Shown here: piece by piece, positions 1-64,000 of the stretch
How positions within the stretch are numbered: the first letter of the stretch is position 1
Layout of the letters: every line of letters begins with the position of its first letter
Source of the DNA: an uncultured Anaerolineales bacterium
Lineage (GTDB): Bacteria > Chloroflexota > Anaerolineae > B4-G1
Length of the DNA stretch: 64,000 nucleotides
Direction: 5' to 3'
Assembly (NCBI GenBank): GCA_964474655.1
Contig: CAYYTU010000001.1
Coordinates: 97,009-161,008 of the forward strand
Notes under the pieces: model-generated
The model's input: the letters and a program-made list of their open reading frames with translations, nothing else
What the model was told of the DNA's origin: nothing
Database searches by the model: none
Made by a program: the position numbers and the translations under genes

Positions 1-46
1 GGAAGGGCGGAGGCGCGTCCGTCTGGTCGCTCGTCTTTCTGCCATT

Positions 47-452
47 CTATCCATCTTCACCTTCACCCTCACCTTCATCTTCGTCGGGTTTTCTGTCCAC
101 CAGTATCTCCTGGGAGGGCTTTTCGCCAATGGTCGGTTCCACAAACTCATTGGTCAGACGGATGGCCCCGAAGTTGCAGCTATCCTCGCATTGGCCACAG
201 CGGATGCAGCGATTGGGATAGTGGGTCAGGCGAAACTCGTCGCGGCTTTCCCGTTCCAGATCAAGCCCAAAGGCCGGGCAGTCTCGCACACAGGCGCCGC
301 AGCCTCGGCACTGGTCGGGTTCAATTCTGACCCGGCCCCTGAAGTGGAGGGGGATTTCGAGCGGCCCGAAGGGGAAATCGACGGTGATGACCTTCTTGAA
401 TAGTGTCTCCCACAGATGGGGCAACAAATAGATCAACGATTTCAATCGCGAC
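47..452 (-). CDS. nuoI: NADH-quinone oxidoreductase subunit I (2x[4Fe-4S] ferredoxin-type)
   Basis: C-terminal 135 aa of ORF 47..1330 carries two CxxCxxCxxxCP-type motifs (CRGCGACVRDCP, CIRCGQCEDSCN). ATG at 450-452 sits directly after the nuoH stop. The longer N-terminal extension overlaps nuoH in another frame and is rejected. Confidence 0.85.
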
Positions 453-453
453 A

Positions 454-1413
454 TCAGATCAATCCTATCATAATGGTCGCTGCAAGCTGGAGCAAGCCCA
501 GCGGGGCCAGGATGCGCCATCCCAGGCTGGCAAGCTGGTCGATGCGGAGCCGAGCGTAAAGCACGCTTGTCGTGGACAATGTCAGTAGCATAGCGAAGGC
601 CTTGAGGCCGAAGATCAACGCCCGGGCTGTGCCCAGGGGCATTGATCCCTGTAGAAGCGTCAGGTCGCCGCCGCCCAGGAAGATGTTGACCAGCAGGAAG
701 ATGCCCGCCACGGTCTGGATGTGGAGGGTGAGGTGCCAGAGGGCCAGCTTCCGCCCACTGAACTCGGTCAGCGGGCCGCCGACGACCTCCGATTTGGCTT
801 TGGGGATGTCGAAGGGCACCCGCTTCAGCTTGCCGATCAGTCCCACGATCGCCAGCAGGAAGCCGACTGGCTGCACGAAGACCATCCAACTGGCCTCCGC
901 TTGCTGGGCGATGATCTGGGAGATAGACCAGGAGCCGGTGAGGATGGCCGGGGCGCTGAGCGCCATCAGAAAAGGCACCTCGTAAGAGAAGTATTGGAGC
1001 ACGGAGCGACTGCCTCCGATGGCGCTGTAGACGCCGATGGAGACCCATCCCGCCAGGAAGTAGAAGAGGGCCGGAAGGCTGAGCAGGAACAGGACCACGA
1101 TCAGGTCGCCCTCGAAGGCGTAGACCACCCGGCCGCCCACCGGGATGTATAGAGCGGCGGTCAACACCGCTGCCAGGGCTACCAGCGGCAACGCGGTGCA
1201 GATCGGGCGGTCGGCGCCTCGCGGCAGCACGCTCTCCTTGGATAGGAGTTTGATCAGGTCGGCCAAGGGCTGGAACCATGGCGGTCCGACGCGGCCCTGG
1301 AGGCGGGCGATGATTCGGCGATCGATCCACTGGAAGATCATCGCGCAGGCGACCATGAACCCGAAGCCGGGGTAGATTAACACGGTGATCAGGACGAATA
1401 ACAGGTCTTTCAA
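454..1413 (-). CDS. nuoH: NADH-quinone oxidoreductase subunit H
   Basis: 319 aa multi-TM protein with a typical NuoH/ND1 N-terminus (FQWIDRRIIARLQGRVGPPWFQPLADLIKL). Confidence 0.9.
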   Translation of the reverse strand: MKDLLFVLITVLIYPGFGFMVACAMIFQWIDRRIIARLQGRVGPPWFQPLADLIKLLSKESVLPRGADRPICTALPLVALAAVLTAALYIPVGGRVVYAFEGDLIVVLFLLSLPALFYFLAGWVSIGVYSAIGGSRSVLQYFSYEVPFLMALSAPAILTGSWSISQIIAQQAEASWMVFVQPVGFLLAIVGLIGKLKRVPFDIPKAKSEVVGGPLTEFSGRKLALWHLTLHIQTVAGIFLLVNIFLGGGDLTLLQGSMPLGTARALIFGLKAFAMLLTLSTTSVLYARLRIDQLASLGWRILAPLGLLQLAATIMIGLI

Positions 1414-1432
1414 CAGAACCTCCTGGTCATTA

Positions 1433-2515
1433 TCATCGGTCGGCGCAAGCGATGCAGAGATCCACGCCGGAGAGCACGGCCGGCACGTCGGCTACGTTGA
1501 TGTCCTGGATCTGTTCGCGCAGCAGGCTCAGCGCCGGCAGCGTCGGAGTGCGGATCTTGATCCGCGCCGGCTTGTCGGTGCCGTCGCTGCGGATGTAGTA
1601 GATCACCTCGCCGCGCGGCGCTTCAGCGCGGCTGACCACCTCGCCCTCCGGTACCCTCCGACGGGCGCGGGTCGAGACCTCGCCCTCCGGCAGATCGTCC
1701 AGGATCTGATGGCATAGCGAGAGGCTCTCAATCACCTCTCGCACGCGCACGCGGGTAGCGGCCCAGACGTCGCCGCCTGGTTCTGTGATGACCTGGAAGG
1801 AGAGGCGATCGTATGCTGCGTAAGGGGCGTCTCGTCGCAGGTCTCGATCCATTCCCGCGGCGCGGGCCACTGGGCCGACGACACAATGGCGTCGTATCTG
1901 TTCCAGGGACGCTCGGCCCACGCCCTGGGTGCGGACTTGGAGCGTGCGCTCGTTTTCGACCACGTTGAGCAGTTTGTTGACTTGATCCTCCAGCTGGTCG
2001 AGGCGCTGGCGTAGCCCTTCCATCTGGGCGGGTTCGGGGTCTATGCGCACGCCGCCGATCACGTTGACCGCGTGAGCGATGCGCCCGCCGGAGAGATCCT
2101 CCATGATGTCCAGCACGATCTCCCGATCGCGCCAGGAGTACATGAAGATGGTGGTGAACCCGATATTTTCGGCCAGCACGCCCAACCAGAGCAGGTGGCT
2201 ATGAATCCGCTCCAGCTCGCAGAGCAGCGTGCGTAGGGCCAGCCCGCGCGGTGGGACCTCCAGTTCCAACAGGGCCTCCACACCTTGAGCGTAGGTGGTG
2301 GTATGGACGTGGGAGCAGATGCCGCAGACACGCTCCAGCAGGTGGAGGTTCTGGACGTAGTTCCGCTCCTGGGCCAGGCGCTCGATGCCGCGGTGCACGT
2401 AGCCCAGGCGCATTGTGCCTTCCACCACTCGTTCTCCCTCCGCTGTAAGGAAGAAGGAGAGCGGTTCCTTGAGCAGCGGGTGCTGAGGGCCGATGGGGAT
2501 GGTTATTTGGGTCAT
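1433..2515 (-). CDS. nuoD: NADH-quinone oxidoreductase subunit D (49 kDa)
   Basis: 360 aa with NuoD-like motifs (RLGYVHRGIE, CGICS, C-terminal DLCIACADR). ATGA start/stop overlap with nuoC. Confidence 0.9.
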   Translation of the reverse strand: MTQITIPIGPQHPLLKEPLSFFLTAEGERVVEGTMRLGYVHRGIERLAQERNYVQNLHLLERVCGICSHVHTTTYAQGVEALLELEVPPRGLALRTLLCELERIHSHLLWLGVLAENIGFTTIFMYSWRDREIVLDIMEDLSGGRIAHAVNVIGGVRIDPEPAQMEGLRQRLDQLEDQVNKLLNVVENERTLQVRTQGVGRASLEQIRRHCVVGPVARAAGMDRDLRRDAPYAAYDRLSFQVITEPGGDVWAATRVRVREVIESLSLCHQILDDLPEGEVSTRARRRVPEGEVVSRAEAPRGEVIYYIRSDGTDKPARIKIRTPTLPALSLLREQIQDINVADVPAVLSGVDLCIACADR

Positions 2516-3030
2516 GCTTCGTTCTCCTCGCTATTCTCCTCGTCTGATTCTTCTGCTGGCTCTCCTTCTGGCTCTTTCTCACGCATCGGTGGCCCTTGTT
2601 CCCAATCGTCCGGCAGCAGGAGATGCTCCGGGCCGGGATGTCCCTGGAACGTCACATCCAGCATCTCGCCCACCTCCCGCTCGTAGAAGTCGGCGCCGGG
2701 GATGATCTCGGTCAGTGTGCTTATCTGCGCGTCCTCCCGTGGCAGTTTCACTTGCAATGTGATACCGCGCTCGTGCCAGAAGTGATATAGTAGCTCTATC
2801 TCCGTTCCTCTGTCCTGACCAGAGATGGTGGAGAGGTGGTGAATTGAAGGCGTCTCAAGCAGCAGGGCGACTATCTTTTCCAGGCACTCGGCCGGAATCT
2901 CGATGACAATTTCGTCGACGGGGATAACATGGGCTTCGAACGTCTGGTCTGGACACGCCTGGTGAAGGGCATCCAATAGGGCTTTCTTCTCCATCGCAGT
3001 CTTGTCTCCTCCTGCTAACTGTTCAGGCAT
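2512..3030 (-). CDS. nuoC: NADH-quinone oxidoreductase subunit C (30 kDa)
   Basis: NuoC-like (ELLYHFWHERGITLQVKLPRED, FQGHPGPEHLLLPDDW). Start chosen at the ATG (MPEQ) preceded by GAGGAA. Acidic C-terminal tail. Confidence 0.8.
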   Translation of the reverse strand: MPEQLAGGDKTAMEKKALLDALHQACPDQTFEAHVIPVDEIVIEIPAECLEKIVALLLETPSIHHLSTISGQDRGTEIELLYHFWHERGITLQVKLPREDAQISTLTEIIPGADFYEREVGEMLDVTFQGHPGPEHLLLPDDWEQGPPMREKEPEGEPAEESDEENSEENEA

Positions 3031-3553
3031 CTTGTTCCTCGATCTTGGTGCGGCCATGTTCTTCGCTGAAGGTAAAGTCCATCTCCTCCGTTTCCGCAGG
3101 GTCTATGCCAATCTCTTCCTGATCCTTGGTGCCCTCAATTTCCTCCAGCAACTTGGCCAGCCCCGAAATGATCGCTTCTGGTCGGGTGGGGCAGCCGGGG
3201 ATGTAGACATCCACCGGTATGACTTGGTCCACGCCTCCCATCATGTTGTAGCTGCCCTGGAAAGCGCCTCCCGAGCAGGCGCAGGTGCCCACGGCCACCA
3301 CCCACTTGGGCTCGGGCATCTGCTCGTAGATGCGGCGCAGGCGGTCACGCGATTGGCGCGTCACCGGTCCGGTGACCAGCAGGATGTCGGCGTGGCGCGG
3401 CGATGCCTCTTTGAGGATTCCTAGCCGTTCCACATCGTAGCGGGGGGTGAGTAGATCCAGGATCTCGATATCACAGCCGTTGCAGCCTCCGCTGTTGAAG
3501 TGGAGTACCCATGGCGAGCGGCGACGGGCCCACTTCAAAATTCGCTTAATCAT
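3023..3553 (-). CDS. nuoB: NADH-quinone oxidoreductase subunit B (20 kDa, N2 cluster)
   Basis: NuoB signatures: GCNGCDIE, GTCACSGG and YIPGCPTRPEAI cysteine motifs. Confidence 0.9.
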   Translation of the reverse strand: MIKRILKWARRRSPWVLHFNSGGCNGCDIEILDLLTPRYDVERLGILKEASPRHADILLVTGPVTRQSRDRLRRIYEQMPEPKWVVAVGTCACSGGAFQGSYNMMGGVDQVIPVDVYIPGCPTRPEAIISGLAKLLEEIEGTKDQEEIGIDPAETEEMDFTFSEEHGRTKIEEQDA

Positions 3554-3888
3554 TATACATCCCCCTCTTCAATCAGCACCAGCACGCTAATGGCAATCCC
3601 GGCCAGGTAGATTAACCCGCCGGGCCGAAATGCATTCTGCCCTGGCAGGGTAGAGACAGTCAGCGTCGCTATGTGGAGAACGCTGAACATCAAGGCCAGC
3701 CGGAAGAAGGAATGGTAGGCTAGCTTAATTGGAGCGGGCCTTAGGTCCTCACCGCAGGCGTACGGTTCTTCTTTGCCTGGGTGGTCCTCTCCGTGGGCGG
3801 CCAAGGCGCGTCCCAGGCGATAGAGCCCGTAACCCAGTCCCAAATACATAAGCATGACGACGGGGGGACTAAGCAAGATATTTTTCAT
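3553..3888 (-). CDS. nuoA: NADH-quinone oxidoreductase subunit A
   Basis: 111 aa, 3-TM small membrane subunit immediately upstream of nuoB. Start overlaps the nuoB... boundary by 1 nt. Confidence 0.8.
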   Translation of the reverse strand: MKNILLSPPVVMLMYLGLGYGLYRLGRALAAHGEDHPGKEEPYACGEDLRPAPIKLAYHSFFRLALMFSVLHIATLTVSTLPGQNAFRPGGLIYLAGIAISVLVLIEEGDV

Positions 3889-3891
3889 CGT

Positions 3892-5391
3892 TTACCTCCC
3901 CAGCAGGTAAGGGCCGACGCTGCCCATCCAATTCCACCACGGTCCCGGCGAAAGTCCGATAGCTATTACCAGGGATGCGCCCGCGATGAGGGGGAGGGCC
4001 ATCCAGGGCGAGATGCGAATGCGTCCAGTCGCTTCTTCCTCTGGATTGGGTGCTGTGAAGAGCCGCGCGATCAGGGGCAGGTAGTAGCCCAGCGAGACCA
4101 GGCTGTTCAGTAAGAAGATAGCTAGCCCCACGTAGGCCAGCGGCTCTCCCGGTTGTAGAGCCTCGCCCAGGATGAACCATTTGGAGATGAAGCCCGCCAG
4201 CGGCGGCACCCCGGCCAACCCTCCCAGGGCCACGCTGAACGTCATAGCCACCAAAGGCAATCGCGCCGCTGTGCCCTGGAGCTCGGCAATGGTGGTGGTC
4301 TTGAGGTGGAAGTAGCTTACTCCTTTGCTCAGGAATGCCAGGGCCTTCATCACGGCGTGGCTCAGAAGCAAGAAGAAGCCGGCCTGAATAGCCTCTGGTA
4401 TATCATAGCGTAGGCCGATTCCAATACCAAACACCATATAGCCTACCTGGGCGATGGTCGAATAGCCCAGCAGCCGTTTCGTGTCGGTTTGTGCCAGCGC
4501 AATAGTGTTCCCCAGGGTCATATTTGCCAGAGAGATGGCGATCAAGGTCCCGCCCAGCGCCTCTGGGGTCATCCCGACGCCTAGACAGACCTTTAGTAGG
4601 GCGTAAAGTGTGCTCTGGATGATAATTCCAGAGAGCATAGCGCTGATGCTGCTGGGCGCTTTCCCATGTGCGTCCGGCAGCCAGGTATGCAATGGCACCA
4701 GCGCACTCTTCACTCCCAGCCCGACCAGGAAGAAGGCTAACCCAACGCGGGTCTCGGCTCCTAATGAGCCTTGTGACGCGAGGGCGATCGGTGGCAGGAC
4801 TGTGGTTCCTCGCTCCCAGTAGATAAGCGCTACGCCAGCCAGGAAGAACAGCGTACCTACGCTGCCCATCACCAGATATTTGAAACCGGCCTCAATGGCG
4901 GTTCGGCTATGTCTGCGAAAAGCGACTAAGATGTACGCGGCGATACTCATCAACTCACAGAAGATATAGAGGGTAAATAGATCCGCTGCCAGCACGACGC
5001 CGCTCAAGCCGACCACCATCAGCAACAGGAGGGGATAGTAGAGCTTGTGCCGGGGGTCCAAAGTGAGGTAGCGCCCGGAATAGATCGATGCCATACTCCC
5101 CAATCCCAGGGCGACTGCGATGATCACCAGCGCGCCGGGGTCGGCTTGCAGGATGGCGTTTCCTGATTCCACGCTTCTCCACGTCGGTAGTGAGCCGCCG
5201 ACCTGGACTGAATTGCGGGCGGCAAGTCCGAGCGGCACGAGGGTTGCCGATGCCAGGCCGAAGACGAAGGTGGTGAGAGACGCCAGCCAGGTATTGCGGC
5301 CCGTGAGGAGGCGCGCCACCAGATAGATGCCAAACGCTCCCCCTCCCAGGCAGAGCAGCGGGAGGAGGATCCATGTTCCGTCGTTCACCAC
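3892..5391 (-). CDS. nuoN: NADH-quinone oxidoreductase subunit N (antiporter-like)
   Basis: About 500 aa polytopic protein of the Mrp/NuoLMN family. GTG start (VVNDGTW) preceded by GGGAGG, chosen to avoid overlap with nuoM. The ORF-track ATG start lies further upstream. Confidence 0.8.
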   Translation of the reverse strand: MVNDGTWILLPLLCLGGGAFGIYLVARLLTGRNTWLASLTTFVFGLASATLVPLGLAARNSVQVGGSLPTWRSVESGNAILQADPGALVIIAVALGLGSMASIYSGRYLTLDPRHKLYYPLLLLMVVGLSGVVLAADLFTLYIFCELMSIAAYILVAFRRHSRTAIEAGFKYLVMGSVGTLFFLAGVALIYWERGTTVLPPIALASQGSLGAETRVGLAFFLVGLGVKSALVPLHTWLPDAHGKAPSSISAMLSGIIIQSTLYALLKVCLGVGMTPEALGGTLIAISLANMTLGNTIALAQTDTKRLLGYSTIAQVGYMVFGIGIGLRYDIPEAIQAGFFLLLSHAVMKALAFLSKGVSYFHLKTTTIAELQGTAARLPLVAMTFSVALGGLAGVPPLAGFISKWFILGEALQPGEPLAYVGLAIFLLNSLVSLGYYLPLIARLFTAPNPEEEATGRIRISPWMALPLIAGASLVIAIGLSPGPWWNWMGSVGPYLLGR

Positions 5392-6854
5392 GCACCTCCC
5401 AGGATCAAAGGCAGCTCGTGGACCACCCAATCGGAGAGCATGGCCGGGAAGATACCCTCAATCAGCGTCAAAGCGGTCAGCAGCACCGATGGCGCGACAA
5501 TGGCCCAATGGGGCTTCTTCGTGGTGAGACCCTCCGGTAAGGCCCCAAAGAATATCTCGATCATCAGCTGCACCGCATAGACCACGGTCAGCAGCGAGCC
5601 CAGCAGCGTGACGACGGAGAGTCCGACGTGGGCGGTGTGGAATCCTCCGGAGAAGATCATCCACTCGCTGTTGAATATGCCCAGGGGCGGCATGCCGGCG
5701 ATGGCTAACGCACCCAATCCCATACAGATCGCAGCCGTGGGCATTTGATTCCCCAAGCCTCCCAGCTCCGTGATAAGGCGTCGCCCGGTGCTTTTAAGGA
5801 CCCATCCCGCTCCCATAAACAGAAGCGCCTTGACGATGGCGTGGTAGACGACGTGAAGCGTGGCGCCTGTGATCCCGTCGGCGGTCAGAGTCCCCAGGCC
5901 AAAGAGGATATATCCCATCTGGCTCACGCTGGAATAGGCGATGATGCGCTTGATGTCTTTCTCTGCCAGCGCCATCAATGCCCCGTATATTTCGGAGAAG
6001 ACACCTCCTATCATCATAGGGAGGGCAAAGTTGGTCATCTCCGCTCGGGAGAAGATGCTCAACGGGAAACGCAAGATGCCATAGGTGCCCATGCTGAGCA
6101 TAGCGGCGGCCAACATAATCGTCACTGGCATAGGAGCAACGGTGTGAGCGTCTGGTAACCAGAGGTGGACCGGGAAGACGGCCATCTTGACGCAGAAGCC
6201 TACCAGGAAAAGCCCAATGATTGTCTTCGTCAGGCCGGGGGATAGGGATATGCCGGCCCGCAGGGCCGAGAATTTATCGGTCCCAGTGGCGTCATAGAGC
6301 ATGATCAATCCCACTAAAACTAACAGCGACCCTAGATGGGTGAAGATGAAATATTTAAGCGCTATCGGCCCTCTCCGTTCGCCTTCTCCCCAGACGAGGA
6401 TGAGAATGGACGAAGCAATTAACATCAGCTCCCAGAAGACATAGAAGAGCACCATATCGTCAGCCAGGGTGGTGCCAGACATTCCGACTGCAAAAAGGAG
6501 CAGCAGGGCGTAGAAGGTGCCACTGCGCTCGTCATGTTTATGGTACCCCCAGCTGTAGATGATGGCGACCAGGGTCACCGCGGCTTCTGTGATCAGGAAG
6601 GGGAAGGTAAGCCAATCTACGTGCAAGTCGAACTCTATGCCCACCGCAGGGATCCAGGATATGGCTATTGGAGGCACCTCACCGCGGTAGAGCGCTGGAA
6701 GCATAGTCAACGTGGTCACCAGCGTGATAGCGGCGCTTGCCCCGGCGATCCAGCCAGCGAAACGAGTGCTCCTTCCGCGTAACAAGAAGAGTACCACTGT
6801 GGTGGCAAGCGGTACAACCAGAATGCTCAGCAGTCCTATTGCTTCTGCAGTCAT
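5385..6854 (-). CDS. nuoM: NADH-quinone oxidoreductase subunit M (antiporter-like)
   Basis: Typical NuoM/ND4 sequence (WLPDAHTVAPMPVT, KRIIAYSSVSQMGY). Start at MTAEAIG, preceded by GGGAG 8 nt upstream. Confidence 0.85.
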   Translation of the reverse strand: MTAEAIGLLSILVVPLATTVVLFLLRGRSTRFAGWIAGASAAITLVTTLTMLPALYRGEVPPIAISWIPAVGIEFDLHVDWLTFPFLITEAAVTLVAIIYSWGYHKHDERSGTFYALLLLFAVGMSGTTLADDMVLFYVFWELMLIASSILILVWGEGERRGPIALKYFIFTHLGSLLVLVGLIMLYDATGTDKFSALRAGISLSPGLTKTIIGLFLVGFCVKMAVFPVHLWLPDAHTVAPMPVTIMLAAAMLSMGTYGILRFPLSIFSRAEMTNFALPMMIGGVFSEIYGALMALAEKDIKRIIAYSSVSQMGYILFGLGTLTADGITGATLHVVYHAIVKALLFMGAGWVLKSTGRRLITELGGLGNQMPTAAICMGLGALAIAGMPPLGIFNSEWMIFSGGFHTAHVGLSVVTLLGSLLTVVYAVQLMIEIFFGALPEGLTTKKPHWAIVAPSVLLTALTLIEGIFPAMLSDWVVHELPLILGGAW

Positions 6855-6882
6855 AAGTGTTTCTCCCATTGTCAGCCGGCGG

Positions 6883-8694
6883 CTACCAGCAGGTCAGGGT
6901 TACCACCAGCGCCAGCATCAGGCTCAAGGGTATCCACATCAAGTTGTGGCGCAGCAGGCCGGTGTGGTAGCGCCTTGTCTCCCGGCTGAGCGCCAATACT
7001 CCTTGCGTTGTGCGCTTGATAATGCCTTCCAGCCCCTCTTGCTCCACGAAGCGGTAGATGATGCGAGATCCATCCACGACGGCCTGCACGCTCAGTACGA
7101 TGAGTTGCTCCAGGAAGCCCACCTCGACGATGGCGCGTAAGGCTTGGGCGGCATGCGCCAGTCCTTCTTGTAGATCGTACGTGGTCTCGATCTGTTCTCC
7201 AGCCGCAGGGCCTGGCATTTGTAGCTTGATGCGAGATCGTTTTTGCATACGCCACAGGAAGAGAACCAGCGTCATAATCAGCAGCAGAGCCGGGGTAAAG
7301 ACGAGATAACGCAAGAGGGTGCTCAGCGTGGGGACCGGAGGGGGAGCATAGCCGGCTATATCGACTAGCCGACGGGACAGCGGGCCGGCGGTCGAGGTGC
7401 CGATCAGCACTACCAGGCCTAATGTCCCTACTGCTGCCCATCGACCGATGGAGCTGGAAGCACCTTCGGTCGTTTCGGGTGAGCGTGACGCTTCGCGCAC
7501 GGCCCAGACCGTCAACAAGGCGACGGCGGCCTCAGCGACGAAGAGGGCATCCAGAGGTGCCCCTCTCTGCCGCGCCCACCAGGTGATCAGCAATCCGGAG
7601 GCGGCCAGGGCCAGACCGGCCAGGGCAAATAGCCCCTGCATCGCTCGCCCCGGGAGAGAAGTTTCTCCTCTCTCTGGTGCTTCCCCGGTCAGGAAAAGTA
7701 GAATCTGGAGCGGCGTCGTCGCCAGCAACCCCAGCCACACGACCACTTTCATACCGGAGGCTGCGGCGAAGACCAGCAGCCCACCCCGGGCCGCGGCGAT
7801 GTAGATCAGGGCGCTGCGCAGATCGCGGCGAGTCAGGGCCGTGAGCACAGCCAACATTGCAGCGCCGGCTCCCAGCCACAGGATGAGTGTCTCTACTGCC
7901 GCGTTGGGTGTCAGGAGGGATGTGACGCGGTAGAGCAGGTATACGCCCAGATTGGGCATAACGGTGGTGAAGAGCCATGCCTGAGTGTTCGCCGCGAGGG
8001 AGCGCCCCCAGCCGATCCACAGGTGGAGCGGCCAGTTGCCGAGTTTGACCCAGACAGCCAGCAGCAAGCCGAAGACGACCCATCCTATGCCCGGTGCAGC
8101 CAGTGCGTCGGCTGCCTGGAGCGCCGGGGTGATCTCAAGGGTCCCGCTGGCGTCGAACAGGATCAGAATGGCGCTGAGCAATCCTACGTCGCCCAGACGC
8201 AGCACCACGTAAATGAGCCAGAACCCTCGCCCTCCTCGGTCGCTGCGCAGCTCGACCAGCGGCGCCAGGGCGATGGAGAGCGCCACAATCTCCAGGGCCA
8301 CGTAGCGGGCCAGGAAGTGCTCGGTGAGGAAGGCTACGCTGGACGCCGCCAACGCCGATAACATCAGGGCCAGCGAAAGTGGAGGCACTTCCGTGTCAGT
8401 CGAAGTAGTCCCCAGCAGGGCCAGAAACGCGGCCCAGGTGGTAACCAGCGCGGCGTACAAACCGGTGGGGCCCAGGCCAAAGGCCATCGGGCCGGTTCCG
8501 GGCAGCCATTCCAGGGTTAGATTGGGATCTTCTCCAGCCAGAGGTAGCAGCGCTGTGGCGCACAAAGCCGTCGCGGCGCTCGCGAAGAGGGCCACTCCTC
8601 TTGCTGAGCGTGGGGAGCGGCGCAGGAAGAGCACGATCACCAGGCTGGTCAAGAACGGTAATCCGAAGAGGGCCACGAGTAACTCGTTGCTCAT
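6883..8694 (-). CDS. nuoL: NADH-quinone oxidoreductase subunit L-like (divergent antiporter-like subunit with C-terminal lateral helix)
   Basis: 603 aa in the position of nuoL. RLGDVGLL motif. The C-terminal amphipathic stretch plus final TM resembles the NuoL HL helix. Otherwise divergent; the GWEGVGL-type motif is absent. Confidence 0.7.
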   Translation of the reverse strand: MSNELLVALFGLPFLTSLVIVLFLRRSPRSARGVALFASAATALCATALLPLAGEDPNLTLEWLPGTGPMAFGLGPTGLYAALVTTWAAFLALLGTTSTDTEVPPLSLALMLSALAASSVAFLTEHFLARYVALEIVALSIALAPLVELRSDRGGRGFWLIYVVLRLGDVGLLSAILILFDASGTLEITPALQAADALAAPGIGWVVFGLLLAVWVKLGNWPLHLWIGWGRSLAANTQAWLFTTVMPNLGVYLLYRVTSLLTPNAAVETLILWLGAGAAMLAVLTALTRRDLRSALIYIAAARGGLLVFAAASGMKVVVWLGLLATTPLQILLFLTGEAPERGETSLPGRAMQGLFALAGLALAASGLLITWWARQRGAPLDALFVAEAAVALLTVWAVREASRSPETTEGASSSIGRWAAVGTLGLVVLIGTSTAGPLSRRLVDIAGYAPPPVPTLSTLLRYLVFTPALLLIMTLVLFLWRMQKRSRIKLQMPGPAAGEQIETTYDLQEGLAHAAQALRAIVEVGFLEQLIVLSVQAVVDGSRIIYRFVEQEGLEGIIKRTTQGVLALSRETRRYHTGLLRHNLMWIPLSLMLALVVTLTCW

Positions 8695-8695
8695 A

Positions 8696-8998
8696 TCAGC
8701 CTCGCAGCCTGTCCAGCTCGTCTATGTCCCCGGAGGGATAGTACTCGTAGATGTTGATGAGCAAGGCCAGCGCGACGGCGATCAGGATAGTCTCGACCAC
8801 TAAGGCGGAGATGGCGATGCTTTGTACGGTGTAGAGATCTCCTTTGACGTGGCCCTGGTAGATCAGGATTAGCGTCACGCCTTGTAACATAATTTTGAGC
8901 CCGATCACCTGTTTAATGGCTTCGCGCTGAGTGAGCAGGCAGCCCAGTCCCAGCAAGAATATCAGCCCGCTCCCGGAGAAGAAGATTATTTCTTCCAT
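8696..8998 (-). CDS. nuoK: NADH-quinone oxidoreductase subunit K (4L)
   Basis: 100 aa, 3-TM. Real start MEEIIFF lies inside the longer ORF 8696..9160. Confidence 0.85.
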   Translation of the reverse strand: MEEIIFFSGSGLIFLLGLGCLLTQREAIKQVIGLKIMLQGVTLILIYQGHVKGDLYTVQSIAISALVVETILIAVALALLINIYEYYPSGDIDELDRLRG

Positions 8999-9000
8999 AC

Positions 9001-9478
9001 CTACCTCTCTTTTTGTCCCTCTTCTGGGGGCATAAGTGCTGCTATGCCGAGTGCACCGGCGAACATAAGCCCCACCTGGACGGCAACGTCGAGTTCCCTG
9101 TATTCCCACCACCAGGCACGGAACGACATTGTCGGTGGGGTTTGGGGGCTCCAAACCCATCGGCCCACCAGGATGCCTGTTGTCAGTAGCACCGCCAGGA
9201 GGATGGCCCAGAAGCCAAATCTACGGCGCATTGCTCCCCCCTCGCATTGATTCCGTGAGGCTGATGACCACTATGAAGAGCACGCTGATCAACCCAGCGC
9301 CCACGCTGAGCTCGAATGCTCCTGCAAACGGTGCGTCCAGGTAAAAGAACAACGCGGCCAGAGCGGCGCTGCTGATTCCCAGCGCCACCGCTGACCGTAG
9401 CAGATTCTTGGAAATGACTGCTGCGAAAGCGCCGCTAACCACCGTCAGCAGCAGAATCATCGTAACCCAAAGGTTCAT
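9001..9478 (-). CDS. nuoJ: NADH-quinone oxidoreductase subunit J, split by a -1/+1 frameshift in a G6 run at 9226-9231
   Basis: N-terminal 85 aa (MNLWVTMILLLTVVSGAFAAV...ESMRGGSNAP*) and a C-terminal 76-aa ORF (MRRRFGFWAILLAV...) together make a full-length NuoJ. The two overlap by 11 nt. Removing one G from GGGGGG restores a single ~160-aa reading frame. GGAGG lies 6 nt before the ATG at 9478. Confidence 0.65.
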
Positions 9479-9750
9479 CCCTGGCCTCCATCTTCTATCT
9501 TGCGGCTTGCGCTGCGATTCCGCGCTCCATCGTACGTCTCGGCATCTCTGTTGCCGCTTCCAATTATCCCGCCAGCAGACCTCCCCCGATGAAAAGTTTT
9601 GGTCGGGAGACTGGGCAAAGGAGGGATGGGATGCGGCAGAGATCAAATGATGGTTGTTATTCTATCATATGAGATGAACGGCGCAACTCAACGATTAAGG
9701 GAGAGGTTAGGGGGTCTGATCGAGATACGGTAGTTGCGGCGACCGTCGGC

Positions 9751-11112
9751 TTATAGTAGCAGAGGCCCCAGCACGTAATACGCCAGCCCAAAGTAGATCA
9801 ACAGACCGGTGATGTCCTTGATAGTGGTGATGATCGGGTCTGCTCCGACGGCCGGATCTGCCCCTAGCTTGGTCAGCAAATAAGGTATCAGGAAGCCCAG
9901 CGTAGTCGCCAGGGTTATGGTCAGGGTCAGTGAGAACCCGACCACCAGACCGAGGGAGACCATACCATGCCAGATGACCGCGATGCTTCCGGTGATCAGC
10001 CCCAAAGCAGCGCCTATGCTCAGGCCGACGCCCGCTTCGCGCAGCAGGTGCTTGCTAAACTGGTGCAGGTTGATATGTCCCAGCGCCAGAGCCCGGGCGA
10101 AGATGGTCGTGGATTGGGTCCCGGCGTTACCGCCCATGTCCATCACGACTGGGATGAAGACCGCCAGCACCGGAATACCCTGGAGAGTGGCCTCGAAGGC
10201 ATCGATCACGGACCCGGCCAGCAATCCGCCGACCATCGTGATCAGCAAGAAGGGGATGCGCACCGGCCAGATGTCCGACAGCGCGCCGTTCACCAGGCGG
10301 TAGCTGCGATGCGCATCGCCCTTCAATGGAGTCAGAGCAGCCTTGTCGAAGAAGTCCTCGGTGACCTCCTCCTCCATAATCTCCATCGCGTCATCGATGG
10401 TGATGACGCCCACCAGGCGCCGGTCGTGATCCACGACGGGCAGGCTCAACAGGTCGTGGTGCTGGAGCAAGCGGGCGGCCTCCTCCTGGTCGGTGTCGGT
10501 GCTGGCCCAGATCACCTCGGTATCCATAAGTGAGGCTATACTCTCGTTCGGCCTGGCCAAAACGAGGCTTTGGAGGGAGACTTTTCCCAGCAAGCGTCTT
10601 TCGGCGTCGGTCACATAGAGGATGTGGATGGCTTCCTGGCGTCCCACCTGGCGTATCTTATCCAATCCTTCCGCAGCTGTCATACCGTGGGAGAGCCGTA
10701 CGTACTTGGGCGTCATAACGCGCCCGGCGCTCTCCGGCTTGTAGCCCAGGAGCAAGTTGACCTGATCTCGCTCGTCAGGTGGCAGAGCTTCGACCAGGCG
10801 CTTGGCGATGGCAGCCGGTACTTCATCTAACAGACGGACCCGATCGTCAGGGGCCAGCGCGGTGAAAATGCGGGTTGCTTCCTCTTGGGTGAAAGAGGAG
10901 ATGAGGTGTTGACGCTGCTCGACGTCAAGCTGCTCGAAGAGTGCCAAAGCCTGGTCCTTGCTCAGCAGGCGGAAGATGACGACGCGCTCGTCGGGCGTCA
11001 GATTCTCAACCAGAACCCGTAAATCATCCATATCGGGTCGGTTGAGCGTAGATTTGAGCTTTTGCACCTCCCCCGCCTCCAGCTGCTTTTTGGTGATTTG
11101 ATAAAGGTCCAT
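9751..11112 (-). CDS. mgtE: magnesium transporter MgtE
   Basis: 453 aa: N-terminal MgtE_N, tandem CBS domains, C-terminal MgtE membrane domain (PVVMDMGGNAGTQS). Confidence 0.9.
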   Translation of the reverse strand: MDLYQITKKQLEAGEVQKLKSTLNRPDMDDLRVLVENLTPDERVVIFRLLSKDQALALFEQLDVEQRQHLISSFTQEEATRIFTALAPDDRVRLLDEVPAAIAKRLVEALPPDERDQVNLLLGYKPESAGRVMTPKYVRLSHGMTAAEGLDKIRQVGRQEAIHILYVTDAERRLLGKVSLQSLVLARPNESIASLMDTEVIWASTDTDQEEAARLLQHHDLLSLPVVDHDRRLVGVITIDDAMEIMEEEVTEDFFDKAALTPLKGDAHRSYRLVNGALSDIWPVRIPFLLITMVGGLLAGSVIDAFEATLQGIPVLAVFIPVVMDMGGNAGTQSTTIFARALALGHINLHQFSKHLLREAGVGLSIGAALGLITGSIAVIWHGMVSLGLVVGFSLTLTITLATTLGFLIPYLLTKLGADPAVGADPIITTIKDITGLLIYFGLAYYVLGPLLL

Positions 11113-11167
11113 CGGTAGCCTCCAGTATAAAGTTAGGTGACGTGCTTGTTTAAGCCAGATAACGGGC

Positions 11168-11195
11168 TGGTCAAAGACAGTTTACCAATACTCTC
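11168..11195 (-). promoter_or_regulatory. candidate sigma70-type promoter for mgtE (TTGACA-16nt-TAAACT on minus strand)
   Basis: Reverse complement reads TTGACAccaaggagagtattggTAAACT about 55 nt upstream of the mgtE ATG. GGAGG SD precedes the ATG. Confidence 0.3.
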
Positions 11196-11308
11196 CTTGG
11201 TGTCAAGTTAGTCTGCTCCGTTTACCCGTCGCGCTATTATGTTGACTTCTGACCCGATACTGGTAGAATAGCTATGACGTGTATGTGGATTAGGCCATTG
11301 AGACTTCA

Positions 11309-11456
11309 CTCCTGCAGCCTAGTGACTCCAGACTTCGGAAGTCTTCGTTGAGGATTTTGGATGCAAAATAACCCCGCTTTGCTTCCCAATTGGGTTCGCA
11401 AACCACATTTTAAGACTTCCGATGTCTCTGTTCCTCAAATTTGAAACGTGCAGGAG
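11309..11456 (-). repeat. MITE-like ~150-bp intergenic repeat, copy A (inverted relative to copy B)
   Basis: Reverse complement aligns nearly base-for-base with 43686..43835. Terminal inverted repeats CTCCTGCA(C/G)...CTGCAGGAG. Internal palindromes GACTTCGGAAGTC and GCTTCCGAAGTCT. Confidence 0.8.
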
Positions 11457-11930
11457 GCAAGTTGAGATGGCACTGGATAGCCTGTCACGATCTGGCAGCA
11501 TGTGGTGTACGGCTAATCCCTCCTTATGCTTATCTGTCCGTATCAGATTGTTTTAATTGGCATCGCAATCGATCGAGCGGACATCAACCAATCAATCTAC
11601 TCACAGCTCCGCATCTTCCTTATACTTCCGGTAACTTCCAGCCTCCCCGGCCTGGGGGGTCAAGATGACCTATATTCTTAATCTTTCCCAATTGACATTG
11701 GGTCTGTTGTTGATCCAGACAACCCGTGGCGTTTCCGGCTGCCTCGCTGGTAGTGGGGGCTTCCGGCGCTTGCTTCTGAGCGTGTGTGGTGAAAAGCGCC
11801 CCCACGCGGTAGCAGGGCAAAAAGGGCCTGGCCAAGAGCCACTGACTGCTGGAAGGGAGGTGAGCTATCGAACGAACCGTTGGAAAGCGTATTTGCACAT
11901 CGTTCAACATCTCACAAAATAAGGAGGATT

Positions 11931-12905
11931 ATGATGGCTGAGTATAGCAAAGAACAACTTCTCTGGATGTACGAGCGGATGCGCACCATCCGCTCGTTCG
12001 AGGATCAAGTGAGCGAATTGTTCGCCGAGGGCAAGATACCGGGCTTTGTGCACCTGTACGCCGGTGAGGAGGCCATCGCCGTCGGCGTCTGCTCGCAGCT
12101 GACCGACGACGATTACATCACCTCCACCCACCGCGGACACGGCCACTGCATCGCCAAGGGCGTCGACGTCAAGGAGATGATGGCCGAGCTCTACGGCAAG
12201 GCCACCGGCTCCTGCAAGGGCAAGGGCGGTTCCATGCACATCGCCGACGTGGACAAAGGGATGATGGGCGCCAACGGCATCGTCGGCGGTGGCGGGCCTC
12301 TGTCCTGCGGCCCGGGCCTCACGGCCAAGGTGCTGGGCAAGGATCACGTCGCGGTCTGCTTCTTCGGCGACGGCGCCTCGGAGCAGGGCACCATGCACGA
12401 ATCGATGAACCTGGCTTCCATCTGGAACCTGCCGGTGGTCTTCGTCTGCGAGAACAACGGCTTCGCCGAGTCGACCCCGGTCGAGTACCACGCCTCGGTC
12501 AAGGACATCGCCGACCGCGCCACTGCCTACGGCATGCCCGGCCTCTCCGTCGACGGCACCGACATCTTCGCCGTCACCGAGGCGGTCAGTGAGGCCATCG
12601 AACGTGCCCGCCAGGGAGAGGGACCAACGCTGATCGAGTGCAAGGCCTTCCGCTACTACGGCCACTTCGAGGGCGACGCCGTGACCTACTACACCGACGA
12701 GATGCGCGAGGATTTCCGCCAGCGCGATCCGATCAATAAATTCCACGAGAACGTCCTGGAACGCGGGCTGGTCTCTGAGGAGGAGCTAGACGCCATCGAC
12801 GAAAAGGTCGAGAGCCTGATCGACGAGGCCGTCATCTTCGCCGAGGAAAGCCCGATGCCGACGCCCGATGAACTGACCACCGACGTCTACGTCAGTTACG
12901 CCTAA
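11931..12905 (+). CDS. TPP-dependent 2-oxoacid (pyruvate/acetoin) dehydrogenase E1 component alpha subunit
   Basis: E1 alpha signatures (YRGHGH-type HRGHGHC, GDGASEQG, ENNGFAE). AAGGAGG SD at 11921-11927. Confidence 0.9.
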   Translation: MMAEYSKEQLLWMYERMRTIRSFEDQVSELFAEGKIPGFVHLYAGEEAIAVGVCSQLTDDDYITSTHRGHGHCIAKGVDVKEMMAELYGKATGSCKGKGGSMHIADVDKGMMGANGIVGGGGPLSCGPGLTAKVLGKDHVAVCFFGDGASEQGTMHESMNLASIWNLPVVFVCENNGFAESTPVEYHASVKDIADRATAYGMPGLSVDGTDIFAVTEAVSEAIERARQGEGPTLIECKAFRYYGHFEGDAVTYYTDEMREDFRQRDPINKFHENVLERGLVSEEELDAIDEKVESLIDEAVIFAEESPMPTPDELTTDVYVSYA

Positions 12906-12921
12906 AAGGAGGGAGACGACC

Positions 12922-13941
12922 ATGACGAACCGGACTTTGACGTTTCGAGAAGCGCTAAACGAAGCCATGCGGCTGGAGATGCGCCGCGACCCCACTGTGA
13001 TCCTGATGGGTGAAGACGTGGCCGGCGGCGCCGAGCTCGAGCATGTGGAAGGTGAGGGCGAGGAGGCCTGGGGCGGCGTCCTGGGCGTCACGGCCGGGCT
13101 GGCCAAGGAGTTCGGCCGCGACCGCGTGCTCGACACGCCCATCAGCGAGTCGGCCTTCATCGGCGCCTCGGTCGGCGCCGCGGCCAGCGGGCTGCGGCCC
13201 ATCGCCGAGATGATGTTCGTCGACTTCTTCGGCGTCTGCATGGACCAGATCTTCAACCAGGGCGCCAAGCTGCGCTACATGTTCGGCGGCAAGGCCGAGG
13301 TGCCCATCGTGATCCGCACCATGATCGGGGCTGGCTTCCGCGCCGCTGCTCAGCACTCGAGCTCCCATTACTCGGTCTTCACCCACATGCCGGGGCTGAA
13401 GGCCGTCGTGCCCGCCACGCCGGCCGACGCCAAGGGCTTGCTGGCGGCCGCCATCCGCGACGACGACCCGGTGCTCTTCTTCGAGCACAAGCTGCTCTAC
13501 GACACCGAGGGCGAGGTGCCGGAGGGCGAGTACGTCATCCCGCTGGGTCAGGCCGATGTCAAGCGCGAGGGCAGCGACGCCACCATCGTCGCCATCGGGC
13601 GTATGGTCTTGCTGGCGCTACAGGCCGCCGAGCAGCTGGCCGACGAGGGCATCGCGGTCGAGGTGATCGACCCGCGTACCCTCTCCCCGCTGGACGAGGA
13701 AACGATCGTCGATTCGGTCAAGAAGACCCATCGCTTCATCGTGGTGGACGAGGATAACCCGCGCTGCAGTATGGCGACCGATCTGGCCGCGCTGATCGCC
13801 ACCGCGGCCTTCGACTATATGGACGCGCCGCCACAGATGGTGACGGCGCCCCACGCGCCGGTGCCCTTCAGTCCGGCCCTGGAGGATGAATATGTCCCCG
13901 GCGTGGCCGACATCGTGGAGGCCGTCAAGTCGGTGGTCTAG
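12922..13941 (+). CDS. 2-oxoacid (pyruvate/acetoin) dehydrogenase E1 component beta subunit
   Basis: Transketolase-like E1 beta (MGEDV...DTPISE, C-terminal domain). About 15-aa acidic insertion near the N-terminus. Confidence 0.9.
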   Translation: MTNRTLTFREALNEAMRLEMRRDPTVILMGEDVAGGAELEHVEGEGEEAWGGVLGVTAGLAKEFGRDRVLDTPISESAFIGASVGAAASGLRPIAEMMFVDFFGVCMDQIFNQGAKLRYMFGGKAEVPIVIRTMIGAGFRAAAQHSSSHYSVFTHMPGLKAVVPATPADAKGLLAAAIRDDDPVLFFEHKLLYDTEGEVPEGEYVIPLGQADVKREGSDATIVAIGRMVLLALQAAEQLADEGIAVEVIDPRTLSPLDEETIVDSVKKTHRFIVVDEDNPRCSMATDLAALIATAAFDYMDAPPQMVTAPHAPVPFSPALEDEYVPGVADIVEAVKSVV

Positions 13942-14028
13942 GATATCGCACACAAACGGACAGAGGGAGCCGCTTCCCGGGTGGGAAGGCTCCCTCTGTC
14001 GATAGGTAGCTACGATAGGACAGGTATT

Positions 14029-15027
14029 ATGTCAACAGTGGGAATCGTCGCCAATCCGGCCTCCGGCAAGGATATCCGCCGCCTGGTGGCCCGCAGCTCG
14101 GTCTTCGATAACAACGAAAAGGTCAACATCCTGCGCCGCCTCCTGCTGGCGCTGGACGCGCTGGGAGTGGAGCACGTGATCTTTATGCCCGATTACTACG
14201 GGCTGGGCGAGCACGCCCTGAAGCACGTTGAGCTCGCGCTGGCGGTCTCGTTCCTCGATATGGAGGTGCGCGCCGATGAGCGCGATTCGGCCGAGGCCGG
14301 ACGCCGCTTCCGCGAGATGGGAACCGAATGCATCATCACGCTGGGCGGCGACGGCACCAACCGGGCCGTGGCCAAGGGCTGCGGGCAGGTGCCGCTGGTG
14401 CCCATCTCTACCGGCACCAACAACGTGGTGCCCTGTATGGTGGAGGGGACCATCGCTGGCTTGGCGGCCGGCCTGGTTGCCAGCGGTGACGTCGATCTCG
14501 ACCGCGTCAGCCATCGCTCCAAGCGGCTGGAGGTCTATCAGGAGGGCGAGCTGATCGACATCGCGCTGGTCGACGTGGTGGTGACCAGCGAGCTCTTCAT
14601 CGGCAGCCGCGCGCTGTGGGACCCGGACACGATCCGAGAGATCGTCCTGGCCCGGGCCGAGCCGGGCAGCATCGGCATGTCGGCCATCGGCAGCCAGATT
14701 CGGCCCATCGGCCTGGAGGATGAGATGGGCATGCATCTGCTGATCGGCCCTGAGGGCACGAACGTCCTGGCGCCGGTCGCGCCGGGCCTGGTGACCCAGG
14801 TCTGCATCCGCGAGCATCAGATGCTGACGCTGGGCGACGAGGTCGCGCTGGAGGCGATGCCTTCGACGGTGGCCCTCGACGGCGAGCGGACGCTGAAGGG
14901 CTTCCCGGAGCACCCGATGACGGTGCGCCTGACGAATAATGGTCCGCGGGTGGTGGACATCGACGCCTGTATGGAGGAGGGTATCCAGACCGGCGCCTTC
15001 CGACGCCGCTGCGCGGTCGATTTCTAG
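14029..15027 (+). CDS. ATP-NAD kinase-fold protein (AcoX-like, acetoin-operon associated)
   Basis: ITLGGDGT motif of the NAD kinase/DAG kinase fold. Position between E1 and E2 matches acoX of acetoin catabolic operons. Confidence 0.6.
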   Translation: MSTVGIVANPASGKDIRRLVARSSVFDNNEKVNILRRLLLALDALGVEHVIFMPDYYGLGEHALKHVELALAVSFLDMEVRADERDSAEAGRRFREMGTECIITLGGDGTNRAVAKGCGQVPLVPISTGTNNVVPCMVEGTIAGLAAGLVASGDVDLDRVSHRSKRLEVYQEGELIDIALVDVVVTSELFIGSRALWDPDTIREIVLARAEPGSIGMSAIGSQIRPIGLEDEMGMHLLIGPEGTNVLAPVAPGLVTQVCIREHQMLTLGDEVALEAMPSTVALDGERTLKGFPEHPMTVRLTNNGPRVVDIDACMEEGIQTGAFRRRCAVDF

Positions 15028-15092
15028 ACGCAGCGCGAAATCCCAGAGAACCGTACAAGCATACGAGAAGTAGCAGACAAGGAGTGTGCAGA

Positions 15093-15398
15093 ATGGCATT
15101 GAAAGCAGCCTTCATCTTCCTGGCCCCCGAGGTCGATCCCGAGCAGCATCGTAAGACCGTGGTCACGCCCGAGGTCGAGCTGACCGCCGTGGCCGTCAAC
15201 AATTACGACGAAGCCGCAGCCGTCTGCCAGCAGCTGGTCGAAGAGGGCATCGGCGCCTTCGAGCTGTGCGGCGGCTTCGGGCACGCTGGCACCGCCCAGG
15301 TCGCCGAGGCCGTCGGCGACAAGGCCGCCGTCGGCGTCGTCCGCTTTGATCATCACCCCGGGCTCGACTTCAAGAGCGGCGACGAGCTGTTCCGATAG
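15093..15398 (+). CDS. conserved hypothetical protein (~100 aa)
   Basis: ATG at 15093 preceded by AAGGAG. No recognisable catalytic motif. Embedded in the dehydrogenase operon. Confidence 0.5.
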   Translation: MALKAAFIFLAPEVDPEQHRKTVVTPEVELTAVAVNNYDEAAAVCQQLVEEGIGAFELCGGFGHAGTAQVAEAVGDKAAVGVVRFDHHPGLDFKSGDELFR

Positions 15399-15401
15399 TC
15401 T

Positions 15402-15833
15402 ATGAACCAGCGGAAATTCATCGTCGAGCTGGGGATGGGCGTCGACCAGCACGGTCAGGACCCCACCAACGCGGCGCGAAAAGCGGTCAAGGACGCCATC
15501 TCGCGCAGCTGCCTCACCGGCCTGATCGAGATCGCGCGGCTCAATGATATAGAACAACTCAATCAGCTGACCGTGGCGGTGCGCGTGGCCTGTCCGCAGC
15601 CGGAGCGAGTGGACGAGGCCCGCGTGCTCCAGGTCCTTCCCTTCGGACAGAAACAGATTGAGGTCGTGGAGGGCGGGATGATCGCCTCCACCGTCTACCA
15701 GCCGGAGCTGGGCGACACGACCGACGAGGCGTTCGTCGCCAACGCCACGGTGACTGTCTTCGTCGATATGGATCGCGTGCTGATGGCCTGGCGCGAGGAG
15801 CAGCCCGGGGACCAATCATCAGCTCTTGGATGA
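15402..15833 (+). CDS. Lin0512-family conserved hypothetical protein
   Basis: FIVELGMGVDQHGQDPTNAARKAVKDAI and LPFGQKQIEVVEGGM resemble the Lin0512/TIGR02058 family. Confidence 0.55.
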   Translation: MNQRKFIVELGMGVDQHGQDPTNAARKAVKDAISRSCLTGLIEIARLNDIEQLNQLTVAVRVACPQPERVDEARVLQVLPFGQKQIEVVEGGMIASTVYQPELGDTTDEAFVANATVTVFVDMDRVLMAWREEQPGDQSSALG

Positions 15834-16056
15834 CCGTTTCTCAAGCGCCGATGATGCATTCGACAGGCCCTGCGCACGGAGCTCGCAGGCGCTGAGAAGC
15901 GCCTTCTCAGGTGCTGAAAAACGCTTTCGCAGGCGTTATTTTGTTCCGGCAGGGTTTGCGACCCCGCCGCTATGGAGCGCTAGATTGATGCGTATGGATA
16001 TGGTTCCATAGCCGGCAACTTCTTGACGAACCCCCAATTTTTAAGGAGAGAGACCG

Positions 16057-17391
16057 ATGGCAAAGAAAGTGATCATGCCCAAGCTGGGTATGGCGATGAG
16101 CGAAGGCAAAGTGGTCAAGTGGCTCAAGGACGACGGCGCGGAGGTCCAGAAGGGCCAGCCGGTCGTGGCGGTGATGAGCAAGAAGATCACCTACGAGGTC
16201 GAGGCCCCGGCCGACGGTATCCTGCGCCACGTGGCCCAGCCTAAGGACGAGCTGCCCGTCGGCGGTCTGGTCGGCTTCATCCTCGCCCCAGGAGAGGAGA
16301 TGCCCGCGGTCGAGGAGGTCGCGCCGGTAGCCCCGGCAGAAGCGCCCGCCGTCGAGAAACAGAAGGAAAAGGCCAAGGAAGCGACGCCGGAAGAAGAAGT
16401 CGAGGAGGAGCCCGAGTTCGTGCGGGCCTCCCCGGCGGCCCGACGCTTGGCCGAGGAGCTGGGCGTCTCGCTGGCGCAGGTGGAGCCCACCGGCCCGCGC
16501 GGCCGCGTGGTCGAGGATGACGTCCGCCGCCACCACGAGGCGCAGGAGCGCATCCTGGCCTCGCCGCTGGCCCGTCGCATCGCGGAGGAAGAGGGGCTGG
16601 ATCTGGCCCAGGTCGAGGGCAGTGGGCCCGGCGACCGGATCGTCGAGGAGGACGTGCTGGGCGCCCTGGAGAGGCGCGAACCGTCCGCGCCGCCCCAGGC
16701 GATCCCCTTCACCGGCATGCGTGAATCGATCGCCGAGCAGATGGTCCACAGTCTGCGCACGATGGCCCAGCTGACCATCACCACCAAGGTCGACGTGACC
16801 GAGCTGCGTGAGACCCGCGCCGCGCTGCGCGAGCGTTGGGAGAAGAAGATCTCCTACACGGACCTGCTGGTCAAGGCCGTGACGGTGGCCCTGGCCGACC
16901 ATCCGCTGCTGGGCGCCCGCCTGGAGAGCGACGAGATCCTGCTGCCGACGGCGCTCAACATCGGCGTGGCGGTGGCGCTGGAGGAGGGACTGATGGTGCC
17001 CGTGATCCGGGACGCCGACCAGCTCACGGTGCCTGAGATCAGCGACGCGATCAAGGACCTGGCCCAGCGGGCTCGCTCCAACGAGCTGAGCGTGGACGAG
17101 GTGACCGAGGCGGTCTTCACCGTCACCAATATGGGGATGTTCGGTGTGGACGCCTTCACACCCATCATCAACCCGCCGGAGGTGGCCATCCTGGGCGTGG
17201 GGCGCATCGTCGAAGAGGTGGCCTGGGTCAACGGGCAGGCCCAGCCGCGGGCGATGATGACGCTCAGCCTGACCATCGATCATCGCGTGGTCGACGGCGC
17301 GCCCGGGGGCGCCTTCTTGCAGACGCTGACGCAACTGCTGGAGCACCCGGCCCTGATCTTCGCAGGCGACCAATCGCAGGAAAAGGAGTAG
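16057..17391 (+). CDS. dihydrolipoamide acyltransferase E2 component (lipoyl domain, two tandem E3-binding domains, catalytic domain)
   Basis: Lipoyl-lysine domain (MPKLGMAMSEGKVVKW). Two PSBD repeats (ASPAARRLAEELGVSLAQVEPTGPRGRVVEDDV and ASPLARRIAEEEGLDLAQVEGSGPGDRIVEEDV). Catalytic DHRVVDGA motif. Confidence 0.9.
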   Translation: MAKKVIMPKLGMAMSEGKVVKWLKDDGAEVQKGQPVVAVMSKKITYEVEAPADGILRHVAQPKDELPVGGLVGFILAPGEEMPAVEEVAPVAPAEAPAVEKQKEKAKEATPEEEVEEEPEFVRASPAARRLAEELGVSLAQVEPTGPRGRVVEDDVRRHHEAQERILASPLARRIAEEEGLDLAQVEGSGPGDRIVEEDVLGALERREPSAPPQAIPFTGMRESIAEQMVHSLRTMAQLTITTKVDVTELRETRAALRERWEKKISYTDLLVKAVTVALADHPLLGARLESDEILLPTALNIGVAVALEEGLMVPVIRDADQLTVPEISDAIKDLAQRARSNELSVDEVTEAVFTVTNMGMFGVDAFTPIINPPEVAILGVGRIVEEVAWVNGQAQPRAMMTLSLTIDHRVVDGAPGGAFLQTLTQLLEHPALIFAGDQSQEKE

Positions 17392-17394
17392 ACG

Positions 17395-18780
17395 ATGAGC
17401 GAGAGACAAGACCTGGTGGTCATCGGCGGCGGTTCCGGCGGGTTTGCCGCGGCGATACGCGCCGCGCAGCTGGGCGGCAAGGTGACCGTGGTCGAGGAGC
17501 GATACGTGGGCGGCAATTGTATGAACAAGGCCTGCATCCCCCTCACGTTCCTGACCACGGTCGGGCACGTGGCGGAGACGATTGAAGGCGCCGGTTTCTT
17601 CGGCATCGAGGTCGACGAGCCGACCTTCGATATGGCCGCGCTCCACGACCGGCGAGAGTTGCTTATCGAAGGGCTACGGATGGGCACGGAGGAGCAGCTG
17701 AGCGATTACGGCGTCCGGCTGGTCGAAGGGCGCGGGCGCCTGATCGACCGCGGGACGGTCGAGGCGGCCAGCGAGCGGATTGAGACGCGCAACGTGGTGA
17801 TCGCCACCGGTTCCGTCTCGGCCCCGCTGCCCCTAGAGACGGGGGGCGCCGAGCTGCCCGGCGTGCTCGATACCGACGCCGCCATCGAGCTGCGCCAGAT
17901 CCCGCTGCGCATCGCCGTCATCGGCAGCTACCCCTGGGACCTGGAGCTGGCTCAGTACTTCAACTGGCTGGGCAGCGCGGTCACGCTGATCACCGCGTCC
18001 CGGCAGATGTTGGCCTGGGATGAGGTCGTGGCCGACCGCGAGGTCTCCCAGCGGCTGGCCAAGCGGCTCCACGATAGCGGCGTGGTGGTCAAGCGCGGCG
18101 TCGATGTGGAGGCGATCCGTCAGGATGACGAGGCGCTGACCGTCGTTCTGGACGGGGGCGACGAGATCCCGGTCGACAAAGTGCTGGCGGCGCGGCGCTT
18201 CCCCAACTCCAGCGGGCTGGGCCTGCGCGAGGCCGGCGTAGCGATGGAGGAGGGCGCGGTACTGGTGGACGAGCGGATGGCGACCAACGTGCCGGGCATC
18301 TACGCCATCGGCGACGTCACCGCCGGGCCGATGTGGTCCCACAAGGCGAACGCCGAGGGCCTCGTGGCCGGGGCGAACGCGATGGGTGCCGACGAGCAAA
18401 TGGACTACGAGACCATGCCCCATTGCCTCCACACCTGGCCGCCGGTGGCCTGGGTGGGCCTGACGCAGGACCAGGCCGAGGATCGCGGGCTGGATTTCGA
18501 GGTCGGCAAGGTGCCGGTGGCCATCAACCCCTACGCTATGCTCCTCAACCAAACCGAGGGCGCGATCAAGGTGATTGCCGAGCGGGCCTATGGGCGCATC
18601 CTGGGCGTCCATCTGATCGGCCCCGGCGCACTGGACCTGATCAACGTGGCCACCGTGGCGATGCTTTCCGAGGCGACGGTCCACGAGCTGATGCGGTTCA
18701 TCCCCGCGCATCCCTCCATCGGCGAGGCGCTGGTCGACGCCGCGATGGACGTGGAGAAGCGCTCGCTCCATCTGCCGTAG
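17395..18780 (+). CDS. lpd: dihydrolipoyl dehydrogenase E3 component
   Basis: FAD GxGxxG N-terminus, redox disulfide CMNKAC, C-terminal dimerisation domain with HAHPS-like motif (PAHPSIGEA). Confidence 0.9.
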   Translation: MSERQDLVVIGGGSGGFAAAIRAAQLGGKVTVVEERYVGGNCMNKACIPLTFLTTVGHVAETIEGAGFFGIEVDEPTFDMAALHDRRELLIEGLRMGTEEQLSDYGVRLVEGRGRLIDRGTVEAASERIETRNVVIATGSVSAPLPLETGGAELPGVLDTDAAIELRQIPLRIAVIGSYPWDLELAQYFNWLGSAVTLITASRQMLAWDEVVADREVSQRLAKRLHDSGVVVKRGVDVEAIRQDDEALTVVLDGGDEIPVDKVLAARRFPNSSGLGLREAGVAMEEGAVLVDERMATNVPGIYAIGDVTAGPMWSHKANAEGLVAGANAMGADEQMDYETMPHCLHTWPPVAWVGLTQDQAEDRGLDFEVGKVPVAINPYAMLLNQTEGAIKVIAERAYGRILGVHLIGPGALDLINVATVAMLSEATVHELMRFIPAHPSIGEALVDAAMDVEKRSLHLP

Positions 18781-18782
18781 TG

Positions 18783-18838
18783 GTGAATGGCGAATAGCGA
18801 ATGGTGAATGGTGAATAGCGAATGGCGAATGGCGATTG
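18783..18838. repeat. heptanucleotide tandem repeat (GYGAATR)x~8 between lpd and lipB
   Basis: tggtgaatggcgaatagcgaatggtgaatggtgaatagcgaatggcgaatggcgattg starts directly after the lpd stop. Confidence 0.8.
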
Positions 18839-18891
18839 TGGGAGGTGTCTCTGACGGCGATTCCGCTACCGAGTATGGAGATTGAGAATCG

Positions 18892-19551
18892 GTGCTTTTC
18901 TTTCGTCTGGGAACGGTAGGCTACGAGGAGGCCCATCGGCTTCAGAAACGGCTGGCCGAGGCGCGGGCGCAGGACGCTATCGGCGATGTGGTATTGTTGC
19001 TCCAGCACAGGCCGGTGATCACCATCGGGCGCGGCGGGGGCGCGGAGGACGTGTTGGCCTCCGCCTCACTGCTGCGCCGGGAGGGCGTGCGCCTGGTGGA
19101 GACCGACCGCGGCGGCAAGGCGACCTACCACGGCCCCGGGCAACTGATCGCCTATCCGATTATGCGGGTCGAAAAGAGCGCCCTTTACGACTTCGTATGG
19201 CGTCTGGAGGAGACGGTCATCCGGGCGCTGGCGACGTACGGCCTCACGGCCGGCCGCATGGAGCAGCATCCCGGCGTCTGGGTCGACGGCGACAAAATCG
19301 CTGCCATCGGGTTGGCGGTGCGCGAGGGGGTCACCCGCCACGGCCTGGCGCTGAACGTGGCGCCCCGGATGGCCCACTTCGAGTTGCTGATTCCCTGCGG
19401 CATCACGGATCACGGCGTGACGTCGATGGCGCAGGTGCTGGGGCAGGCGCCGCCGCTGGGAGAGGTGAGCGGGCGCTTGGTGGGCACCTTCGCTCAGGTA
19501 TTCGAGTGTGACGTCGAGGCGCGGGACGGCCTTGATGGCTTTATCCGTTGA
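18892..19551 (+). CDS. lipB: lipoyl(octanoyl) transferase
   Basis: RGGKATYHGPGQ, KIAAIG and PCGI motifs of LipB. GTG start. Confidence 0.85.
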   Translation: MLFFRLGTVGYEEAHRLQKRLAEARAQDAIGDVVLLLQHRPVITIGRGGGAEDVLASASLLRREGVRLVETDRGGKATYHGPGQLIAYPIMRVEKSALYDFVWRLEETVIRALATYGLTAGRMEQHPGVWVDGDKIAAIGLAVREGVTRHGLALNVAPRMAHFELLIPCGITDHGVTSMAQVLGQAPPLGEVSGRLVGTFAQVFECDVEARDGLDGFIR

Positions 19552-19578
19552 CCTGTTTGAGGCAACAGGAGGTTTCCT

Positions 19579-20778
19579 TTGGCACGTGACAAAGAGATCA
19601 TACTGGACTTGGCGCGGCGCGACTCCACCTTCGTGGATCGTTTGGGCGCAACTAGCCGGTTGATCAGACAATGCATTCAATGTGGCACCTGTTCTTCTTC
19701 CTGTCCCACCGCCTACGCTATGGATTATACGCCGCGCCAGGTATGGCGTCTGGTGCAATGGGGCTTCGTGGAGGAGATATTGAACAGTCGCACCTTTTGG
19801 CTCTGCACGGTCTGCAACTCCTGCCAGGTGCGCTGTCGCCGGGGCATCGACATCAAGGACGCCATGGTCGCTCTCAAGGAGTGGGCCGTGCGGGAAGACG
19901 TCCGCGTCCCCGATCGCATGGGGCTGCTGGAAGAGACAGTCACCGCCTGCTACAACATCTCCGGCGACGATAACGCCAGCCGGCTCGTCTGGAGCGAGAA
20001 CCTGCTTGATCCCCCGCCAGGGGTGAAGCCCCGTCGCCAGACGGCCGAGACGGTCTACTTCGTCGGCTGCGTCAGTTCGTTCTATCCGCGGGCCTATTCC
20101 ATCCCCCGCGCCCTGGTGCAGATACTAGATCGGGCTGGGGAGGAGTTCACCACCCTGGGGGGCGAGGAGTGGTGCTGCGGCTACCCGCTTTATGTGGCGG
20201 GGATGCGCTCTCGTATGGCCGATCTGGCGCGGCATAACCTGGAGCAGGTGCGGGCAGTAGGGGCGAGGCGAGTGGTCTTCACGTGTCCCTCTTGCCTTTA
20301 CGCCTGGTCGCATCTCCACCCGGAGATGGTGGATACGTCGGGGTTGGAATTGCTCCACGCCACGGAGATGCTGGTCGATTTGTTGGATGCGGATCGCCTG
20401 GCCCTGGGGCCGGTGGAGGAGGTCGTGACTTACCACGATCCCTGCGATTTGGGGCGCAAGAACGGCATCTACGAGGCGCCGCGAGCGGTGATGGGCGCCA
20501 TCCCGGGGCTGGAGCTGCGCGAGATGTCGATGAACCGTCGGGACGCATTGTGCTGCGGGGGTGGCGGCGACGTGGAGACGGTGGACCCGGATATTCCCGT
20601 CCAGGTGGCGGAGAGACGTCTGGCCCAGGTGGAAGCGACCGGTGCCAAGTATGTCGCCTCCGCCTGTCAGCAGTGCCAACGCACGCTCCAGGAGGGAGCG
20701 CGCAGAAATCGCATCCGCATCCGCGCGATCGACGTGGTGGAACTGCTCTGGCGTTCGGTCCAGGCAGCCGATGAGTGA
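19579..20778 (+). CDS. HdrD-like Fe-S protein (fused HdrC-type 2x[4Fe-4S] + HdrB-type tandem CCG domains)
   Basis: CIQCGTCSSSCP and CTVCNSCQVRC ferredoxin motifs, followed by two Cx(n)CCG(x)n C domains (FVGCVSS...CCGYP; YHDPCDLGR...CCGGGGD). Confidence 0.8.
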   Translation: MARDKEIILDLARRDSTFVDRLGATSRLIRQCIQCGTCSSSCPTAYAMDYTPRQVWRLVQWGFVEEILNSRTFWLCTVCNSCQVRCRRGIDIKDAMVALKEWAVREDVRVPDRMGLLEETVTACYNISGDDNASRLVWSENLLDPPPGVKPRRQTAETVYFVGCVSSFYPRAYSIPRALVQILDRAGEEFTTLGGEEWCCGYPLYVAGMRSRMADLARHNLEQVRAVGARRVVFTCPSCLYAWSHLHPEMVDTSGLELLHATEMLVDLLDADRLALGPVEEVVTYHDPCDLGRKNGIYEAPRAVMGAIPGLELREMSMNRRDALCCGGGGDVETVDPDIPVQVAERRLAQVEATGAKYVASACQQCQRTLQEGARRNRIRIRAIDVVELLWRSVQAADE

Positions 20779-22759
20779 GAAGGAGTGCGCAGTGGAAAAC
20801 GTTCGGATTGGCGTCTACGTCTGTGAGTGCGGGGGGAATATCTCATCTACGGTGGACGTCGATGAGGTGGTGGCATCTATCGCCGATATGCCGGGAGTGG
20901 TGGTGGCCCGCAAGCACCGCTATATGTGCTCTGGGCCTGGTCAAAACGTGATTCAGCAGGACATCCGCGAGCATAACCTGGAGCGGGTGGTGGTGGCTTC
21001 GTGTACTCCACGGATGCACGAGCCCACTTTCCAGCGCACGTTGGAGGAGGCGGGGCTCAATCCCTTCCTGCTGGAGATGGCGAACATCCGCGAGCACGTC
21101 TCCTGGGTAGTCGAGGACCCCGATAAGGCGACGGAAAAGGCCAAGCGCCTGACGCGCGCGGCGGTGGCCCGCGTGGGACTCCATTCCGCCCTGGAACCGC
21201 GCCAGGAGCCGTTCAGCGAGGCTTCCCTGGTGGTCGGCGGGGGCATCGCCGGTATTCAGGCCGCGCTCTCCATCGCCGATATGGGCTATCAGGTCTATCT
21301 GGTGGAGCGGGAGCCCTCCATCGGCGGGCGGATGGCCCAGCTCAACAAGACGTTCCCCACCCTGGACTGTAGCACCTGAATATTGGGACCGAAGATGATG
21401 GATGTCGGTCGGCATCCCAACATCACATTGCTCAGTTGCAGCGAGGTCGAGGAGGTCTCCGGATACGTGGGCAACTTCGACGTCCGCATCCGCAAGCGGG
21501 CTCGCTTCGTGGACGAGGACCTGTGCACCGGCTGCGGCTTGTGCCAGGAGAAGTGCCCCGCGCAGGTGACGGACGAGAGCTTCGAGGCGGGGCTGGGGGA
21601 GCGGAAGGCCATCTATCGGCCCTTCGATCAGGCCATCCCCAACGTGCCCGTGCTGGACGCAGACCATTGCATCTACTTCCAGCGTGATGGGCGCTGTGGG
21701 GCCTGCGCGAAGCTCTGCCCCACCGGCGCGGTGGACTACGAGCAGGAGGATCAGCTGCTGGATGTGGAGGTGGGGACCATCATCGTGGCGACGGGCTTTG
21801 GGATGTGGGACCCGGCGCAGCTGTCGCAGTATTCCTACGGCCAATCTCCGGACGTGCTCACCGGGCTTCAGTTCGAGCGCCTGAGCAGCGCCAGCGGCCC
21901 CACCGAGGGTCGGATCGTGACCAGCGCCGGGGAGCCTCCGGAGAGCGTGGCCATCATTCACTGCGTCGGCAGTCGCGACGAGAATGCGCACGCCTATTGT
22001 TCGCGCGTCTGTTGCATGTATGCCCTGAAGCAGGCCCATCTGGTCCGCGAGAAGACCGAGGCGGAGGTATACGAGTTCTACATCGATATGCGCACCTCCA
22101 GCAAGACGTACGAGGAGTTCTACGAGCGGCTGCAAGGGGAGGAGGTGACGTTCGTGCGCGGTCACGTCGCCGAGGTGGAAGTATTGCCGGATGATCGGCT
22201 GCGCGTGCGGGGGGAGGACGCCGACCTGGGCTGGGTCTTCGCGCTAGATGTCGATATGGTCGTCTTGGCCTCGGCCATTGAGCCGCAGCCAGATGCCGGG
22301 CACGTGGCGGCGCTGTTCGGTCTCGGACGCGCTGCCGACGGTTGGTTCTCCGAGGCTCATCCAAAGTTGCGCCCGGTGGAGACCAACGTCGGGGGCGTCT
22401 TTCTGGCCGGTTGCTGCCAGGGGCCGCGGGACATACCGGACACGGTGGCCCACGCCGAGGCCGCGGCTCACGAGGCGGTCAAGCTCCACAATCGCGGCCA
22501 AGTCACCATCTCGCCCCTGGTGGCCGTGGTGGACGAGGATCTCTGCTCCGCCTGCAAGACCTGCCTGACGCTCTGTCCCTACGAGGCCATCAGCTTCGTC
22601 CCAGAGGAGGGCGTGGCGCGTGTGAACGAGGCGCTGTGTAAGGGCTGCGGCACCTGCGTGGCGGCTTGCCCGGCCGGAGCGATCACTGCCCGGCATTTCA
22701 CGAGCGAGCAGATCCTGGCGCAGATCGAGAGCCTCTTCCGAGCGCCTGTGGAGCGGTAG
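20771..22759 (+). CDS. hdrA: heterodisulfide reductase subunit A-like flavoprotein, predicted selenoprotein (in-frame TGA at 21377-21379 = residue 203)
   Basis: ORFs 20561..21379 and 21383..22759 share one frame and are separated only by a TGA. HdrA N-terminal Cys domain (VYVCECGGNIS...CSGPG...ASCTPRMHEPTF). FAD site (VVGGGIAGIQAA...[28 protein letters not shown]). Inserted and C-terminal ferredoxin domains. ATG overlaps the hdrD-like stop (ATGAGTGA). Confidence 0.75.
21383..21420 (+). other. candidate bacterial SECIS hairpin immediately 3' of the hdrA UGA
   Basis: TTGGGA(21383-88) pairs with TCCCAA(21415-20). Inner CCGA/TCGG plus further G-U/G-C pairs. Starts 4 nt after the TGA. Confidence 0.4.
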
Positions 22760-23107
22760 ATAGCCTTGTGCTAGAGTGTATCCTTCTGCATCTACTGATC
22801 CGAACAGCTGCATCTACCCTATGGTTAAGCAATAGCGCCAAGCTCTTTGGGATTTCGCGTGGTCGATAGCTTGAGATTGCTCAGCGGGGGTGTGTCCCTA
22901 TGCGCGTCAACTTAAGCGTTGATGTGTAGAAATTCTTGCTCCAGCGGGGTTGCAAACCCCACTGTCTGACCATAAAGTGGTGCTGAAGTCTTTATGGTCA
23001 CCAAACCCGCTCTGAGCACCCCGCAAAGTCCCAGATAACCTGGCGCCAAAGATTCTCCTTGTAGCTGCTCTTGTTGTAGCTGCCTTTGGCGGGCGCGTGT
23101 GCGCGGA

Positions 23108-23136
23108 TTGACACCCATTACCCTTCGTGGTATAAA
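23108..23136 (+). promoter_or_regulatory. candidate sigma70-type promoter for the ccm cluster (TTGACA-17nt-TATAAA)
   Basis: TTGACAcccattacccttcgtggTATAAA about 130 nt upstream of the ccmE ATG. Confidence 0.35.
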
Positions 23137-23263
23137 CTCCCGATAAGAATTTTGAATATGGCCAACTATCTTATTCTGGTTGGGGATGGTCCAATCGGCG
23201 AGATTGGAGTTTTGTTTGTTGGACAGGCGTGTTAGGTCTGGTTAGAAAACAGGAAAGGCGACT

Positions 23264-23746
23264 ATGCCAGGTAGACTGAAGTTCATCATCGCAGGGCTGC
23301 TGATCGTAGCTGCTGTGGTTTATTTGATCGTCACCAGCACGGGCAGCACGGCGCGCTACTTTATGACCGTGCAAGAGTTGCAGGCGATGAGCGATGCTGG
23401 CGAGCGTAACGTCACAATCTCTGGCGCGGTGCTGGGAGATACTATCGCTTATGATTCCTCCAGGCCTCGCGTGACTTTTACCATTGTGCAGGTGCCCGGC
23501 GATCCCAAGGAGGTGGAGCGGGCCGGCGGGCTGTCCAAGGTGCTCCACGATGCTGTCAACGACCCCGATGCCCCGCGCCTGGAAATCGTCTACGACGACG
23601 TGAAGCCCGATCTCTTGCAGCACGAGAGCCAGGCCATCATACGCGGTCGATTGCAGGAAGACGGCCGCTTCCACGCCGATGAGGTGCTCCTCAAGTGCCC
23701 CACGCGTTACGAGGAGGGCGTGCCGGACCAGGGTGAGGAGGGATGA
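23264..23746 (+). CDS. ccmE: cytochrome c-type biogenesis heme chaperone CcmE (CxxxY variant)
   Basis: N-terminal TM anchor and OB-fold. C-terminal LLKCPTRYEEGVP sits where the canonical LAKHDEKY heme-binding motif is, with Cys instead of His. Confidence 0.75.
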   Translation: MPGRLKFIIAGLLIVAAVVYLIVTSTGSTARYFMTVQELQAMSDAGERNVTISGAVLGDTIAYDSSRPRVTFTIVQVPGDPKEVERAGGLSKVLHDAVNDPDAPRLEIVYDDVKPDLLQHESQAIIRGRLQEDGRFHADEVLLKCPTRYEEGVPDQGEEG

Positions 23747-26262
23747 TGCTAGCGCAGATTGGCTCCGTTCTCACGGCTTTGGCGTTGACCGCGGCTCTGT
23801 ACGCGGCCTTCGCCATATATTGGTCCATTCGGCGAGATGATTTACGCTGGGCTGCCAGTGGTCGTAACGCCGTCTATGCCGCTGCCGGGCTGCTGGGGCT
23901 GGCCGTGCTGGTCCTGTTGGCGGCTTTCCTCGACGACCAATTTTACATCCGGTACGTGGCTCAGCACTCCAGCCGCGCCCTACCGTTTTACCTGAAGGCG
24001 TCGGCGGTTTGGGGCGGGCAAGCGGGGTCGCTGTTGCTCTGGTCGTTCTTACAGGCGCTCTTCGCCGCGCTGTTGGTGTGGCATCCGCCAAGGCAGGGGC
24101 GTGTGTTGATTCCCTGGGCGACGGTCTTCCTCAGCTTGATCACGGTCTTTTTCACCGCTGTGACGCTCTTCCTCTCCAATCCGTTTGCGATGGCGACGAC
24201 GGTGCCGGCCGATGGGCAAGGGCTCAATCCGCTGCTTCGTCATCCCGGGATGATCTTCCATCCCCCGGCGATGTATCTGGGCTACGTCGGGCTGGCGGTG
24301 CCCTTCGCCCTGGCCCTGGCGGCGGTGGTCGTCCGGCGCGTCGACGATTGGCCCGCGGCCGCTCGCCGCTGGACCCTGGCGGCCTGGCTCTTTCTGGGGC
24401 TGGGGTTGTTGCTGGGAATGCGTTGGGCCTACGATGTGTTGGGCTGGGGCGGGTATTGGGGCTGGGACCCGGTGGAGAACGCCGGATTGATGCCCTGGCT
24501 CACCGCGACGGCCTTGCTTCATGGTTTGGTGATGCAGGACCAACGACGTGGATTTCGCTGGTGGAACCTGTTGCTGGTCCTTCTTTCATTTGTGTTGGTG
24601 CTCTTCGGTACCTTCACCACGCGCAGCGGCCTGATTCAGTCCGTACACGCTTTTGCTCGTTCCAATCTGGGCCTCTACTTCTTGGGCGCGATTGCCCTGA
24701 CGCTATTGGGCTCGCTGGCTCTGTTCTTCACTCGTCGGTCGCTGCTGACCGATGATGAGGCCACGGATGACCTCTTCTCACGCGAAGGAATGTTCATCCT
24801 GACGTTGATTCTATTTTTGACCATTACAGTCTCCGTGTTCGTTGGTAGTACCTTGCCCACGCTCACCGGGGGGACGTTCGAGGCGCCTCCGGCCTGGTTC
24901 GATCGGGTCACTGGCCCGCAGTTCGCCGCGCTGGTGCTGGTGATGGGCCTCTGTCCGCTGCTGGGCCGGGCCGTCAACGCGCTGCGCCAGCTGGAGCGAC
25001 GTGGGTTCAGCGCGTTGTTGGGAAGCGTGTTGGTGACGGGGATTGCCGTGCTGGTCGGCTTCACGCGCCCAGCTTCGCTTATTGGCTTCGCCATTGTTGG
25101 TCTGGCCGGTGGGACGGCCCTGGGTGAGATAAGTCGTGCTCTCGCTGCCCGCGTCCGCAAGGGCGAGGGGCCGGCTCAGGCATTGTGGCGTCTCTTCGGG
25201 CGGAACCATCGCCGTTACGGCGGCTACCTGGTCCATTTGGGCGTGATCTTGATGGCCGTGGGCGTCATCGGCACGCGCTTCTATCCCTTCGAGACCGAGA
25301 TAGTGATAGCGCCTGGCGAATCCATCACGGTGGGCGACTATGCTCTGGTCTTCGAGGACTTGAAGCAAGAGTCCGCCAGCGATCACGTTTCCACTCGCGC
25401 CTCGCTCGCGGTCTATCGCGGCGATAAGCATTTGCGCACGCTCTATCCTCAGCTGGACAATTACCAGGATTTCCATCAAACAATCGCGATTCCCGCGGTG
25501 CGGGCCGGCGTGCGGGAGGACCTCTATTTGATTCTGGCGGGTTGGTCCGATGGTGGTACCAGCGCGACGTTCAAGGTCTTCATCAACCCGCTGGCTATGT
25601 TCCTCTGGCTGGGCGGGCTGGTCTTTATGGCCGGCGGCGCGGTGGCATTGTGGCCGTCGCTGGACGAGGCGCGACTCTCCGCGCCCCAGATGCGTCGTCG
25701 TCGCGTATGGAGCGTCCTTGGCCTGGGTGTGGGTGTGGTTCTGTTGGCGTTAGCCGTGTGGGCGATGTGGGGCACTGGGCAGGGCACGGCTGCTCCAGCG
25801 CCAGATTCTGGCGCCCAACTGGCTCAATCGCAGTCGTCGCGCGTCCGCGAGGGTGAGCCAGCGCCTGGCTTTGCGCTTGATCTCTTGGACGAATCCACGC
25901 TCGACCTCGCCGACCTGCGGGGGGAAGTGGTGGTGCTCAACTTCTGGGCCACCTGGTGTCCGCCTTGCGAGGACGAGCTGCCCGACTTCCAGTCCGTGTG
26001 GGAGGATTATCGTCAGCGCAATGTCGTCTTCGTGGGCCTGACCATCCAGGAGGATATGGCCGAGGTGGAGGAGATGCTTGCTCGGTTGGGCGTCACATAC
26101 CCGGTCGGGCTCGACGCTCAACAGCAAATCGCCCTTGAGTACGGCATCACCGGCGTGCCGGAGACCTTCGTGATCGATCCCCAGGGTGACGTGGCTTCCG
26201 TCCACATCGGGCCGGTGAGCGCCGGGCAGCTCCGTCAGGACCTGGACAACTTGCTGGAGTGA
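23743..26262 (+). CDS. ccmF: cytochrome c-type biogenesis protein CcmF fused to a C-terminal thioredoxin-like (CcmG/TlpA/ResA-type) domain
   Basis: WWD motif WGGYWGWDPVENA and polytopic CcmF body (~650 aa). Residues ~690-839 form a TlpA-like domain (VLNFWATWCPPCEDELP). ATGA overlap with ccmE. Confidence 0.85.
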   Translation: MMLAQIGSVLTALALTAALYAAFAIYWSIRRDDLRWAASGRNAVYAAAGLLGLAVLVLLAAFLDDQFYIRYVAQHSSRALPFYLKASAVWGGQAGSLLLWSFLQALFAALLVWHPPRQGRVLIPWATVFLSLITVFFTAVTLFLSNPFAMATTVPADGQGLNPLLRHPGMIFHPPAMYLGYVGLAVPFALALAAVVVRRVDDWPAAARRWTLAAWLFLGLGLLLGMRWAYDVLGWGGYWGWDPVENAGLMPWLTATALLHGLVMQDQRRGFRWWNLLLVLLSFVLVLFGTFTTRSGLIQSVHAFARSNLGLYFLGAIALTLLGSLALFFTRRSLLTDDEATDDLFSREGMFILTLILFLTITVSVFVGSTLPTLTGGTFEAPPAWFDRVTGPQFAALVLVMGLCPLLGRAVNALRQLERRGFSALLGSVLVTGIAVLVGFTRPASLIGFAIVGLAGGTALGEISRALAARVRKGEGPAQALWRLFGRNHRRYGGYLVHLGVILMAVGVIGTRFYPFETEIVIAPGESITVGDYALVFEDLKQESASDHVSTRASLAVYRGDKHLRTLYPQLDNYQDFHQTIAIPAVRAGVREDLYLILAGWSDGGTSATFKVFINPLAMFLWLGGLVFMAGGAVALWPSLDEARLSAPQMRRRRVWSVLGLGVGVVLLALAVWAMWGTGQGTAAPAPDSGAQLAQSQSSRVREGEPAPGFALDLLDESTLDLADLRGEVVVLNFWATWCPPCEDELPDFQSVWEDYRQRNVVFVGLTIQEDMAEVEEMLARLGVTYPVGLDAQQQIALEYGITGVPETFVIDPQGDVASVHIGPVSAGQLRQDLDNLLE

Positions 26263-26323
26263 GATGGTAGGCAAGTGAGGCAAGTTCACGGATAGCAATA
26301 TGGACGTCTGGAAGTGAGAAGTT

Positions 26324-26575
26324 ATGGAGATTGGGGCAATTCTAATCGGTATTGCGTTGACGGTAATCGTCGGGGCATATTTGGCCCGACCTTTTCGTGC
26401 GGGAAACGTCGATGATCAAGTAATCGAAACCTGGGTCTCGCGTGCCCGGAATGAGAGTGGGGATGTGCCGGGGAGTGAAGAATCGGCGGCGGTCAATTTC
26501 TGCCCGCAGTGTGGCCGGCGTGTCGCTCCCGACGACCGCTTCTGTGCTGGCTGCGGCAGACAACTACGGGGGTGA
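26324..26575 (+). CDS. small membrane-anchored zinc-ribbon protein
   Basis: N-terminal TM helix, C-terminal CPQCG...CAGCG zinc ribbon. Confidence 0.5.
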   Translation: MEIGAILIGIALTVIVGAYLARPFRAGNVDDQVIETWVSRARNESGDVPGSEESAAVNFCPQCGRRVAPDDRFCAGCGRQLRG

Positions 26576-26580
26576 GGACG

Positions 26581-27804
26581 ATGATGAGGAGTGACGTGCG
26601 CCGAGCTGAGCTTGTCGAAAGCCCACGAGTTTTACGTTTCACGGTGGTCGCACTGTTTCTCTTCGCTGCTCTGCTGACCATGGCCTGGGCTCCCCATCCT
26701 CAAACCGGTTCGGTCTCCATCACTGGCCAGGTGACCAACGGCACGCCGGACGGCGCTGTGCCGGAGGATCTCGCGGTCACGCTCCACATCTTCGCCGAGA
26801 TGGAGGAGCGAGACGTCTATACCACGACGTTGGGAACCGATACCACTTTCCGCTTTGAGGACGTCGCTCTGTCCGAGGGGGATACCCTGGTGACGCGGGC
26901 TCTCTACGACGGCGTGATGTACACCTCGGCGTTTACATCCGCCACGTCCACGGCGGATGAGCAGGAGATCGCCTTGCCGATCACGATCTACGAAACGACC
27001 GATGATCCCGGCGAGGTCTTGATATCCCAGCTGCACGTGTTTGTCAATCAGGTAGGTGATCGCCTCCAGATCGGTCAATACTGTCTGATCAGCAACACCG
27101 GTGATCGTGCCTACCGGGGAACGGTGGACCCGCAGACCGGCGAGCGTATGACGTTGGCTTTTGAGTTGCCGGCAGGGGGAGAGAATCTTAGCTTCGATGA
27201 CGCTGGCAGTGAGCGATATGTGACGCGCGAGAACGGCTTCGCCGATACCAGGCCGGTTCTGCCGGGCGACAGCACCGTCGAGATCTCCTTCAATTACGAG
27301 ATCCCCTATCAGGAGGGGATGGAGGTGCAGCAGGCGTTTGACGTTCCGGTCCGCGCTGGCGTGTTGGTGCTCCCCGAGGGCGATATCGAGTTGGTGGGAG
27401 AGGGAATCTCGTCGGAAGGGACCATCGATACGCAGATGGGGCCGGCGCTTTCCTATACCGCTGGGCCGCTGGCGGCCGACGAGTCGTTGACGTTCAACGT
27501 CGTCTCTCAGCCGACAATCTCACAGGGCAGCACAGGATCTGATCAGCGGACAAGCAGAGGGGCTGGCTCTGGTAGGGCGCGTGGGATTGCCGTGGGGCTG
27601 GCGGCGCTGGCTGCCGCGGGTGTGGCGGCTTATCTGATGTGGCGCTCGCCGGGGCAAAGGACGGTGCCGGCGCAGGTGCGCTCGCAGGTGGAGGCCATCG
27701 CCGTGCTGGATGCTGACTTCGAGGCCGGGCGCGTATCCGAGGAGGATTATCGAAAGAAGCGCCGGTCGCTCAAGCGCGAGGTGCGGGAGCAGCTTGCAGG
27801 GTAA
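26581..27804 (+). CDS. bitopic membrane protein with large extracytoplasmic domain and C-terminal SHOCT-like motif
   Basis: Start ATGATG after GGTGAGGA. TM helices near both ends. C-terminal LDADFEAGRVSEEDYRKKRRSLKREV resembles the SHOCT short C-terminal domain. Confidence 0.55.
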   Translation: MMRSDVRRAELVESPRVLRFTVVALFLFAALLTMAWAPHPQTGSVSITGQVTNGTPDGAVPEDLAVTLHIFAEMEERDVYTTTLGTDTTFRFEDVALSEGDTLVTRALYDGVMYTSAFTSATSTADEQEIALPITIYETTDDPGEVLISQLHVFVNQVGDRLQIGQYCLISNTGDRAYRGTVDPQTGERMTLAFELPAGGENLSFDDAGSERYVTRENGFADTRPVLPGDSTVEISFNYEIPYQEGMEVQQAFDVPVRAGVLVLPEGDIELVGEGISSEGTIDTQMGPALSYTAGPLAADESLTFNVVSQPTISQGSTGSDQRTSRGAGSGRARGIAVGLAALAAAGVAAYLMWRSPGQRTVPAQVRSQVEAIAVLDADFEAGRVSEEDYRKKRRSLKREVREQLAG

Positions 27805-27840
27805 CAGCGAGGCTGACAAAGTTTCCGGGCGAGTTTACAT

Positions 27841-28197
27841 TTACAGATCGAACAGGTAGCGCAATCTCTCGGTCACTTTTGCTCTCAGCGGTGGCGATAG
27901 ATCCCCGATCTCACGCCGGATGATGGACGTGCTGACCGTCATCAGGCGATGTAGCCGAAGCACTGATGAGACCCGCAGGCCCGTCCTGGCGAAATCGGGA
28001 TGGTTGGTATCTATCACAATGTCCGTTTCCAACAAATTGTTGGGGGCTTGACTGGTGATAAACGCCAAGATGACGTGGTTGTAGGGGCCAAGAGGCTCAG
28101 TCATGCAGACAGCTGGTCGCACCTTCGTCGTTGTGAGGTCGTCGAAGGGGAAGGGAACCAGGACAACTTTACCCTGCGTCGTGGAATGGCTTCCCAT
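27841..28197 (-). CDS. type II toxin, PemK/MazF-family mRNA interferase
   Basis: GKVVLVPFPFDDLTTTKVRPAVCM N-terminus is typical of MazF/PemK. 118 aa. Confidence 0.75.
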   Translation of the reverse strand: MGSHSTTQGKVVLVPFPFDDLTTTKVRPAVCMTEPLGPYNHVILAFITSQAPNNLLETDIVIDTNHPDFARTGLRVSSVLRLHRLMTVSTSIIRREIGDLSPPLRAKVTERLRYLFDL

Positions 28198-28423
28198 CGT
28201 CCAGCGAGTAGATGTCCTCTTCGGGCTCTTTTAGGAAGTCGAAGGCCGGGTTGGAAGCAGCCGCTTGCAGCCACTCGGCTTCGTCTATATCGGATGCTTC
28301 TTCGACCAGGATGATGACCCGCACGCGGCTTGGGCCAGCGAAGGGGAGTGGCTCGTCTAGGAGCAGACGTTGCTGCTCGTCGACAGTTCCTGTCGTTTCT
28401 ATCGCTTTCTTCAAGGATGTCAT
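28169..28423 (-). CDS. putative cognate antitoxin (DUF2281-like acidic C-terminus)
   Basis: 84 aa, overlaps the toxin start by 29 nt. C-terminal EAEWLQAAASNPAFDFLKEPEEDIYSLDD pattern. Confidence 0.55.
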   Translation of the reverse strand: MTSLKKAIETTGTVDEQQRLLLDEPLPFAGPSRVRVIILVEEASDIDEAEWLQAAASNPAFDFLKEPEEDIYSLDDGKPFHDAG

Positions 28424-28556
28424 CTATTGCTCCTTTGCACCCGACGTTAAGCTCGCTGGTATGTTACCATAGGTTTTGGCAAAGACAACTCGTTGGATAT
28501 GACAGGGTGAGCGCATTTAGTTTCCAATTTGCAAAACGATGGCGAACCTCTGCTTT

Positions 28557-28627
28557 TTTAGACAGGATTCACAAGAGTGACAATCTTTTTTATCAAACCT
28601 ATTCTGGGAATCCTTTTCATCCTGTCT
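28557..28627. promoter_or_regulatory. 11-bp perfect inverted repeat pair (TTAGACAGGAT ... ATCCTGTCTAA) in AT-rich region between the TA operon and ccmA
   Basis: Arms at 28557-28567 and 28617-28627, about 50 bp apart. Encloses a GTGACA-17nt-TATTCT promoter-like stretch. Confidence 0.4.
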
Positions 28628-28657
28628 AACAAACACAAACGCGTTTCCCCGATTGGA

Positions 28658-29357
28658 TATGATGATCGAAGTCCGTAACCTGGTGAAGTCCTTCGGCCCC
28701 CGCACCGCTCTGGCGGGGGTTGATCTATCGGTGAACGAGGGCGAGTTCGTGACCCTGGTCGGGCCGAACGGCGCGGGTAAGACCACCTTGTTGCGCGTCT
28801 TGGCCACGCTGGCCCGCCCGACGTCGGGCGCGGTGCGCATCGCCGGGATGGACTTAGCCCACGAAGGAGACCAGGTTCGACGCCGTATCGGTTTTCTTTC
28901 CCATCGCACCCTGCTTTACGACGATCTGACCGCCGAGCAGAACCTGCGCTTCTACGCCCAGATGTACGATCTGGACGGTGACCGGGAGCGCATCGGCGAG
29001 CTGCTGGATCGCGTTGATCTTACGATGCGACGCCGCGATATGGTGCGCACGTTCTCGCGCGGGATGAAGCAACGCCTCTCGTTGGCCCGCGCGGTGCTCC
29101 ATCGTCCGTCCGTGTTGCTTCTGGACGAACCGTACACCGGGCTCGATCCGCAAGCCGCCGAGGCTCTGACGGCCCTCCTGGGCGAGCTGGCCGAAGAGGG
29201 GGGCACCATCCTGCTGACCACGCATAACTTAGGGCGCGGCCTGGCGATGGGGCAGCGAGTCGTGTTGCTGAATCGAGGGCAGGTCGTCCTCGACGAGCGT
29301 CGCGAGGCCCTGGAGGACGATCAGTTCGCGGAAACCTATCGCATGCTCACTGCCTAG
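28658..29357 (+). CDS. ccmA: heme exporter ATP-binding protein CcmA
   Basis: ABC ATPase Walker A GPNGAGKTT, signature SRGMKQRLSLA, Walker B LLLDEP. Followed by ccmB and ccmC. Confidence 0.85.
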
Positions 29358-29384
29358 ATCGTTAACGCAACACAGAACACGTCG

Positions 29385-30056
29385 ATGAACTTCCTTCACA
29401 AAGTCCTCGTCATTGTCCGTAAAGACATCGCCGCCGAGCTCCATACCAAGGAGATGATCAGCGCGATGCTCGTCTTCTCCGTGCTGGCGCTGTTGATCTT
29501 CAGCTTCGCCCTCGATCTGCGCGGGGAGATCGCGGAGGCCGCCGCCCCCGGCGTGCTGTGGGCCACGGTGGCCTTCGCGGGGACGTTGGGCTTGAGCCGC
29601 TCGCTGGCCCGCGAGCAGCAGACCGGGTGCATTGATGGGCTCTTGCTGGCGCCGGTGGATCGCAGCGCGATCTTCTTTGGCAAGGCGCTGGGCAATCTGG
29701 TCTTTATGACTGTCGTGGAGATGGTCTTGCTGCCGCTTTTCTCCGCCTTCTTCGACGTGGCGCTGCTGCGCCCCGGCGTGCTGGCGGTGCTGCTCCTGGG
29801 GACCATCGGCTACGCCGCGGTGGGCACGCTGCTGGCCGCCATCGCGGTCAACACCCGCGCACGCGAGGTGATGCTGCCCGTCCTGCTGCTTCCATTGGCG
29901 GTGCCGGTCCTGATCGCCGCCGTTCGCGCGACCGGTGGTCTGGTCGAAGGCGCGACCTGGGGCGAGGTGGGAGGCTGGGTTCGGATTCTGGTCGTCTACG
30001 ATCTGGTCATCGTGGCCGTCTCGTTGCTGACATTTGGGTATGTATTGGGGGAGTAG
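29385..30056 (+). CDS. ccmB: heme exporter protein CcmB
   Basis: 223 aa, 6-TM, CcmB-like (FSFALDLRGE, REQQTGCIDGLLLAP). Confidence 0.85.
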   Translation: MNFLHKVLVIVRKDIAAELHTKEMISAMLVFSVLALLIFSFALDLRGEIAEAAAPGVLWATVAFAGTLGLSRSLAREQQTGCIDGLLLAPVDRSAIFFGKALGNLVFMTVVEMVLLPLFSAFFDVALLRPGVLAVLLLGTIGYAAVGTLLAAIAVNTRAREVMLPVLLLPLAVPVLIAAVRATGGLVEGATWGEVGGWVRILVVYDLVIVAVSLLTFGYVLGE

Positions 30057-30060
30057 AGGG

Positions 30061-30762
30061 ATGAAAAAATCGGGGTTGGACCTGGTGGGGCTTATTCTGG
30101 CGCTCGTCAGCGCCGTGGCCGTGCTCGTCGCGCTGGGGATGGTTTTCCTGTATGCGCCGCGCGAGGTCACGATGGGCGAAGTCCAGCGCATCTTCTACTT
30201 CCACGTCGCTTCGGCCTGGGTGGGCTTCTTCGCCTTTTTTGTCACGTTTTTAGCTGGGATCGCTTATCTTTCGAGCGGGGAGCGCCGCTGGGATATTTTG
30301 GGGCTCTCCTCGGTCGAAGTGGGCCTCACCTTCATCACGATGACGGTCATCACTGGCTCGCTGTGGGCCCGCCCGGTCTGGGGCACCTTCTGGACCTGGG
30401 AGCCGCGTTTGACGATCAGCGCCGTGCAGCTGCTCATCTACGTCGCCTACGGCATGCTGCGGGCCTCCATCGAAAGCCCGGAGCAGAAGGCGCGTTTCGC
30501 GGCGGTCTACGGTATCGTGGCGTTCGTGACCGTGCCGCTTTCGTGGTTCGCGATTCGCTGGTGGCGCACCATTCATCCCAACATCTTGAGCGCCGGTGGG
30601 GGGATGGCGACCACGCCGCGGATGACGCAGACGCTGATGGTTTCTCTGGCGGCATTCACGCTGCTTTATGCCACGTTGCTGTGGCTGCGCGTGCGTCTGG
30701 AACGCACGTTCGATGAGCTTCTTCGCCTGCGCTTGAAAGCGGAACAACACTTACGGAGTTAG
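30061..30762 (+). CDS. ccmC: heme exporter/chaperone-loading protein CcmC
   Basis: WWD motif WGTFWTWEPRL. Start MKKSGL after the ccmB stop, with GAGGG SD. Confidence 0.85.
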   Translation: MKKSGLDLVGLILALVSAVAVLVALGMVFLYAPREVTMGEVQRIFYFHVASAWVGFFAFFVTFLAGIAYLSSGERRWDILGLSSVEVGLTFITMTVITGSLWARPVWGTFWTWEPRLTISAVQLLIYVAYGMLRASIESPEQKARFAAVYGIVAFVTVPLSWFAIRWWRTIHPNILSAGGGMATTPRMTQTLMVSLAAFTLLYATLLWLRVRLERTFDELLRLRLKAEQHLRS

Positions 30763-30772
30763 GAGAGCACTA

Positions 30773-30922
30773 TGCCTGTCTATCTTGTCGTCGCTTATGC
30801 CGTCTTTTGGGCCTTGACGTTTATCCTTGTCCTTTCCATCGGGATTCGCCAGCGCCGCATCGAGCGGGATCTTTCGACGTTGAAGGCGCAGCTCGATGAG
30901 CAGGGGGAGGGGACCGCCTAGG
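30773..30922 (+). CDS. ccmD: heme exporter protein CcmD (49 aa; not in the ORF track)
   Basis: ATG at 30773 preceded by AGGAGAG. MPVYLVVAYAVFWALTFILVLSIGIRQRRIERDLSTLKAQLDEQGEGTA: single TM plus charged tail, immediately after ccmC. Confidence 0.6.
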
Positions 30923-31088
30923 TGTCGTGGGGTTGGTGGGTATGCGCATCGGCTGCTAGATTCCTCCGCTGCCCGTATCCAGTCTGCGGGTGAGATTCTC
31001 TCTTCTTCAGCGTCATCAATCGCATTGGGGCTTTGCTTCACTCCTGCTCCGTCGCGCGGTGCTTCTACCGCTTTCACTTGGATGGCCC

Positions 31089-31100
31089 TTGTGGTATACT
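31089..31100 (+). promoter_or_regulatory. candidate extended -10 promoter (TGgTATACT) for argF
   Basis: tgGTATACT about 65 nt upstream of the argF ATG. GGAGGT SD precedes the ATG. Confidence 0.3.
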
Positions 31101-31165
31101 TGCACTCACTCGGGTAGCCGATGGGCTGCCATACCATCACAAGCTTACTACATGGAGGTAAGAAA

Positions 31166-32095
31166 ATGAACCACTTTCTCAGTCTTGCAGATCTGACACC
31201 CGATCAATTGCACAGCTTGCTCGAGCTGGCTGTTGACCTCAAGGAGGAATGGAAGGGTGGCGGTAATCGCCCTTTGCTGGAAAATAAGACGTTGGGTATG
31301 ATCTTCCAGAAACCATCGCTGCGCACCCGCGCTTCCTTTGAGATGGGGATGCTCCATCTGGGGGGGCAGGCGCTCTACTTCTCCCCCTTTGAGGTGCAAC
31401 TGGGGGAGCGGGAGAGCGTGGCCGACGTGGCGCGAGTCTTCTCCCGTTACGTCGACGGTATTATGGCCCGCGTCTTTGGGCACGCGGACATCTTGGAGCT
31501 GGCCGAACATTCCCGTGGGCCGGTCATCAACGGGCTTTCCGACTACAATCACCCCTGCCAGGCCCTATCCGATATGTTGACCATCATCGAGCACAAAGGA
31601 TGGGATTTGGAGGGGCTTAAGCTGACCTTCGTCGGTGACGGAAACAACGTGGCGACCTCGTTGCTCTTCGCTGCTGCCTTGCTGGGGCTCGATTTTGCCA
31701 TCACCGGGCCGCCCGGCTATGAGCTGCCCGATGATGTGTGGGAGCAAGGCCAGCGCTTCGCTGCCGTCAGCGGTAGCGAGCTGCTGGTGACGCACGACCC
31801 GCACGAGGCAGTGAGCGGCGCTGATGCCGTCTACACCGACGTGTGGGCCTCAATGGGAGAGGAAGAGGAGGCCGAGGAACGGGCCCGCATCTTTAGCCCC
31901 TATCAGGTCAACGACGAATTGCTCGCCGAGGCTAAATCGGACGTGATCGCGATGCATTGCCTGCCCGCGCACCGCGGTCAGGAGATCACAGATGGCGTCT
32001 GCGACGGGCCGCACTCAGTGTTGTGGACGCAGGCCGAGAACCGTATGCACGCCCAGAAGGCCATCCTGGTGCGTTTGATGGCGGAGACCGACTGA
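31166..32095 (+). CDS. argF: ornithine carbamoyltransferase
   Basis: S(L)RTR carbamoyl-phosphate motif, HPCQ and HCLP motifs. 309 aa. Confidence 0.9.
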
Positions 32096-32227
32096 CGTAC
32101 ACGCTCCTCGTTTACCTCCAACAGCCAGGGCGGAGCCTCACCTCGCTCCGTCTGAGGAACGATGACGGCCGGGATAGCAGCGACGGTAGGGACTCCTCGC
32201 CGACTTAACCGAGGGCCAAGGACAGGT

Positions 32228-34582
32228 ATGATGTCAGGAAATCGAAAAGTCTATCAACAAGCGATGAAGAAGGCGGCTGATGCTGCCTGGGATAAGTCCT
32301 GGGATCAGGCGATTGAGGCCTACCAGACCGCCCTGGCTGAGTTTCCGGAGGATGGCGAGGCGCTGAGCGGCCTGGGTGTAGCTTATACCAACCTGGGCCG
32401 TCTGGAGGAAGCCCTAGAGGCCTACCAGAAGGCCGATCAGGTCGCGCCTGGCGATCCGGTGGTATTGCAGCGCCTCGGCTCGGTGCGAGAGCATCTGGGC
32501 CAAAAGAAGGCCGCCGCCGAAGCTTACGTCGCTTCTGCCGAGCAATACCTTGAGCAACAGCAGGCCTTTGGACAGGCCCTGGCCCGCTGGCAAGACGCCG
32601 TTCGGGCGGACCCCCATTGCATCGATGCACAAGTACAACTGCTCAAATACTATCAGCGTCGGGGCCAAAAGGAGAAGATAGTAGAGACATGTCTGGCTCT
32701 GGCCCGGGCTTACCAGGAGCAAGGACGTCGTAAGTATGCCGTTCAGATCTGTCAATACGCTCTCAAGATCGATCCTCGTCACAAAGAGGTCCTTGCTCTT
32801 CTTGATGATCTCCGTTACAGCGACCGGGAACCAGCGGAGAGGCCTGTGGAAGCGCCTGAGCCTCCCCCTGAAGAGGGGCCTGAGCGCGAGATGGAGCCCG
32901 AAGCGCTTCCTGCCTCGGAAGAACCGCCCGCATTGTCCGATCTGGCGTTGGAAGTACCGGTCGCCCAGGTCGAAAGGAGCGAGGAGCGAGGCAGCCCGGT
33001 CGAGACGACCCGCCTGAAAGCGCTTACCGACCTTGCGGAGAGCGTCTTCGAGGAGGAGGAGGAGGAAGAAGAGGCCCCGGCGGAGGTACGTCCTCAGCTT
33101 AGCAAGGAGGAGATAGACGCTTTTATCGGGCAGGCTATTGATTTCCAGATGCGCGGTAAGATCGCGGATGCCATCGCTGCTTACGAGCGGGTGGTTGAGG
33201 CCGGAGTCGAAAGGCCAGCCGTGCGCTTCAACCTGGGGTTGCTCTATCAAGAAAAGTTGCGCTTTGAAGATGCCATCGATCAGTTTGAGCAGGTGGTCTC
33301 CCATCCGGATTATCGGCTTGGCAGTCATTTCGCGTTGGGCGAGTGTCACCGCGCCCGTGGTCGCATCGATGAGGCCCTGGAGCACTTCGTTGAGGTGCTT
33401 CGGATCGTGGACCTGGCCGTCGTCCAGCGGGAGCACGCCGATGACTTGATCCAGCTCTATGAGCACTTGGCCGATGGCTACCTGGCTAAAGGAGATCAGG
33501 ACAAAGCGCTTTCGTTCGCCAGCTCTTTGGTCGACTTTTTGAGTGAGCAGGGATGGGAAGACAAGGTCAGGCAGGCACGCCGCCGGCTCGATACATTGGC
33601 TCAAGAGGGACCGACATTGAGCCTGGCCGAGATGTTAGCAGTGCCGGATTCAGAGTCGCTTCTGGAATCGATCGCGCTTGCCCAGGAATACTCCAAGCGG
33701 AAGATGTTCTATGCTGCGTTGGAAGAGTGTTACTATGCGATGGAGCACGCCCCAGAATACTTGCCCCTCCATCGTCAGCTGGCCGAGGTCTTTCTGGGAA
33801 TGGGGTTGATCGACGAGGGCGTGCGGAAGCTGATCGTCATTGCGGACACCTATCGGGCGCGGAAACAAGTCCGTCGAGCGATAGGGACCTATCGGCACGT
33901 GTTAAAGCTCGCCCCGATGGACACGACCGTGCGAGCCAATCTGATCGATCTGTTGGTCCGGCACGGTGCTATTGATGATGCGTTGGAAAACTACCTGATT
34001 ATGGCCGATAGCTACTACAATCTGGCGCAGATTGATCAGGCCCGCGAGGTCTATCAGTCTGCTCTCCAGCTGGCCCCCCGCGGCGATCCCGACCGGCAAT
34101 GGGAAGTGCACATCCTCCACAAGATGGGGGATATCAATATGCAACGCGTAGAATGGCGACGGGCCATTGAGGTCTACGAGCGCATCCGTAACCTGGCCCC
34201 AGATGACGAGCGCGCGCGTCTGACACTGATGAATCTCTACTATCGGCTCAATCAGCCGCGCCGCGCCACCAACGAGCTGGATCAATTGCTGGAAGTTTAT
34301 CGCGAGAGCGACAAGCCGGAACGGGTTTTCACCGTGCTGGAGGACGTGATTCAGCGATGGCCGGAAAGCATTCCGCTGCGGGCGCGCCTGGCGCAGGCTT
34401 ATCTGAATGCTGGCGACAAGGAGCAAGCGCTGGCCCACCTGGATGAGCTGGGCGATCTCCAGCTGGAAGCCGGGCGCCAGGAGGCAGCGAAGGCTACCAT
34501 TCGCGCCATCATCGCCCTCCGTCCGCCGGATGTGGAGGATTATCAGGGGTTGTTGGAGCAGCTGGAAAATCAGTCTGCGTGA
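32228..34582 (+). CDS. TPR-repeat protein with acidic/Pro-rich linker
   Basis: Multiple 34-residue TPR-like repeats throughout. EEEEEEEEAPAE linker. Start ATGATG after AAGGA. Confidence 0.7.
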   Translation: MMSGNRKVYQQAMKKAADAAWDKSWDQAIEAYQTALAEFPEDGEALSGLGVAYTNLGRLEEALEAYQKADQVAPGDPVVLQRLGSVREHLGQKKAAAEAYVASAEQYLEQQQAFGQALARWQDAVRADPHCIDAQVQLLKYYQRRGQKEKIVETCLALARAYQEQGRRKYAVQICQYALKIDPRHKEVLALLDDLRYSDREPAERPVEAPEPPPEEGPEREMEPEALPASEEPPALSDLALEVPVAQVERSEERGSPVETTRLKALTDLAESVFEEEEEEEEAPAEVRPQLSKEEIDAFIGQAIDFQMRGKIADAIAAYERVVEAGVERPAVRFNLGLLYQEKLRFEDAIDQFEQVVSHPDYRLGSHFALGECHRARGRIDEALEHFVEVLRIVDLAVVQREHADDLIQLYEHLADGYLAKGDQDKALSFASSLVDFLSEQGWEDKVRQARRRLDTLAQEGPTLSLAEMLAVPDSESLLESIALAQEYSKRKMFYAALEECYYAMEHAPEYLPLHRQLAEVFLGMGLIDEGVRKLIVIADTYRARKQVRRAIGTYRHVLKLAPMDTTVRANLIDLLVRHGAIDDALENYLIMADSYYNLAQIDQAREVYQSALQLAPRGDPDRQWEVHILHKMGDINMQRVEWRRAIEVYERIRNLAPDDERARLTLMNLYYRLNQPRRATNELDQLLEVYRESDKPERVFTVLEDVIQRWPESIPLRARLAQAYLNAGDKEQALAHLDELGDLQLEAGRQEAAKATIRAIIALRPPDVEDYQGLLEQLENQSA

Positions 34583-34657
34583 ATGTATGAGGGTGGTCGC
34601 GTCGAACTTGCTATGATAGGGTTGGATTTGATTGGGTGGGTCAGGTGATTCTCTTTA

Positions 34658-35494
34658 ATGTTTGATCTTTTCTGGTACTTACAGAGGCTAACGTGGATCG
34701 ATGTCCTCGACATCTTCCTGGTATCTTTTATCTTCTTCTGGCTGCTTTATATGGTGCGCGGGACGCGGGCAGTACCTCTCTTGCGCGGCGTGATCTTTGT
34801 CATCATCGTCGTCGTTCTGCTCAGTGGCATCGTGCGCTTGCGTGCCTTCGCCTGGCTGACGCAGCGGGCGTTCCCGGCCCTGTTGGTCGCCATCCCCGTC
34901 CTCTTCCAGCCGGAGCTGCGCCGGGCCCTGGAGCGCCTGGGACGCACCGGCGCTCTCTTCAGCGGATTGAGCCAGGGTAAGCGCGGAGAAATGGAGCAGG
35001 CATTATCCACCATCTCCGAAGCGTGCAAGACACTCGCCGAAAGGCGCCACGGCGCTCTCATTGTCCTGGAGCGTGAGACAGGGTTGCAGGAGTTCGTGGA
35101 TAACGGCATCCGTCTCGAGGCCAATCTGACCTATGAGCTCTTGTTGACTATTTTTGAGCCGCATGCGATGTTGCACGATGGGGCTGTCATCGTGCGGGAG
35201 AGCCAGGCGCTGGCTGCTGCCTGCGTCCTGCCTCTTTCTACCGCCTTCTTGGCCGATCGGCAGCTAGGGCTTCGACACCGTGCGGGCCTTGGTGTGACCG
35301 AGGAGAGCGACGCGATTGCGGTCATTGTCTCCGAGGAGCGCGGAGCCGTTTCCATCGCCCACAATGGCCGTGTTATCCGTAACCTCGATGTCAAGCGTCT
35401 GGAGGATGTGCTGCATGCCTTCTATCAGCCGATCCTGGAGCGAGCGTGGCCGAAGTGGCTTGCCTGGGCCCGTCACTTTGTAACGAACGAATGA
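34658..35494 (+). CDS. cdaA: diadenylate cyclase CdaA (c-di-AMP synthase)
   Basis: Three N-terminal TM helices plus DAC domain (DGAVIV, GLRHRAGLG, VSEERGAVS). Confidence 0.9.
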   Translation: MFDLFWYLQRLTWIDVLDIFLVSFIFFWLLYMVRGTRAVPLLRGVIFVIIVVVLLSGIVRLRAFAWLTQRAFPALLVAIPVLFQPELRRALERLGRTGALFSGLSQGKRGEMEQALSTISEACKTLAERRHGALIVLERETGLQEFVDNGIRLEANLTYELLLTIFEPHAMLHDGAVIVRESQALAAACVLPLSTAFLADRQLGLRHRAGLGVTEESDAIAVIVSEERGAVSIAHNGRVIRNLDVKRLEDVLHAFYQPILERAWPKWLAWARHFVTNE

Positions 35495-35610
35495 ATTGTA
35501 ACGAACAAATGAACTTGTGGATGAACTTTCAGTCGCTGGAGAGCGACTTTGAAATCGGAGCACGTCGTTTCCCCCAATGAGGACCTCATCGGATTGATAG
35601 GTAAGGAGAA

Positions 35611-36831
35611 TTGTTTCTGAAATCTGTCTTAAGATGGATTGTCCATAATGTGCCCTTGATGATCTTAGCCGTGGTGCTGGCCTCGTTGGCCTGGCTGGTG
35701 GCGGTGGAAGGGTCCAATCCTACCTTACAACAACGTTACCCTCAGCCCATCCCGGTGACTCTGTCCGGATTGTCGGAGGGTCTGGTCGTTGTGGAGTCGT
35801 TTGATGCCCAAGTCATGGTGACGCTCCGGGCCCCCAGATCGGTCTGGGATACCCTTGAGGTTGATGACTTTGTTGCCGAGGCCGATGTCTCCGCACTGGA
35901 AGCGGGAACGCACGAGGTACCCGTCGATCTCTTGCTGGATGAATCGCCCGCGCGTATCATAGAAGTCACCCCTTCGTCTGTCTCCGTGACACTGGATACC
36001 TACCTCGAGCGTTCTGTGCCGGTTCGGATTGATGTCGAGGGCGACCCGGCGTTGGGTTACCGCACGCGGAAAGTGGTGAGCGAGCCCGATGAGGTCACGG
36101 TCAGTGGCCCTACGACCTACGTCACGCAAGTCGTCGAGGCCGACGCTTCGATCTCCGTGCAGGGCGCTCAGGCCGATGTTGAGGACGACCTGCGCCTCCA
36201 GCCACGGGATGAGGCTGGCGAGTCCGTCTCGTCTGTGGATCTGACGCCGGAAGAAGTGCACGTTCGAGTTCCGATTGAGCCTTCAGGTTACTACCGCCCT
36301 CTGGCTGTCAAGGTCAGCCTGGAAGGAGAAGTCGCTCCCGGCTATCGGGTCATCGACATCACCGTCGACCCGCCGACCGTCACCGTCTTTGGCGCTCCTA
36401 ACGTCCTTTCCGCTTTGCAGGGCTTCATCGAGACGCAGCCCATTGACGTCGAGGGCGCCCAGAGCAACGTCACGGTCCAGCCAGCGCTCAACGTCCCGGA
36501 GAATGTCTCTGTCGTTCCCGGTCAACAAGTGGAGGTGAAGGTCTTCGTCGAGCCTATTGAGAGCAGTGTGACGATGGAGGTGGTGCCAGAGGTGCAGGGG
36601 TTAGGCCCGGATCTGGAGGCTACCGTCTCCCCAGAGACAGTCGAGATTATCTTGAGTGGCCCTCTGCCCATCCTGAACGATCTGGAGCCTGATGATATTC
36701 GGGTGGTGGTGGATCTGTTCGACCTGTCGTCGGGGACTCATCAGCTGGAGCCAGAAGTATTTGTACCCGAGGGCGTGACGGCCAAGAGCGTGATCCCCTC
36801 TACTCTCCAGGTAGAGATAGATTCTTCTTGA
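35611..36831 (+). CDS. cdaR: CdaA regulatory protein CdaR (YbbR-like repeats)
   Basis: N-terminal TM then four YbbR-like repeats. Canonical cdaA-cdaR adjacency. Confidence 0.8.
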   Translation: MFLKSVLRWIVHNVPLMILAVVLASLAWLVAVEGSNPTLQQRYPQPIPVTLSGLSEGLVVVESFDAQVMVTLRAPRSVWDTLEVDDFVAEADVSALEAGTHEVPVDLLLDESPARIIEVTPSSVSVTLDTYLERSVPVRIDVEGDPALGYRTRKVVSEPDEVTVSGPTTYVTQVVEADASISVQGAQADVEDDLRLQPRDEAGESVSSVDLTPEEVHVRVPIEPSGYYRPLAVKVSLEGEVAPGYRVIDITVDPPTVTVFGAPNVLSALQGFIETQPIDVEGAQSNVTVQPALNVPENVSVVPGQQVEVKVFVEPIESSVTMEVVPEVQGLGPDLEATVSPETVEIILSGPLPILNDLEPDDIRVVVDLFDLSSGTHQLEPEVFVPEGVTAKSVIPSTLQVEIDSS

Positions 36832-36838
36832 GGTGACT

Positions 36839-38506
36839 ATGAAAGTCGTTACCGTGGATGAGATGCGCCACATTGAGACCCAATCCGATGCGGGCGGACA
36901 TTCGTACGAGGCTATGATGGAACAGGCCGGGCGTGCGGTGGCCGGGGCTATCATTGCGCGTCGAGATGTGAAAGGGCGCCCGGTGCTTGTGCTGGTCGGG
37001 CCGGGTAATAACGGTGGTGATGGGCTGGTGGCAGCCCGTTACCTGACGAAAGCCGGCGCCCGTGTCACGTGCTACTTGCTCCGATCCCGTGATCCGGCCG
37101 AGGACAAGAACTTTCGGCTGGTGCAGGAGGGGGAGATGGACGTTCTGCTGGCCGAAGAGGATGGAGACCGGGATGACCTCCGTTCCCTGGCCCGTAAGGC
37201 CGTCGTGATCATTGATGCGCTCCTGGGCACCGGCACACGCTTGCCGCTACGGGGCACGCTGGCCGAAATCCTCGACGTGGTGGGACAGAACCTCTCCACA
37301 CGTAAGGAGCCCAGACCCACGCGCCTCACCTCGCTCGCTTCGGGCTTCGATTCTGGAGCTTTCGATCGTGCGTTCGTCGTCGGCGTCGATGGGCCGACCG
37401 GTCTCGATTACGAGAGCGGCGAGCTGGACAAGGTCGCCCTCTCAGCCGATCTGACGGTCACTTTCGCTTACCCCAAACGGGGGCACTTCCGTTTCCCCGG
37501 CGCTGGTGCGTTGGGGGAGCTGGTCGTGGCCGACATCGGCACGGACTCAGCGTTGGCCGAGGATATACCGCTGGAGGTGGTCACGCCCGCGTTGGTGCGT
37601 TCCTGGCTGCCGGAGCGCCCGATGAACGCCCACAAGGGCACATTCGGCCGGGCTATGATCGCAGCTGGATCGGTAAATTATACCGGAGCAGCTTACCTGA
37701 GTGGCGCTTCTGCGGCGCGAGCTGGCGTCGGGTTGGTCACGATGGCCTTGCCAGCTGCGATTCACGAGGCGGTTGCGGCGCAACTGCCCGAGGCGACTTA
37801 TCTGTTGCTGCCGAACGAGCTAGGCGTCATCGCCGAAGGAGCAGCGCGCGTCTTGATCGAACGCCTGGACGATTACGACGCTTTATTGGTGGGGCCGGGG
37901 CTGGGGCAAGAACAAGAGACGGTGGGCTTCGTCACAGCCTTGCTGGATGGCGTTGAAGAGCGTCACGCCGTTGGCTTTGGCGGAGCCGGACCGGACCAGG
38001 CCAGGCGCCATACGTTGCCGCCGCTGGTGATCGATGCCGATGGATTGAACATCTTGTCGCGCCTGGCGGAATGGCCCAAACGCTTGCCGTCCGGCACGAT
38101 CCTCACCCCTCATCCGGGAGAGATGGCGCGGTTGATGGCTGCCGAGATTGAATCCGTCCAGGCCGATCGGGTGGCGGTGGCGCGTGAGCAGGCTGCCGCC
38201 TGGGGACACGTGATCGTCCTGAAGGGCGCTTATACCGTCGTGGCAGCTCCCGATGGTCGGGCTGTGATTGAGCCTTTCGCGAATCCCGGTCTGGCGACGG
38301 CCGGTACTGGTGATGTGTTGGCCGGGACGGTAGTCTCTTTGCGGGCGCAGGGGCTGGATGCTTTCGAGGCAGCTGCGGTGGGAGCGTATCTCCACGGTCT
38401 GGCCGGGGAGTGGGCCCGTAAGGAGATGGGGGTGGCTGGGATGGTGGCCGGGGATGTGCTGGCTCGCCTGCCGCGAGCCTGGCAGTGTGTGACGTTGGAT
38501 CACTGA
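36839..38506 (+). CDS. nnr: bifunctional NAD(P)H-hydrate epimerase / ADP-dependent NAD(P)HX dehydratase
   Basis: YjeF_N (GPGNNGGDG) and YjeF_C (GTGDVLAG) domains. Confidence 0.9.
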   Translation: MKVVTVDEMRHIETQSDAGGHSYEAMMEQAGRAVAGAIIARRDVKGRPVLVLVGPGNNGGDGLVAARYLTKAGARVTCYLLRSRDPAEDKNFRLVQEGEMDVLLAEEDGDRDDLRSLARKAVVIIDALLGTGTRLPLRGTLAEILDVVGQNLSTRKEPRPTRLTSLASGFDSGAFDRAFVVGVDGPTGLDYESGELDKVALSADLTVTFAYPKRGHFRFPGAGALGELVVADIGTDSALAEDIPLEVVTPALVRSWLPERPMNAHKGTFGRAMIAAGSVNYTGAAYLSGASAARAGVGLVTMALPAAIHEAVAAQLPEATYLLLPNELGVIAEGAARVLIERLDDYDALLVGPGLGQEQETVGFVTALLDGVEERHAVGFGGAGPDQARRHTLPPLVIDADGLNILSRLAEWPKRLPSGTILTPHPGEMARLMAAEIESVQADRVAVAREQAAAWGHVIVLKGAYTVVAAPDGRAVIEPFANPGLATAGTGDVLAGTVVSLRAQGLDAFEAAAVGAYLHGLAGEWARKEMGVAGMVAGDVLARLPRAWQCVTLDH

Positions 38507-38592
38507 TCCCTGGAGAGAGCCCACCGGTTTGGCGTATTTCCGACGACCGCCTGTGGCATATCGGCGGGCCGAAAATGACCAGGTCGTCAAGC

Positions 38593-38619
38593 AAAAAGCC
38601 CCCTTCGCGAGGGGGCTTT
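38593..38619. terminator. bidirectional intrinsic terminator (AAAAAGCCCCCTtcgcgAGGGGGCTTT)
   Basis: Perfect GC stem flanked by an A-run and a T-run. Lies between convergent nnr (+) and the ytxH-like gene (-). Confidence 0.75.
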
Positions 38620-38675
38620 CATTCGAACGTTGGCGTATGTTGGACCGTTGATATACCTCTTCGGCTCGCCTCAGG

Positions 38676-39035
38676 TTAGGCCGCTTCGGCCTCTGCTGCT
38701 TCTGCCTCTTTGCTGGCCTCCTCGGCGACTTTCTTCGTTTCCTCGACGGCCTTCGTCAGCTGCTTCTGAGCCTCTTCCAGCGTGGTTTTGCTCCTGACCT
38801 GGAGCTCCTCGGCACGGCGTCGAACGTCGGCGGCCACAGCCTCTGCCTTGGCGCGGGCCTCGGTCATTGTCTCTTCCGCCTGGCCCTGAATCTCAAGGCT
38901 CTTCTCTCGAATCTGCTCCCGTGTTTCCTCGCCGGATTGAGGGGCAAAGAGGAGGGCGACCACTGCTCCCATCAACCCCCCCATCAAGAAACCGGAAAAG
39001 AACGCTCCGAATTCGCTTCCACCATTGTTCTTCAT
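38676..39035 (-). CDS. YtxH-like domain protein
   Basis: N-terminal TM/amphipathic GAFFSGFLMGGLMGAVVALLFAPQSG followed by an Ala/Glu-rich coiled region. Confidence 0.7.
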   Translation of the reverse strand: MKNNGGSEFGAFFSGFLMGGLMGAVVALLFAPQSGEETREQIREKSLEIQGQAEETMTEARAKAEAVAADVRRRAEELQVRSKTTLEEAQKQLTKAVEETKKVAEEASKEAEAAEAEAA

Positions 39036-39064
39036 AATTTACCTCCTGTTAAGTGCTTGTTAGA

Positions 39065-39628
39065 TTATTTTTCCCTTGAGCGATTTGATGTTTCGTCGCC
39101 TTTGCTCAAGTTGCCGACTTCCTTTACGATACGCTGCAAGCCAGCGACGTACCCGGACCACTTCATCACGGGAGACGTCACGTTCTGACTGACGAATTGC
39201 GCGGTACCGCGTACAGTGGACATCGTCTCATTAGCCGCTTCTAACATCGGCTTGATCTCTTCACGCAGCAGCACAGTCAGCGACTGAACTTGCAGCATAA
39301 GAACGATCAATAATATGCCAATGACCAGCGTCTCGAACGCGACGAAGATGATGGCTGCATCTCGCAGCAATCCCACGACTACGCTCCCGGCGCTTGGCGC
39401 TGTGCCCGCTTCTGCAGCTTGATAAGCATTGATCGAGAGTAATACCAACAGCACGACCAAGCTTATCATAAGAGCGCCGGCTACCGCTAGCCCGATCGTG
39501 AGCCAGCGTCGTGCTTTCTCTTCTGCAGCCGAAGGTTCGACCTCCGAGGAGGTGGTTGCACGCGCCTCTTGCATTGCAGACGTATCCGGAGCAGATGTTG
39601 TGCTTTCCTGGTGAGTTCGATCTTCCAT
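39065..39628 (-). CDS. hypothetical membrane protein (DUF948-like)
   Basis: Start at MEDRTHQ. The upstream extension of ORF 39065..39853 is Ser/Arg-rich and unlikely to be coding. Two TM helices. Confidence 0.5.
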   Translation of the reverse strand: MEDRTHQESTTSAPDTSAMQEARATTSSEVEPSAAEEKARRWLTIGLAVAGALMISLVVLLVLLSINAYQAAEAGTAPSAGSVVVGLLRDAAIIFVAFETLVIGILLIVLMLQVQSLTVLLREEIKPMLEAANETMSTVRGTAQFVSQNVTSPVMKWSGYVAGLQRIVKEVGNLSKGDETSNRSREK

Positions 39629-39638
39629 AGCAGAACAA

Positions 39639-40712
39639 TTATAGCATAGATTTTTGAATCTTACAAATAGTTCCGCCTCCCAGGACGATCTCGTCCTGGT
39701 AGAGCACCAGGAATTGGCCCGGCGTGATGTCGCGCTGGGTCTCGTCGAAGCGGATGTGTGCTCGCTGGTCCGGGAGCGGGATGACGGTGACGTCCGTCGG
39801 CCGGGCCTGGTAGCGGATTTTTGCTGTGGCGCGAAAGGGCTCGCTGGATACATCGGCGCTGATGGCGTGGAAGTCCTCTACCATACATTCGTCTTGTCCG
39901 AGCTCGTCGGCTGGGCCGACGATGAGGGTGTTATCCTCCGGCTTGATGGCGAGCACATAGAGGGGCTTTGGGGCCGAGATCCCCAATCCTTTGCGCTGCC
40001 CGATCGTGTAGCCGGGTAAGCCCTGGTGTTGGCCCAACAAGCGACCGGATGTATCCCGGATTGGGCCTGGCTCCATCAGATCTGGGGCCTTCTGGGCGAT
40101 GAAGCGTCGATAATCGCCCTCGACCGCAAAGCAGACGTCCTGGCTTTCCTCCTGGTCGGCCACCGGGAGGTCTCGCTCGTGGGCCAGCTGGCGTACTTCT
40201 CGTTTCGTCCGCTTCCCCAGTGGGAAAATGACCTTTGCCAGCTGATCCTGGGTTAATTGATGGAGGAAGTAGGATTGGTCCTTGTTTCGATCCCGCCCGC
40301 GTAGAAGCTGGTAACGACCGGCGATCTGACGCACGCGGGCGTAATGGCCCGTCGCCAGCACATCCATTGCCAGGATCTCGAGCTGGGCCAGCAATAGCTC
40401 GAAGCGCACGAAGCGGTTACAGACCACGCAGGGGTTGGGGGTGCGACCGACGGCATATTCGGCGATGAAGTAGTCGGTCACGCGGGCGCGAAAGATCGCC
40501 TGGGCCTCGATCAGCCGGAATGGGATGCCGAGGCGTTCGGCCACGCTTCGGGCGCGATCGACAGCTGCTGCTGCGGCTCGTTCGTCCCATAGCTGCAGCA
40601 TAACACCGGTGACCGGATGGCCCTGCTTCACCAGGAGTGCGGCTGCGACGGCGCTGTCCACCCCACCGCTGAGAGCGACCAGAACGGGGACGTCGGGAGG
40701 TATCGTGCTCAT
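39639..40712 (-). CDS. mnmA: tRNA-specific 2-thiouridylase MnmA
   Basis: PP-loop SGGVDS, catalytic Cys region (NPCVVCN). ATGA overlap with the iscS stop. Confidence 0.9.
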   Translation of the reverse strand: MSTIPPDVPVLVALSGGVDSAVAAALLVKQGHPVTGVMLQLWDERAAAAAVDRARSVAERLGIPFRLIEAQAIFRARVTDYFIAEYAVGRTPNPCVVCNRFVRFELLLAQLEILAMDVLATGHYARVRQIAGRYQLLRGRDRNKDQSYFLHQLTQDQLAKVIFPLGKRTKREVRQLAHERDLPVADQEESQDVCFAVEGDYRRFIAQKAPDLMEPGPIRDTSGRLLGQHQGLPGYTIGQRKGLGISAPKPLYVLAIKPEDNTLIVGPADELGQDECMVEDFHAISADVSSEPFRATAKIRYQARPTDVTVIPLPDQRAHIRFDETQRDITPGQFLVLYQDEIVLGGGTICKIQKSML

Positions 40713-41869
40713 CCCTCGTTCCGCAGCTGCTGGATGATCCCCGGCAGCACGTCCAGCACCCGTTCGACGTCCTGCTCCTCGTTCCAACGCCCCAGTGTGA
40801 GGCGCAAGCTGCCGACGCCCCACGCTGGGCCCACGCCCAGCGCCCCAAGCACTGGCGAAGGCTCCAGTTCTCCTTCGGCGCAGGCCGCGCCTGAGCTGGC
40901 CGCTATTCCCTCCATATCGAGTCCCAGCACGATCGATTCGCCCTCCACGCCGTGGAAGACGAAGCTGGCGTGATGCGGCAGGCGATGCTGAGGGTGTCCG
41001 GTCAGCCGTCCCTCTGGGATGCGCGCTTGAATCCCTTCGATCAGGCGATCGCGCAGGGTGCGCAAGCGCAGATACTCGTCGCGCCGTTCGGCCTCGGCCA
41101 GCTGAAGCGCGGTCGCCAGCCCCACCGCCCCGGCCACATTGACTGTGCCCGGACGACGTCCCCGTTCGTGCTCCCCGCCGGTGATGACCGGCACGAGCGG
41201 TGTGTCTCGTCGCACGTAGAGCAGCCCGGCGCCCTTGGGGCCGTAGAACTTGTGCGCCGAAAGGGCTAGCGTATCAAGGTTCAATTCGTCTACGTCTAGC
41301 GGAAGTCGGCCGGCTGCCTGCACGGCGTCGGTGTGGAAGAGGATGCCGTGATCGTGGCAGATGCGGCCAATCTGATTCACCGGCTGTACCGTGCCTACCT
41401 CGTTGTTCGCCATCATCACGCTCACCAGGATTGTGTCCGGGCGGATGGCAGATCTTACCTCGTCGGGCTTGACTTGACCGTGCTTGCCCACCGGCACGCG
41501 CGTGACCTCGAAGCCAAACAGATCGTGCAGCTGATCGACGGTGCGCTCCACGGCGGGGTGCTCGATGGGTGAGGTGATGATGTGGTTGCCCCGATTGCTC
41601 TGTCGCGCTGCCCAGGCTATGCCGCGCAGGGCCAGGTTGTCGGATTCGGTGCCGGATCCGGTGAAAACGATCTCAGCGCGGTGGCAGCTTAAGATCTCGG
41701 CGACGGTCTGGCGGGCTTCCTCCAACCCAGCCTTCGCTTCCGTGCCGACGGTATGGGCGGATTCTGTGTTGCCAAATCTCTCGTTCCAGTACGGCGCCAT
41801 CGCCTCTACCACGCGCGGGTCGACCGGCGTAGTGGCGGAGTGATCCAGATAGATGTATCTTTCGTCCAT
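40709..41869 (-). CDS. iscS: cysteine desulfurase (NifS/IscS-type)
   Basis: PLP-lysine SAHKFYGPKG, active-site SSGAAC. Start taken at MDERYIYLDHSATTP. Confidence 0.85.
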   Translation of the reverse strand: MDERYIYLDHSATTPVDPRVVEAMAPYWNERFGNTESAHTVGTEAKAGLEEARQTVAEILSCHRAEIVFTGSGTESDNLALRGIAWAARQSNRGNHIITSPIEHPAVERTVDQLHDLFGFEVTRVPVGKHGQVKPDEVRSAIRPDTILVSVMMANNEVGTVQPVNQIGRICHDHGILFHTDAVQAAGRLPLDVDELNLDTLALSAHKFYGPKGAGLLYVRRDTPLVPVITGGEHERGRRPGTVNVAGAVGLATALQLAEAERRDEYLRLRTLRDRLIEGIQARIPEGRLTGHPQHRLPHHASFVFHGVEGESIVLGLDMEGIAASSGAACAEGELEPSPVLGALGVGPAWGVGSLRLTLGRWNEEQDVERVLDVLPGIIQQLRNEG

Positions 41870-42375
41870 TGGTCGGGCAGTCTCCTGACTGAGTATAAGA
41901 TGCTGGTACTCCATCTTCGGGTTATTCATCTGCTCCCGATGGAGGAGAAGGTGGATTGTCCAGTGTCAATTCGGCTGGTCGTCTCCCTCCGGCGGCGGAA
42001 GCGATTGTATCACGCGACAGCGGCGGCGTCAAATCTTTCTTGAGGTTATGCTTGTGAGCCGTGAGGTGACGTTGCAGTTGAGAAAAATAAGTGGGTTCTC
42101 TGGGATGCTCAGAGCGGGTTTGTAACCTGCGTCGGCTCACCTCAGAATAGTGGGGTAAGTGGTCAACTTGCAGGGGGCGGTAGGTATGGACGCCGAATAC
42201 GTGCCTTACATTCCTCAACTCCACATATGTAGGTCGGGTTTCCATACCCGACGATTTTTCCAACGGAGCTCCAATACCCCCCCACTGATTTGATAAGAGC
42301 CAGAGCCAATAAGTGCTTGCAGGGAGGTTGCGCTGGGGTATAATAACGCTTCCTCTGAAAGTTCTGGGAGATGAT

Positions 42376-43521
42376 ATGCGTCAACTATTTGAGGCTGGGC
42401 TTTTTAAGGGCATGTTGGTAGGCGGGCTGATGGCCCTGGTCGCGTTGGCTATCTGGATCTGGCCTGGCCCGGGGTTACCGGGCGATGCGCCAGCGCCCAC
42501 CGCTACCCCGTCTGCGTTGGTGACGGGTGGTGCTGTTGAGGTGACAATTTCTCCCGACGAGAAATCCGAAGCATCTGAAAGCCCAAGTGCCACCCCAAGC
42601 GCCACGGCGTTGCCCACAATCACGCCGCTATTTAGCCCCCCGCCGAGTGCCGCGCCTACGTCTACCGCGACACCCGTGCCTTCCTCCACCCCGACGCCGG
42701 AGCCCAGTCCCAGTCATACGCCCGGCCCAACCAGCCCGTCGCCTTCTTCTCCCGCGCCCAGCTCGACCAGCGATGATGCGGATTCCAGCCCGATTGAGAC
42801 GATGGAGTGGTCGCTTGCAGGGCGCGTTGAGCAGGGGGCTTACCCCAGCTACGTGACGGATGATATAGAATCGTATCTGATCTATCTGCCACCGGATTAC
42901 GCCCAGGGCGATCGACGTTATCCGGTGCTTTACCTTTTGCACGGCTGGCCTTACGATGAATCCCACTGGAATAGCCTGGGGGTCAGCGAGGTTGCCGACA
43001 GGGCTATCGTGAGCGGGACGTTGTCCTCGCTTATTATTGTGATGCCCGGCGCCAGGGAGAGGATCTACATCCAGACGAGCGGCGGCGACCATTCCTTCGA
43101 AGGACAAGTTGTGAACGATCTTATACCCCATATCGACGCGAGCTATCGCACCCAGGCCGATCGTCAGGGACGGGCCATCGGCGGCATATCACGGGGAGGC
43201 GTCTGGTCGTTGGAGATTGGCTTCCGTAACGCGGAGCTGTTCGGGGCGGTCGGGGCCCATAGCCCGGCCCTCTCGGTCAATAATGCCTTGCCGGCCTATG
43301 ATCCCTTCAACCTGATGTCGGAACCCGGTGTATCCGAGCTGCGCATCTACCTGAGCGTGGGGGATAGAGATTGGGCCTGGAAATCGACCGAGGCGCTGCA
43401 CGAAGCGTTGACTGAACAGGCGATCGCCAGCGACCTGGCTGTGCACGAGGGTAGCCATCGGAGCACGCTCTGGTCCGAGCACCTGGACGAGTATCTGGCG
43501 TTCTACACCGCGACGTGGTGA
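42376..43521 (+). CDS. esterase-family alpha/beta hydrolase with N-terminal TM anchor and Pro/Ser/Thr-rich linker
   Basis: C-terminal domain has putative-esterase features (YLPPDY...PVLYLLHGW, GISRGG nucleophile elbow). Start MRQLF after GGGAG. Confidence 0.7.
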   Translation: MRQLFEAGLFKGMLVGGLMALVALAIWIWPGPGLPGDAPAPTATPSALVTGGAVEVTISPDEKSEASESPSATPSATALPTITPLFSPPPSAAPTSTATPVPSSTPTPEPSPSHTPGPTSPSPSSPAPSSTSDDADSSPIETMEWSLAGRVEQGAYPSYVTDDIESYLIYLPPDYAQGDRRYPVLYLLHGWPYDESHWNSLGVSEVADRAIVSGTLSSLIIVMPGARERIYIQTSGGDHSFEGQVVNDLIPHIDASYRTQADRQGRAIGGISRGGVWSLEIGFRNAELFGAVGAHSPALSVNNALPAYDPFNLMSEPGVSELRIYLSVGDRDWAWKSTEALHEALTEQAIASDLAVHEGSHRSTLWSEHLDEYLAFYTATW

Positions 43522-43614
43522 CGTAGGGCAATTGTGGGATTACTTTTGCTCCAGTGCGATAAATGCAATTACCCTGGTGGTAACGGCGACTCGCTTGACG
43601 GGCGGAAGCGTGAA

Positions 43615-43647
43615 GGCCGGGTTTCGTCACGAACCCCGGCTTTTTGG
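43615..43647 (+). terminator. intrinsic terminator after the esterase gene
   Basis: GGCCGGGTTTCGtcaCGAACCCCGGC followed by TTTTT. Confidence 0.7.
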
Positions 43648-43685
43648 ATGCTTAGCAGAACCCAGTGAGTACCTCAAGAACTTGA

Positions 43686-43835
43686 CTCCTGCACTTTTCA
43701 TATTTTTGAGGAGCAGAGACTTCGGAAGTCTTAAAATGTGGTTTGCGAACCCAATTTGGAAGCAAAGCGGGGGTATTTTGCATCCAAATTCTCGACGATA
43801 GGCTTCCGAAGTCTGGAGTCGCTAGACTGCAGGAG
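43686..43835 (+). repeat. MITE-like ~150-bp intergenic repeat, copy B
   Basis: CTCCTGCAC...CTGCAGGAG terminal inverted repeats. Internal GACTTCGGAAGTC palindrome. About 90% identical to the reverse complement of 11309..11456. Confidence 0.8.
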
Positions 43836-43917
43836 TTAAGTTGGGGCACGGTCGGGAGACCGGCCCGAGCAACGTTCACAAAACTAGTGGTAGTGGATAT
43901 CCTCTCCACTTATGACC

Positions 43918-46356
43918 CTACGGCGCATAAAGCGCCTGGTAGATGGCGAGGTGCTCGCGGATGCGCTCCAGGTAGCTGCGGGTTTCGGTGAAGGAGATTG
44001 TCTCGAAGAAGAGGTCCGGATCGCCGTCTGCCTGCTCCAGCCAGCGCTGCGCGTTGGAGGGCCCGCCGTTGTAGCCCGCCAGCGCCGCGTCGACTCGACC
44101 GTCGAAGCGCTCTACCTGCTTTGCCAGGTAATGCGTTCCGAACCGCACGCTCACGTAGGGGCGGTAGAGATCGGCGGTCTCGTAGCCCGGCGGCCAGCCC
44201 AGATCGGCTGCGATCTCCGCGCCGGTGGCTGGGATCACCTGCATCAACCCTTGTGCGCTGGCGATGGACGTGGCGGTCCCTCCGAAGAGGCTCTCCTGCC
44301 GGATCAGCGCGAAGACGAGCAGCGGGTCGAGGTCGTTACGGCGTGCGTTCTCCACGACGAGCTCCTCGTAGTACGTGGGATACGTCAGCTGAACGAGGAA
44401 GTCCGGCGCGTCGAGTGTGGTCGTGGCCGGCGACATACTCAGCAGACGCGCGGCGCATAAGATCGACGAGCGGTAGAGCCCGGCGTCGCGAGAGGCCAGC
44501 GCCAGCTGATACTGACTCAGGGCGTCGGAGCGCGTGTCCTGGCGGAGATTTTCCATCTCCCACCTGGCTTCCTGGAAACGCTCCAGGCGCCACAGCTCCT
44601 CGCCGCGCTGGAGACGCGCATCGGTGGCCAGTGCGCGGGACGGTTCGCTCAAATCCGCATCGGTTTCCAGCTCCAGCCACTCGGTCAGCCACGCTTCCGC
44701 CTCGGCCTGTCGGTCTTCTTGATGGGGCCGCTGCGAAGGGGTATACGCCGTGCGCGAGAAAATCGGCGCCTCCGGGTCGGCGGCTAGCTCCGTTGCCCGC
44801 AGGCCGTAGTAATCGAGCGGCACGGCGGCGCTGGCCTCCTCGAAGGCGGACTGAGCGGCCTCGTCGTCGTCTTGCTGACGCCGCAGCTTGCCCAACCAGA
44901 GCAAGGCAGCAGGTCGGTGGGAGGAATCGGGGTAGAGCTGGGCCAGGGTGTCCCACGCCACGGCTGCATCGACCAGCGCGTCCGCCCGGTAGAATCGTAA
45001 TCCGCTCCGATAGAGTGCCTGGGGGCCATAATCGCTCTCTGGATAGGCGATCTGAACATCCATATAGGCCTCGCCGGCGGCCTCGGCCTCGTCCGTTTGC
45101 TCCACCAGCCGGGCTGCCTCCCAGAGCGCCCGCGGCGCAAGTGGATGATCGGGAGCGCGGTCGACGAACTCGCGGTAGGTCGCGAGCGCCGCCTCCGTGT
45201 CGTCTTGCCCGCGGTACACCTCGGCCTTCTTCAGCCAGGCATCGCCCCAATAATCGTCGTCGGGATGCGTCTCAATCAGGAGATCGAACTCATTCAGCGC
45301 CAGCTCGGGGCTGCCGGCCTCCATAAACGAGAGCCCTGCGTACCAGTGGGCCTCGCCGGAATGGGTGTCTGGATAGTTATTGATGTGCTGATAGAGTGCC
45401 TGAACAGCTGCGCCGTAAGCTCCGCCGTAATAATTGGTGATACCTCGCACCAAATCATCCATCGCTACTCCGGCCTCGACCAGCTTCTTGAGCGAGCGAT
45501 AAGGATAATAGTCTCCCTGGGAGGGTGGGTCCCGGTAGTACGTTTCGACCACAGTTCGGTGGCGTTCGTAGCCCGCTTCGATCTGGACGGCCTGGAGGAG
45601 CGTCTCGGCAGCTTGATACTCGATGCGGGCGCGGTAGACGGGGATACGGGCCACATTCAGGATGGCGTCATACTGATCCACGGCGGCCTCATAATTCCCC
45701 AGCGCGATCTGGGCCTCGGCGATCTTCTCTCGCGTGCCGACCTCGAACGAGGCGTCCGGCGCCTCGGCGACGGCGCGCGTGTAGGCCTCAATCGCTGCCG
45801 TGTAGGCCTCGCCGGCCAGCAGCGCTTCCCCCTGGGATTGATAGACGTAAGGCGTGATGACCGTGCCAGCCGAGAGATAAGTGCTGTAGCTTTGCGTGGC
45901 CGAGAGCGGTTCACCGGCGCTGACGAGCACGTCGGCCAGCAGAAAGTGGGCATCGGGTGCGGCCTCGTGCTCGGCGTGCGCGGCGAGGAAATCCTGGAAG
46001 GTTTCGATGGCTTCATCGTAGTTGCCCTCGCGCATATAGGCCCGTCCCAGGCCGATCTGCGATCGGGTGGCTTGCGCTTCATCCAGGGCCAGCGGCAGCT
46101 CGAGCAGCTGGTGGTACGTCTGGACGGCGCTTCCGTAATCGCCCACGTGCATCGCTTGAGCCGCTTCGGCGAGGAGCTCGTCGGGATCGGGTGTGGGTGT
46201 GGGTGTGGGTGTGGGGGTAGAGGTGGGGGTAGAGGTGGAGGTTGGGGTGGCACTGGCTAAAATCTGCGGCGCTTCCAGCTCACGGGGGAGCCCGCAGGCC
46301 AGTGCGGCCAGGAGAAGCGCACTCAGGCTCAGAGCAAGCGGTAATAATCGACGCAT
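43918..46356 (-). CDS. TPR-repeat lytic murein transglycosylase (Slt-family), lipoprotein
   Basis: Lipobox LAALACG. (TP)n linker. TPR-like superhelical region. C-terminal SLT domain (ESLFGGTATSIASAQGLMQV). Confidence 0.8.
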   Translation of the reverse strand: MRRLLPLALSLSALLLAALACGLPRELEAPQILASATPTSTSTPTSTPTPTPTPTPDPDELLAEAAQAMHVGDYGSAVQTYHQLLELPLALDEAQATRSQIGLGRAYMREGNYDEAIETFQDFLAAHAEHEAAPDAHFLLADVLVSAGEPLSATQSYSTYLSAGTVITPYVYQSQGEALLAGEAYTAAIEAYTRAVAEAPDASFEVGTREKIAEAQIALGNYEAAVDQYDAILNVARIPVYRARIEYQAAETLLQAVQIEAGYERHRTVVETYYRDPPSQGDYYPYRSLKKLVEAGVAMDDLVRGITNYYGGAYGAAVQALYQHINNYPDTHSGEAHWYAGLSFMEAGSPELALNEFDLLIETHPDDDYWGDAWLKKAEVYRGQDDTEAALATYREFVDRAPDHPLAPRALWEAARLVEQTDEAEAAGEAYMDVQIAYPESDYGPQALYRSGLRFYRADALVDAAVAWDTLAQLYPDSSHRPAALLWLGKLRRQQDDDEAAQSAFEEASAAVPLDYYGLRATELAADPEAPIFSRTAYTPSQRPHQEDRQAEAEAWLTEWLELETDADLSEPSRALATDARLQRGEELWRLERFQEARWEMENLRQDTRSDALSQYQLALASRDAGLYRSSILCAARLLSMSPATTTLDAPDFLVQLTYPTYYEELVVENARRNDLDPLLVFALIRQESLFGGTATSIASAQGLMQVIPATGAEIAADLGWPPGYETADLYRPYVSVRFGTHYLAKQVERFDGRVDAALAGYNGGPSNAQRWLEQADGDPDLFFETISFTETRSYLERIREHLAIYQALYAP
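46187..46216. repeat. (GTGGGT)n hexanucleotide microsatellite encoding the (TP)n linker of the transglycosylase
   Basis: gggtgtgggtgtgggtgtgggtgtggggg inside the CDS. Translates on the minus strand to TPTPTPTP. Confidence 0.7.
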
Positions 46357-46484
46357 AGTGTGCTTATTATCGCCGAGTGGGAGGATTTGTCAATCTGACC
46401 ACTCGGGGGGGCGAAGGAATAGGTTGACAAGCGCTTTGGTTGACGTACAATCGAGACAGGTTATTTGGAGAAGGGATCTATTCT

Positions 46485-47333
46485 ATGACAGATCGTCGAG
46501 TATTGCGAAGTCGTATTGAAAGCGCGGCGGAGGTGGTGGACGAGGCGCGCGTGGTCCATCTGGCGCAGGTTCGCGACTGGGCGGCCGAGTTTGACTGCTC
46601 AGTGCGCGCGGTGGAGCTGGTCGCGCTTGATGTGGGGGTCATCCCAGAGCGTTACTTGCGGAATATCGGCACGATCGGCATGGAAGGGCAGACGCAGTTA
46701 TTGCGGTCGACCGTGGCCGTGGTGGGCCTGGGGGGATTGGGCGGATTCGTCACGGAGGCGCTGGCGCGGATGGGGGTGGGGAATTTGATCTTGATCGACG
46801 GCGACGTCTTTGAGGAGCATAACCTCAACCGCCAGCTGCTGAGCGCCGAGGATCATCTGGGCGCTCACAAAGCAGCGATCGCGGCGCAGCGCGTCGTTGC
46901 CGTCAATGGCGCGGTGGAGCCGGTGGCTCACGCCGTCGAACTCACCCGCGAGAATCTCCCCCATCTGCTGGAGGGCGCCGACGTGGTCGTCGATGCGCTC
47001 GACAGCTTGCCCACGCGCTTGATGTTGCAGGATGGTGCGCAGAAGCTCGGTATCCCGATGGTGCACGGCAGTATCGCGGGCTTCCTGGGCCAAGTGATGA
47101 CCGTCTTCCCCGCTGATCCCGGCCTTCACGCGCTCTACGGCGCGGGCGACGATTTGCCGGCTCAGGGCTTGGAGGCTCAGCTCGGCACGCCGGCGGCGAC
47201 GCCGATGGCGGTGGCGGCCTGGGAGGCCCAGGAGGTAGTCAAGATCTTGACGGATCAAGGCGATCCGCTTCGTCATCGGCTGTTGGTGATGGGGATGGAA
47301 ACGGGCAGCGTTGAGCTGCTGCAATTGAGCTGA
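46485..47333 (+). CDS. ThiF/MoeB/HesA-family E1-like adenylyltransferase
   Basis: VAVVGLGGLGG Rossmann motif. About 45-aa N-terminal extension. No cognate ThiS/MoaD gene visible nearby. Confidence 0.7.
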   Translation: MTDRRVLRSRIESAAEVVDEARVVHLAQVRDWAAEFDCSVRAVELVALDVGVIPERYLRNIGTIGMEGQTQLLRSTVAVVGLGGLGGFVTEALARMGVGNLILIDGDVFEEHNLNRQLLSAEDHLGAHKAAIAAQRVVAVNGAVEPVAHAVELTRENLPHLLEGADVVVDALDSLPTRLMLQDGAQKLGIPMVHGSIAGFLGQVMTVFPADPGLHALYGAGDDLPAQGLEAQLGTPAATPMAVAAWEAQEVVKILTDQGDPLRHRLLVMGMETGSVELLQLS

Positions 47334-47363
47334 TCACGTTATCTACGCAGAAAGGATGTTCCA

Positions 47364-47957
47364 ATGGATAAGCTACGTTTGTTTGTCGCGATTCCACTGC
47401 CTGAGGTCCTGTTGGACCGGCTGGCCGATCTTCAGCATCGCTTGAAGGGCAAGGTCCCGCACAAGAGCGTGCGTTGGGTCCGGCCTTCAGGTATCCATCT
47501 GACGCTCAAGTTCTTGGGCGATACGCCGAAGGATAAGGTGCCGACGATCAGCGAGGCGCTGACGGTGGTGGCGCGGAACGCGCCGCCTTGCGATCTCTCC
47601 GCCGAAGGACTGAGCTGCTTTCCCCATCCGGGCCGCCCTCGCGTGTTGTGGGTCGGCGTGGAGGAGCCGACAGGGCGGCTGAAGGCGCTGCAAGAGGCCG
47701 TCGAGGAGGCGATGACGGGGCTGGGGTACAAGCCGGAGCGGCACAGCTTCACGCCGCACCTGACGTTGGGGCGCGTGCGACGCGGCACCTCTCGGCAGGA
47801 CGAGGCGCAGATTGGCGAGCTGGTCACCGGTATGACGGTGGAGCCGCTGGCCGCGTTCGAGGCTGATCGGTTCGAGCTGATCCAGAGCGTACTCAAGCCC
47901 AGCGGCGCTGAGTACACCACGCTAGAGACGTTTTTGCTGCAAGAGGGAGGATTCTGA
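47364..47957 (+). CDS. thpR: RNA 2',3'-cyclic phosphodiesterase (LigT/ThpR, 2H family)
   Basis: Two HxT/Sx motifs (HLTLKF, HLTLGR). Confidence 0.8.
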   Translation: MDKLRLFVAIPLPEVLLDRLADLQHRLKGKVPHKSVRWVRPSGIHLTLKFLGDTPKDKVPTISEALTVVARNAPPCDLSAEGLSCFPHPGRPRVLWVGVEEPTGRLKALQEAVEEAMTGLGYKPERHSFTPHLTLGRVRRGTSRQDEAQIGELVTGMTVEPLAAFEADRFELIQSVLKPSGAEYTTLETFLLQEGGF

Positions 47958-48406
47958 TGAGCGGGCAGAAGACGTTGGAGGAGCTGCGCCGTCTGCGGCA
48001 CAAGAAGCGGAAGGTCACGTTTACCCTGGACGAGCGCGGCACGACGGTTGAGCGGGAGATACTCGCCATCGACGCGGTTCCCGGTTGGGGGAAGGCTGAT
48101 GTGCCTGAAGGTCACAGTAAGGAGGATATGCTGGCCCGCAGCCTGGACATCGCGCTGGGATTGCTTTATCACGAGCGGGCGATGACGATGGCCGATTTGG
48201 CCAACCGGGTGGTCGAAGTGTGGAAGGTGCAGGCCAATTACACTTACGGCGAATTCGCAGAGGCGGCCCGGCATGATCCACGGTTTCAGATGCCGAACGC
48301 CGGTATCATCGCGCTTGCCGACGAGCCGGACCCCTTGGGTGTGTTGGCGGACCGTATCGAGCGAAACTATGCGCGTCGGGAGTCGAGGCGCCGATGGGAC
48401 GATTGA
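47957..48406 (+). CDS. hypothetical protein
   Basis: 149 aa, no recognisable motif. Translationally coupled to neighbours. Confidence 0.45.
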   Translation: MSGQKTLEELRRLRHKKRKVTFTLDERGTTVEREILAIDAVPGWGKADVPEGHSKEDMLARSLDIALGLLYHERAMTMADLANRVVEVWKVQANYTYGEFAEAARHDPRFQMPNAGIIALADEPDPLGVLADRIERNYARRESRRRWDD

Positions 48407-48909
48407 ACGCTGTGCGGGTTTCTGACGCTGTTTCGATCATTGGCGTCATCGGGGGTTCATCGCCGACGGCGGCCGAGAGCGACGCGGCCGAGGAGGTGGG
48501 TCGCGCGTTGGCCGAAGCGGGCGCGGTGCTCATTTGCGGCGGGCGCGGCGGGGTGATGGAGGCTGCTTGTCGCGGCGCCAAGTCGGCCGACGGCTTGACC
48601 ATCGGGGTGCTCCCAGGTCGGGATCGCCGCCAGGCGAATCCCTTTGTCGATATTCCGATTGTCACCGGCATCGGCGAGGCCCGTAACGTCATCATCACGC
48701 GTACGGCCCGGGCCGTGATCGCCGTCGGCGGGAGCTACGGCACGCTGAGCGAGATTGCCTTCGCCCTTGGCTTCGGCACGCCGGTGGTGGGGCTGATGAC
48801 GTGGACGATGGAGCGGCACGGCCACCCATCGGTGCCTATCGCCTATGTCGATACGCCGGAAGAGGCTGTCGCGCGGGCGCTCGCGCTCTCCGAGGATGAG
48901 CGCCGATGA
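48394..48909 (+). CDS. LOG-family (TIGR00725-like) Rossmann-fold nucleotide-binding protein
   Basis: GGRGGVMEA and GGSYGTLSEI match LOG/SLOG GGGxGxMG and PGGxGTxxE motifs. Confidence 0.65.
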   Translation: MGRLNAVRVSDAVSIIGVIGGSSPTAAESDAAEEVGRALAEAGAVLICGGRGGVMEAACRGAKSADGLTIGVLPGRDRRQANPFVDIPIVTGIGEARNVIITRTARAVIAVGGSYGTLSEIAFALGFGTPVVGLMTWTMERHGHPSVPIAYVDTPEEAVARALALSEDERR

Positions 48910-49370
48910 GGGAAGCCGTTCTCAGCGCGAGGACGTCGGTCGCTGTCACGATGGCGCAAGCCCGTCAGTGGTTCCTCTCGCTCAAAGAACACCCGGAGCG
49001 ATACCAGTTTGCCACTCACGAGGGATTTGAGTTTGTGCAGGGCGACTTCGGCGCGGTGGGGGCGCGCTTCAAGACGCGGGAGAGGTTTTTCCTCTTGCAG
49101 CTGGATCTGCTCTTCGAGTTGACGGCGGTGCGTGATCAGGCGTTCCGCTTCCGCGTGCTCAAGCCGGGCGGCGGGCGCATCTGGGGCGAATTTCGGTTGC
49201 AGGCGGTGGACAACGACGAGAGGACGCTACTCTCGCTCGACATTGGATCGGAGACCCGTCTGGGGCGTGCGGTGTTGAGATTTTGCCCTGTTGCAGCGGC
49301 TGTTCGGAGACAAATCGCCGGAGAGGTGGAGCACATTCAATCTTCGATGGAGGCGACATACGGCGAGTAA
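48906..49370 (+). CDS. SRPBCC-like hypothetical protein
   Basis: 154 aa. Fold assignment is weak. Confidence 0.4.
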   Translation: MREAVLSARTSVAVTMAQARQWFLSLKEHPERYQFATHEGFEFVQGDFGAVGARFKTRERFFLLQLDLLFELTAVRDQAFRFRVLKPGGGRIWGEFRLQAVDNDERTLLSLDIGSETRLGRAVLRFCPVAAAVRRQIAGEVEHIQSSMEATYGE

Positions 49371-49467
49371 TCGCTGTTTTTTTCAAGCGTGTTGAAACCA
49401 TAACCCTCCCGCGGATCTAAATCCCACGGGAGGGTTTGTTTATCTACCAAGCTGTTATTGGGTCTAC

Positions 49468-51063
49468 CTATTCGATGTACCCTAACGCGCGCAGTCGTTT
49501 GGCTATCTCCTCGTCGTCCAGGCTGAGTTTGCGAGCTTCCTCCCAGTTGGCCGGTCGACGGGTTTTAGCCTCTTCTACGAAAGACGAGAGAGCAGTCTGG
49601 AGCTGGGCCGCTTTGTTGGGATGTTCTGTGATCAGATTGCGGGTCTCTTGGGGATCGTCGATCACGTTGAACAGCTCATCCGGTTGGTCGTCCACCGTGA
49701 TCAGCTTGTGGCGCCCTTGATAGGCCGCCCGTCGCATCGAACGGCAGCGGAACCGCTCAATGGCCTGGGGGGTCTCGTTCTCCATCAGGGCCAGCAGCGT
49801 GTCTGGCGTATAGGCCTCGGCGAAGATGGTCTCCTCCACCTCCGGTCCGCCATTGGTGGAGCGGGCCAGGCTCAGCCCCTCGATGTCGATGGGCGCGCTG
49901 TTGCCGTCACCGTTGCTCTCCAGCGTGATGCCGGCTGCCTCCAGTGCCGAATGAAAGATCCGTCGGGTGGAGACGGGCGATGACACGCGCCGCCCGCTTG
50001 GATACTGCCGCGGGTAGCGCACGATCAGCGGCGCATGCACCAGGTCGTCGTAGGCCACCAGCGAATGCCCCACGAAGTTGTGATTGTTGAGCCCTTCTCC
50101 GTGATCCGATGTGATGATGACCAGCGTCTTATCGCGCACAGCCAGCTTGTTCAGATCTTTGAGCAGGCGACGGAGCAGACGATCCTGATAGGCTACCTCG
50201 GCGTCGTATAGATCGTTGAGCGTGCGGTCGGCTACTTCATCGAGCGGCTCAGTCAGAGGGATCATCCAGCGATAATGCTCCATATTATAGTTATCCATAA
50301 AATTTCGCGCCTCGTGATCATCCTGGTAGTAGGGCGCGAATTTTTTGATGAAGCGCGCGGACGGGCGGTAGGGAAGGTGAGTCTCCATCAGGTTGACGAA
50401 AGTGAAGATGGGTTGTTCCGGCTCTTCTTCCTGGTGGTTGCGCAGATACTCGACCACGTCCCGGAGCGAGCGCTTTGTGTTCCCTTTGAAGTTGATGCTA
50501 TCCTGCCAGAGGGGTACGATGAGCGGATGCATAGCGATCCGCAGCCAGAGGTTATTGTTGGCGAACTGGTTCTGGAGTGGGGCGGTGATACGCTGCATCA
50601 GCCGGGTGTAGATATCCTTGATGCGTTTCAGCAGCTGGGGCCTGGCTTTGTTCAGTTCTGGGTAGTTGGGCACGGCCCCGCCGTAATTGTAAAACTCCTC
50701 GAATCCCCGATCCAGATCGTTATCGACCACCCCCAGCAGAGGGTTGTTGCAGAACCCCACGGTTTTATAACCATCCTGATGGAGCAGCTCGGCCAGAGTT
50801 TTCGTATCCTCTCCCAGCGTGTCGTAAATCTGGGTTGCCATATGAGTGGTGGGATATTCTCCGGTGAAGATTGAAGCGTGGGAGGGGATCGTCCACTGAC
50901 CGGGCACGATGGCGCGCTCGAAGAGCGTGGCGTCCTCGGCGAACGCGTCGATGAAGGGCGTGGTCTCTCGTTCGTAACCATAGCACGACATGCGGTCGGC
51001 CCGCAACGTGTCTAGTACGATCAACACGATATTCGGCTGAGTTGATCTCTTCTTTCTGTACAT
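49468..51063 (-). CDS. sulfatase-fold (alkaline phosphatase superfamily) protein lacking the canonical C/S-x-P-x-R formylglycine motif
   Basis: N-terminal PNIVLIVLDTLRAD metal-binding motif. At the FGly position reads WTIPSHASIFTG (T-x-P-x-H). Confidence 0.7.
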   Translation of the reverse strand: MYRKKRSTQPNIVLIVLDTLRADRMSCYGYERETTPFIDAFAEDATLFERAIVPGQWTIPSHASIFTGEYPTTHMATQIYDTLGEDTKTLAELLHQDGYKTVGFCNNPLLGVVDNDLDRGFEEFYNYGGAVPNYPELNKARPQLLKRIKDIYTRLMQRITAPLQNQFANNNLWLRIAMHPLIVPLWQDSINFKGNTKRSLRDVVEYLRNHQEEEPEQPIFTFVNLMETHLPYRPSARFIKKFAPYYQDDHEARNFMDNYNMEHYRWMIPLTEPLDEVADRTLNDLYDAEVAYQDRLLRRLLKDLNKLAVRDKTLVIITSDHGEGLNNHNFVGHSLVAYDDLVHAPLIVRYPRQYPSGRRVSSPVSTRRIFHSALEAAGITLESNGDGNSAPIDIEGLSLARSTNGGPEVEETIFAEAYTPDTLLALMENETPQAIERFRCRSMRRAAYQGRHKLITVDDQPDELFNVIDDPQETRNLITEHPNKAAQLQTALSSFVEEAKTRRPANWEEARKLSLDDEEIAKRLRALGYIE

Positions 51064-51189
51064 CTTTTGACTGGTACTCCTTACTGTTACTTGCGTATGT
51101 AGCTATGCTTTGACTGGAGCAAAAGCACCTTCGCTTGCGCGAGCATCTTGCCCGCCAGGTGCAGTGAGAATGTGACTTTTGCGCTATCT

Positions 51190-52794
51190 CTATTCCTCTT
51201 CTGGCATCTCGGAGGAAGGGGGCTCTTCGGTCTCTGGCGTCTTTTCGAGGTCCTTTTCGCGACTCTCTTCAAGGCTTTCTTCTGGTTTCTCTTTGTTTGG
51301 CGTTTGATGGAATACCAGTAAATTCATCTTGAGGAAATCCAACCAGCCCCCTTGAGATACTTCTTTACCGTCTTGCTTAATGGCTTCGGGGGGCGCTTCG
51401 ATGGTTTCGTCAGCGTCTGGCCTGGCGCTCTCTGCGGCCCTTTTTCTATTGGCGTCTTTCTCGGTCGTGGCAGTTTCTTCGGCTTCTCGGAATCGCGGGA
51501 ACGTGAGTGAGCGGTAAGGCAGGCTCAGCAACAAGAATATGAGCCAGCTGATACCAAAGGCCAGGATGGCGATGGCGCCCAGGCCGGCCAGCTGGGCGAT
51601 CAGTTGACCGGGGCCGTCGCCGATGAATCCCGCAGCTGGGACGAAGCCCGTCACGCCCTGCCCGACTACGGTGTGGTACTCTTGTCCCCCTACGCCGTTC
51701 CAGCCCTGCCCCCAACGTCCGTCGGCGAAGAGAGGAACACTCAATAACCCCCAGCTGCCGGCTGTGATGCCCAGAGCCACCGTGGTCGTGGCGTCCGGCA
51801 GGCGCAACACGCGCTCTACCAGATAGACGCCCAACGGCAACAGCAGGCCGGCGACTAGGCCGGTCAGCAGAGCGGCCCACGGCGGCACGAATGGCGCGGC
51901 GGCGGCGATGGCGATGAATCCAGCGACCATTCCTCGTGCAGACATCAGCGCGTCGGCGTGCCCGACGGTGAACCAGCAGTAAGTCTGCGTGGAAAGGATG
52001 GCCCCGGACGCGGCCAGCAGTCCGTTGACGGCAATGCGCGGCAGGTTGAGCTCGGCGCCGACTACGTGGAAAGGGGTGCTCAGGGCCCAGCCCAACCAGC
52101 CCAGGCCAAACAAGAGCGCTCCCAGGTTGGCTAACAAGGGAAAGTGCGCTGGCGGCATCTCTTCTGGCTCATTCGGGGCGTCAGCTGGCCTGTGCTCTCC
52201 TAGTCCGACCAGCGCGCCCAGAGCAGCCACCCCCCCCAGCAAGTAGACGACGCCGGAGCCGGCGTGATCGACGAGGCCGTGGCCACGTTCCAGGGTGTGG
52301 CCCAGGTTCGCCAGCCAACCCCCGCCCCAGACCCAGCAGGCCGCTATTGGAAATGATAGAATCGTCACCACTAGGCCGCCGACGACCGTCTGCCAGCCGC
52401 GCGCTTGATCGCTCGCGCTCAGCACTACCAGCAGCACCGCCGCGGTGACCAGCGGCAGGTAGGTGATGAAGAGGGCCAAGGCGGCCGGTGTGGCCGCGTC
52501 GCCGGTCAGGAAAAACCCCGCCAGGCCGACCAGCCCCCAGGAGAGCTGGCCTTCACCAGCAAAGAGCCGATCTAGTCCTTCCAGGCCGGCCTGATCGCTC
52601 ATCAAGCCAGCCCCGCCTAGATGGAAGGCAAACCCAGCGACGAAATATCCCAATGTGGCGATAGCCAGCGCCAGCGCGCCTACCGTCGCTGCTCGTCGTG
52701 CACGCTTTGGCTTCATACCGCCCCATGCCAGGAGAAATATCCCCAGGGGAATCAAGTAACCCAACAGGGCAGGTAGCCAAGTGTCGATTGTCAT
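51190..52794 (-). CDS. amt: ammonium transporter (Amt family, divergent) with charged C-terminal tail
   Basis: 11-TM protein. DHAGSGVVYLLGGVAALG resembles the Amt D-F/H-A-G-G signature. Start at second ATG (MTIDTW), preceded by AAGGA. Acidic about 100-aa C-terminal extension. Confidence 0.6.
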   Translation of the reverse strand: MTIDTWLPALLGYLIPLGIFLLAWGGMKPKRARRAATVGALALAIATLGYFVAGFAFHLGGAGLMSDQAGLEGLDRLFAGEGQLSWGLVGLAGFFLTGDAATPAALALFITYLPLVTAAVLLVVLSASDQARGWQTVVGGLVVTILSFPIAACWVWGGGWLANLGHTLERGHGLVDHAGSGVVYLLGGVAALGALVGLGEHRPADAPNEPEEMPPAHFPLLANLGALLFGLGWLGWALSTPFHVVGAELNLPRIAVNGLLAASGAILSTQTYCWFTVGHADALMSARGMVAGFIAIAAAAPFVPPWAALLTGLVAGLLLPLGVYLVERVLRLPDATTTVALGITAGSWGLLSVPLFADGRWGQGWNGVGGQEYHTVVGQGVTGFVPAAGFIGDGPGQLIAQLAGLGAIAILAFGISWLIFLLLSLPYRSLTFPRFREAEETATTEKDANRKRAAESARPDADETIEAPPEAIKQDGKEVSQGGWLDFLKMNLLVFHQTPNKEKPEESLEESREKDLEKTPETEEPPSSEMPEEE

Positions 52795-52941
52795 AATTGT
52801 TCCTTTCAAGTAAAATGGTAAATTGGGAATTGGCTATTGGGGGCAACCGCGAATTCTCGGCCGGTTAGGCTGCCATTTACCAAGATGCCGATTTACCAAT
52901 ATATAATCTTACCAGACTCCGTCGATTTAGCCAAGTTTATG

Positions 52942-53448
52942 ACTGAAAATAACCGCTCTTTGCGGCTGCTTGCTGATTCTATGTTGGGACGTCTGGCGAA
53001 GTGGCTGCGTTTTCTGGGCTATGATACGGCTTACGAGCGCGACGCCGCCGACCATGAGCTGGCCCGACGAGCGCGCGCCGAGGGGCGGGTGCTGCTCACT
53101 CGTGATCACGATTTAGCCGTTCGCCGTGGTCTCGATATATTGCTCATTGAATCGGAACAATTTGAGGAGCAAGTGGAGGAGGTACAGGCTGCTCTCGGCG
53201 GTCCACCTGCTCCTGCGTTTTCTCGCTGTTCCATCTGCAACGTGGTGCTGGAGGACGCGTCCCCATCCGAGATCGCTGACCGCGTCCCTCCATACGTGCT
53301 GGAGCATCAGAAGGAGTTCCGGTGTTGCCCGGCCTGTGGCCGAGTCTACTGGTCAGGCAGCCACGTCCAGGCGATGAACCATCTTTTGGAGCAGTTCGAC
53401 GCTGCTGGTGATGACGTTCCTGCTACAGAAGGACGGAGAATCGATTGA
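52942..53448 (+). CDS. Mut7-C (DUF82) RNase-domain protein with zinc ribbon
   Basis: RLLADSMLGRLAKWLRFLGYD start motif of the Mut7-C family. CSICN...CCPACG zinc ribbon. Start uncertain (52837 or 52942). Confidence 0.6.
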   Translation, partial: TENNRSLRLLADSMLGRLAKWLRFLGYDTAYERDAADHELARRARAEGRVLLTRDHDLAVRRGLDILLIESEQFEEQVEEVQAALGGPPAPAFSRCSICNVVLEDASPSEIADRVPPYVLEHQKEFRCCPACGRVYWSGSHVQAMNHLLEQFDAAGDDVPATEGRRID

Positions 53449-54284
53449 CTTTGCAGACGGTTGCTGTTCTGTATAATCAGCGCATCGCTTGCGCGGCTGA
53501 GCTGGCGGCGGAGGTGGAAACCTGGCTCAATAGTACCTTAGGCGCGGTTGAGGTTTGTAAGATTGAGGATGCATCCGGCGCCCGTTGCTTGCGCGAGGCG
53601 GATTTGTTGGTCACGTTGGGCGGCGATGGCTCCATCCTTTATGCCGCTCACTTGGTAGCACCTTACGGAACACTGATTCTGGGGATCAATTTGGGGCGGG
53701 TGGGGTTTCTTACTGAGGCCGAACCGGACGGTTGGAAGACGGTCTTATCGCATGCGCTGGAGGGTGATTACTGGGTTGAGGAGCATATGATGTTGCGCGT
53801 GACGGCTTGGCGAGGTGACGAGCCGCTGGCGCAGGCCGAGGCGCTGAACGACGTCGTCGTGAGCCGAGGGGCGCAGGCCCGTGCGGTTCATCTGCGCGCC
53901 GAGGTCGACGGGGGCGAGCTGGCCGCTTACGTGGCCGATGGCCTCATCGTCGCCACTCCGACGGGGAGCACAGCCTACGCCCTGGCTGCCGGCGGGCCGA
54001 TTTTGCCGCCTCAACTTTTGAACATCCTGCTGGTGCCCGTCGCTCCACACCTCAGTATGGAACGCCCCATCGTCCTCTCAGAAGGTTCTCGGGTGCGCAT
54101 CGTCGTGCTGGATGCCCGTCCGGCGGTCTTGACCGTCGATGGGCGGGTGAAGACGGACCTGATGGCCGGGGACGCTGTGGTGGTGGAGGCCAGTTCTCAC
54201 ACCGCTCGCTTCGCACGAGTTTGTGAGCGCACCTATTTTTACAAGACGCTCGTCTCGCGGCTGGTGCCGCGCAATGGACAATGA
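53445..54284 (+). CDS. nadK: NAD kinase
   Basis: GGDGS, NDVV and DGLIVATPTGSTAYALAAGGPI motifs. TTG start overlaps the upstream stop. Confidence 0.85.
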   Translation: MTLQTVAVLYNQRIACAAELAAEVETWLNSTLGAVEVCKIEDASGARCLREADLLVTLGGDGSILYAAHLVAPYGTLILGINLGRVGFLTEAEPDGWKTVLSHALEGDYWVEEHMMLRVTAWRGDEPLAQAEALNDVVVSRGAQARAVHLRAEVDGGELAAYVADGLIVATPTGSTAYALAAGGPILPPQLLNILLVPVAPHLSMERPIVLSEGSRVRIVVLDARPAVLTVDGRVKTDLMAGDAVVVEASSHTARFARVCERTYFYKTLVSRLVPRNGQ

Positions 54285-54301
54285 TTCCGATTGGAGCTGG
54301 T

Positions 54302-54844
54302 ATGAACGAGCCCCTACACTGCGTCAACCACCCACACGTTGAAACCCATCTGCGTTGCAACAAATGCGGGCAACCGATCTGTACCCGATGCGCGGTTCAG
54401 ACCCCGGTCGGTTACCGCTGTCGGGATTGCATCAACGCCCAGCAGCGTCTCTTCTACGCCGATTTTCGCCCCCGGTATTATCTGATTGCGGCGGCTGTGG
54501 CGCTGCCACTTGCCTTGATCGCCGGATGGCTCATTCCCCGGTTGGGTTGGTTCGCGATTATCCTGGGGCCGGTAGTTGGCGGCGGCATCGCGGAGGCGGT
54601 CCACTGGGCGATCCAGCGGCGGCGCGGGCAGTACACCTGGTTGGTCGTCTGTGGCGCCATCGTCGTGGGAGCGCTGCCTGGCCTGGTCGCCTCCTTGCTC
54701 TCGCTGTTGGGCCTTGCGGTCTTATCGTCGGGCTCGATTGGCTACTTGGCGGGCGGGCTGATACGTTTGTTGTGGAGCGGGGTCTATCTGGTGACGGGCG
54801 TCGGCGCGGCCTACGCCCGTCTGCACACGGGGAAGCGCCGGTAG
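54302..54844 (+). CDS. membrane protein with N-terminal B-box-type zinc-binding domain
   Basis: CVNHPH...CNKCGQPICTRC...CRDC followed by about 4 TM helices. ATG after GGAG. Confidence 0.55.
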   Translation: MNEPLHCVNHPHVETHLRCNKCGQPICTRCAVQTPVGYRCRDCINAQQRLFYADFRPRYYLIAAAVALPLALIAGWLIPRLGWFAIILGPVVGGGIAEAVHWAIQRRRGQYTWLVVCGAIVVGALPGLVASLLSLLGLAVLSSGSIGYLAGGLIRLLWSGVYLVTGVGAAYARLHTGKRR

Positions 54845-54855
54845 GGGGAGCTAGC

Positions 54856-56697
54856 GTGCTGCTTGAACTGCGTATTCGCGATTTTGTCATCATCGACGCG
54901 CTGGATTTGCGCTTCGACGCGGGGTTCTCGGTGCTGACTGGCGAGACTGGCGCGGGCAAGTCGATCATCGTGGACGCGGTGGAGCTGGTGCTCGGCGAGT
55001 GGGCCGAAAGCACCGTCGTGCGGGCCGGGGCCGACCGGGCTTTGGTTGAAGCTGTCTTCCGACTGGAGCCGGGGCAGCGGGCAACGATTGGACCTATCCT
55101 GGCGCAAGAGGGTCTGGAGGGCGATGGGCCCGATCTGTTGTTGCTGGGCCGAGAGGTGCGGCGCGATCGGCGCAACGTTTGTCGCGTCAACGGGCGCACG
55201 GTTACGCTTTCGCTGCTGCGCGAGCTGACCGAGGGATTGGTCGATATCCACGGGCAGAGCGAGCACCTCTCGCTGATGCGCGTGCGCGAGCACCTTAACC
55301 TGCTGGATCGCTACGCCGAGCTGGCCCCGCTGCGGCAGCAGGTCGCCGAGGCGGCCGGGCGTGTGCAGGACGTGCGTGAGGAGCTGGCGGCGCTTCTGCG
55401 CGATGAACAAGAGCTCGCTCATAGGGCTGACTTGTTACGGTTTCAGATCGACGAGATCACGTCAGCCAGCCTGGAGCCGGGCGAGGAAGAGGTGTTGCGG
55501 CAAGAGCGTCCGCGCCTGGCCAACGCCGAGCGCTTGATCGAGCTGACGCGAGAGGCACTCGCCGCGCTCGAGGAGGGCGATCAGCGGACGCCCGGGGCGC
55601 TAGAGCTGCTGGGGATGGCGCTGCGTGCGCTGGTCGAGGCCGCCCGCGTAGACCCGTCGCTGGAGCCCTTGCTGGAGGAGGCGGAAAGCGTCAATGTCCA
55701 GTTAGAGGAGATGGCGAGGCAGCTGCTTGATTATCAGACGCAGATTGAGTATAGCCCGCAGCGTCTGCAAGAGGTCGAAGAGCGGCTGGCGCTGATCCAT
55801 CGCCTGGAGCGCAAGTACGGCGAGACGGTGGCGGACGTCCTGGCCTACGCCGAGGAGGCGGAGCGCGAGCTCGATACCATCACCCACAGCGAGGAGCGCA
55901 TCACCGAGCTGGAGGCGGCGGAGGAGCAGCTGCTCGATGAACTGAGCGGCCTGGCAATGGAACTTTCGAAGCGGCGGCGCGAGGCAGCTCAGGCATTGGC
56001 GCAGCGGGTCGAGCGGGAGCTGCGCGACTTGAGGATGGAGGGCGCCCGGTTCGGCGTCGATTTCACGTGGCGGGAGGATGAGGCGGGCGTGCCGCTGCCG
56101 TCTTCCGTTCCTGGTTTCAGGTTCCAGGTTTCGAGTTTGGGTGTGGAGCAACCCGAAACCTCGAACGTGGAATCTGAGACCCGAGTCGCGTTTGACGCCA
56201 GCGGCATCGATCACGCCGAGTTCATCGTATCGCCGAACCCGGGTGAACCGTTAAAACCGATGGCGAAGATCGCATCTGGTGGCGAGACCTCGCGTCTTAT
56301 GCTGGCGCTCAAGGCGGTACTATCTCGCGCCGACGAGACGCCGACGCTGGTCTTCGACGAGATCGATCAGGGCATCGGCGGGCGCGTGGGGGCTGTCGTC
56401 GGCGAGAAGCTGTGGGGCCTGGCGGCGGGCGAGGGACCGGGCGATCTGAAGCATCAGGTGCTTTGCGTGACGCACTTGCCGCAGCTGGCCGGCTTCGGCG
56501 ACGAGCACTATCGGGTGGCGAAGCAGGTCGAGCAGACCGAGGTCGGCGAGCGCACCGTGACCCAGGTCGATGTGTTGGAGGGCGAGGCCCGCGTGCGGGA
56601 GCTGGCCCAGATGCTAGGCGGTAGCGGCGAGGCGGCGCTTCGGAGCGCCGAGGAAATCCTGGAGCGGGTGGAGCGGCGTAAGTCTGAAGATCGTTAA
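54856..56697 (+). CDS. recN: DNA repair protein RecN
   Basis: Walker A GETGAGKS, long coiled coil, C-terminal signature SGGETSRLMLAL and Walker B LVFDEID. GTG start after GGGGGAG. The upstream ~165 codons of the ORF are not RecN-like. Confidence 0.85.
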   Translation: MLLELRIRDFVIIDALDLRFDAGFSVLTGETGAGKSIIVDAVELVLGEWAESTVVRAGADRALVEAVFRLEPGQRATIGPILAQEGLEGDGPDLLLLGREVRRDRRNVCRVNGRTVTLSLLRELTEGLVDIHGQSEHLSLMRVREHLNLLDRYAELAPLRQQVAEAAGRVQDVREELAALLRDEQELAHRADLLRFQIDEITSASLEPGEEEVLRQERPRLANAERLIELTREALAALEEGDQRTPGALELLGMALRALVEAARVDPSLEPLLEEAESVNVQLEEMARQLLDYQTQIEYSPQRLQEVEERLALIHRLERKYGETVADVLAYAEEAERELDTITHSEERITELEAAEEQLLDELSGLAMELSKRRREAAQALAQRVERELRDLRMEGARFGVDFTWREDEAGVPLPSSVPGFRFQVSSLGVEQPETSNVESETRVAFDASGIDHAEFIVSPNPGEPLKPMAKIASGGETSRLMLALKAVLSRADETPTLVFDEIDQGIGGRVGAVVGEKLWGLAAGEGPGDLKHQVLCVTHLPQLAGFGDEHYRVAKQVEQTEVGERTVTQVDVLEGEARVRELAQMLGGSGEAALRSAEEILERVERRKSEDR

Positions 56698-56747
56698 GCA
56701 CACGAATGGCTTATGCTCGTCTAAGAGGTATCGTAGTAGACCAAGGT

Positions 56748-57968
56748 ATGCAATCTGCACCGCGCAAGACCTTAAAATCGCTCTGGCGGGCGGTCTTTTG
56801 GGTTTCCTTTCCATTTGGTATTCTCTCCTTCGCCCTGCCCATCTACGGCGAGGAGTTGGGCGCGTCGGCGCTGGCGATCGGAGGGTTCTTCTCCGCTTTC
56901 TCGCTCGTGCCGGTCGTCGTGCGGCCGTTCCTGGGCCGCATGCTGGATCGATGGGGGCGGAAGCCCTTCCTGCTGCTGGGGTTGCTCGGCTACGTCGCTG
57001 CCGTTATCCTCTTCTGCCTCGCCGATACGGTGCGGATGGTGACCATCGCTCGCTTCGTTCAGGGACTGGGGGCGGCCTTCCTCTGGCTTTCGGTGCACAC
57101 AATCGTGGCCGACGTGGCTCGTGAAAGCGAGCGTGGACGTGGCTTCGGCACCATCAGGGAGGCGGTCAACCGAGGCACCATCATCGGCACTACTATTGGC
57201 TTCACGGTGCTCTTCTCCCTGGAAGGCTTCTTCGACCTTGGGCTGGAGCAAGTCTGGTTCTGGCTCTTTGCCGTCTACACGATTCCCGCCCTGCTGGCGC
57301 TGTGGAACGGCTGGCGCGGCGTGCTGGAGACACGGCCCTTGAGCGCATCGAATCCCGTCGAGAGCCGCCTCATCTCCGGACGACTGCTGGCGCTGATGGG
57401 CATCGTCTTCGTCACCGGCGCCTCAGCCAATATGGTCTGGCCCATGTTGATGGTCTTTCTAGAGGATATGCTGGGCGCCGGGATAGGAGACCTGGCGCTG
57501 GCCTATCTGCCCGCCGCTTTGATCCAGTCATTCCTGCCCTCGCGGATGGGCAACGTGGCCGATCGCCTGGGACGCAAGGGGCCGATGATCGGCGGGCTGA
57601 TCGTGGGAGCCGCCGCCTCGGGCTTGATTCCGCATCTGTCCAGCGTGATCGCGTTGGCGATTTTGTGGGCTATCGAGTCGCTGGGCTACACCGCATCCGT
57701 GCCGGCGGAGCGCGCTTTCGTCGCCGACGTCGCCGGCGAGGATATACGCGGCACCATTTATGGGCTCTATACCTTCGCTTACTACCTCGGGGCGGCGGCG
57801 GGACCATTGGCCGGTGGCTGGTTGTACGATAACGTCAGCCACGCGACGCCCTTTTATCTCAACACTGGCGCTCTGGTCCTGGGGGCCTTGTTGGTGGCGG
57901 CGGTATTGCGCGAACCACATCCGAAGCGTGAAGCAATGAGACCCGAAACCATAGAACCCGGCATATGA
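56748..57968 (+). CDS. MFS transporter
   Basis: 12-TM profile. MFS motif GRMLDRWGRK between TM2 and TM3. Start at MQSAPRK (AAGG SD); the alternative ATG at 56706 lacks an SD. Confidence 0.75.
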   Translation: MQSAPRKTLKSLWRAVFWVSFPFGILSFALPIYGEELGASALAIGGFFSAFSLVPVVVRPFLGRMLDRWGRKPFLLLGLLGYVAAVILFCLADTVRMVTIARFVQGLGAAFLWLSVHTIVADVARESERGRGFGTIREAVNRGTIIGTTIGFTVLFSLEGFFDLGLEQVWFWLFAVYTIPALLALWNGWRGVLETRPLSASNPVESRLISGRLLALMGIVFVTGASANMVWPMLMVFLEDMLGAGIGDLALAYLPAALIQSFLPSRMGNVADRLGRKGPMIGGLIVGAAASGLIPHLSSVIALAILWAIESLGYTASVPAERAFVADVAGEDIRGTIYGLYTFAYYLGAAAGPLAGGWLYDNVSHATPFYLNTGALVLGALLVAAVLREPHPKREAMRPETIEPGI

Positions 57969-60514
57969 TCCCGCAAAAACTCTCGCTCACTAATTTTATG
58001 TGTTATCGTGAGGCGGAGCTCGACTTCGCCGGCATTCACGTCGCCTGCCTGGCCGGGGAGAACGGCGCGGGCAAGTCGGCGCTGCTCGACGCCATCACCT
58101 GGGCGGTATGGGGCAATTCGCGCCTGGGCGCTCGCGGCGACGACGATCTGATCCGCTTGGGCGAGGACGAGATGGCGGTCGAATACACGTTTTCGCTGGG
58201 GGGCGATAGCTACCGCGTGCTTCGCAAGCGGAAGGCGGGCAAGCGCAGCCGGACGCTACTTGATTTCCAGGTGCAGGACGATGGGCGCTGGCGTTCGCTC
58301 TCCGAGGGCGGCGTGCGAGCCACGCAGAGCAAGATCGAGCGGGTGCTGCGACTCGATTACGACACCTTCGTCAACTCGGCCTTCCTGCGTCAAGGGCAGG
58401 CCGACGAGTTCACGGTCAAGACGGCCTCGGAGCGGAAGCGCGTGCTGGGCGAAATCCTGGCCCTCGATCGCTGGTCGATCTACGAGGAGCGGGTGAAGGA
58501 GCGTCAGAAGGCAATCGCGACCGAGACCGAGGCGATTGAGCTGCGGCTGGAGGAGATCGAAGCGGAGCTGGGACGTCGTTCTGAGTATGAAGCCCAGCTC
58601 AAAGCGGCGCAGGCTACTGTTGATGAGGTTGGCGCGGCTTTGCAGGCGGCACAAGATGCTTACCAGCAGGTCGAGGCGGCGCGGGCGGAGTTGCGGCATC
58701 GAGAATCGCAGATCGCCGAGCAGGATGATCGAATTCGGCAGGCGGAGCGCGAGCTGACGGATCTAGCCGACGAGCGCGCCGCGCGACAAGAGCGCTTGGT
58801 TGAGCTTGACGAACTTGTGGCGAAGAAGGACGAGGTCGAGGCCGGTTACCGGGCGTATCAGGAGGCGATCGAACGGGAACAAGCGCTGGGCGACAAGCTG
58901 CGCCAGTCGGTGGATCTCGACGAGCGGCGCCGCGAACTGGAGGCGACCATCTCCGAGGCGCGGCACCATTTGGAGGCGAAGTGCGACGTCCTCGGGCAGC
59001 GTATTGAGGATCTGGAGGATCGTCGGATCGATCAAGAGATTTTGGACGAGTACGACGACGTCCAGGCCCGGCTCGATCATCTGGAGCAGATCGCGGAGAG
59101 CCGGGATGCGGCCCGGGATGATCTGGGCGGTATCGCCGAGCAGCAGGCGACTCTGAAGGCGCGTAACGAGGCGCTGCGCCGCGAGATGGAGGCGCTCAAG
59201 GAGCGGCTAGAGATGCTGGAGGAGGCCGGGGCTGAATGCCCGCTCTGTGAGCAGCCGCTGACCGAGGGTCACCGTCAACGGCTATTGGAGCAAGTCGAAG
59301 CCGAGGGCAAGGGGAAAGGCGATGCTTACCGCGCCAATCGCCGCGAGTGGCAGGCGCTTGGCGCGCGAGCGGAGGCGCTGAAAGAGCAGATCGCGCGGAG
59401 TGAGCGGGCACTGCGCGAGCGATCAGGCTTGCAGCGACAAGCGGCGGCGCTGACCGAGCGTATCGAGCAGGGGCGTCAGGCCGAGGAGGCGCTGGAAGAA
59501 GTTCGGGCGGACCTGGCGACGCTGGAGCAGCGGCTGGCGGACGAGGATTATGCCCAGGAGGCGCGCGCTGAGCTGGCGCAAGTTTTGAAGGAGGCGGAGA
59601 CCCTGGGTTACGACGCCGAGGCGCACGAGGCGGCCCGTCAAGCCGTGGCCGATGGCCAAGTCTTCGCCGAGCGGAAGGCACAGATGGAGACAGCTCAGGA
59701 GCGGATGGAGGAGGAGCGCGCGGCGCTCAAGCGGCTGGATGAGGCCGAGGATCGCTGGCGGGAGCAACTTCAGGAGGCTCAGGAGCGTCGGGCGGCGCTG
59801 GAGCGAGCGGTCGAGGATATCGAAGCGCGTCTGGAGGAGGCCGAGGCGGTCGAGGATGAGTTGCACGCAATGCGGGCCAAGGAGGCTGAGGCGCGGCAGA
59901 AGCTGGGCGCGGCTCAACAGCGGTTGAAGGCGTGCGAGGTGCTTGAGGAGCAGAAAGCGGCCAAGCGCCGGCGGAAGGAGGCGCTGTCTGAACAGGCGTC
60001 GATCTACGATCAGTTGCGGACCGCTTTCAGCGTGCGGGGCGTGCCGGCGATGATCATTGAGGCAGCGGTGCCGGAGATTGAAGATGAGGCCAATCGGCTC
60101 TTATCTCGGATGACCGGCGGGCGGATGCACGTGCGCTTCGATACGCAGCGGGAGACCAAAGCCGGCGAGGTGCGCGAGACGCTGGAGATCAAGATTTCCG
60201 ATGAGTTAGGCACGCGGCCCTATGAGAACTACTCCGGCGGCGAGCAGTTTCGGGTCAACTTCGCCATCCGTATCGCGCTCTCGAAGCTTCTGGCGCGGCG
60301 GGCCGGGGCTCAGCTCCAGACGCTGGTGATCGACGAGGGGTTTGGGACACAGGATGCTCAGGGGCGTCAGCGGCTGGTCGAGGCGATCAACGCCATCCAG
60401 GATGATTTTGCGCGTCTGCTGGTGATCACGCATATTGAGGAGCTGAAAGACGCTTTCCCGGTGCGGATTGAGGTCGCCAAGACGCCCCAGGGCTCGGTGG
60501 CAACGGTTGTCTAG
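57965..60514 (+). CDS. sbcC: SbcC/Rad50-family DSB-repair ATPase
   Basis: N-terminal Walker A GENGAGKS, long coiled coil with CPLC zinc hook, C-terminal signature YSGGEQFRVNFA and D-loop. No sbcD directly adjacent. Confidence 0.85.
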   Translation: MIPQKLSLTNFMCYREAELDFAGIHVACLAGENGAGKSALLDAITWAVWGNSRLGARGDDDLIRLGEDEMAVEYTFSLGGDSYRVLRKRKAGKRSRTLLDFQVQDDGRWRSLSEGGVRATQSKIERVLRLDYDTFVNSAFLRQGQADEFTVKTASERKRVLGEILALDRWSIYEERVKERQKAIATETEAIELRLEEIEAELGRRSEYEAQLKAAQATVDEVGAALQAAQDAYQQVEAARAELRHRESQIAEQDDRIRQAERELTDLADERAARQERLVELDELVAKKDEVEAGYRAYQEAIEREQALGDKLRQSVDLDERRRELEATISEARHHLEAKCDVLGQRIEDLEDRRIDQEILDEYDDVQARLDHLEQIAESRDAARDDLGGIAEQQATLKARNEALRREMEALKERLEMLEEAGAECPLCEQPLTEGHRQRLLEQVEAEGKGKGDAYRANRREWQALGARAEALKEQIARSERALRERSGLQRQAAALTERIEQGRQAEEALEEVRADLATLEQRLADEDYAQEARAELAQVLKEAETLGYDAEAHEAARQAVADGQVFAERKAQMETAQERMEEERAALKRLDEAEDRWREQLQEAQERRAALERAVEDIEARLEEAEAVEDELHAMRAKEAEARQKLGAAQQRLKACEVLEEQKAAKRRRKEALSEQASIYDQLRTAFSVRGVPAMIIEAAVPEIEDEANRLLSRMTGGRMHVRFDTQRETKAGEVRETLEIKISDELGTRPYENYSGGEQFRVNFAIRIALSKLLARRAGAQLQTLVIDEGFGTQDAQGRQRLVEAINAIQDDFARLLVITHIEELKDAFPVRIEVAKTPQGSVATVV

Positions 60515-60522
60515 GGATGATG

Positions 60523-61128
60523 CTAGAGGAAGCGACGGTCCGACGATGCTTCCCGTCGTCTGGCCCGACGCATATCGCGGGCGGTGCGGAAGTCGTCGAG
60601 CTGGCGGGAAAGGGCCATCCAGTTGTCGACCAGGAGCACCAGGCCGGGTGGGTGCAGCACGTAGAGGCTGAGCCAGAGCCGCAGCCAGATGCGGCTGAGG
60701 GGGTAGGAGGAGAGATCTACGACGAGTACCGTCTTGCCCCAGTAGGGATGCAACCAGCGTCGACGGGCTGGTTTCTCCTGGACCGGGTCAAAGATGTGCG
60801 AAAACTGTTGTGGGCGCACGTCCTGGATGCGGCCGTAGGAGACGGCGATGGGGTAGAATGGCGTGTGGATGTATAGGTGCTTGGGGCGGCATTCTACCCA
60901 GGCTCGTCTTCGGGCCAGAAAGGTATATACCAGGATGATGAACGCCACCAGGGCCGGCACCAGCGTGAGCGCTCGGAATCGCTGGGAGATGATCGTAATG
61001 GCCGGAGAATACCACCACAGCGCCACGGAGGCTGGTATGATCAGGATTGAGGGCCAGGCCCAGCGTTGCCACATGCGCTCGTAGATCAACAGTCGGAATT
61101 TGTCCCCTCGTTTCTTGGACATAGCCAT
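60523..61128 (-). CDS. hypothetical membrane protein
   Basis: Start at MAMSKKRGDKF. Two to three TM helices. Arg-rich C-terminus. Confidence 0.45.
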   Translation of the reverse strand: MAMSKKRGDKFRLLIYERMWQRWAWPSILIIPASVALWWYSPAITIISQRFRALTLVPALVAFIILVYTFLARRRAWVECRPKHLYIHTPFYPIAVSYGRIQDVRPQQFSHIFDPVQEKPARRRWLHPYWGKTVLVVDLSSYPLSRIWLRLWLSLYVLHPPGLVLLVDNWMALSRQLDDFRTARDMRRARRREASSDRRFL

Positions 61129-61395
61129 TATACCTTCGTGTAGTGGGTAATTGCGACTACGCGTGTGGGAGTAAGTATACCATTGGCCGCTGTGATGGAC
61201 AAATGACGACATGCGGGGCAAACGAAGCGATTCTAGGATAGCCCAGACGCATTAGATTGCCTACAGTCACGTTTATCGAGCGTGTCAACCTCAGCTTCGT
61301 TTGCCTTGACTGCATCTGAGCACACTTTGTGGCATTGAAGGCGCTTTCGCAGACGATTCGTTTTGAAAGCCATGCGTGAAGCAAGAAAAAGATGT

Positions 61396-61424
61396 TTGAC
61401 TTGTAAATTGTTAACAGGTATAAT
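61396..61424 (+). promoter_or_regulatory. near-consensus sigma70 promoter (TTGACT-17nt-TATAAT) for the PATAN-GTPase operon
   Basis: TTGACTtgtaaattgttaacaggTATAAT. About 45-nt leader with AATCAGG-gatta-CCTGATT hairpin and GGAGGAG SD. Confidence 0.55.
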
Positions 61425-61475
61425 CGCCTCGCAGTTCCACAATCAGGGATTACCTGATTTTATCGGAGGAGTATT

Positions 61476-62318
61476 ATGGCGCTTAAAGGAAATTTACGCG
61501 ACTTTAGCACAGTTCAGCTGCTTAATCTCATTAACCTGGCGCGTAAGACGGGTAATCTGGTAATTGATAAGCAGGATGAGCAAGCTAATCTTTCTTTCAA
61601 AGAGGGGAAGCTTATCTATGCTACGCTGAATGGCGGTAGTGAGGGGGGGCATCTTGCTGCTGTCCTCCAGCGTGCAGGCAAGCTCACGCAGGAGCAGGCG
61701 CAGGCCATTCAAACCAGGGCGCGAGATAGGAGTGATAAAGAGTTAGGACTGTTGCTGATCAACGCCGGGTACGTGAGTCAAGAAGACATTGTGAGGAGTG
61801 TGCGTTCGTACGTATTGAGCAATGTTTATCCACTGTTTACCTGGACGGAGGGACAGTTTCGTTTTGATTCGCGTTTGAAAGTGGAGGATCGTATCACGGT
61901 CTCTGTCGACCTTGAGAACGTAATTATGGAAGGCAGCCGCCGCATGGATGAGTGGGAACGGCTGCAGGAGGATATCCCCGATCTCGACGTGGCGCTTAAA
62001 TTTGCGGATCGTCCTCAGACGAGCCTGCGGGATATCAATATGAATGTGGAGGAGTGGCGGGTCGTTTCTTTCATCAACCCACGCAACTCAATCCGACAGA
62101 TCGCTCAATATAATAATATGAGCGATTTTCAGATCCGAAAGATTGTGTATGGATTGTTACAAGCGGGGTTGGTGGAGCTGGTACCAAGGGAGGGCGAGGC
62201 GGAGACTGCGCCATCGGCTGGCTCTCAGGCTGAGGCTCAACCTTCGGTGAAGAAGCGGCGTCCAGATGTCAAACGTAATGTGATCACGCGCTTAATTGAT
62301 CGGATTAAGGAATTGTAA
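61476..62318 (+). CDS. DUF4388/PATAN-domain protein
   Basis: N-terminal LKGNLRDFSTVQLLNLINLARKTGNLVI matches the PATAN/DUF4388 signature (G.L..F.L.D.LQ.L...). Confidence 0.65.
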   Translation: MALKGNLRDFSTVQLLNLINLARKTGNLVIDKQDEQANLSFKEGKLIYATLNGGSEGGHLAAVLQRAGKLTQEQAQAIQTRARDRSDKELGLLLINAGYVSQEDIVRSVRSYVLSNVYPLFTWTEGQFRFDSRLKVEDRITVSVDLENVIMEGSRRMDEWERLQEDIPDLDVALKFADRPQTSLRDINMNVEEWRVVSFINPRNSIRQIAQYNNMSDFQIRKIVYGLLQAGLVELVPREGEAETAPSAGSQAEAQPSVKKRRPDVKRNVITRLIDRIKEL

Positions 62319-62320
62319 TC

Positions 62321-62854
62321 ATGCAGACAGTTAAGATGGTAGTGACGGGACCCTTTTCATCGGGGAAGACGGAGTTCATTCAGACGATCAGTGAGATTGA
62401 CGTCGTTGCGACGGAGAGGAAGATCACGAGCCGAGCGGAGCGCATCAAGGATAAGACGACGGTGGCGATGGATTTTGGGCGTATCACTGTCGATGATAAG
62501 TTAGTGCTCTACCTCTTTGGCACGCCTGGACAGCGCCGGTTCGATTTTATGTGGGAGGTTCTTTCCGAGGGCATGTTGGGCTTTGTGGTTCTGCTCGATA
62601 GCGTGCGCCCTGAGACCTTCCGAGAAGCTCGTGAGATCCTCGATACATTCAGGGCTTACGCTCCTGTCCCTTACATTGTGGCGGCCAATAAGCAGGACAT
62701 GGAAGACGCCTGGGATCCTGAGGATTTGCGCATTGCCCTCCGTATCTCCCAGTCGACGAAGATGGTCCCTTGTGTAGCGACAGATCGTGAGAGCGTCAAG
62801 CAAGTGTTGCTGGAGTTACTCTATTCCATCCTGGACGCGATGGATGAGGGATAG
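62321..62854 (+). CDS. MglA/CvnD-like small Ras-family GTPase (ATP/GTP-binding protein)
   Basis: P-loop GPFSSGKTE, switch II FGTPGQ, G4 NKQD. KTTVAMDFGRI...LYLFGTPGQRRF is closely CvnD-like. 3-nt gap from the PATAN gene. Confidence 0.8.
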   Translation: MQTVKMVVTGPFSSGKTEFIQTISEIDVVATERKITSRAERIKDKTTVAMDFGRITVDDKLVLYLFGTPGQRRFDFMWEVLSEGMLGFVVLLDSVRPETFREAREILDTFRAYAPVPYIVAANKQDMEDAWDPEDLRIALRISQSTKMVPCVATDRESVKQVLLELLYSILDAMDEG

Positions 62855-63088
62855 TAGTGCCTCTTGTTGTTTTTGCTGGTCTGGACATAAATCAGGTACT
62901 TCGTGTGCCATAGTGGGGGTTGTGGGGCTTGCGATTTGGTAATCATTTGCGAAATGCCTTCTACCTTGTGTAGTGTTTTGGAATTCGACGGTCGAACTGG
63001 CGCATTCGACAAGGTTCGACCGTTATTCGTGTCAGACAAGGACTTAACGGCGCTTTAACGCAATCGCAATAGTCTTTCCGGGCAGCTG

Positions 63089-63097
63089 TGGTATAGT
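63089..63097 (+). promoter_or_regulatory. candidate extended -10 promoter (TGgTATAGT) for the downstream hydrolase
   Basis: tgGTATAGT about 60 nt upstream of the GTG start. Upstream inverted repeat ACGGTCGAAC...GTTCGACCGT at 62986-63022. Confidence 0.3.
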
Positions 63098-63157
63098 AAA
63101 GTGGTGTGAGCAGGCGTACGTCTACTGTACGATTTACTTTGCGATGAGAAAGCAATT

Positions 63158-63946
63158 GTGAGTTCTATTGTAACGGATGTCGGGATCGTCCATTATGAGG
63201 CCCACGGGCGCGGTCAGCCGGTGATCTTGTTGCACGGCTGGCTTGAGTCCTGGGATCATTGGCTGGGGACGATGGAATCTTTGAGCAGTTGTTGCCGGAC
63301 GTATGCGCTTGATTTCTGGGGGTTTGGCGAATCCGGTAAAGAGGGGGGCGTCTTTACCGTCGCGGATTACGTTGAGATGGTGGATCAGTTTATGGATCGT
63401 CTGGGCATCCTCAGTGCGCCGGTTATGGGCCATTCGATGGGCGGGACTGTCTCGCTCTGTATCGCGTTGGAGCATCCCCAGCGCGTGCAAAAAGTGGCCA
63501 TTGTAGGCTCCCCCGTCGTGGGCGATAGTCTGGCTCTCTTCTTGCGGCTTGCTGCTCGTCGCCCGTTGGCAAAATTGGCCTATCGCGCTCCGGGATTCCT
63601 CTCCCTGGCGGTGAGGCTTTTCTCTCCTCTGTTGGCACGGGATTGGCAGACGTGGTACGAGATGTTTCAACGGGATTTTTCGCGCACCACGTTGGAGTCT
63701 TTCCACCTCAGCATTGCTTCTCTGCGCGAGATAGACCTGCGCCCGCGCCTCCAGGAGGTCGATATCCCGGCGTTGGGGATTTATGGCGGCAAGGATCGGA
63801 TCGTCGATCCTGGGCAAGGAGCGGTTTTGGCTGAGCATGCCCCTAAGGCGGAGGTGCGACACTTCCAGCGCTCGGGACATTTCCCAATGTTGGACGAGCC
63901 GGATCGTTTTTACAGGTCATTACACGATTTTTTGAATGGTGAATGA
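63158..63946 (+). CDS. alpha/beta-fold hydrolase
   Basis: HGW oxyanion region, GHSMGG nucleophile elbow, C-terminal His (SGHFP). GTG start. Confidence 0.8.
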   Translation: MSSIVTDVGIVHYEAHGRGQPVILLHGWLESWDHWLGTMESLSSCCRTYALDFWGFGESGKEGGVFTVADYVEMVDQFMDRLGILSAPVMGHSMGGTVSLCIALEHPQRVQKVAIVGSPVVGDSLALFLRLAARRPLAKLAYRAPGFLSLAVRLFSPLLARDWQTWYEMFQRDFSRTTLESFHLSIASLREIDLRPRLQEVDIPALGIYGGKDRIVDPGQGAVLAEHAPKAEVRHFQRSGHFPMLDEPDRFYRSLHDFLNGE

Positions 63947-64000
63947 TCCATTTGAACGTGAGGCGTGAGGCGTGGGGCGTCAGCGGATGGGGCTTTCAAT

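Follow-up and report, generated by a model that had tools for sequence, protein, structure and literature searches.

The window analysed here is a 64,000-nucleotide stretch of one contig from an uncultured Anaerolineales bacterium (Chloroflexota), and two of its intergenic spacers each hold one copy of a short repeat. Copy A (11303..11462, plus strand, 160 nt) sits inside an 818-nt spacer between the divergent mgtE gene (9751-11112, minus strand) and the pyruvate dehydrogenase E1alpha-E1beta genes, where the original prediction had placed it. Outside the element, 33 nt upstream of A, a promoter-like site (TTGACT-16-TGgTAGAAT; 11242..11269, plus strand) with 10/12 matches and an extended -10 reads into it. 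Copy B (43680..43841, minus strand, 162 nt) lies in the opposite orientation, 32 kb from A, between a convergent pair formed by an esterase gene (42313-43521, plus strand) and an SLT/TPR gene (43918-46356, minus strand). Two hairpins belong to its context only. The first is terminator-like, with a T-run (43619..43636, plus strand), and follows the esterase gene at a distance of 44 nt from B on its right side, so the reported position of B just past a terminator is borne out. The second is GC-rich (43844..43866, minus strand; -16.7 kcal/mol), contains the motif GGTCTCCCGACCG and stops 2 nt short of B on its left side, 3' of the SLT/TPR gene. No promoter-like site was found inside the element. 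Relatives of the MgtE protein bear Anaerolineae and Chloroflexota labels, in line with the host group. None of the 38 window ORFs scanned has a transposase, integrase or Y1 domain, and the window contains no AT-rich island big enough for an insertion sequence (IS). The effect of either copy, if any, would be incidental: A would form part of a long PDH-operon leader, and B would be a large hairpin between convergent genes.

How closely are the two copies related? They had been described as aligning nearly base for base in opposite orientation, and they do so at 88.5% identity over 165 aligned columns. A repeat finder returned A and B as the sole long inverted pair within the window, and a 30-nt probe run across the whole window with up to three mismatches matched copies A and B only, with 0 matches expected by chance. 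Their GC contents are 46% (A) and 45% (B), against 61% for the window. Comparison of the four left ends and two right ends available, from A, B and two relatives on other contigs (L001 and L007, described below), sets the bounds at ACTT...AAGT for both copies, usually with one extra A or T beyond. The two loci first reported therefore stand, but their bounds do not, since the homologous stretch is wider by about 6 nt on either side. Beyond these bounds A and B have unrelated flanks (flank z about 0), the homology ending sharply at the inverted-repeat ends.

Modular anatomy and uneven conservation

The element consists, in order, of a left outer arm, a near-palindrome (P1), a 68-69-nt core, a second near-palindrome (P2) and a right outer arm. 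The left outer arm is made up of the terminal inverted repeat (TIR) AACTTnACTCCTGCA and a 12-nt spacer; the right outer arm begins with a spacer, 20 nt long in A and 22 nt in B, and closes with TGCAGGAGnCAAGTT. By alignment, the TIR AACTTnACTCCTGCA / TGCAGGAGnCAAGTT extends over 15-16 nt with 1-2 mismatches, and the 9 bp originally given for it is too short. In copy A the left TIR (ACTTCACTCCTGCAG; 11303..11317, plus strand) is complementary to the right TIR (GTGCAGGAGGCAAGT; 11448..11462, plus strand) with 2 mismatches, while the left end of L007 and the right end of copy B are perfectly complementary. The position at which the left TIR varies (C, A, A, G) faces an invariant C on the right.

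The inner near-palindromes, located by a palindrome scan, are 15 nt each, with P1 reading AGACTTCGGAAGyCT and P2 reading AGACTTCCGAwGTCT (AGACTTCGGAAGTCT / AGACTTCCGAAGTCT). The centre base of each (G or C) is unpaired, and the two are inverted repeats of one another. The original prediction took the internal palindromes to be perfect, which holds for P1 of copy A (AGACTTCGGAAGTCT; 11330..11344, plus strand) and P2 of copy B (AGACTTCCGAAGTCT; 43717..43731, minus strand) only. P2 of copy A (AGACTTCCGATGTCT; 11413..11427, plus strand), where the substitution is uncompensated, and P1 of copy B (AGACTTCGGAAGCCT; 43800..43814, minus strand) have one mismatch each. The 15-mer of P1 in copy A recurs unchanged in L001, L007 and the phage contig L008. 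Between the palindromes, the cores of A (11345..11412, plus strand) and B (43732..43799, minus strand; placed by alignment) are both 68 nt long and are not palindromic. This modular anatomy of outer arms, REPIN-like palindrome doublet and core had no place in the original prediction, nor had the reversed core of L007 or the palindrome pair shared with a phage.

Substitutions are distributed unevenly along this structure. The last 25 nt of the core, adjoining P2 (AATTGGGTTCGCAAACCACATTTTA in copy A), are nearly invariant in the family. Across P1, P2 and these 25 nt, only 4/55 columns vary, compared with 22/56 over the left spacer and the remaining core positions (Fisher P = 9e-5). Therefore some part of the interior is constrained, most simply as a putative protein-recognition region.

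Folding, coding capacity and tests for a structured RNA

Each copy had been predicted to fold into a hairpin, and both strands do fold far better than shuffled sequences, with z scores of -3.5, -4.1, -5.0 and -6.2 as RNA and -3.8 and -6.0 as DNA. The claim that neither copy encodes a protein likewise agrees with our results: no reading frame is open across all copies, each having stops in at least one copy, and no protein family was matched. The spurious ORFs at 11319-11501 (minus strand) and 43532-43801 (plus strand) are present, and the peptide common to them, GSLKMWFANPI.KQSG.ILHP, is only the translated repeat. Nothing scored when a six-frame peptide probe was run against an index of 5.8 billion proteins, and an exhaustive HMMER search with the spurious ORF found no protein family. 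Three HMMER matches to that ORF were rejected as copies of the element; they are proteins of 513-2,632 aa that match at 31-41% identity in several short stretches.

Could the element instead be a structured non-coding RNA, either a small RNA gene or a cis-regulatory leader, that happens to occur twice? Strong folding on both strands would suit such an RNA, as would the conserved internal block and the position of A, which precedes E1alpha and follows a good promoter-like site at 33 nt. However, the Rfam search that had been proposed as a check returned no match to the element at any threshold. The whole window gave none at gathering thresholds. In the two spacers the element stayed unmatched even at E <= 10, where two weak chance matches appeared elsewhere in the spacer of copy B, and L001, L007 and L008 gave no match at E <= 1. 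Across the four P1-to-P2 segments, compensatory changes occur at 0/31 predicted pairs, the covariation term is unfavourable, and both substitutions in the long stem break pairs. The contexts are inconsistent as well, a 5' leader for A and a 3' region between convergent genes for B, and the symmetry is that of DNA inverted repeats. Moreover, the reversal of the core in L007 would invert, and so destroy, any RNA specific to a single strand. Selection at the RNA level is not supported; because there is no Rfam match and no compensatory change, and because of the reversal in L007, the evidence points to a DNA-level repeat, and we consider a structured RNA improbable.

Relatives in other organisms and the case for mobility

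The most conserved 22-mer of the core had 0 matches in 185,579 species-representative genomes and one match in the metagenome collection, contig L001. This contig retains 145 nt from the left of the element, 82-86% identical; the right end is missing and the flanks are unrelated. Its element is interrupted by an IS1380-family insertion sequence with a 427-aa transposase (NF033539, PF13701), as expected for dispensable DNA. The IS has its own, different 77-nt inverted ends, and was rejected as the parent element. A scan of the same 185,579 genomes with the end-structure pattern (TIR, gap, palindrome) yielded 5 matches, one of them real: L007, where a 145-kb contig from Anaerolineae bacterium F17_41 (DAOTUB01) ends, again with unrelated flanks and with the right end missing. 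The remaining matches were rejected as chance, L003, L004 and L006 being located in coding-like sequence and L005 amounting to a 13-nt match only. Both the end-pattern and the core scans of the genomes demanded exact matches, which a diverged parent could escape.

Pairwise identity among the four copies (A, B, L001 and L007) is 81-89%, and those from other organisms resemble B about as closely as A does. GC content is 57-60% in the flanking sequence of L001, L007 and L008, compared with 45-46% for the element. In all, at least three assemblies have the element, at intergenic sites unrelated to one another, and all three independent Logan assemblies of the window's organism carry both copies. 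An nhmmer search with the family profile recovered no further copy in the window, its extensions of about 20 kb or related Anaerolineae DNA totalling about 190 kb, and blastn against plasmids and phages gave no match. The resulting density is 2 copies in about 84 kb of this genome, with one exact match in F17_41. Among the papers covered by our literature search, none contained the palindrome and none dealt with MITEs in Anaerolineae.

The relatives bear directly on the idea of a one-off local duplication in this genome, with no mobility involved. That there are only two copies in the window and its extensions would agree with it, but copies with unrelated flanks occur on other contigs and in other organisms, and homology stops sharply at the inverted-repeat ends, beyond which A and B share nothing. 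L001 and L007 effectively refute a local duplication, and we regard it as highly improbable.

What kind of element is it, then? In our assessment, with a probability of roughly 0.55, it represents a sparse and old family of broadly MITE-like repeats in some Anaerolineae, non-autonomous foldback mobile DNA not described before. It is called MITE-like because it is short, non-coding, bounded by TIRs and compositionally foreign, because it occupies unrelated intergenic sites in several genomes, and because it tolerates an IS. We infer that it has transposed. It would have been moved, now or formerly, in trans by a transposase encoded elsewhere, which would recognise the terminal repeats and probably also P1, P2 and the 25 nt adjoining P2. 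The copies in the window, at this level of divergence, would be old and are probably inert passengers. The MITE-like character assigned in the original prediction thus holds as far as the element is non-coding, structured, AT-rich, intergenic, furnished with TIRs and possessed of relatives with unrelated flanks; it is weakened by a possible target-site duplication at A only, by the failure to find an autonomous partner in the scans and by the apparent sparseness of the family. Moreover, the near-invariant 25-nt block is not predicted by the simple decay of selfish copies, and the closeness of the cross-organism copies to B could mean functional selection rather than recent spread.

Target-site duplications had been named as a check on mobility, and the outcome is divided. 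Copy A is bordered by TTGAG (11298..11302 and 11462-11466, plus strand; the right copy overlaps the element's last T), or TTGAG(A) on both sides, a possible duplication for which the chance of a match of at least 4-5 nt is about 0.5-2% per copy. No direct repeat lies within 3 nt of the boundaries of copy B. TTGAG also stands 3 nt outside the right end of B and the left end of L001, at the same offset (post hoc P = 0.0015 for six ends read outward). An autonomous partner would be an ORF bounded by AACTTGACTCCTGCA ends; the exact end pattern revealed no autonomous element with the family ends in the 185,579 species genomes or in viral contigs, and no match lay beside a transposase. No empty site was recovered. 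Upstream of mgtE, synteny is not retained in relatives at 74-82% protein identity, and for site B no record of the esterase product was found. Beside L007, the adjacent PALP gene is 80-84% identical in relatives of the host, and no element lies downstream of it; the spacer after this gene measures 67-70 nt in L023 and L024 and 249 nt in L025. The absence of the element from these three fits a lineage-specific insertion, with the far side of L007 missing.

Several families of bacterial MITEs or foldback repeats are known, among them the Correia elements of Neisseria, ERIC/IRU of Enterobacteria, RUP of Streptococcus pneumoniae and Nezha of cyanobacteria. Like the present element, they are 100-200 nt long, non-coding and AT-richer than the host, carry TIRs and have the potential to form a hairpin over the whole element. 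They too are intergenic, are often co-transcribed and lack a transposase of their own. The present element differs in showing no sequence similarity to any family testable, in having a possible target-site duplication at one copy only and no identified cognate IS, in its apparently much lower copy number, and in its extra pair of inner near-palindromes with the conserved 25-nt internal block.

Reversed core, phage palindromes and the inner module

The core of L007 is flipped relative to its outer arms. The arms of L007 match those of the other copies left to left (24/29) and right to right (7/8). Its 69-nt core agrees at 52-59/69 positions with the reverse complement of the other cores, versus 37-39/69 in the forward direction. 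At P1 of L007, the inside flank is that of P2 in the other copies and the outside flank is that of their P1, and the crossover therefore fell within the 15-nt palindromes. The most economical account would be that the two inner inverted repeats recombined once with each other. The flip is unlikely to be an artefact of assembly, because a 15-nt inverted repeat is far shorter than the assembly k-mer (the contig name indicates k=129). The two core orientations are seen between organisms only, L007 on one side and A, B and L001 on the other. Contigs from three samples show a single core orientation, running from outer arm to palindrome to core as in the window, with their breaks elsewhere. The reversed core does not look like a working switch.

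Small inversions associated with hairpins are reported from plastid non-coding DNA, where flips of the hairpin loop are common at short inverted repeats (reviewed in PMC12371153). L007 shows the same pattern against A, B and L001, a loop between short inverted repeats being reverse-complemented across lineages, with breakpoints inside the repeats. The plastid cases differ in concerning organelle genomes and unique loci, while L007 concerns the inside of a dispersed bacterial repeat.

Phage DNA supplied a second clue to the inner module. A search of the viral collection with the paired-palindrome pattern gave one real match, contig L008, which has genes for capsid, portal, large terminase and small terminase. 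L008 carries the arrangement P1, 70-nt core, P2 twice in the same direction, and P2 once more by itself; these sites lie in spacers upstream of genes, with a placement next to the small-terminase gene among them. The 15-mers are identical to those of the element, and with flanks the identity extends to 18-22 nt (22 nt for CTCCAGACTTCGGAAGTCTTCG, present in A and L008b). The outer TIR is absent from L008. Homology between the phage cores and those of the element was not detected (z <= 2.1), and the phage cores were rejected as homologues. Directly 5' of P2, L008 has GTAG, where the four family copies instead have TAAG, ATAG or GAAG. Spacer lengths over the six palindrome modules are 68, 68, 69, 69, 70 and 70 nt, a likeness in spacing that is partly forced, as the search pattern allowed gaps of 55-80 nt. 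Other spacings and looser patterns, applied to the viral collection only, produced nothing beyond L008. Another match of the viral scan, L021, was rejected as a chance match inside a gene.

Invertons such as fimS, the cwpV switch and the promoter inversions of Bacteroides have inverted repeats of 10-30 nt flanking a segment that is found both ways. The inner module resembles them in that inverted repeats flank a segment seen in both orientations, but it differs in that the segment is 68 nt only, without an internal promoter or a nearby recombinase, and in that its orientations differ between organisms only. Is the element, then, a regulatory or recombination cassette acting at the DNA level? 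Under such a reading the palindromes, 83-85 bp apart from centre to centre, would be putative dimeric repressor or recombinase sites shared with phage, and the core would be programmed to invert. The near-invariance of the palindromes and of the 25 nt by P2, while the remainder drifts, speaks for this, together with the exact inversion of the L007 core between the palindromes and the occurrence in L008 of the identical 15-mers, flanks included, around a non-homologous core of the same length. Yet three of the four copies share one orientation, the contigs of the three samples give no sign of mixed orientations, and the resemblance in spacing owes something to the search gaps. The element also lacks a promoter-like site within it, has no recombinase or candidate regulator nearby, and occupies contexts at A and B without anything in common. 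We consider a programmed cassette doubtful at best.

Similarly slender are the odds that the inner module of palindrome, core of about 68 nt and palindrome is an independent functional unit common to Anaerolineae chromosomes and phages, its palindromes being putative sites for a recombinase or a hairpin-binding transposase and its core being flipped or exchanged. The near-invariant palindromes and 25-nt block, the identical palindromes that enclose, in a phage, an unrelated core of equal length and the flip in L007 are compatible with such a unit. If it were real, it would be the smallest known invertible or exchangeable cassette, residing inside a mobile foldback element.

The main rival to a MITE-like family is mobility by a single-copy Y1 transposase, of the RAYT or IS200-IS605 type, which would move the inner module as single-stranded hairpin DNA with no target duplication, leaving the outer arms as an extension of the hairpin. 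The module fits the published anatomy of REPINs (PMC3337134): its 15-nt palindromes have an asymmetric centre base (G or C) that gives them orientation, and they form an inverted doublet with a poorly conserved, extragenic spacer of 68-70 nt. In REPINs of the GI group of P. fluorescens the commonest spacing is 71 bp (PMC3337134). L008 adds to the likeness, with two doublets and a singlet, identical palindromes around unrelated cores and GTAG 5' of P2. A lineage-variable spacer of about 70 nt, an extragenic location and, in L008, a singlet beside a doublet are shared with the REPINs of Bertels and Rainey (PMC3337134, PMC3116915). The lack of a target-site duplication at copy B agrees as well, as do two left ends that follow strong hairpins by 1-2 nt, those of B and L007, which abut hairpins of -16.7 and -31.5 kcal/mol, respectively, 3' of the upstream genes.

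Against this, REPIN spacers keep a hairpin and tens to hundreds of copies are typical, whereas here the core does not form a hairpin. The core halves are not self-complementary, with z from -0.6 to 2.8, weakly significant in B only, and 5/6 modules do not exceed shuffles. In the DNA covered here, the abundance is far below tens to hundreds of copies; the window contains no Y1 transposase and no RAYT; the 5' tetranucleotide in the four family copies is not GTAG; and these copies have a clear outer TIR, which REPINs do not. The host, too, belongs to the Chloroflexota, while REPINs have been described mostly in Proteobacteria. We therefore treat a Y1/RAYT-type mechanism as unlikely, although it deserves more attention than the cassette or RNA readings. 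Four further candidates, an attC site, a retron ncRNA, a group II intron remnant and an IS200/IS605 end, were dropped on anatomy: there is no R''/R' core-site consensus and no reverse transcriptase or other partner gene, the length does not fit, and the ends form inverted, not direct, repeats.

The biological significance of the MITE-like family is modest. The only two features that may be worth pursuing are the reversal of the core and the occurrence of the palindrome pair in a phage, and both hint at some protein with AGACTTCNGAAGTCT as its recognition sequence. For the Chloroflexota, whose genomes come almost entirely from metagenome assembly and whose contigs break at repeats, there is hardly any catalogue of small non-autonomous repeats. 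A defined consensus would explain contig breaks, prevent spurious ORF calls, of which there are two here, and mark horizontal exchange among Anaerolineae and phages.

Such breaks occur in the assemblies of the window's own organism, where the contigs carrying the SLT and E1beta genes end inside the element. Two contigs, L002 and L027, end exactly 30 nt into a 35-nt stretch identical in A and B, where a k=31 graph must branch at a two-copy repeat. These breaks were considered and rejected as a sign of inversion polymorphism or of extra copies, k=31 predicting the exact 30-nt position. Another contig, L022, ends 17 nt earlier than the break point of these two.

Element termini and the insertion in L001

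Six ends of the non-coding foldback element were compared, four left and two right, from copy A (11303-11462, plus strand), copy B (43680-43841, minus strand) and contigs L001 and L007. TTGAG lies at the end or 3 nt outside it in four of the six (copies A and B and the left end of the metagenomic copy in L001), with a post hoc P of about 0.0015 for its occurrence at ends other than those of copy A. What does this placement reflect? Either some copies have longer termini (CTCAA-N-AACTT...) or the element has a target preference.

The L001 copy lacks its right end and is itself the host site of a complete IS1380-family insertion sequence (L001 170-1679). The insertion encodes a 427-aa transposase (324-1607) that matches PF13701 and scores 99 bits against NF033539, below the 180-bit cutoff. 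Its ends are inverted, imperfect and 77 nt long, with the internal subrepeat CGCATATAGAnCC..TTCTATTC, and no clear target duplication was found at the insertion.

Surroundings of copy A and assembly differences in both copies

The spacer between mgtE and the PDH-E1alpha gene that holds copy A (window 11113-11930) is AT-rich and, at 818 nt, unusually long. A strong promoter-like site is located at 11242-11269, from which a leader would extend for about 650 nt, element included. Searches of Rfam with the 470 nt from copy A to the E1alpha start returned no match.

Two Logan assembly contigs of the window's organism end inside the element. In L002 (SRR7048227), one T is missing from copy A at about position 50 (window 11365), giving GGA-GCAAAA versus GGATGCAAAA; either the strain carries this variant or the assembly is wrong there. 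L022 (SRR7048219) stops inside copy B at window position 43743 or thereabouts, 17 nt short of the k = 31 prediction for the branch between copies A and B; another variant resembling copy B, or a SNP, in the SRR7048219 sample could account for the early end.

Short repeats beside copy B and in phage contig L008

The 13-mer GGTCTCC(C/T)GACCG forms a hairpin abutting copy B (43849-43861), its only exact match in the 64-kb window. It is found once in L001 (1816) and four times (1481, 2428, 3553 and 12308) in L008, the phage contig carrying the element's palindrome pair around an unrelated core. These hosts and the phage may share the 13-mer as a terminator motif or as a second short repeat. In L008 a C/G-rich 49-nt unit, CCCCCATTCCCTCCCACGGAGGG.ATTGAGGGG..., also occurs five times (4519-4666, 7205-7325), including a tandem run of three adjoining the capsid gene, and short repeats of the CCTACTCCCTACTCC type are present as well (773-995, 1649-1684, 2385-2418).

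Other gene loci of the window

Directly past the SLT/TPR gene that neighbours copy B lies a cluster (46440-49370) encoding a ThiF-family E1-like enzyme, a SLOG cluster-4 protein, a 2',5'-RNA-ligase/LigT-like protein (named from the L022 annotation) and a 149-aa protein with no match in Pfam. Taken together, these genes resemble a conflict system or one for nucleotide signalling. A MazF/PemK-type toxin gene (27841-28197, minus strand; PF02452, E = 4e-12) adjoins an AT-rich patch (28301-28700), of which the window has few. Downstream of mgtE, a large gene cluster of the Mrp/Mbh-type antiporter and group-4 [NiFe]-hydrogenase / complex-I-like kind occupies 47-9646 and is also present in L015; its arrangement beside mgtE is kept in one relative (L014).

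Follow-up and report, generated by a model that had tools for sequence, protein, structure and literature searches.

What is an HdrD-HdrA pair, resembling the subunits of heterodisulfide reductase, doing directly behind a lipoate-attachment gene at the end of a dehydrogenase operon? We addressed this question in a stretch of 64,000 nucleotides of Anaerolineae DNA (the window) and in a comparison set of 79 species-level Chloroflexota genome loci, counting genes as linked when they lie within 10 kb of HdrD.

An aco-type operon followed by hdrD and hdrA

As judged by open reading frames and their Pfam and NCBIfam matches, the gene set from E1 alpha to HdrA lies entirely on the plus strand, as an earlier note on this DNA had proposed. 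It opens with the alpha subunit of a TPP-dependent 2-oxoacid/acetoin dehydrogenase E1 (11880..12905; PF00676 E1_dh, E 7.6e-101), the best NCBIfam match of which, PDH E1 alpha, scores 374 bits, slightly below the cut-off. This is followed by E1 beta (12922..13941; Pfam Transket_pyr and Transketolase_C), an AcoX-like protein of the NAD-kinase family (13981..15027; PF01513 NAD_kinase, E 8e-12) and two small conserved proteins recognised by Pfam, DUF6506 (15084..15398) and Lin0512_fam (15402..15833). The E2 acyltransferase (16057..17391) carries a single Biotin_lipoyl domain with the lipoyl-lysine region VAVMSKKITYEVEAP, E3_binding in two stretches and the 2-oxoacid_dh catalytic domain, and the E3 dihydrolipoyl dehydrogenase (17395..18780; TIGR01350, 384 bits against a cut-off of 409) has its redox-active CMNKAC at residues 42-47. 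Then come the lipoyl(octanoyl) transferase LipB (18892..19551; NF010925, 186 bits, cut-off 155), the HdrD-like catalytic subunit (19579..20778; Pfam Fer4 dicluster and two CCG domains) and the selenoprotein HdrA (20771..22759; HdrA2 model, 842 bits). The end of hdrD and the start of hdrA share the 8 nt claimed in the note (ATGAGTGA); its spacers of 112 nt for E3-lipB and 28 nt for lipB-hdrD are 111 and 27 nt in the sequence.

The E3-lipB spacer contains a 7-bp tandem repeat (TGGCGAA, 7.9 copies, detected by TRF at 18781..18835) in which short-read contigs break, with contig ends at 18828 and 18802, and which has another copy number in a sister species. Two contigs of the sister species (L097, L100) span the junction, and the E3/lipB join is therefore real. 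The 27-nt lipB-hdrD spacer (19552..19578, plus strand), which measures about 25 nt in the sister species as calculated from coordinates, shows a weak 6-bp hairpin and a GGAGG ribosome-binding site, with no U-tract.

The full aco-lipB-hdrDA order is found in this organism and one sister species only (approximately 90% amino-acid identity, several independent assemblies). In a near relative (L094-96) the same aco operon, with the AcoX-like gene in its usual position, stops at lipB and has no hdrDA; the DUF6506 and Lin0512_fam genes are also kept in the relatives' operon. LipB, which adjoins E3 there without hdr genes, is the final gene of the ancestral aco-type operon. Homologues of E1, E2 or LipB adjoin HdrD in none of the 79 other species-level loci, and weak E3-like matches lie 7-9 kb from HdrD, on the opposite strand, in two of these. 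The exact arrangement is young. In comparison with the sister species, hdrDA has about three times the dS of E2 and E3, a hint of separate histories, and purifying selection is strong, with dN/dS of 0.095 for HdrD and 0.084 for HdrA.

Lipoate genes beside HdrD across Chloroflexota

The neighbourhood conservation that the earlier note proposed to test takes another form than expected: while the aco linkage is lineage-specific, linkage to lipoate genes is broad. In 38 of the 79 loci, HdrD is linked to a GcvH-like lipoyl carrier, to a lipoate ligase of the Lpl(AB) type or, in 18 loci, to both; for genes with one or two copies per genome, we estimate that chance would give roughly 1-2%. The remaining 41 have no lipoate gene in the sequence available. 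GcvH comes within 220 bp of HdrD in 13 loci and the ligase within 80 bp in 7. Of the 16 closest HdrD loci that were examined (65-82% identity), 11 have GcvH upstream, mostly immediately so. The closest HdrD relatives (65-81% identity) directly follow the GcvH-like carrier and have an Lpl(AB) ligase close by, and in L008 the ligase occupies the exact place held here by LipB. The ESGKW lipoyl-lysine motif is invariant in the 31 aligned GcvH-like proteins; the protein passes the general GcvH model and may simply be the housekeeping H-protein.

A conserved chromosomal slot, cmk-DUF512-glmS...hisK-RR-lepB, is occupied by three layouts, each with GcvH...HdrD...LplA: GcvH-HdrD-LplA, GcvH-HdrD-split HdrA/NuoEEF-LplA and GcvH-NarI-HdrD-LplA, the last with an HdrD of a different subfamily (46% identity). 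The GcvH/HdrD/LplA trio has therefore persisted through exchanges of the electron module and even of HdrD. These associations strongly suggest, at the level of comparative genomics, that this HdrD/HdrA pair is functionally tied to protein-bound lipoate, and they point to an undescribed enzyme that would reduce or re-oxidise it. We found no description of a lipoyl-linked HdrD-HdrA module in the literature searched, in which the sHdr-LbpA system is, as previously claimed, the only precedent for Hdr-like enzymes acting with lipoyl groups. Of the proposal that HdrDA acts on the lipoyl group of a PDH-type E2, the tie to lipoate is thus upheld, while the partnership with E2 is specific to this lineage, in which E2 is a candidate lipoyl substrate of HdrD.

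Since it is confined to two sister species and missing from the near relative, the aco linkage could be a neutral rearrangement. The juxtaposition might then be incidental altogether, the outcome of a recent rearrangement that put a generic bacterial Hdr beside lipB; this Hdr would have its partners encoded elsewhere and act on a disulfide other than lipoyl, either of a small thiol cofactor or of a DsrC-like protein. The dS of hdrDA, which differs from that of the aco genes, fits such a history, as do the many relatives that pair HdrD-HdrA with MvhD, [NiFe] hydrogenase or formate dehydrogenase and have no lipoate gene in reach; among the loci with a [NiFe] hydrogenase, a lipoate gene is linked in one of 8. 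We nevertheless consider this explanation unlikely: it accounts neither for GcvH and Lpl(AB) flanking the closest HdrD relatives, nor for a trio that persists in one slot despite module swaps, nor for a landing 27 nt behind a lipoylation gene with retention under purifying selection.

A role in cofactor maintenance rather than energy metabolism would accommodate the lipoate genes. HdrD(A) would set the redox state of lipoyl groups, or repair them, during or after attachment; oxidised or damaged lipoyl-GcvH might be reduced for the ligase or for relay, or the dihydrolipoyl-protein might supply thiol reducing power against oxidative stress. Indeed, the genes that lie closest to HdrD and recur most constantly encode the carrier and a lipoylation enzyme (Lpl(AB) or LipB) rather than catabolic functions, and the minimal GcvH-HdrD-LplA trio occurs with no energy-coupling module in L007 and L111. 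However, a selenocysteine-containing HdrA of the bifurcation type, together with MvhD/hydrogenase, formate dehydrogenase, NuoEF or a NarI-like cytochrome b subunit, is heavy equipment for housekeeping, and neighbourhood clustering shows no recurring peroxiredoxin or repair genes, which makes maintenance a decidedly doubtful role.

HdrD and HdrA compared with known systems

If the pair acts on lipoyl groups, as we prefer to think, HdrD should be catalytic. The protein fuses an HdrC-like N-terminal domain with 2x[4Fe-4S] to an HdrB-like part with two complete CCG motifs, C164...C199C200G...C236PSC239 and C289...C325C326G...C363QQC366, and Cys164/199/200/236/239 and Cys289/325/326/363/366 are invariant in an alignment of 26 homologues. 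It falls below all NCBIfam equivalog cut-offs (best TfrB, 161 against 385); its PDB matches by sequence are EtfD, HdrC and HdrB, with mycobacterial EtfD at the top (Rv0338c, 9ojn, E 2.4e-33), ahead of HdrB. This ranking would suit an electron wire of the EtfD, GlcF and GlpC kind, the HdrD-like protein taking electrons from a flavoprotein (e.g. E3) to HdrA and ferredoxin, with no chemistry at the CCG sites. The EtfD/EMO-type membrane Fe-S oxidoreductases (PMC13083937) share the two [4Fe-4S] and two CCG domains, the NarI-like and HdrD pairs of relatives mirror the EtfD architecture, and GlcD-like flavoproteins adjoin paralogous HdrD copies in 7-8 loci. Yet the CCG clusters of EtfD are fully coordinated and non-catalytic, with a C-T in motif 1 (Thr for the second Cys of the CC pair) and a His that completes cluster 2 (PMC13083937), whereas the HdrD of the window has neither feature: it retains the catalytic CC pairs, and both motifs fit the catalytic HdrB pattern. 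It also lacks a membrane domain, the annotated neighbourhoods showed no ETF genes, and the recurring neighbours are lipoyl carrier and ligase, not a flavoprotein dehydrogenase. We give the electron wire little credence.

HdrA comprises N-terminal, FAD, inserted ferredoxin and C-terminal ferredoxin domains, and its residues 3-660 align with 4-657 of 8rvu_a (E 8e-227); by this end-to-end alignment with a solved bifurcating HdrA it is a full-length protein of the methanogen type. Its motif reads HCVGSRDENAHAYCSRVCC. The in-frame TGA at 21377..21379 (plus strand), a UGA selenocysteine codon, aligns with a Cys of the solved HdrA, and homologues have TGA (46) or a Cys codon (12) at this site. RNA folding places a SECIS-like hairpin (core GGAUGUC-GGUC-GGCAUCC) at 21394..21424 on the plus strand, 17-47 nt 3' of the UGA. 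The GGUC-loop hairpin is conserved, with one stem pair covarying C-G/U-A/U.G among TGA-containing homologues, and is missing from most homologues with a Cys codon.

The likeness to the methanogen HdrABC-MvhAGD and HdrDE enzymes (PDB 5odc, 8rvu; Wagner et al. 2017, as cited in PMC13083937) thus covers the whole length of HdrA, including the Cys/Sec position, and the composition of HdrD from HdrC and HdrB with both CCG motifs complete. It extends to relatives in which HdrA is followed by MvhD, MvhG/A or formate dehydrogenase, or HdrD is preceded by a NarI/HdrE-like membrane subunit. In contrast to the methanogen systems, the host is bacterial, no CoM/CoB context was observed, the disulfide is proposed to be a lipoyl group bound to protein, and MvhD, hydrogenase and HdrE do not adjoin the pair in the window.

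In the sHdr-LbpA system (Cao et al. 2018, PMC6067878), too, Hdr-like Fe-S/flavin genes are coupled with genes for a GcvH-like lipoyl carrier and for an enzyme dedicated to lipoate attachment, and in its model the Hdr-like complex reduces the lipoyl group and E3 re-oxidises it (PMC6067878); here an E3 gene lies two genes upstream. A sulfur-oxidising system of this type, with sulfane sulfur presented to the Hdr-like complex by the lipoyl carrier, is hardly credible: the hdrC1B1A-hyp-hdrC2B2 set is absent, the catalytic part being a fused HdrD instead of HdrB1C1/HdrB2C2 and a hypothetical protein; DsrE, TusA and rhodanese genes were found neither here nor in any Pfam-annotated locus, nor recognised among recurrent neighbour families (ORFs of at least 80 aa); no LipS1/S2 radical-SAM genes are adjacent; and HdrA has the ferredoxin domains typical of bifurcating enzymes. 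The systems differ also in that HdrA here is full-length, of the methanogen type and with selenocysteine, that LipB, E2 and E3 of the dehydrogenase operon stand in for the carrier gene, which the window does not have, and that Anaerolineae, the hosts here, are not known as sulfur oxidisers.

The proposed reaction and its redox partners

We hold with moderate confidence, on the strength of gene association, that HdrD works as a disulfide oxidoreductase on lipoyl-proteins by iron-sulfur chemistry and that HdrA couples it to ferredoxin; substrate, direction and partners are predictions of this reading. The lipB-hdrD-hdrA genes would be the local form of a Chloroflexota module tying an HdrD-type enzyme to protein-bound lipoate, and the two noncubane [4Fe-4S] sites of HdrD would reversibly reduce the dithiolane disulfide of lipoyl-lysine on a protein. 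HdrD would then be an iron-sulfur analogue of the flavoenzyme E3 (L-protein), and the reaction proposed for it is the one that E3 carries out, converting lipoyl to dihydrolipoyl groups and back on H-proteins and the lipoyl domains of E2. The two are nonetheless unrelated, E3 being an FAD/NAD disulfide oxidoreductase and HdrD using Fe-S (CCG) chemistry, with ferredoxin, H2, formate or quinone, not NAD alone, as predicted redox partners. The lipoyl reading is favoured by the position of LipB, a non-homologous lipoylation enzyme, in the place of the ligase, with lipoyl-E2 and E3 upstream, an arrangement kept in the sister species. Against it we count that HdrA has no third redox partner encoded near the pair and that a genuine E3 is encoded in the same operon, which makes the added value of HdrDA less than obvious.

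HdrA, which has selenocysteine, FAD and a complete set of Fe-S clusters, would join HdrD to ferredoxin and, in relatives, on to H2, formate or NAD(H) via MvhD/[NiFe] hydrogenase, formate dehydrogenase or NuoE/NuoF. Through such links, flavin-based bifurcation or confurcation would become possible, lipoyl/dihydrolipoyl (E0' about -0.29 V) being the couple of higher potential. Bifurcation from NADH onto lipoamide is implausible on thermodynamic grounds, since both potentials are nearly equal. Other relatives have a NarI-like membrane subunit, by which the same chemistry would be coupled to quinones. The carrier in most relatives would be a dedicated 143-aa GcvH-like protein, lipoylated by the co-located Lpl(AB) ligase. 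In this lineage hdrD-hdrA, with no third partner gene nearby, would have moved directly behind the lipB that closes the acetoin/2-oxoacid dehydrogenase operon, and the substrate is therefore likely to be the lipoyl domain of E2, an unlinked GcvH-like protein that receives its lipoyl group from LipB, or both. The likeliest local reaction would be ferredoxin-linked reduction or re-oxidation of the lipoyl group, parallel to the NAD-linked E3.

That the pair stands apart from canonical partners, as the earlier note stated, is true of the window for the proteins used as queries: tblastn with the relatives' MvhD, MvhA/G, FdhA, NuoE/F, HdrB, GcvH and Lpl(AB) proteins returned no such gene there. It does not extend to relatives, in which the genes following the same pair often encode MvhD (29 loci), [NiFe] hydrogenase (8), formate dehydrogenase (11) or NuoE/NuoF (11). 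Two extra matches were obtained in the window. At 161-325(-), NuoF as query matched a short ferredoxin motif; the other match is the large subunit encoded in an operon at 47-9646(-) for a membrane-bound [NiFe] hydrogenase of group 4. We count this operon, of the ferredoxin type, in favour of the ferredoxin-linked reading.

Gene array and extent of the dehydrogenase linkage

The hdrD and hdrA genes (hdrDA) encode, respectively, an HdrC-like dicluster protein fused to two HdrB-like CCG domains and the neighbouring selenoprotein flavoprotein. The earlier note had placed them at the end of a co-directional plus-strand array running from E1 alpha through HdrA, and ORF listing, translation, Pfam and NCBIfam all bear this array out. 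It begins with E1 alpha (11880-12905), E1 beta (12922-13941) and an AcoX-like protein of the NAD-kinase family (13981-15027), and continues with the Pfam-assigned DUF6506 (15084-15398) and Lin0512_fam (15402-15833) genes, an E2 made up of one lipoyl domain, two stretches for E3 binding and a catalytic domain (16057-17391, Pfam) and an E3 with a CMNKAC redox centre (17395-18780, Pfam and NCBIfam). LipB (18892-19551) scores above the curated equivalog cut-off for the octanoyltransferase (NF010925, 185.7 bits against 155; TIGR00214, 143 against 83.6) and is followed by the Pfam-assigned HdrD (19579-20778) and HdrA (20771-22759). With E1 alpha/beta, a lipoyl-E2, E3 and an AcoX-like protein present by Pfam and NCBIfam, the operon is, judged by its sequence, of the acetoin/2-oxoacid dehydrogenase (aco) complex type, with acetoin and pyruvate as candidate substrates. 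The E3-lipB and lipB-hdrD gaps measure 111 and 27 nt, each one base off the figure proposed earlier; the 8-nt overlap of hdrD and hdrA was correct. Scanning from E3 to hdrA for sigma-70 promoters and terminators gave nothing convincing, the sole element being a weak hairpin between lipB and hdrD that lacks a U-tract.

The DUF6506 and Lin0512_fam pair is also kept between the AcoX-like gene and E2 in a close relative (L094:6057-6783). The lipoyl-lysine region of the window’s E2 (E2 residues 36-50) reads VAVMSKKITYEVEAP, unlike the usual E2 context, ...TDKA....

In independent Logan assemblies of this organism, contigs end within the E3-lipB spacer and overlap there by 27 nt; the spacer (18781-18835) consists of a 7-bp tandem repeat, TGGCGAA, in 7.9 copies. 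This junction is crossed by two contigs from JGI metagenomes that belong to a sister species, one carrying E2-E3-LipB-HdrD-HdrA (L097) and the other the end of E3, LipB, HdrD and HdrA (L100), which rules out mis-assembly at E3/lipB and establishes the join as genuine. The sister species’ lipB-hdrD spacer is likewise short (~25 nt), and its proteins are 90% (E2), 89% (E3), 84% (LipB), 89% (HdrD) and 91% (HdrA) identical to those of the window. Its spacer also carries the heptamer array (variants TGGCGAA/TGGTGAA; L097:2907-2931 and L100:118-198), with more copies in L100; in a further relative, the heptamer occurs in two inverted arrays that make up a terminator-like hairpin just 5′ of hdrA (L014:4475-4535).

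How far does the linkage reach? The earlier note had proposed conservation of the neighbourhood across relatives as its own check and, taken literally, the outcome goes against it: past the sister species the aco linkage is absent. HdrD homologues served as anchors for 79 species-level genome loci. When these were searched by tblastn with all ten window proteins, none had an E1, E2 or LipB homologue within 10 kb of HdrD, and weak E3-like matches occur in only two, 7-9 kb from HdrD and on the opposite strand. We therefore discard a conserved aco-hdr operon beyond the sister species. The dehydrogenase operon itself is conserved in L092 and in a close relative (L094-96; 91-94% identity to the window in E1, 85% in E2 and E3, 77% in LipB), and in the latter the entire operon ends at lipB and gives way to unrelated genes without hdrDA. 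Because of this ending we regard LipB as part of the dehydrogenase operon and hdrDA as added to it (or lost in L094-96). A metagenome scan with LipB returned only LipB genes of 41-47% identity without hdr, and is not informative for close relatives.

Comparison of the window with the sister species shows strong purifying selection on HdrD and HdrA (dN/dS of 0.095 and 0.084, respectively). Synonymous divergence from L097 is 0.23 for both E2 and E3, an intermediate 0.35 for LipB and 0.62-0.69 for HdrD/HdrA, at similar amino-acid identity throughout (84-93%); the two halves of the array may differ in history or in codon constraints. That synonymous divergence is three times higher for hdrDA than for E2/E3, together with the narrow distribution of the aco linkage, speaks for a neutral juxtaposition of hdrDA and lipB, with HdrDA acting on a non-lipoyl substrate. 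This reading leaves the pattern of GcvH-like carriers and lipoate ligases in the relatives unexplained, and we consider it unlikely.

Lipoyl carriers and lipoate ligases beside HdrD in relatives

To describe the relatives’ loci, neighbouring ORFs (minimum 80 aa) were clustered without bias and Pfam-checked; greedy ORF calling in these high-GC loci yields many antisense shadow ORFs, and a family was kept only if it lay on the same strand and had Pfam or tblastn confirmation. The recurrent families are HdrA (36 loci), a GcvH-like lipoyl carrier protein (29), MvhD/FlpD (23), the lipoate ligase Lpl(AB) (22), a NarI-type membrane protein (15), HdrB (10), NuoE/NuoF (9-11), a molybdopterin formate-dehydrogenase-like protein (8), [NiFe] hydrogenase large and small subunits (7 and 6) and a GlcD-like flavoprotein (7). 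By tblastn, the GcvH-like gene is present in 32 of the 79 loci and an Lpl(AB)-type ligase in 24; one or both lie within 10 kb of HdrD in 38 and both in 18, compared with a chance expectation that we estimate at ~1-2% for genes present once or twice per several-Mb genome. Counting only loci that extend 5 kb or more in both directions, the proportion with either gene near HdrD is 20/35. The carrier gene is within 220 bp of HdrD in 13 cases and the ligase within 80 bp in seven. The association varies with the partner: 21 of the 25 loci in which HdrD has a NarI-like partner (tblastn) contain a lipoate gene, as do 14/34 with an adjacent HdrA and only 1/8 with a [NiFe] hydrogenase. HdrD is also found in unrelated contexts, the P0059 and P0067 neighbourhoods.

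Several gene orders occur. The closest relatives of the window’s HdrD (76-82% identity; L003-L006, L082-84, L090-91) have a GcvH-like gene (143 aa), HdrD, the N-terminal part of HdrA with the same TGA, NuoE, NuoE, NuoF, a fusion of a NuoG N-terminus to the HdrA C-terminus, and Lpl(AB). Others are GcvH-HdrD-LplA (L007, L111), HdrD-HdrA-MvhD-GcvH-LplA (L043) and, among further loci, NarI-like-HdrD-GcvH-LplA or GcvH-NarI-like-HdrD-LplA (L053, L059, L064, L073, L078, L079). The order in L008 is LplA-HdrD-HdrA, with the ligase at exactly the place that LipB has in the window.

The strongest single argument for a link to lipoate comes, on the sequence evidence, from one chromosomal slot, bounded by cmk-DUF512-glmS and by hisK-response regulator-lepB, with flanking proteins that are 63-93% identical. 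This slot holds GcvH-HdrD-LplA in L007, GcvH-HdrD-split HdrA/NuoEEF-LplA in L004, L082-84 and L090, and GcvH-NarI-like-HdrD-LplA in L078, where HdrD belongs to another subfamily and is only ~46% identical. The carrier, an HdrD-type protein and the ligase remain as a set, and the electron-input module, even the HdrD gene itself, is swapped: the pattern that selection for a functional unit would give.

The carriers next to HdrD form a very uniform 143-aa family (31 loci among L003-L081; e.g. L082:9252-9683), and the lipoyl-lysine motif ESGKW is invariant in 31 aligned members; canonical H-proteins have ESVKA at that position. A representative passes the general GcvH model, narrowly misses the strict gcvH equivalog cut-off and weakly matches NF045810, a Desulfovibrio-type ‘GcvH-related protein’. 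Neither gcvT nor gcvP turned up beside these genes, be it in the annotated loci or in the recurrent neighbour families. For the source organism’s own GcvH-like gene, close GcvH homologues were looked up twice, and both times they came from other samples. The rpsT gene lies immediately 5′ of the GcvH-like gene in seven loci.

The earlier note had suggested that HdrDA might act on E2-bound lipoamide, and this is partly supported: the tie to protein-bound lipoate stands, now on the broader evidence of the GcvH/Lpl(AB) pattern, and E2 is a candidate partner. We give roughly even chances to HdrD being an Fe-S enzyme whose substrate, to be reduced or re-oxidised, is the disulfide of lipoate bound to protein, with HdrA linking HdrD to ferredoxin; both the substrate and the direction are our reading of the gene context. 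It is quite unlikely, in our judgement, that the same proteins serve cofactor maintenance or act as a thiol reductant instead of coupling energy.

HdrD and HdrA as redox proteins

HdrD combines an HdrC-like 2x[4Fe-4S] domain with two complete CCG motifs (CXnCCGXmCXXC, five Cys each; Fer4 dicluster and two CCG domains in Pfam): C164...C199C200G...C236PSC239 and C289...C325C326G...C363QQC366. All ten of these Cys are invariant in an alignment of 26 sequences. Compared by sequence with solved structures, HdrD is closest to mycobacterial EtfD (9ojn), then to HdrC and HdrB. In EtfD the sites are non-catalytic: Thr replaces the second Cys of the CC in motif 1, and a His (CxHC) completes the second cluster (PMC13083937). 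Neither change is present in the window’s HdrD, which has CC in both motifs and C-P-S-C as the CxxC of motif 1, and it therefore fits the catalytic HdrB pattern. With its catalytic CCG motifs intact, HdrD is a poor candidate for an EtfD/GlcF-like electron wire fed by a flavoprotein, and we think this role improbable. HdrD also weakly matches NF045663, a Desulfovibrio-type ‘pyridine nucleotide-disulfide oxidoreductase/dicluster-binding protein near Sec’ with an HdrD-like C-terminus; together with the NF045810 match of the carrier, this may be a sign that sulfate reducers have a related gene pair that has been curated separately.

From residue 3 to residue 660, HdrA can be aligned with residues 4-657 of a solved bifurcating HdrA (8rvu_a, E 8e-227), and it has the full architecture of N-terminal Fe-S, thioredoxin-reductase-like FAD, inserted ferredoxin and C-terminal ferredoxin domains (FAD/NAD-binding and three Fer4 stretches in Pfam). 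The Cys-rich motif CxGxRDx6-8CSxxCC is present as HCVGSRDENAHAYCSRVCC, and the FPTLDCSxC-type motif is present with Sec for Cys. The protein falls below the NCBIfam equivalog cut-offs (HdrA2, 842 bits against 1100; HdrA, 605 against 1400) and has no MvhD fusion, the C-terminal MvhD-like part of HdrA2 being absent. Its in-frame TGA (21377-21379) aligns with a Cys of the solved methanogen HdrA. Among the fetched homologues the codon at this site is TGA in 46 and TGC/TGT in 12, and the TGA-form genes share a conserved GGUC-loop hairpin 3′ of the TGA in which one stem pair is C-G, U-A or U.G. Sec at this position of HdrA is already known from methanogens.

HdrA is split inside its inserted ferredoxin domain in L004-L006, L012, L014, L019, L020, L028, L030, L035, L082-84, L087 and L090 (e.g. 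L082:11200-16599): an N-terminal piece of 195+80 aa that keeps the TGA, two NuoE-like proteins and a NuoF-like protein precede a NuoG-like 2Fe-2S/4Fe-4S N-terminus joined to the C-terminal two-thirds of HdrA. In effect, these loci look like an NADH-dehydrogenase module inserted into the gene of a bifurcating flavoprotein. Extra genes for a PHP-domain protein, a histidine-kinase-like ATPase, a 392-aa protein without a Pfam match and small proteins of ~122 aa accompany split-HdrA/NuoEF loci (L011, L012, L014, L017, L019-L021, L028, L030, L035, L087); the set resembles the regulators beside HydABC-type hydrogenase genes.

Proposed coupling, sulfur-oxidiser comparison and flanking genes

Hdr-like genes are widespread in non-methanogenic anaerobes. 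To our knowledge, the disulfide substrate of Hdr is known only for methanogens (CoM-S-S-CoB); DsrC has been proposed in sulfate reducers, and the Hdr-like proteins of sulfur oxidisers are tied to LbpA. On our proposal HdrA would connect HdrD to ferredoxin and, through the modules added in relatives, onward to H2, formate or NAD(H), and in other relatives a NarI-like subunit would connect HdrD to quinones. In the window’s lineage the two-gene core would have moved behind lipB of the dehydrogenase operon and, given this position, the probable substrate is the lipoyl domain of E2 and/or an unlinked GcvH-like protein that LipB lipoylates. The simplest proposal for HdrDA alone is a ferredoxin:lipoyl-protein oxidoreductase. 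PMC6067878 quotes an E0′ of -0.29 V for lipoamide. From established potentials, bifurcation driven by H2 or formate onto ferredoxin and lipoyl would be feasible, as would confurcation of ferredoxin and dihydrolipoyl onto H+ or NAD+; NADH-driven bifurcation onto lipoyl would not.

More tentatively, and short of an even chance, the HdrD-type CCG enzymes of Chloroflexota at large could be Fe-S lipoyl-protein oxidoreductases, with lipoyl-GcvH (here possibly lipoyl-E2) as the bacterial counterpart of the methanogen heterodisulfide and with interchangeable inputs coupling lipoyl/dihydrolipoyl to ferredoxin, H2, formate, NAD(H) or quinone by bifurcation/confurcation. These inputs would be HdrA with MvhD and hydrogenase, Fdh, split HdrA with NuoE/NuoF, and the NarI-like cytochrome b. 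If so, protein-bound lipoate would have a second, Fe-S-based route of cycling that bypasses or complements E3, and flavin-based electron bifurcation would gain a new acceptor; acetoin/2-oxoacid oxidation and glycine cleavage would be tied directly to ferredoxin, H2 or formate pools, and 2-oxoacid/acetoin oxidation or glycine cleavage/synthesis might be driven under anoxic conditions. The carrier-HdrD-ligase trio with swappable inputs offers many such Chloroflexota enzymes a candidate substrate that is concrete and cheap to test, and E2-bound lipoate can be tested directly because the module in the window is joined to a dehydrogenase operon of the classical kind.

Of the known systems, sHdr-LbpA comes closest: it, too, has Hdr-like proteins together with a GcvH-like lipoyl carrier and a dedicated ligase. 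The sHdr set is hdrC1-hdrB1-hdrA-hyp-hdrC2-hdrB2; in place of HdrB1C1/B2C2, the Chloroflexota loci have the fused HdrD, the window contains only this protein and HdrA, and separate HdrB/HdrC genes occur only in some distant relatives’ loci. A carrier gene accompanies HdrD in 32 of the 79 relatives’ loci, and none was found in the window; the dedicated lipoate-attachment enzyme is Lpl(AB) in 24 of those 79 loci and LipB, directly upstream of hdrD, in the window. Also unlike sHdr-LbpA are the bifurcation-type Sec-HdrA, the exchangeable Mvh, Fdh, Nuo and NarI modules of the relatives, the Anaerolineae hosts and the lack of sulfur-relay genes: DsrE, TusA, rhodanese and LipS1/S2 radical-SAM genes are absent from the Pfam-annotated loci L082-84, L090, L097-100 and L111 and from those genes of the window that were scanned, out to ~10-14 kb from the module, and no sulfurtransferases or LipS1/S2 were recognised among the recurrent neighbour families (ORF minimum 80 aa). 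With no sulfurtransferase genes recognised in these loci and no HdrB/C pairs, we rejected sHdr-type sulfur oxidation, which is barely credible here. The literature searched for HdrD or HdrA with GcvH, lipoyl or Anaerolineae gave nothing past sHdr-LbpA. The window is a rare sub-variant, with a classical E2 and LipB in place of carrier and ligase.

Canonical Hdr partners had been reported missing near hdrDA, and throughout the 64-kb window this holds: tblastn with the relatives’ proteins found no gene for MvhD, Mvh, Fdh, NuoE/NuoF, HdrB, GcvH or Lpl(AB), nor an electron-donor module beside HdrA (MvhD with hydrogenase, Fdh, or an F420/NADH module) such as many relatives have. The window likewise has no HdrE-like gene; a tRNA scan found no tRNA in it, hence no tRNA-Sec, and an Rfam search gave no match.

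The cytochrome c maturation cluster on the plus strand (23264-30762) starts 504 nt past hdrA and comprises CcmE, an 839-aa fusion of CcmF to a thioredoxin/AhpC-TSA-like domain, an unassigned 431-aa protein, CcmA, CcmB and CcmC. A functional tie of hdrDA to these genes (CcmE, the CcmF-thioredoxin fusion) was discarded: the ccm genes are found in no relative, and the gene downstream of hdrA differs in the sister species, where it encodes a multihaem cytochrome on the opposite strand (L098:4297-6423). The flanking genes also include mgtE. On the other side of the array, the minus strand (47-9646) carries a group-4 membrane-bound [NiFe] hydrogenase/Mrp-like operon with a NuoD-like large subunit (both CxxC nickel-binding motifs), NuoB-/NuoC-like, three antiporter-like and NuoK/J-like subunits and a Fer4 protein; its gene content suggests ferredoxin-linked H2 metabolism in the source organism.

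Follow-up and report, generated by a model that had tools for sequence, protein, structure and literature searches.

A predicted selenocysteine codon within the hdrA gene of an uncultured Anaerolineales bacterium

The window analysed here is a 64,000-nucleotide stretch of contig CAYYTU010000001.1 from an uncultured Anaerolineales bacterium, and its hdrA gene is interrupted by an in-frame TGA at positions 21377-21379. Judged from the nucleotide sequence, this TGA is very probably a selenocysteine (Sec) codon within one hdrA gene. We favor this reading because the TGA is conserved, both halves of the gene are under purifying selection, a hairpin specific to the TGA-type genes lies downstream, and the encoded residue matches Sec197 of the M. 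maripaludis protein. The same observations support the proposal, made in an initial annotation of the window, that the product is a Sec-containing full-length HdrA. The gene is one more case of a known selenoprotein family, and the knowledge of Sec decoding and of HdrA is unchanged by it.

Results and Discussion

The hdrA Gene and the In-Frame TGA

The open reading frames 20561..21379 and 21383..22759 share the frame of TGA 21377-21379, which is the sole stop that separates them; no other stop or frameshift was found. The description of hdrA as two same-frame open reading frames split by this TGA alone was thus confirmed on the sequence. When the UGA is read through, hdrA covers 20792..22759 of the forward strand (655 codons), from a GTG start to a TAG stop at 22757-22759. 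The GTG at 20792 is the likely start, and a Shine-Dalgarno sequence, AAGGAG, lies ahead of it on the same strand (20780-20785). An alternative start, ATG 20771, overlaps the stop of the upstream hdrD gene. Counted from the GTG, the predicted Sec codon (21377..21379, forward strand) specifies residue 196, at the second position of a Cys-x-x-Sec motif (DCSTU). The initial annotation was right in treating both halves as one gene, but its figures of 662 residues and U203 were counted from ATG 20771; the protein likely has 655 residues with Sec196.

The gene calls at NCBI, JGI and Logan cut hdrA into fragments of ~200 and ~454 amino acids. Since the gene is split by gene callers, the enzyme and the selenium dependence of the organism go unrecorded, and the practical value of the present analysis is the annotation of the recoded hdrA. 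The only other pair of same-frame open reading frames joined by a TGA in the window, at TGA 47331-47333, was discarded as a candidate; that triplet separates unrelated ThiF and LigT genes.

Homology and the Residue at the UGA

The HdrA chains in the PDB match residues 2-653 of the hdrA product (8RVU, E = 5e-226; 5ODC, 4e-216; 9SFI, ~5e-192), and hundreds of bacterial homologues of ~650 amino acids share 58-67% identity with it. The product has the N-terminal Fe-S, thioredoxin-reductase-like FAD, inserted ferredoxin and C-terminal ferredoxin domains of a full-length HdrA. Its score with NCBIfam NF040770, an exception model, was 841.9 bits, below the cut-off of 1100, and the methanogen HdrA equivalogs NF041778 and NF041891 also scored below their cut-offs (604.7 against 1400 and 578.2 against 1300). 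Because the product falls below the methanogen HdrA cut-offs, it was filed as an HdrA-family bifurcating flavoprotein and not as a CoB-CoM heterodisulfide reductase.

When the product is aligned with 12 full-length homologues, the TGA column coincides with the conserved Cys of TLDCSxCIL, which all 12 carry. The TGA also aligns with Cys197 of 5ODC_A, the second Cys of CxxC, which bears out the placement of the TGA on the conserved second Cys in the initial annotation. The further claim that this is the Sec position of the Methanococcales HdrA was substantiated as well: in the residue-level alignment the counterpart in 9sfi_A is a non-standard residue, X197, and the report on this structure, that of the M. 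maripaludis Hdr-Vhu-Fwd complex (9SFI), names residue 197 as Sec197 or U197 (PMC13518236). Sec197 forms a selenosulfur bond to a cysteine and lies between the FAD and the A3 [4Fe-4S] cluster, and the Cys-Sec197 pair was proposed to be a redox relay of the bifurcating core (PMC13518236). In earlier structures, Cys197 ligates, in trans, the N-terminal cluster of the other protomer (PMC9012536). In the window gene, the UGA takes the place of the codon for the second Cys of Cys-x-x-Cys, within the thioredoxin-reductase-like FAD domain. By analogy with the structures from M. maripaludis and M. wolfeii, Sec196 may act in the low-potential branch, either as a ligand of a cluster or as a relay through a reversible selenylsulfide.

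Retention of the TGA and Selection on Both Halves

The identical TGA was found in contigs of the same species from runs SRR7048219 and SRR7048228 (L121, 100% identity; L250, 98.9%). The downstream fragment belongs to a protein cluster (90% identity) that also draws on four JGI metagenomes and on further SRA runs. The contigs behind these members (L251-L256) represent a sister species, present in several JGI and Logan data sets, and share 85.7% nucleotide identity with the window across hdrA. They keep the TGA too; the 34 nucleotides after it are unchanged between the two species, and the hairpin described below is identical. The dN/dS between the window and the sister species was 0.094 over the 190 codons before the TGA (dS 0.49) and 0.072 over the 455 codons after it (dS 0.69). 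A ratio as low as 0.072 past the TGA indicates that the downstream part is translated, and, as judged from these substitution patterns, both halves of hdrA are protein-coding and under strong selection.

These data bear on the possibility of a pseudogene, inactivated by a TGY-to-TGA nonsense change, or of a TGA that arose as an error in sequencing or assembly. A one-base change of TGC or TGT to TGA would suffice, public annotation has two open reading frames, and the flpD and fdh partners found in relatives are missing beside the window hdrA. Against this, the TGA recurs in assemblies made independently from separate runs and studies, it is retained across a dS of ~0.5-0.7 with a dN/dS of 0.07 downstream, no other stop or frameshift accompanies it, and a TGA-specific hairpin follows it. 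This explanation is therefore already largely refuted, and we consider it highly improbable.

The Downstream Hairpin

Folding of the region 21377-21436 placed a hairpin stem at 21400-21406/21411-21417, beginning 20 nucleotides after the UGA. In the minimum free energy (MFE) fold, the predicted apical SECIS hairpin (21400..21417, forward strand) has a 7-bp stem, GGAUGUC/GGCAUCC, and a GGUC loop at 21407-21410. Both the MFE and the centroid folds extend it to 21394..21424 (forward strand) through a lower stem in which GAUG 21394-21397 is predicted to pair with CAUC 21421-21424. A coding-region hairpin located just downstream of the UGA, with G and U in its apical loop, as expected of a bacterial SECIS, is thus found at 21400-21417.

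The conservation of this structure was assessed over 121 TGA-type sequences. The structure of the window was paired in 76% of the cells, compared with 25-53% for slid controls; the apical stem reached 79%, and the lower GAUG/CAUC helix, which has weaker support than the apical stem, 70%. The covariation score was 0.206 against 0.148 for shuffled alignments, and none of 500 shuffles (0/500) reached it. Changes on both sides of a pair occurred in 64 cells, with compensatory changes at pairs 25:40, 27:38, 29:36 and 30:35, among them U-A to G-C at 27:38 (16 sequences) and C-G to U-A at 29:36 (17 sequences). In the 13 closest TGA-type sequences among the matches listed, the 29-nucleotide segment AUGAUGGAUGCCGGUCGGCAUCCCAACAU is near-invariant, third codon positions too, and the window differs from AUGAUGGAUGCCGGUCGGCAUCCCAACAU by a single C-to-U change (Ala to Val) that turns a C-G pair into U-G.

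The TGA-type sequences were compared with 124 Cys-type (TGY) sequences that share the flanking motif and were taken from metagenomes. At least 6 of the 7 hairpin pairs were present in 60% of the TGA-type and 4% of the Cys-type sequences, in sets that come from different collections, share ancestry and are phylogenetically non-independent. The GGTC loop, found in 68/120 TGA-type sequences, is outside the eight commonest Cys-type loops. The mean MFE over positions +13 to +52 was -11.2 kcal/mol in the TGA-type and -6.4 kcal/mol in the Cys-type sequences (Mann-Whitney p about 1e-22). Three close Cys-type relatives retain a weakened hairpin, so part of the pairing may reflect the D-A-G-R-H peptide; the weakened hairpin could be either a remnant or a by-product of that peptide.

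The window hairpin alone was not significant against shuffles of its own sequence (z = -1.1); the case for it is chiefly comparative. An Rfam search of the window at gathering thresholds gave no match. RNAalifold on the mixed 121-sequence alignment returned the 3 innermost pairs only, because some clades use shifted registers. The hairpin was absent from three Asgard TGA loci, which is expected if the archaeal SECIS sits in the 3' UTR.

The initial annotation had placed a different hairpin, TTGGGA/TCCCAA, after the UGA. Its segments do exist (TTGGGACCGA at 21383-21392, TCGG at 21405-21408 and TCCCAA at 21415-21420), but they do not form the conserved SECIS. This candidate was rejected: over the 121 TGA-type sequences 56% of its cells pair, and its covariation score equals that of the shuffled alignments (0.061 and 0.061). 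In the window it has the lower stability of the two (-8.9 kcal/mol, compared with -13.3 kcal/mol for the conserved fold), and it competes with that fold.

The E. coli fdhF SECIS is likewise an apical stem-loop soon after the UGA with a G-U dinucleotide in its loop, and that loop is also GGUC. The fdhF stem starts 11 nucleotides after the UGA, compared with 20 in the window; the fdhF SECIS has a bulged U, while the 5' arm of the window hairpin has none, and the stem sequences are unrelated. The residues G23 and U24 are conserved in the fdhF loop, and G23 contacts SelB (PMC8659212). Following the established bacterial mechanism, SelB-GTP with Sec-tRNA(Sec) would bind the apical loop of the hairpin while the ribosome is at the UGA, and Sec would be delivered there in place of termination.

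The hairpin also bears on whether hdrA is a genuinely split gene, in which translation would terminate at the UGA, a second polypeptide of ~454 amino acids would start at ATG 21395 or TTG 21383, and the two parts would assemble non-covalently. In-frame starts do lie 2-6 codons past the TGA and are used by the gene callers. However, such a split would cut through the FAD-binding domain precisely at a functional Cys, and ATG 21395 has no Shine-Dalgarno sequence. The conserved downstream element is a hairpin with a GGUC loop and not an initiation region, and a non-standard residue is modelled as Sec at the same codon in a solved structure. A split gene is accordingly very improbable.

Sec-Decoding Genes and Use of TGA in the Window

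A tRNA scan of the 64-kb window found zero tRNA genes, hence no tRNA-Sec there, and the SelA, SelB and SelD domains were absent from about 58 window open reading frames searched with Pfam. Neither E. coli SelA nor SelB, used as tblastn queries, matched the window or any of the 248 fetched loci. The desulfurase gene at 40709-41965 was rejected as a Sec-specific gene, its product being of the NifS/IscS type (NCBIfam). Among the TGA-type relatives examined, the nearest one (L106) carries, two genes past hdrA, an fdhA of the Sec type (CARL-TGA-HAPT), and SelB and Sec-type formate dehydrogenases were reported in Anaerolineae single-cell genomes (PMC4959059).

That no Sec machinery was found within the 64-kb window would fit a selenium-free reading of the UGA, in which a near-cognate or suppressor tRNA inserts Cys or Trp, or in which UGA is reassigned genome-wide, as it is in some lineages. 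TGA is the commonest stop in the window, where it ends 21/48 genes, including hdrD directly upstream; therefore, the codon is not reassigned. In addition, a hairpin with the features of a SelB-binding SECIS accompanies TGA and not TGY, and the related lineage has the Sec-type fdhA. We give selenium-free read-through very little credence in comparison with insertion of Sec.

Spread of the TGA-Type hdrA

One genome per GTDB species was scanned for the back-translated motif T-F-P-T-x-D-C-x-x-TGA-I-L-x-P-K. The TGA occurs at this HdrA codon in at least 120 loci, each from one species, both bacterial and archaeal, and all 120 loci listed have in-frame open reading frames on both sides of the TGA that are long or reach the end of the locus. 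About 27 of these at least 120 loci are labelled Chloroflexota (Anaerolineae, Anaerolineales, Thermoflexia, Dehalococcoidia and Chloroflexia); the rest are mostly from Desulfobacterota, with others from Bacillota, Planctomycetota, Gemmatimonadota and Asgard archaea. Among the matches listed, the nearest to the window hdrA are those of Thermoflexus sp. RSWP15 (L099, 73.8% nucleotide identity), Thermoflexia G79 (L076) and Anaerolineae SKYB88 (L106), which suggests a host of Thermoflexia/Anaerolineae-like affinity.

HdrA is an established prokaryotic CxxU selenoprotein family (PMC13188914). The Sec-containing protein was reported in 2006 in Deltaproteobacteria and in the Clostridia Moorella, Carboxydothermus, Syntrophomonas and Desulfotomaculum (PMC1794560), and it had been found in 42 organisms by 2016 (PMC5029168). 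The initial expectation that a Sec-HdrA would be notable outside methanogens and deltaproteobacteria does not hold, with Clostridia on record since 2006 (PMC1794560) and the gene frequent in Chloroflexota metagenome-assembled genomes (in a list of at least 120 species). Sec at HdrA residue 197 is widespread across Chloroflexota, Desulfobacterota, Bacillota, Planctomycetota and Asgard archaea, which is relevant to the proposed Cys-Sec197 relay.

Comparison with Known HdrA Systems

The Sec-HdrA of Methanococcales (M. maripaludis, 9SFI/9T1S; M. jannaschii) has the same domain order as the window protein, aligns with it over the full length (E = 4.8e-192 to 9sfi_A) and carries Sec at the identical position, residue 197 of C-x-x-U (PMC13518236). 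Archaeal SECIS elements are described from the 3' UTR; in the window, by contrast, a bacterial-type hairpin lies inside the coding sequence just after the UGA. Unlike the methanogen genes, the window hdrA has no adjoining VhuD/MvhD, hydrogenase or HdrB/HdrC genes, and its neighbor encodes a fused HdrD-like protein. The host also differs: it is a bacterium, and it has genes for cytochrome c maturation and for complex I-type subunits.

In Deltaproteobacteria and Clostridia the Sec-HdrA genes likewise have the UGA at the same Cys and a downstream SECIS in the coding region (PMC1794560, PMC5029168), and the motif with TGA was also recovered from Desulfobacterota and Bacillota in the GTDB species scan. 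Those genes are usually part of glpC-hdrA-frhD-frhG-frhA or hdrABC-mvhD operons with further selenoproteins; in contrast, the window hdrD has no UGA, and frhD and mvhD are absent.

The Thermoflexia and Anaerolineae genes (L099 from Thermoflexus sp., L076 and L106) are the closest among the TGA-type matches listed, with 72-74% nucleotide identity. Downstream of the UGA their products share 68-71% amino acid identity with the window HdrA; the motif is near-identical and ends in (A/V)GRHP. Their SECIS is the same as that of the window save for the one C-to-U change that produces a G-U pair. In L076 and L106, hdrA is followed by flpD and a gene for an Fe-S protein, and in L106 also by the Sec-type fdhA, while the window hdrA comes after an acetoin/2-oxoacid dehydrogenase cluster and lipB.

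The sHdrA of the sulfur-oxidising sHdr/lipoate-binding-protein system is short (about 350 amino acids) and has no ferredoxin domains. The window HdrA, with 655 amino acids and both ferredoxin domains, is not an sHdrA; the sHdrA-like 6TJR matches its residues 325-565 only (E = 3e-36).

Gene Neighborhood and Possible Role

The gene directly upstream of hdrA (19579..20778, forward strand) encodes an HdrD-like protein of 399 amino acids with two [4Fe-4S] motifs and two CCG domains (Pfam CCG and Fer4), and its stop codon overlaps the start of hdrA or lies directly beside it. All NCBIfam matches of this protein were below cut-off, the best being TfrB, GlpC and HdrC. It is a probable disulfide-reductase partner of HdrA, and hdrD also lies upstream of hdrA in the relatives L016, L029, L097 and L107 and in the Cys-type L124. 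An MvhD/FlpD adaptor and HdrB/HdrC do not adjoin the window hdrA, which has only the fused HdrD-like CCG protein upstream. Together, HdrA and the adjacent HdrD-like CCG protein are predicted, as the most likely function, to form a flavin-based electron-bifurcating disulfide reductase.

Upstream of hdrD lies a closely spaced, co-oriented cluster (11793..19551, forward strand) that ends 27 nucleotides before it and encodes, as assigned with Pfam and, for LipB, NCBIfam, E1 alpha, E1 beta, an NAD-kinase-like (AcoX-like) protein, DUF6506 and Lin0512 proteins, E2, E3 and LipB. Cytochrome c maturation genes, ccmE first, begin ~500 nucleotides past hdrA, and the window also carries genes for complex I-type (NADH dehydrogenase/Mrp-like) subunits. 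E2-E3-LipB-HdrD-HdrA is also the gene order of the sister species (L251-L254), while close Cys-type relatives and Thermoflexia-type Sec relatives have hdr(D or CB)-hdrA-flpD-x-fdhA instead. No E1, E2, E3 or LipB homologues were present near the other 120 listed TGA-type genes (loci of up to 8 kb), and a general linkage of hdrA to aco/lipoyl genes was rejected, as it was seen in the sister species only.

A tentative and rather unlikely extension of the predicted reductase function is that the HdrD/Sec-HdrA pair was recruited to a lipoyl-dependent acetoin/2-oxoacid dehydrogenase operon, E1ab-AcoX-E2-E3-LipB-HdrD-HdrA. The "heterodisulfide" would then be a lipoyl/dihydrolipoyl disulfide carried by a protein, or some other thiol of the pathway, and flavin-based bifurcation or confurcation would couple 2-oxoacid or acetoin oxidation to ferredoxin. 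If true, a full-length HdrA with selenium would thereby have a new physiological role, in a Chloroflexota-like bacterium that makes cytochrome c.

The conserved aco-lipB-hdrD-hdrA arrangement is the sole unusual feature of the locus. This arrangement, from which the idea of recruitment arose, is conserved in the sister species and stands apart from the usual FlpD-Fdh partners.

Genomic Context of the hdrD-hdrA Pair

The hdrD-like gene (19579-20778, plus strand) and the predicted selenocysteine-type hdrA (20792-22759, plus strand) are the last two genes of a co-oriented acetoin/2-oxoacid dehydrogenase cluster spanning positions 11793-22759 of the window. The genes ahead of them, in the same orientation, encode E1a, E1b, an AcoX-like NAD kinase, DUF6506 and Lin0512 proteins, E2, E3 and LipB, and only 27 nt separate lipB from hdrD. 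The order E2-E3-LipB-HdrD-HdrA is kept in the sister species (L251-L254); it was not found around other Sec-hdrA genes in the fetched loci, each of up to 8 kb. Three matches from the homologue search (P0006, P0008 and P0010) are about 1,090 amino acids long and scored as high as full-length HdrA matches. Judged by size, they are compatible with an HdrD-HdrA fusion (399 + 655 amino acids), which, if true, would favour a functional HdrD-HdrA pairing.

A cluster of NADH dehydrogenase/Mrp-antiporter-like subunits occupies positions 454-8721 (minus strand) and includes NuoH-like, 49-kDa and 20-kDa subunits and three Proton_antipo_M proteins. Together with the Ccm genes, this cluster suggests a respiratory lifestyle, and a selenoprotein of the HdrA family is not usually found with such a gene set. 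The CcmF protein (23743-26262; Cytochrom_C_asm and CcmF_C domains), set in a ccmE-ccmF...ccmA-ccmB-ccmC cluster, carries a C-terminal thioredoxin-like AhpC/TSA/Redoxin domain (residues ~705-840) and looks like a CcmF-CcmG/ResA-type fusion. A PemK/MazF-like toxin gene (27841-28230, minus strand) separates the two groups of cytochrome c maturation genes.

The Downstream Hairpin in Related hdrA Genes

The hdrA genes of three Asgard archaeal MAGs (L027, L082 and L089) have the same TGA codon as that of the window. No hairpin was found downstream of it in these three loci, where minimum free energies were -1.2 to -5.3 kcal/mol versus -13.3 in the window, consistent with an archaeal SECIS located in the 3′ UTR. 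A hairpin of the bacterial type is present in L006, a locus labelled Bathyarchaeota that may be mis-binned or horizontally acquired. Cys-type relatives with 65-67% amino acid identity (L124, L126 and L128) retain a weaker form of the hairpin, e.g., GAUGCC-GGCC-GGCAUC in L126. The weakened hairpin may be what remains of a SECIS since a switch from Sec to Cys, or it may simply follow from the codons for D-A-G-R-H.

In L106 (Anaerolineae MAG SKYB88), an fdhA-like gene located two genes 3′ of Sec-hdrA and flpD is broken by a TGA within the motif VDHCARL*HAPTVAGL (7360-7860), probably a second selenocysteine codon of the Sec-hdrA operon.
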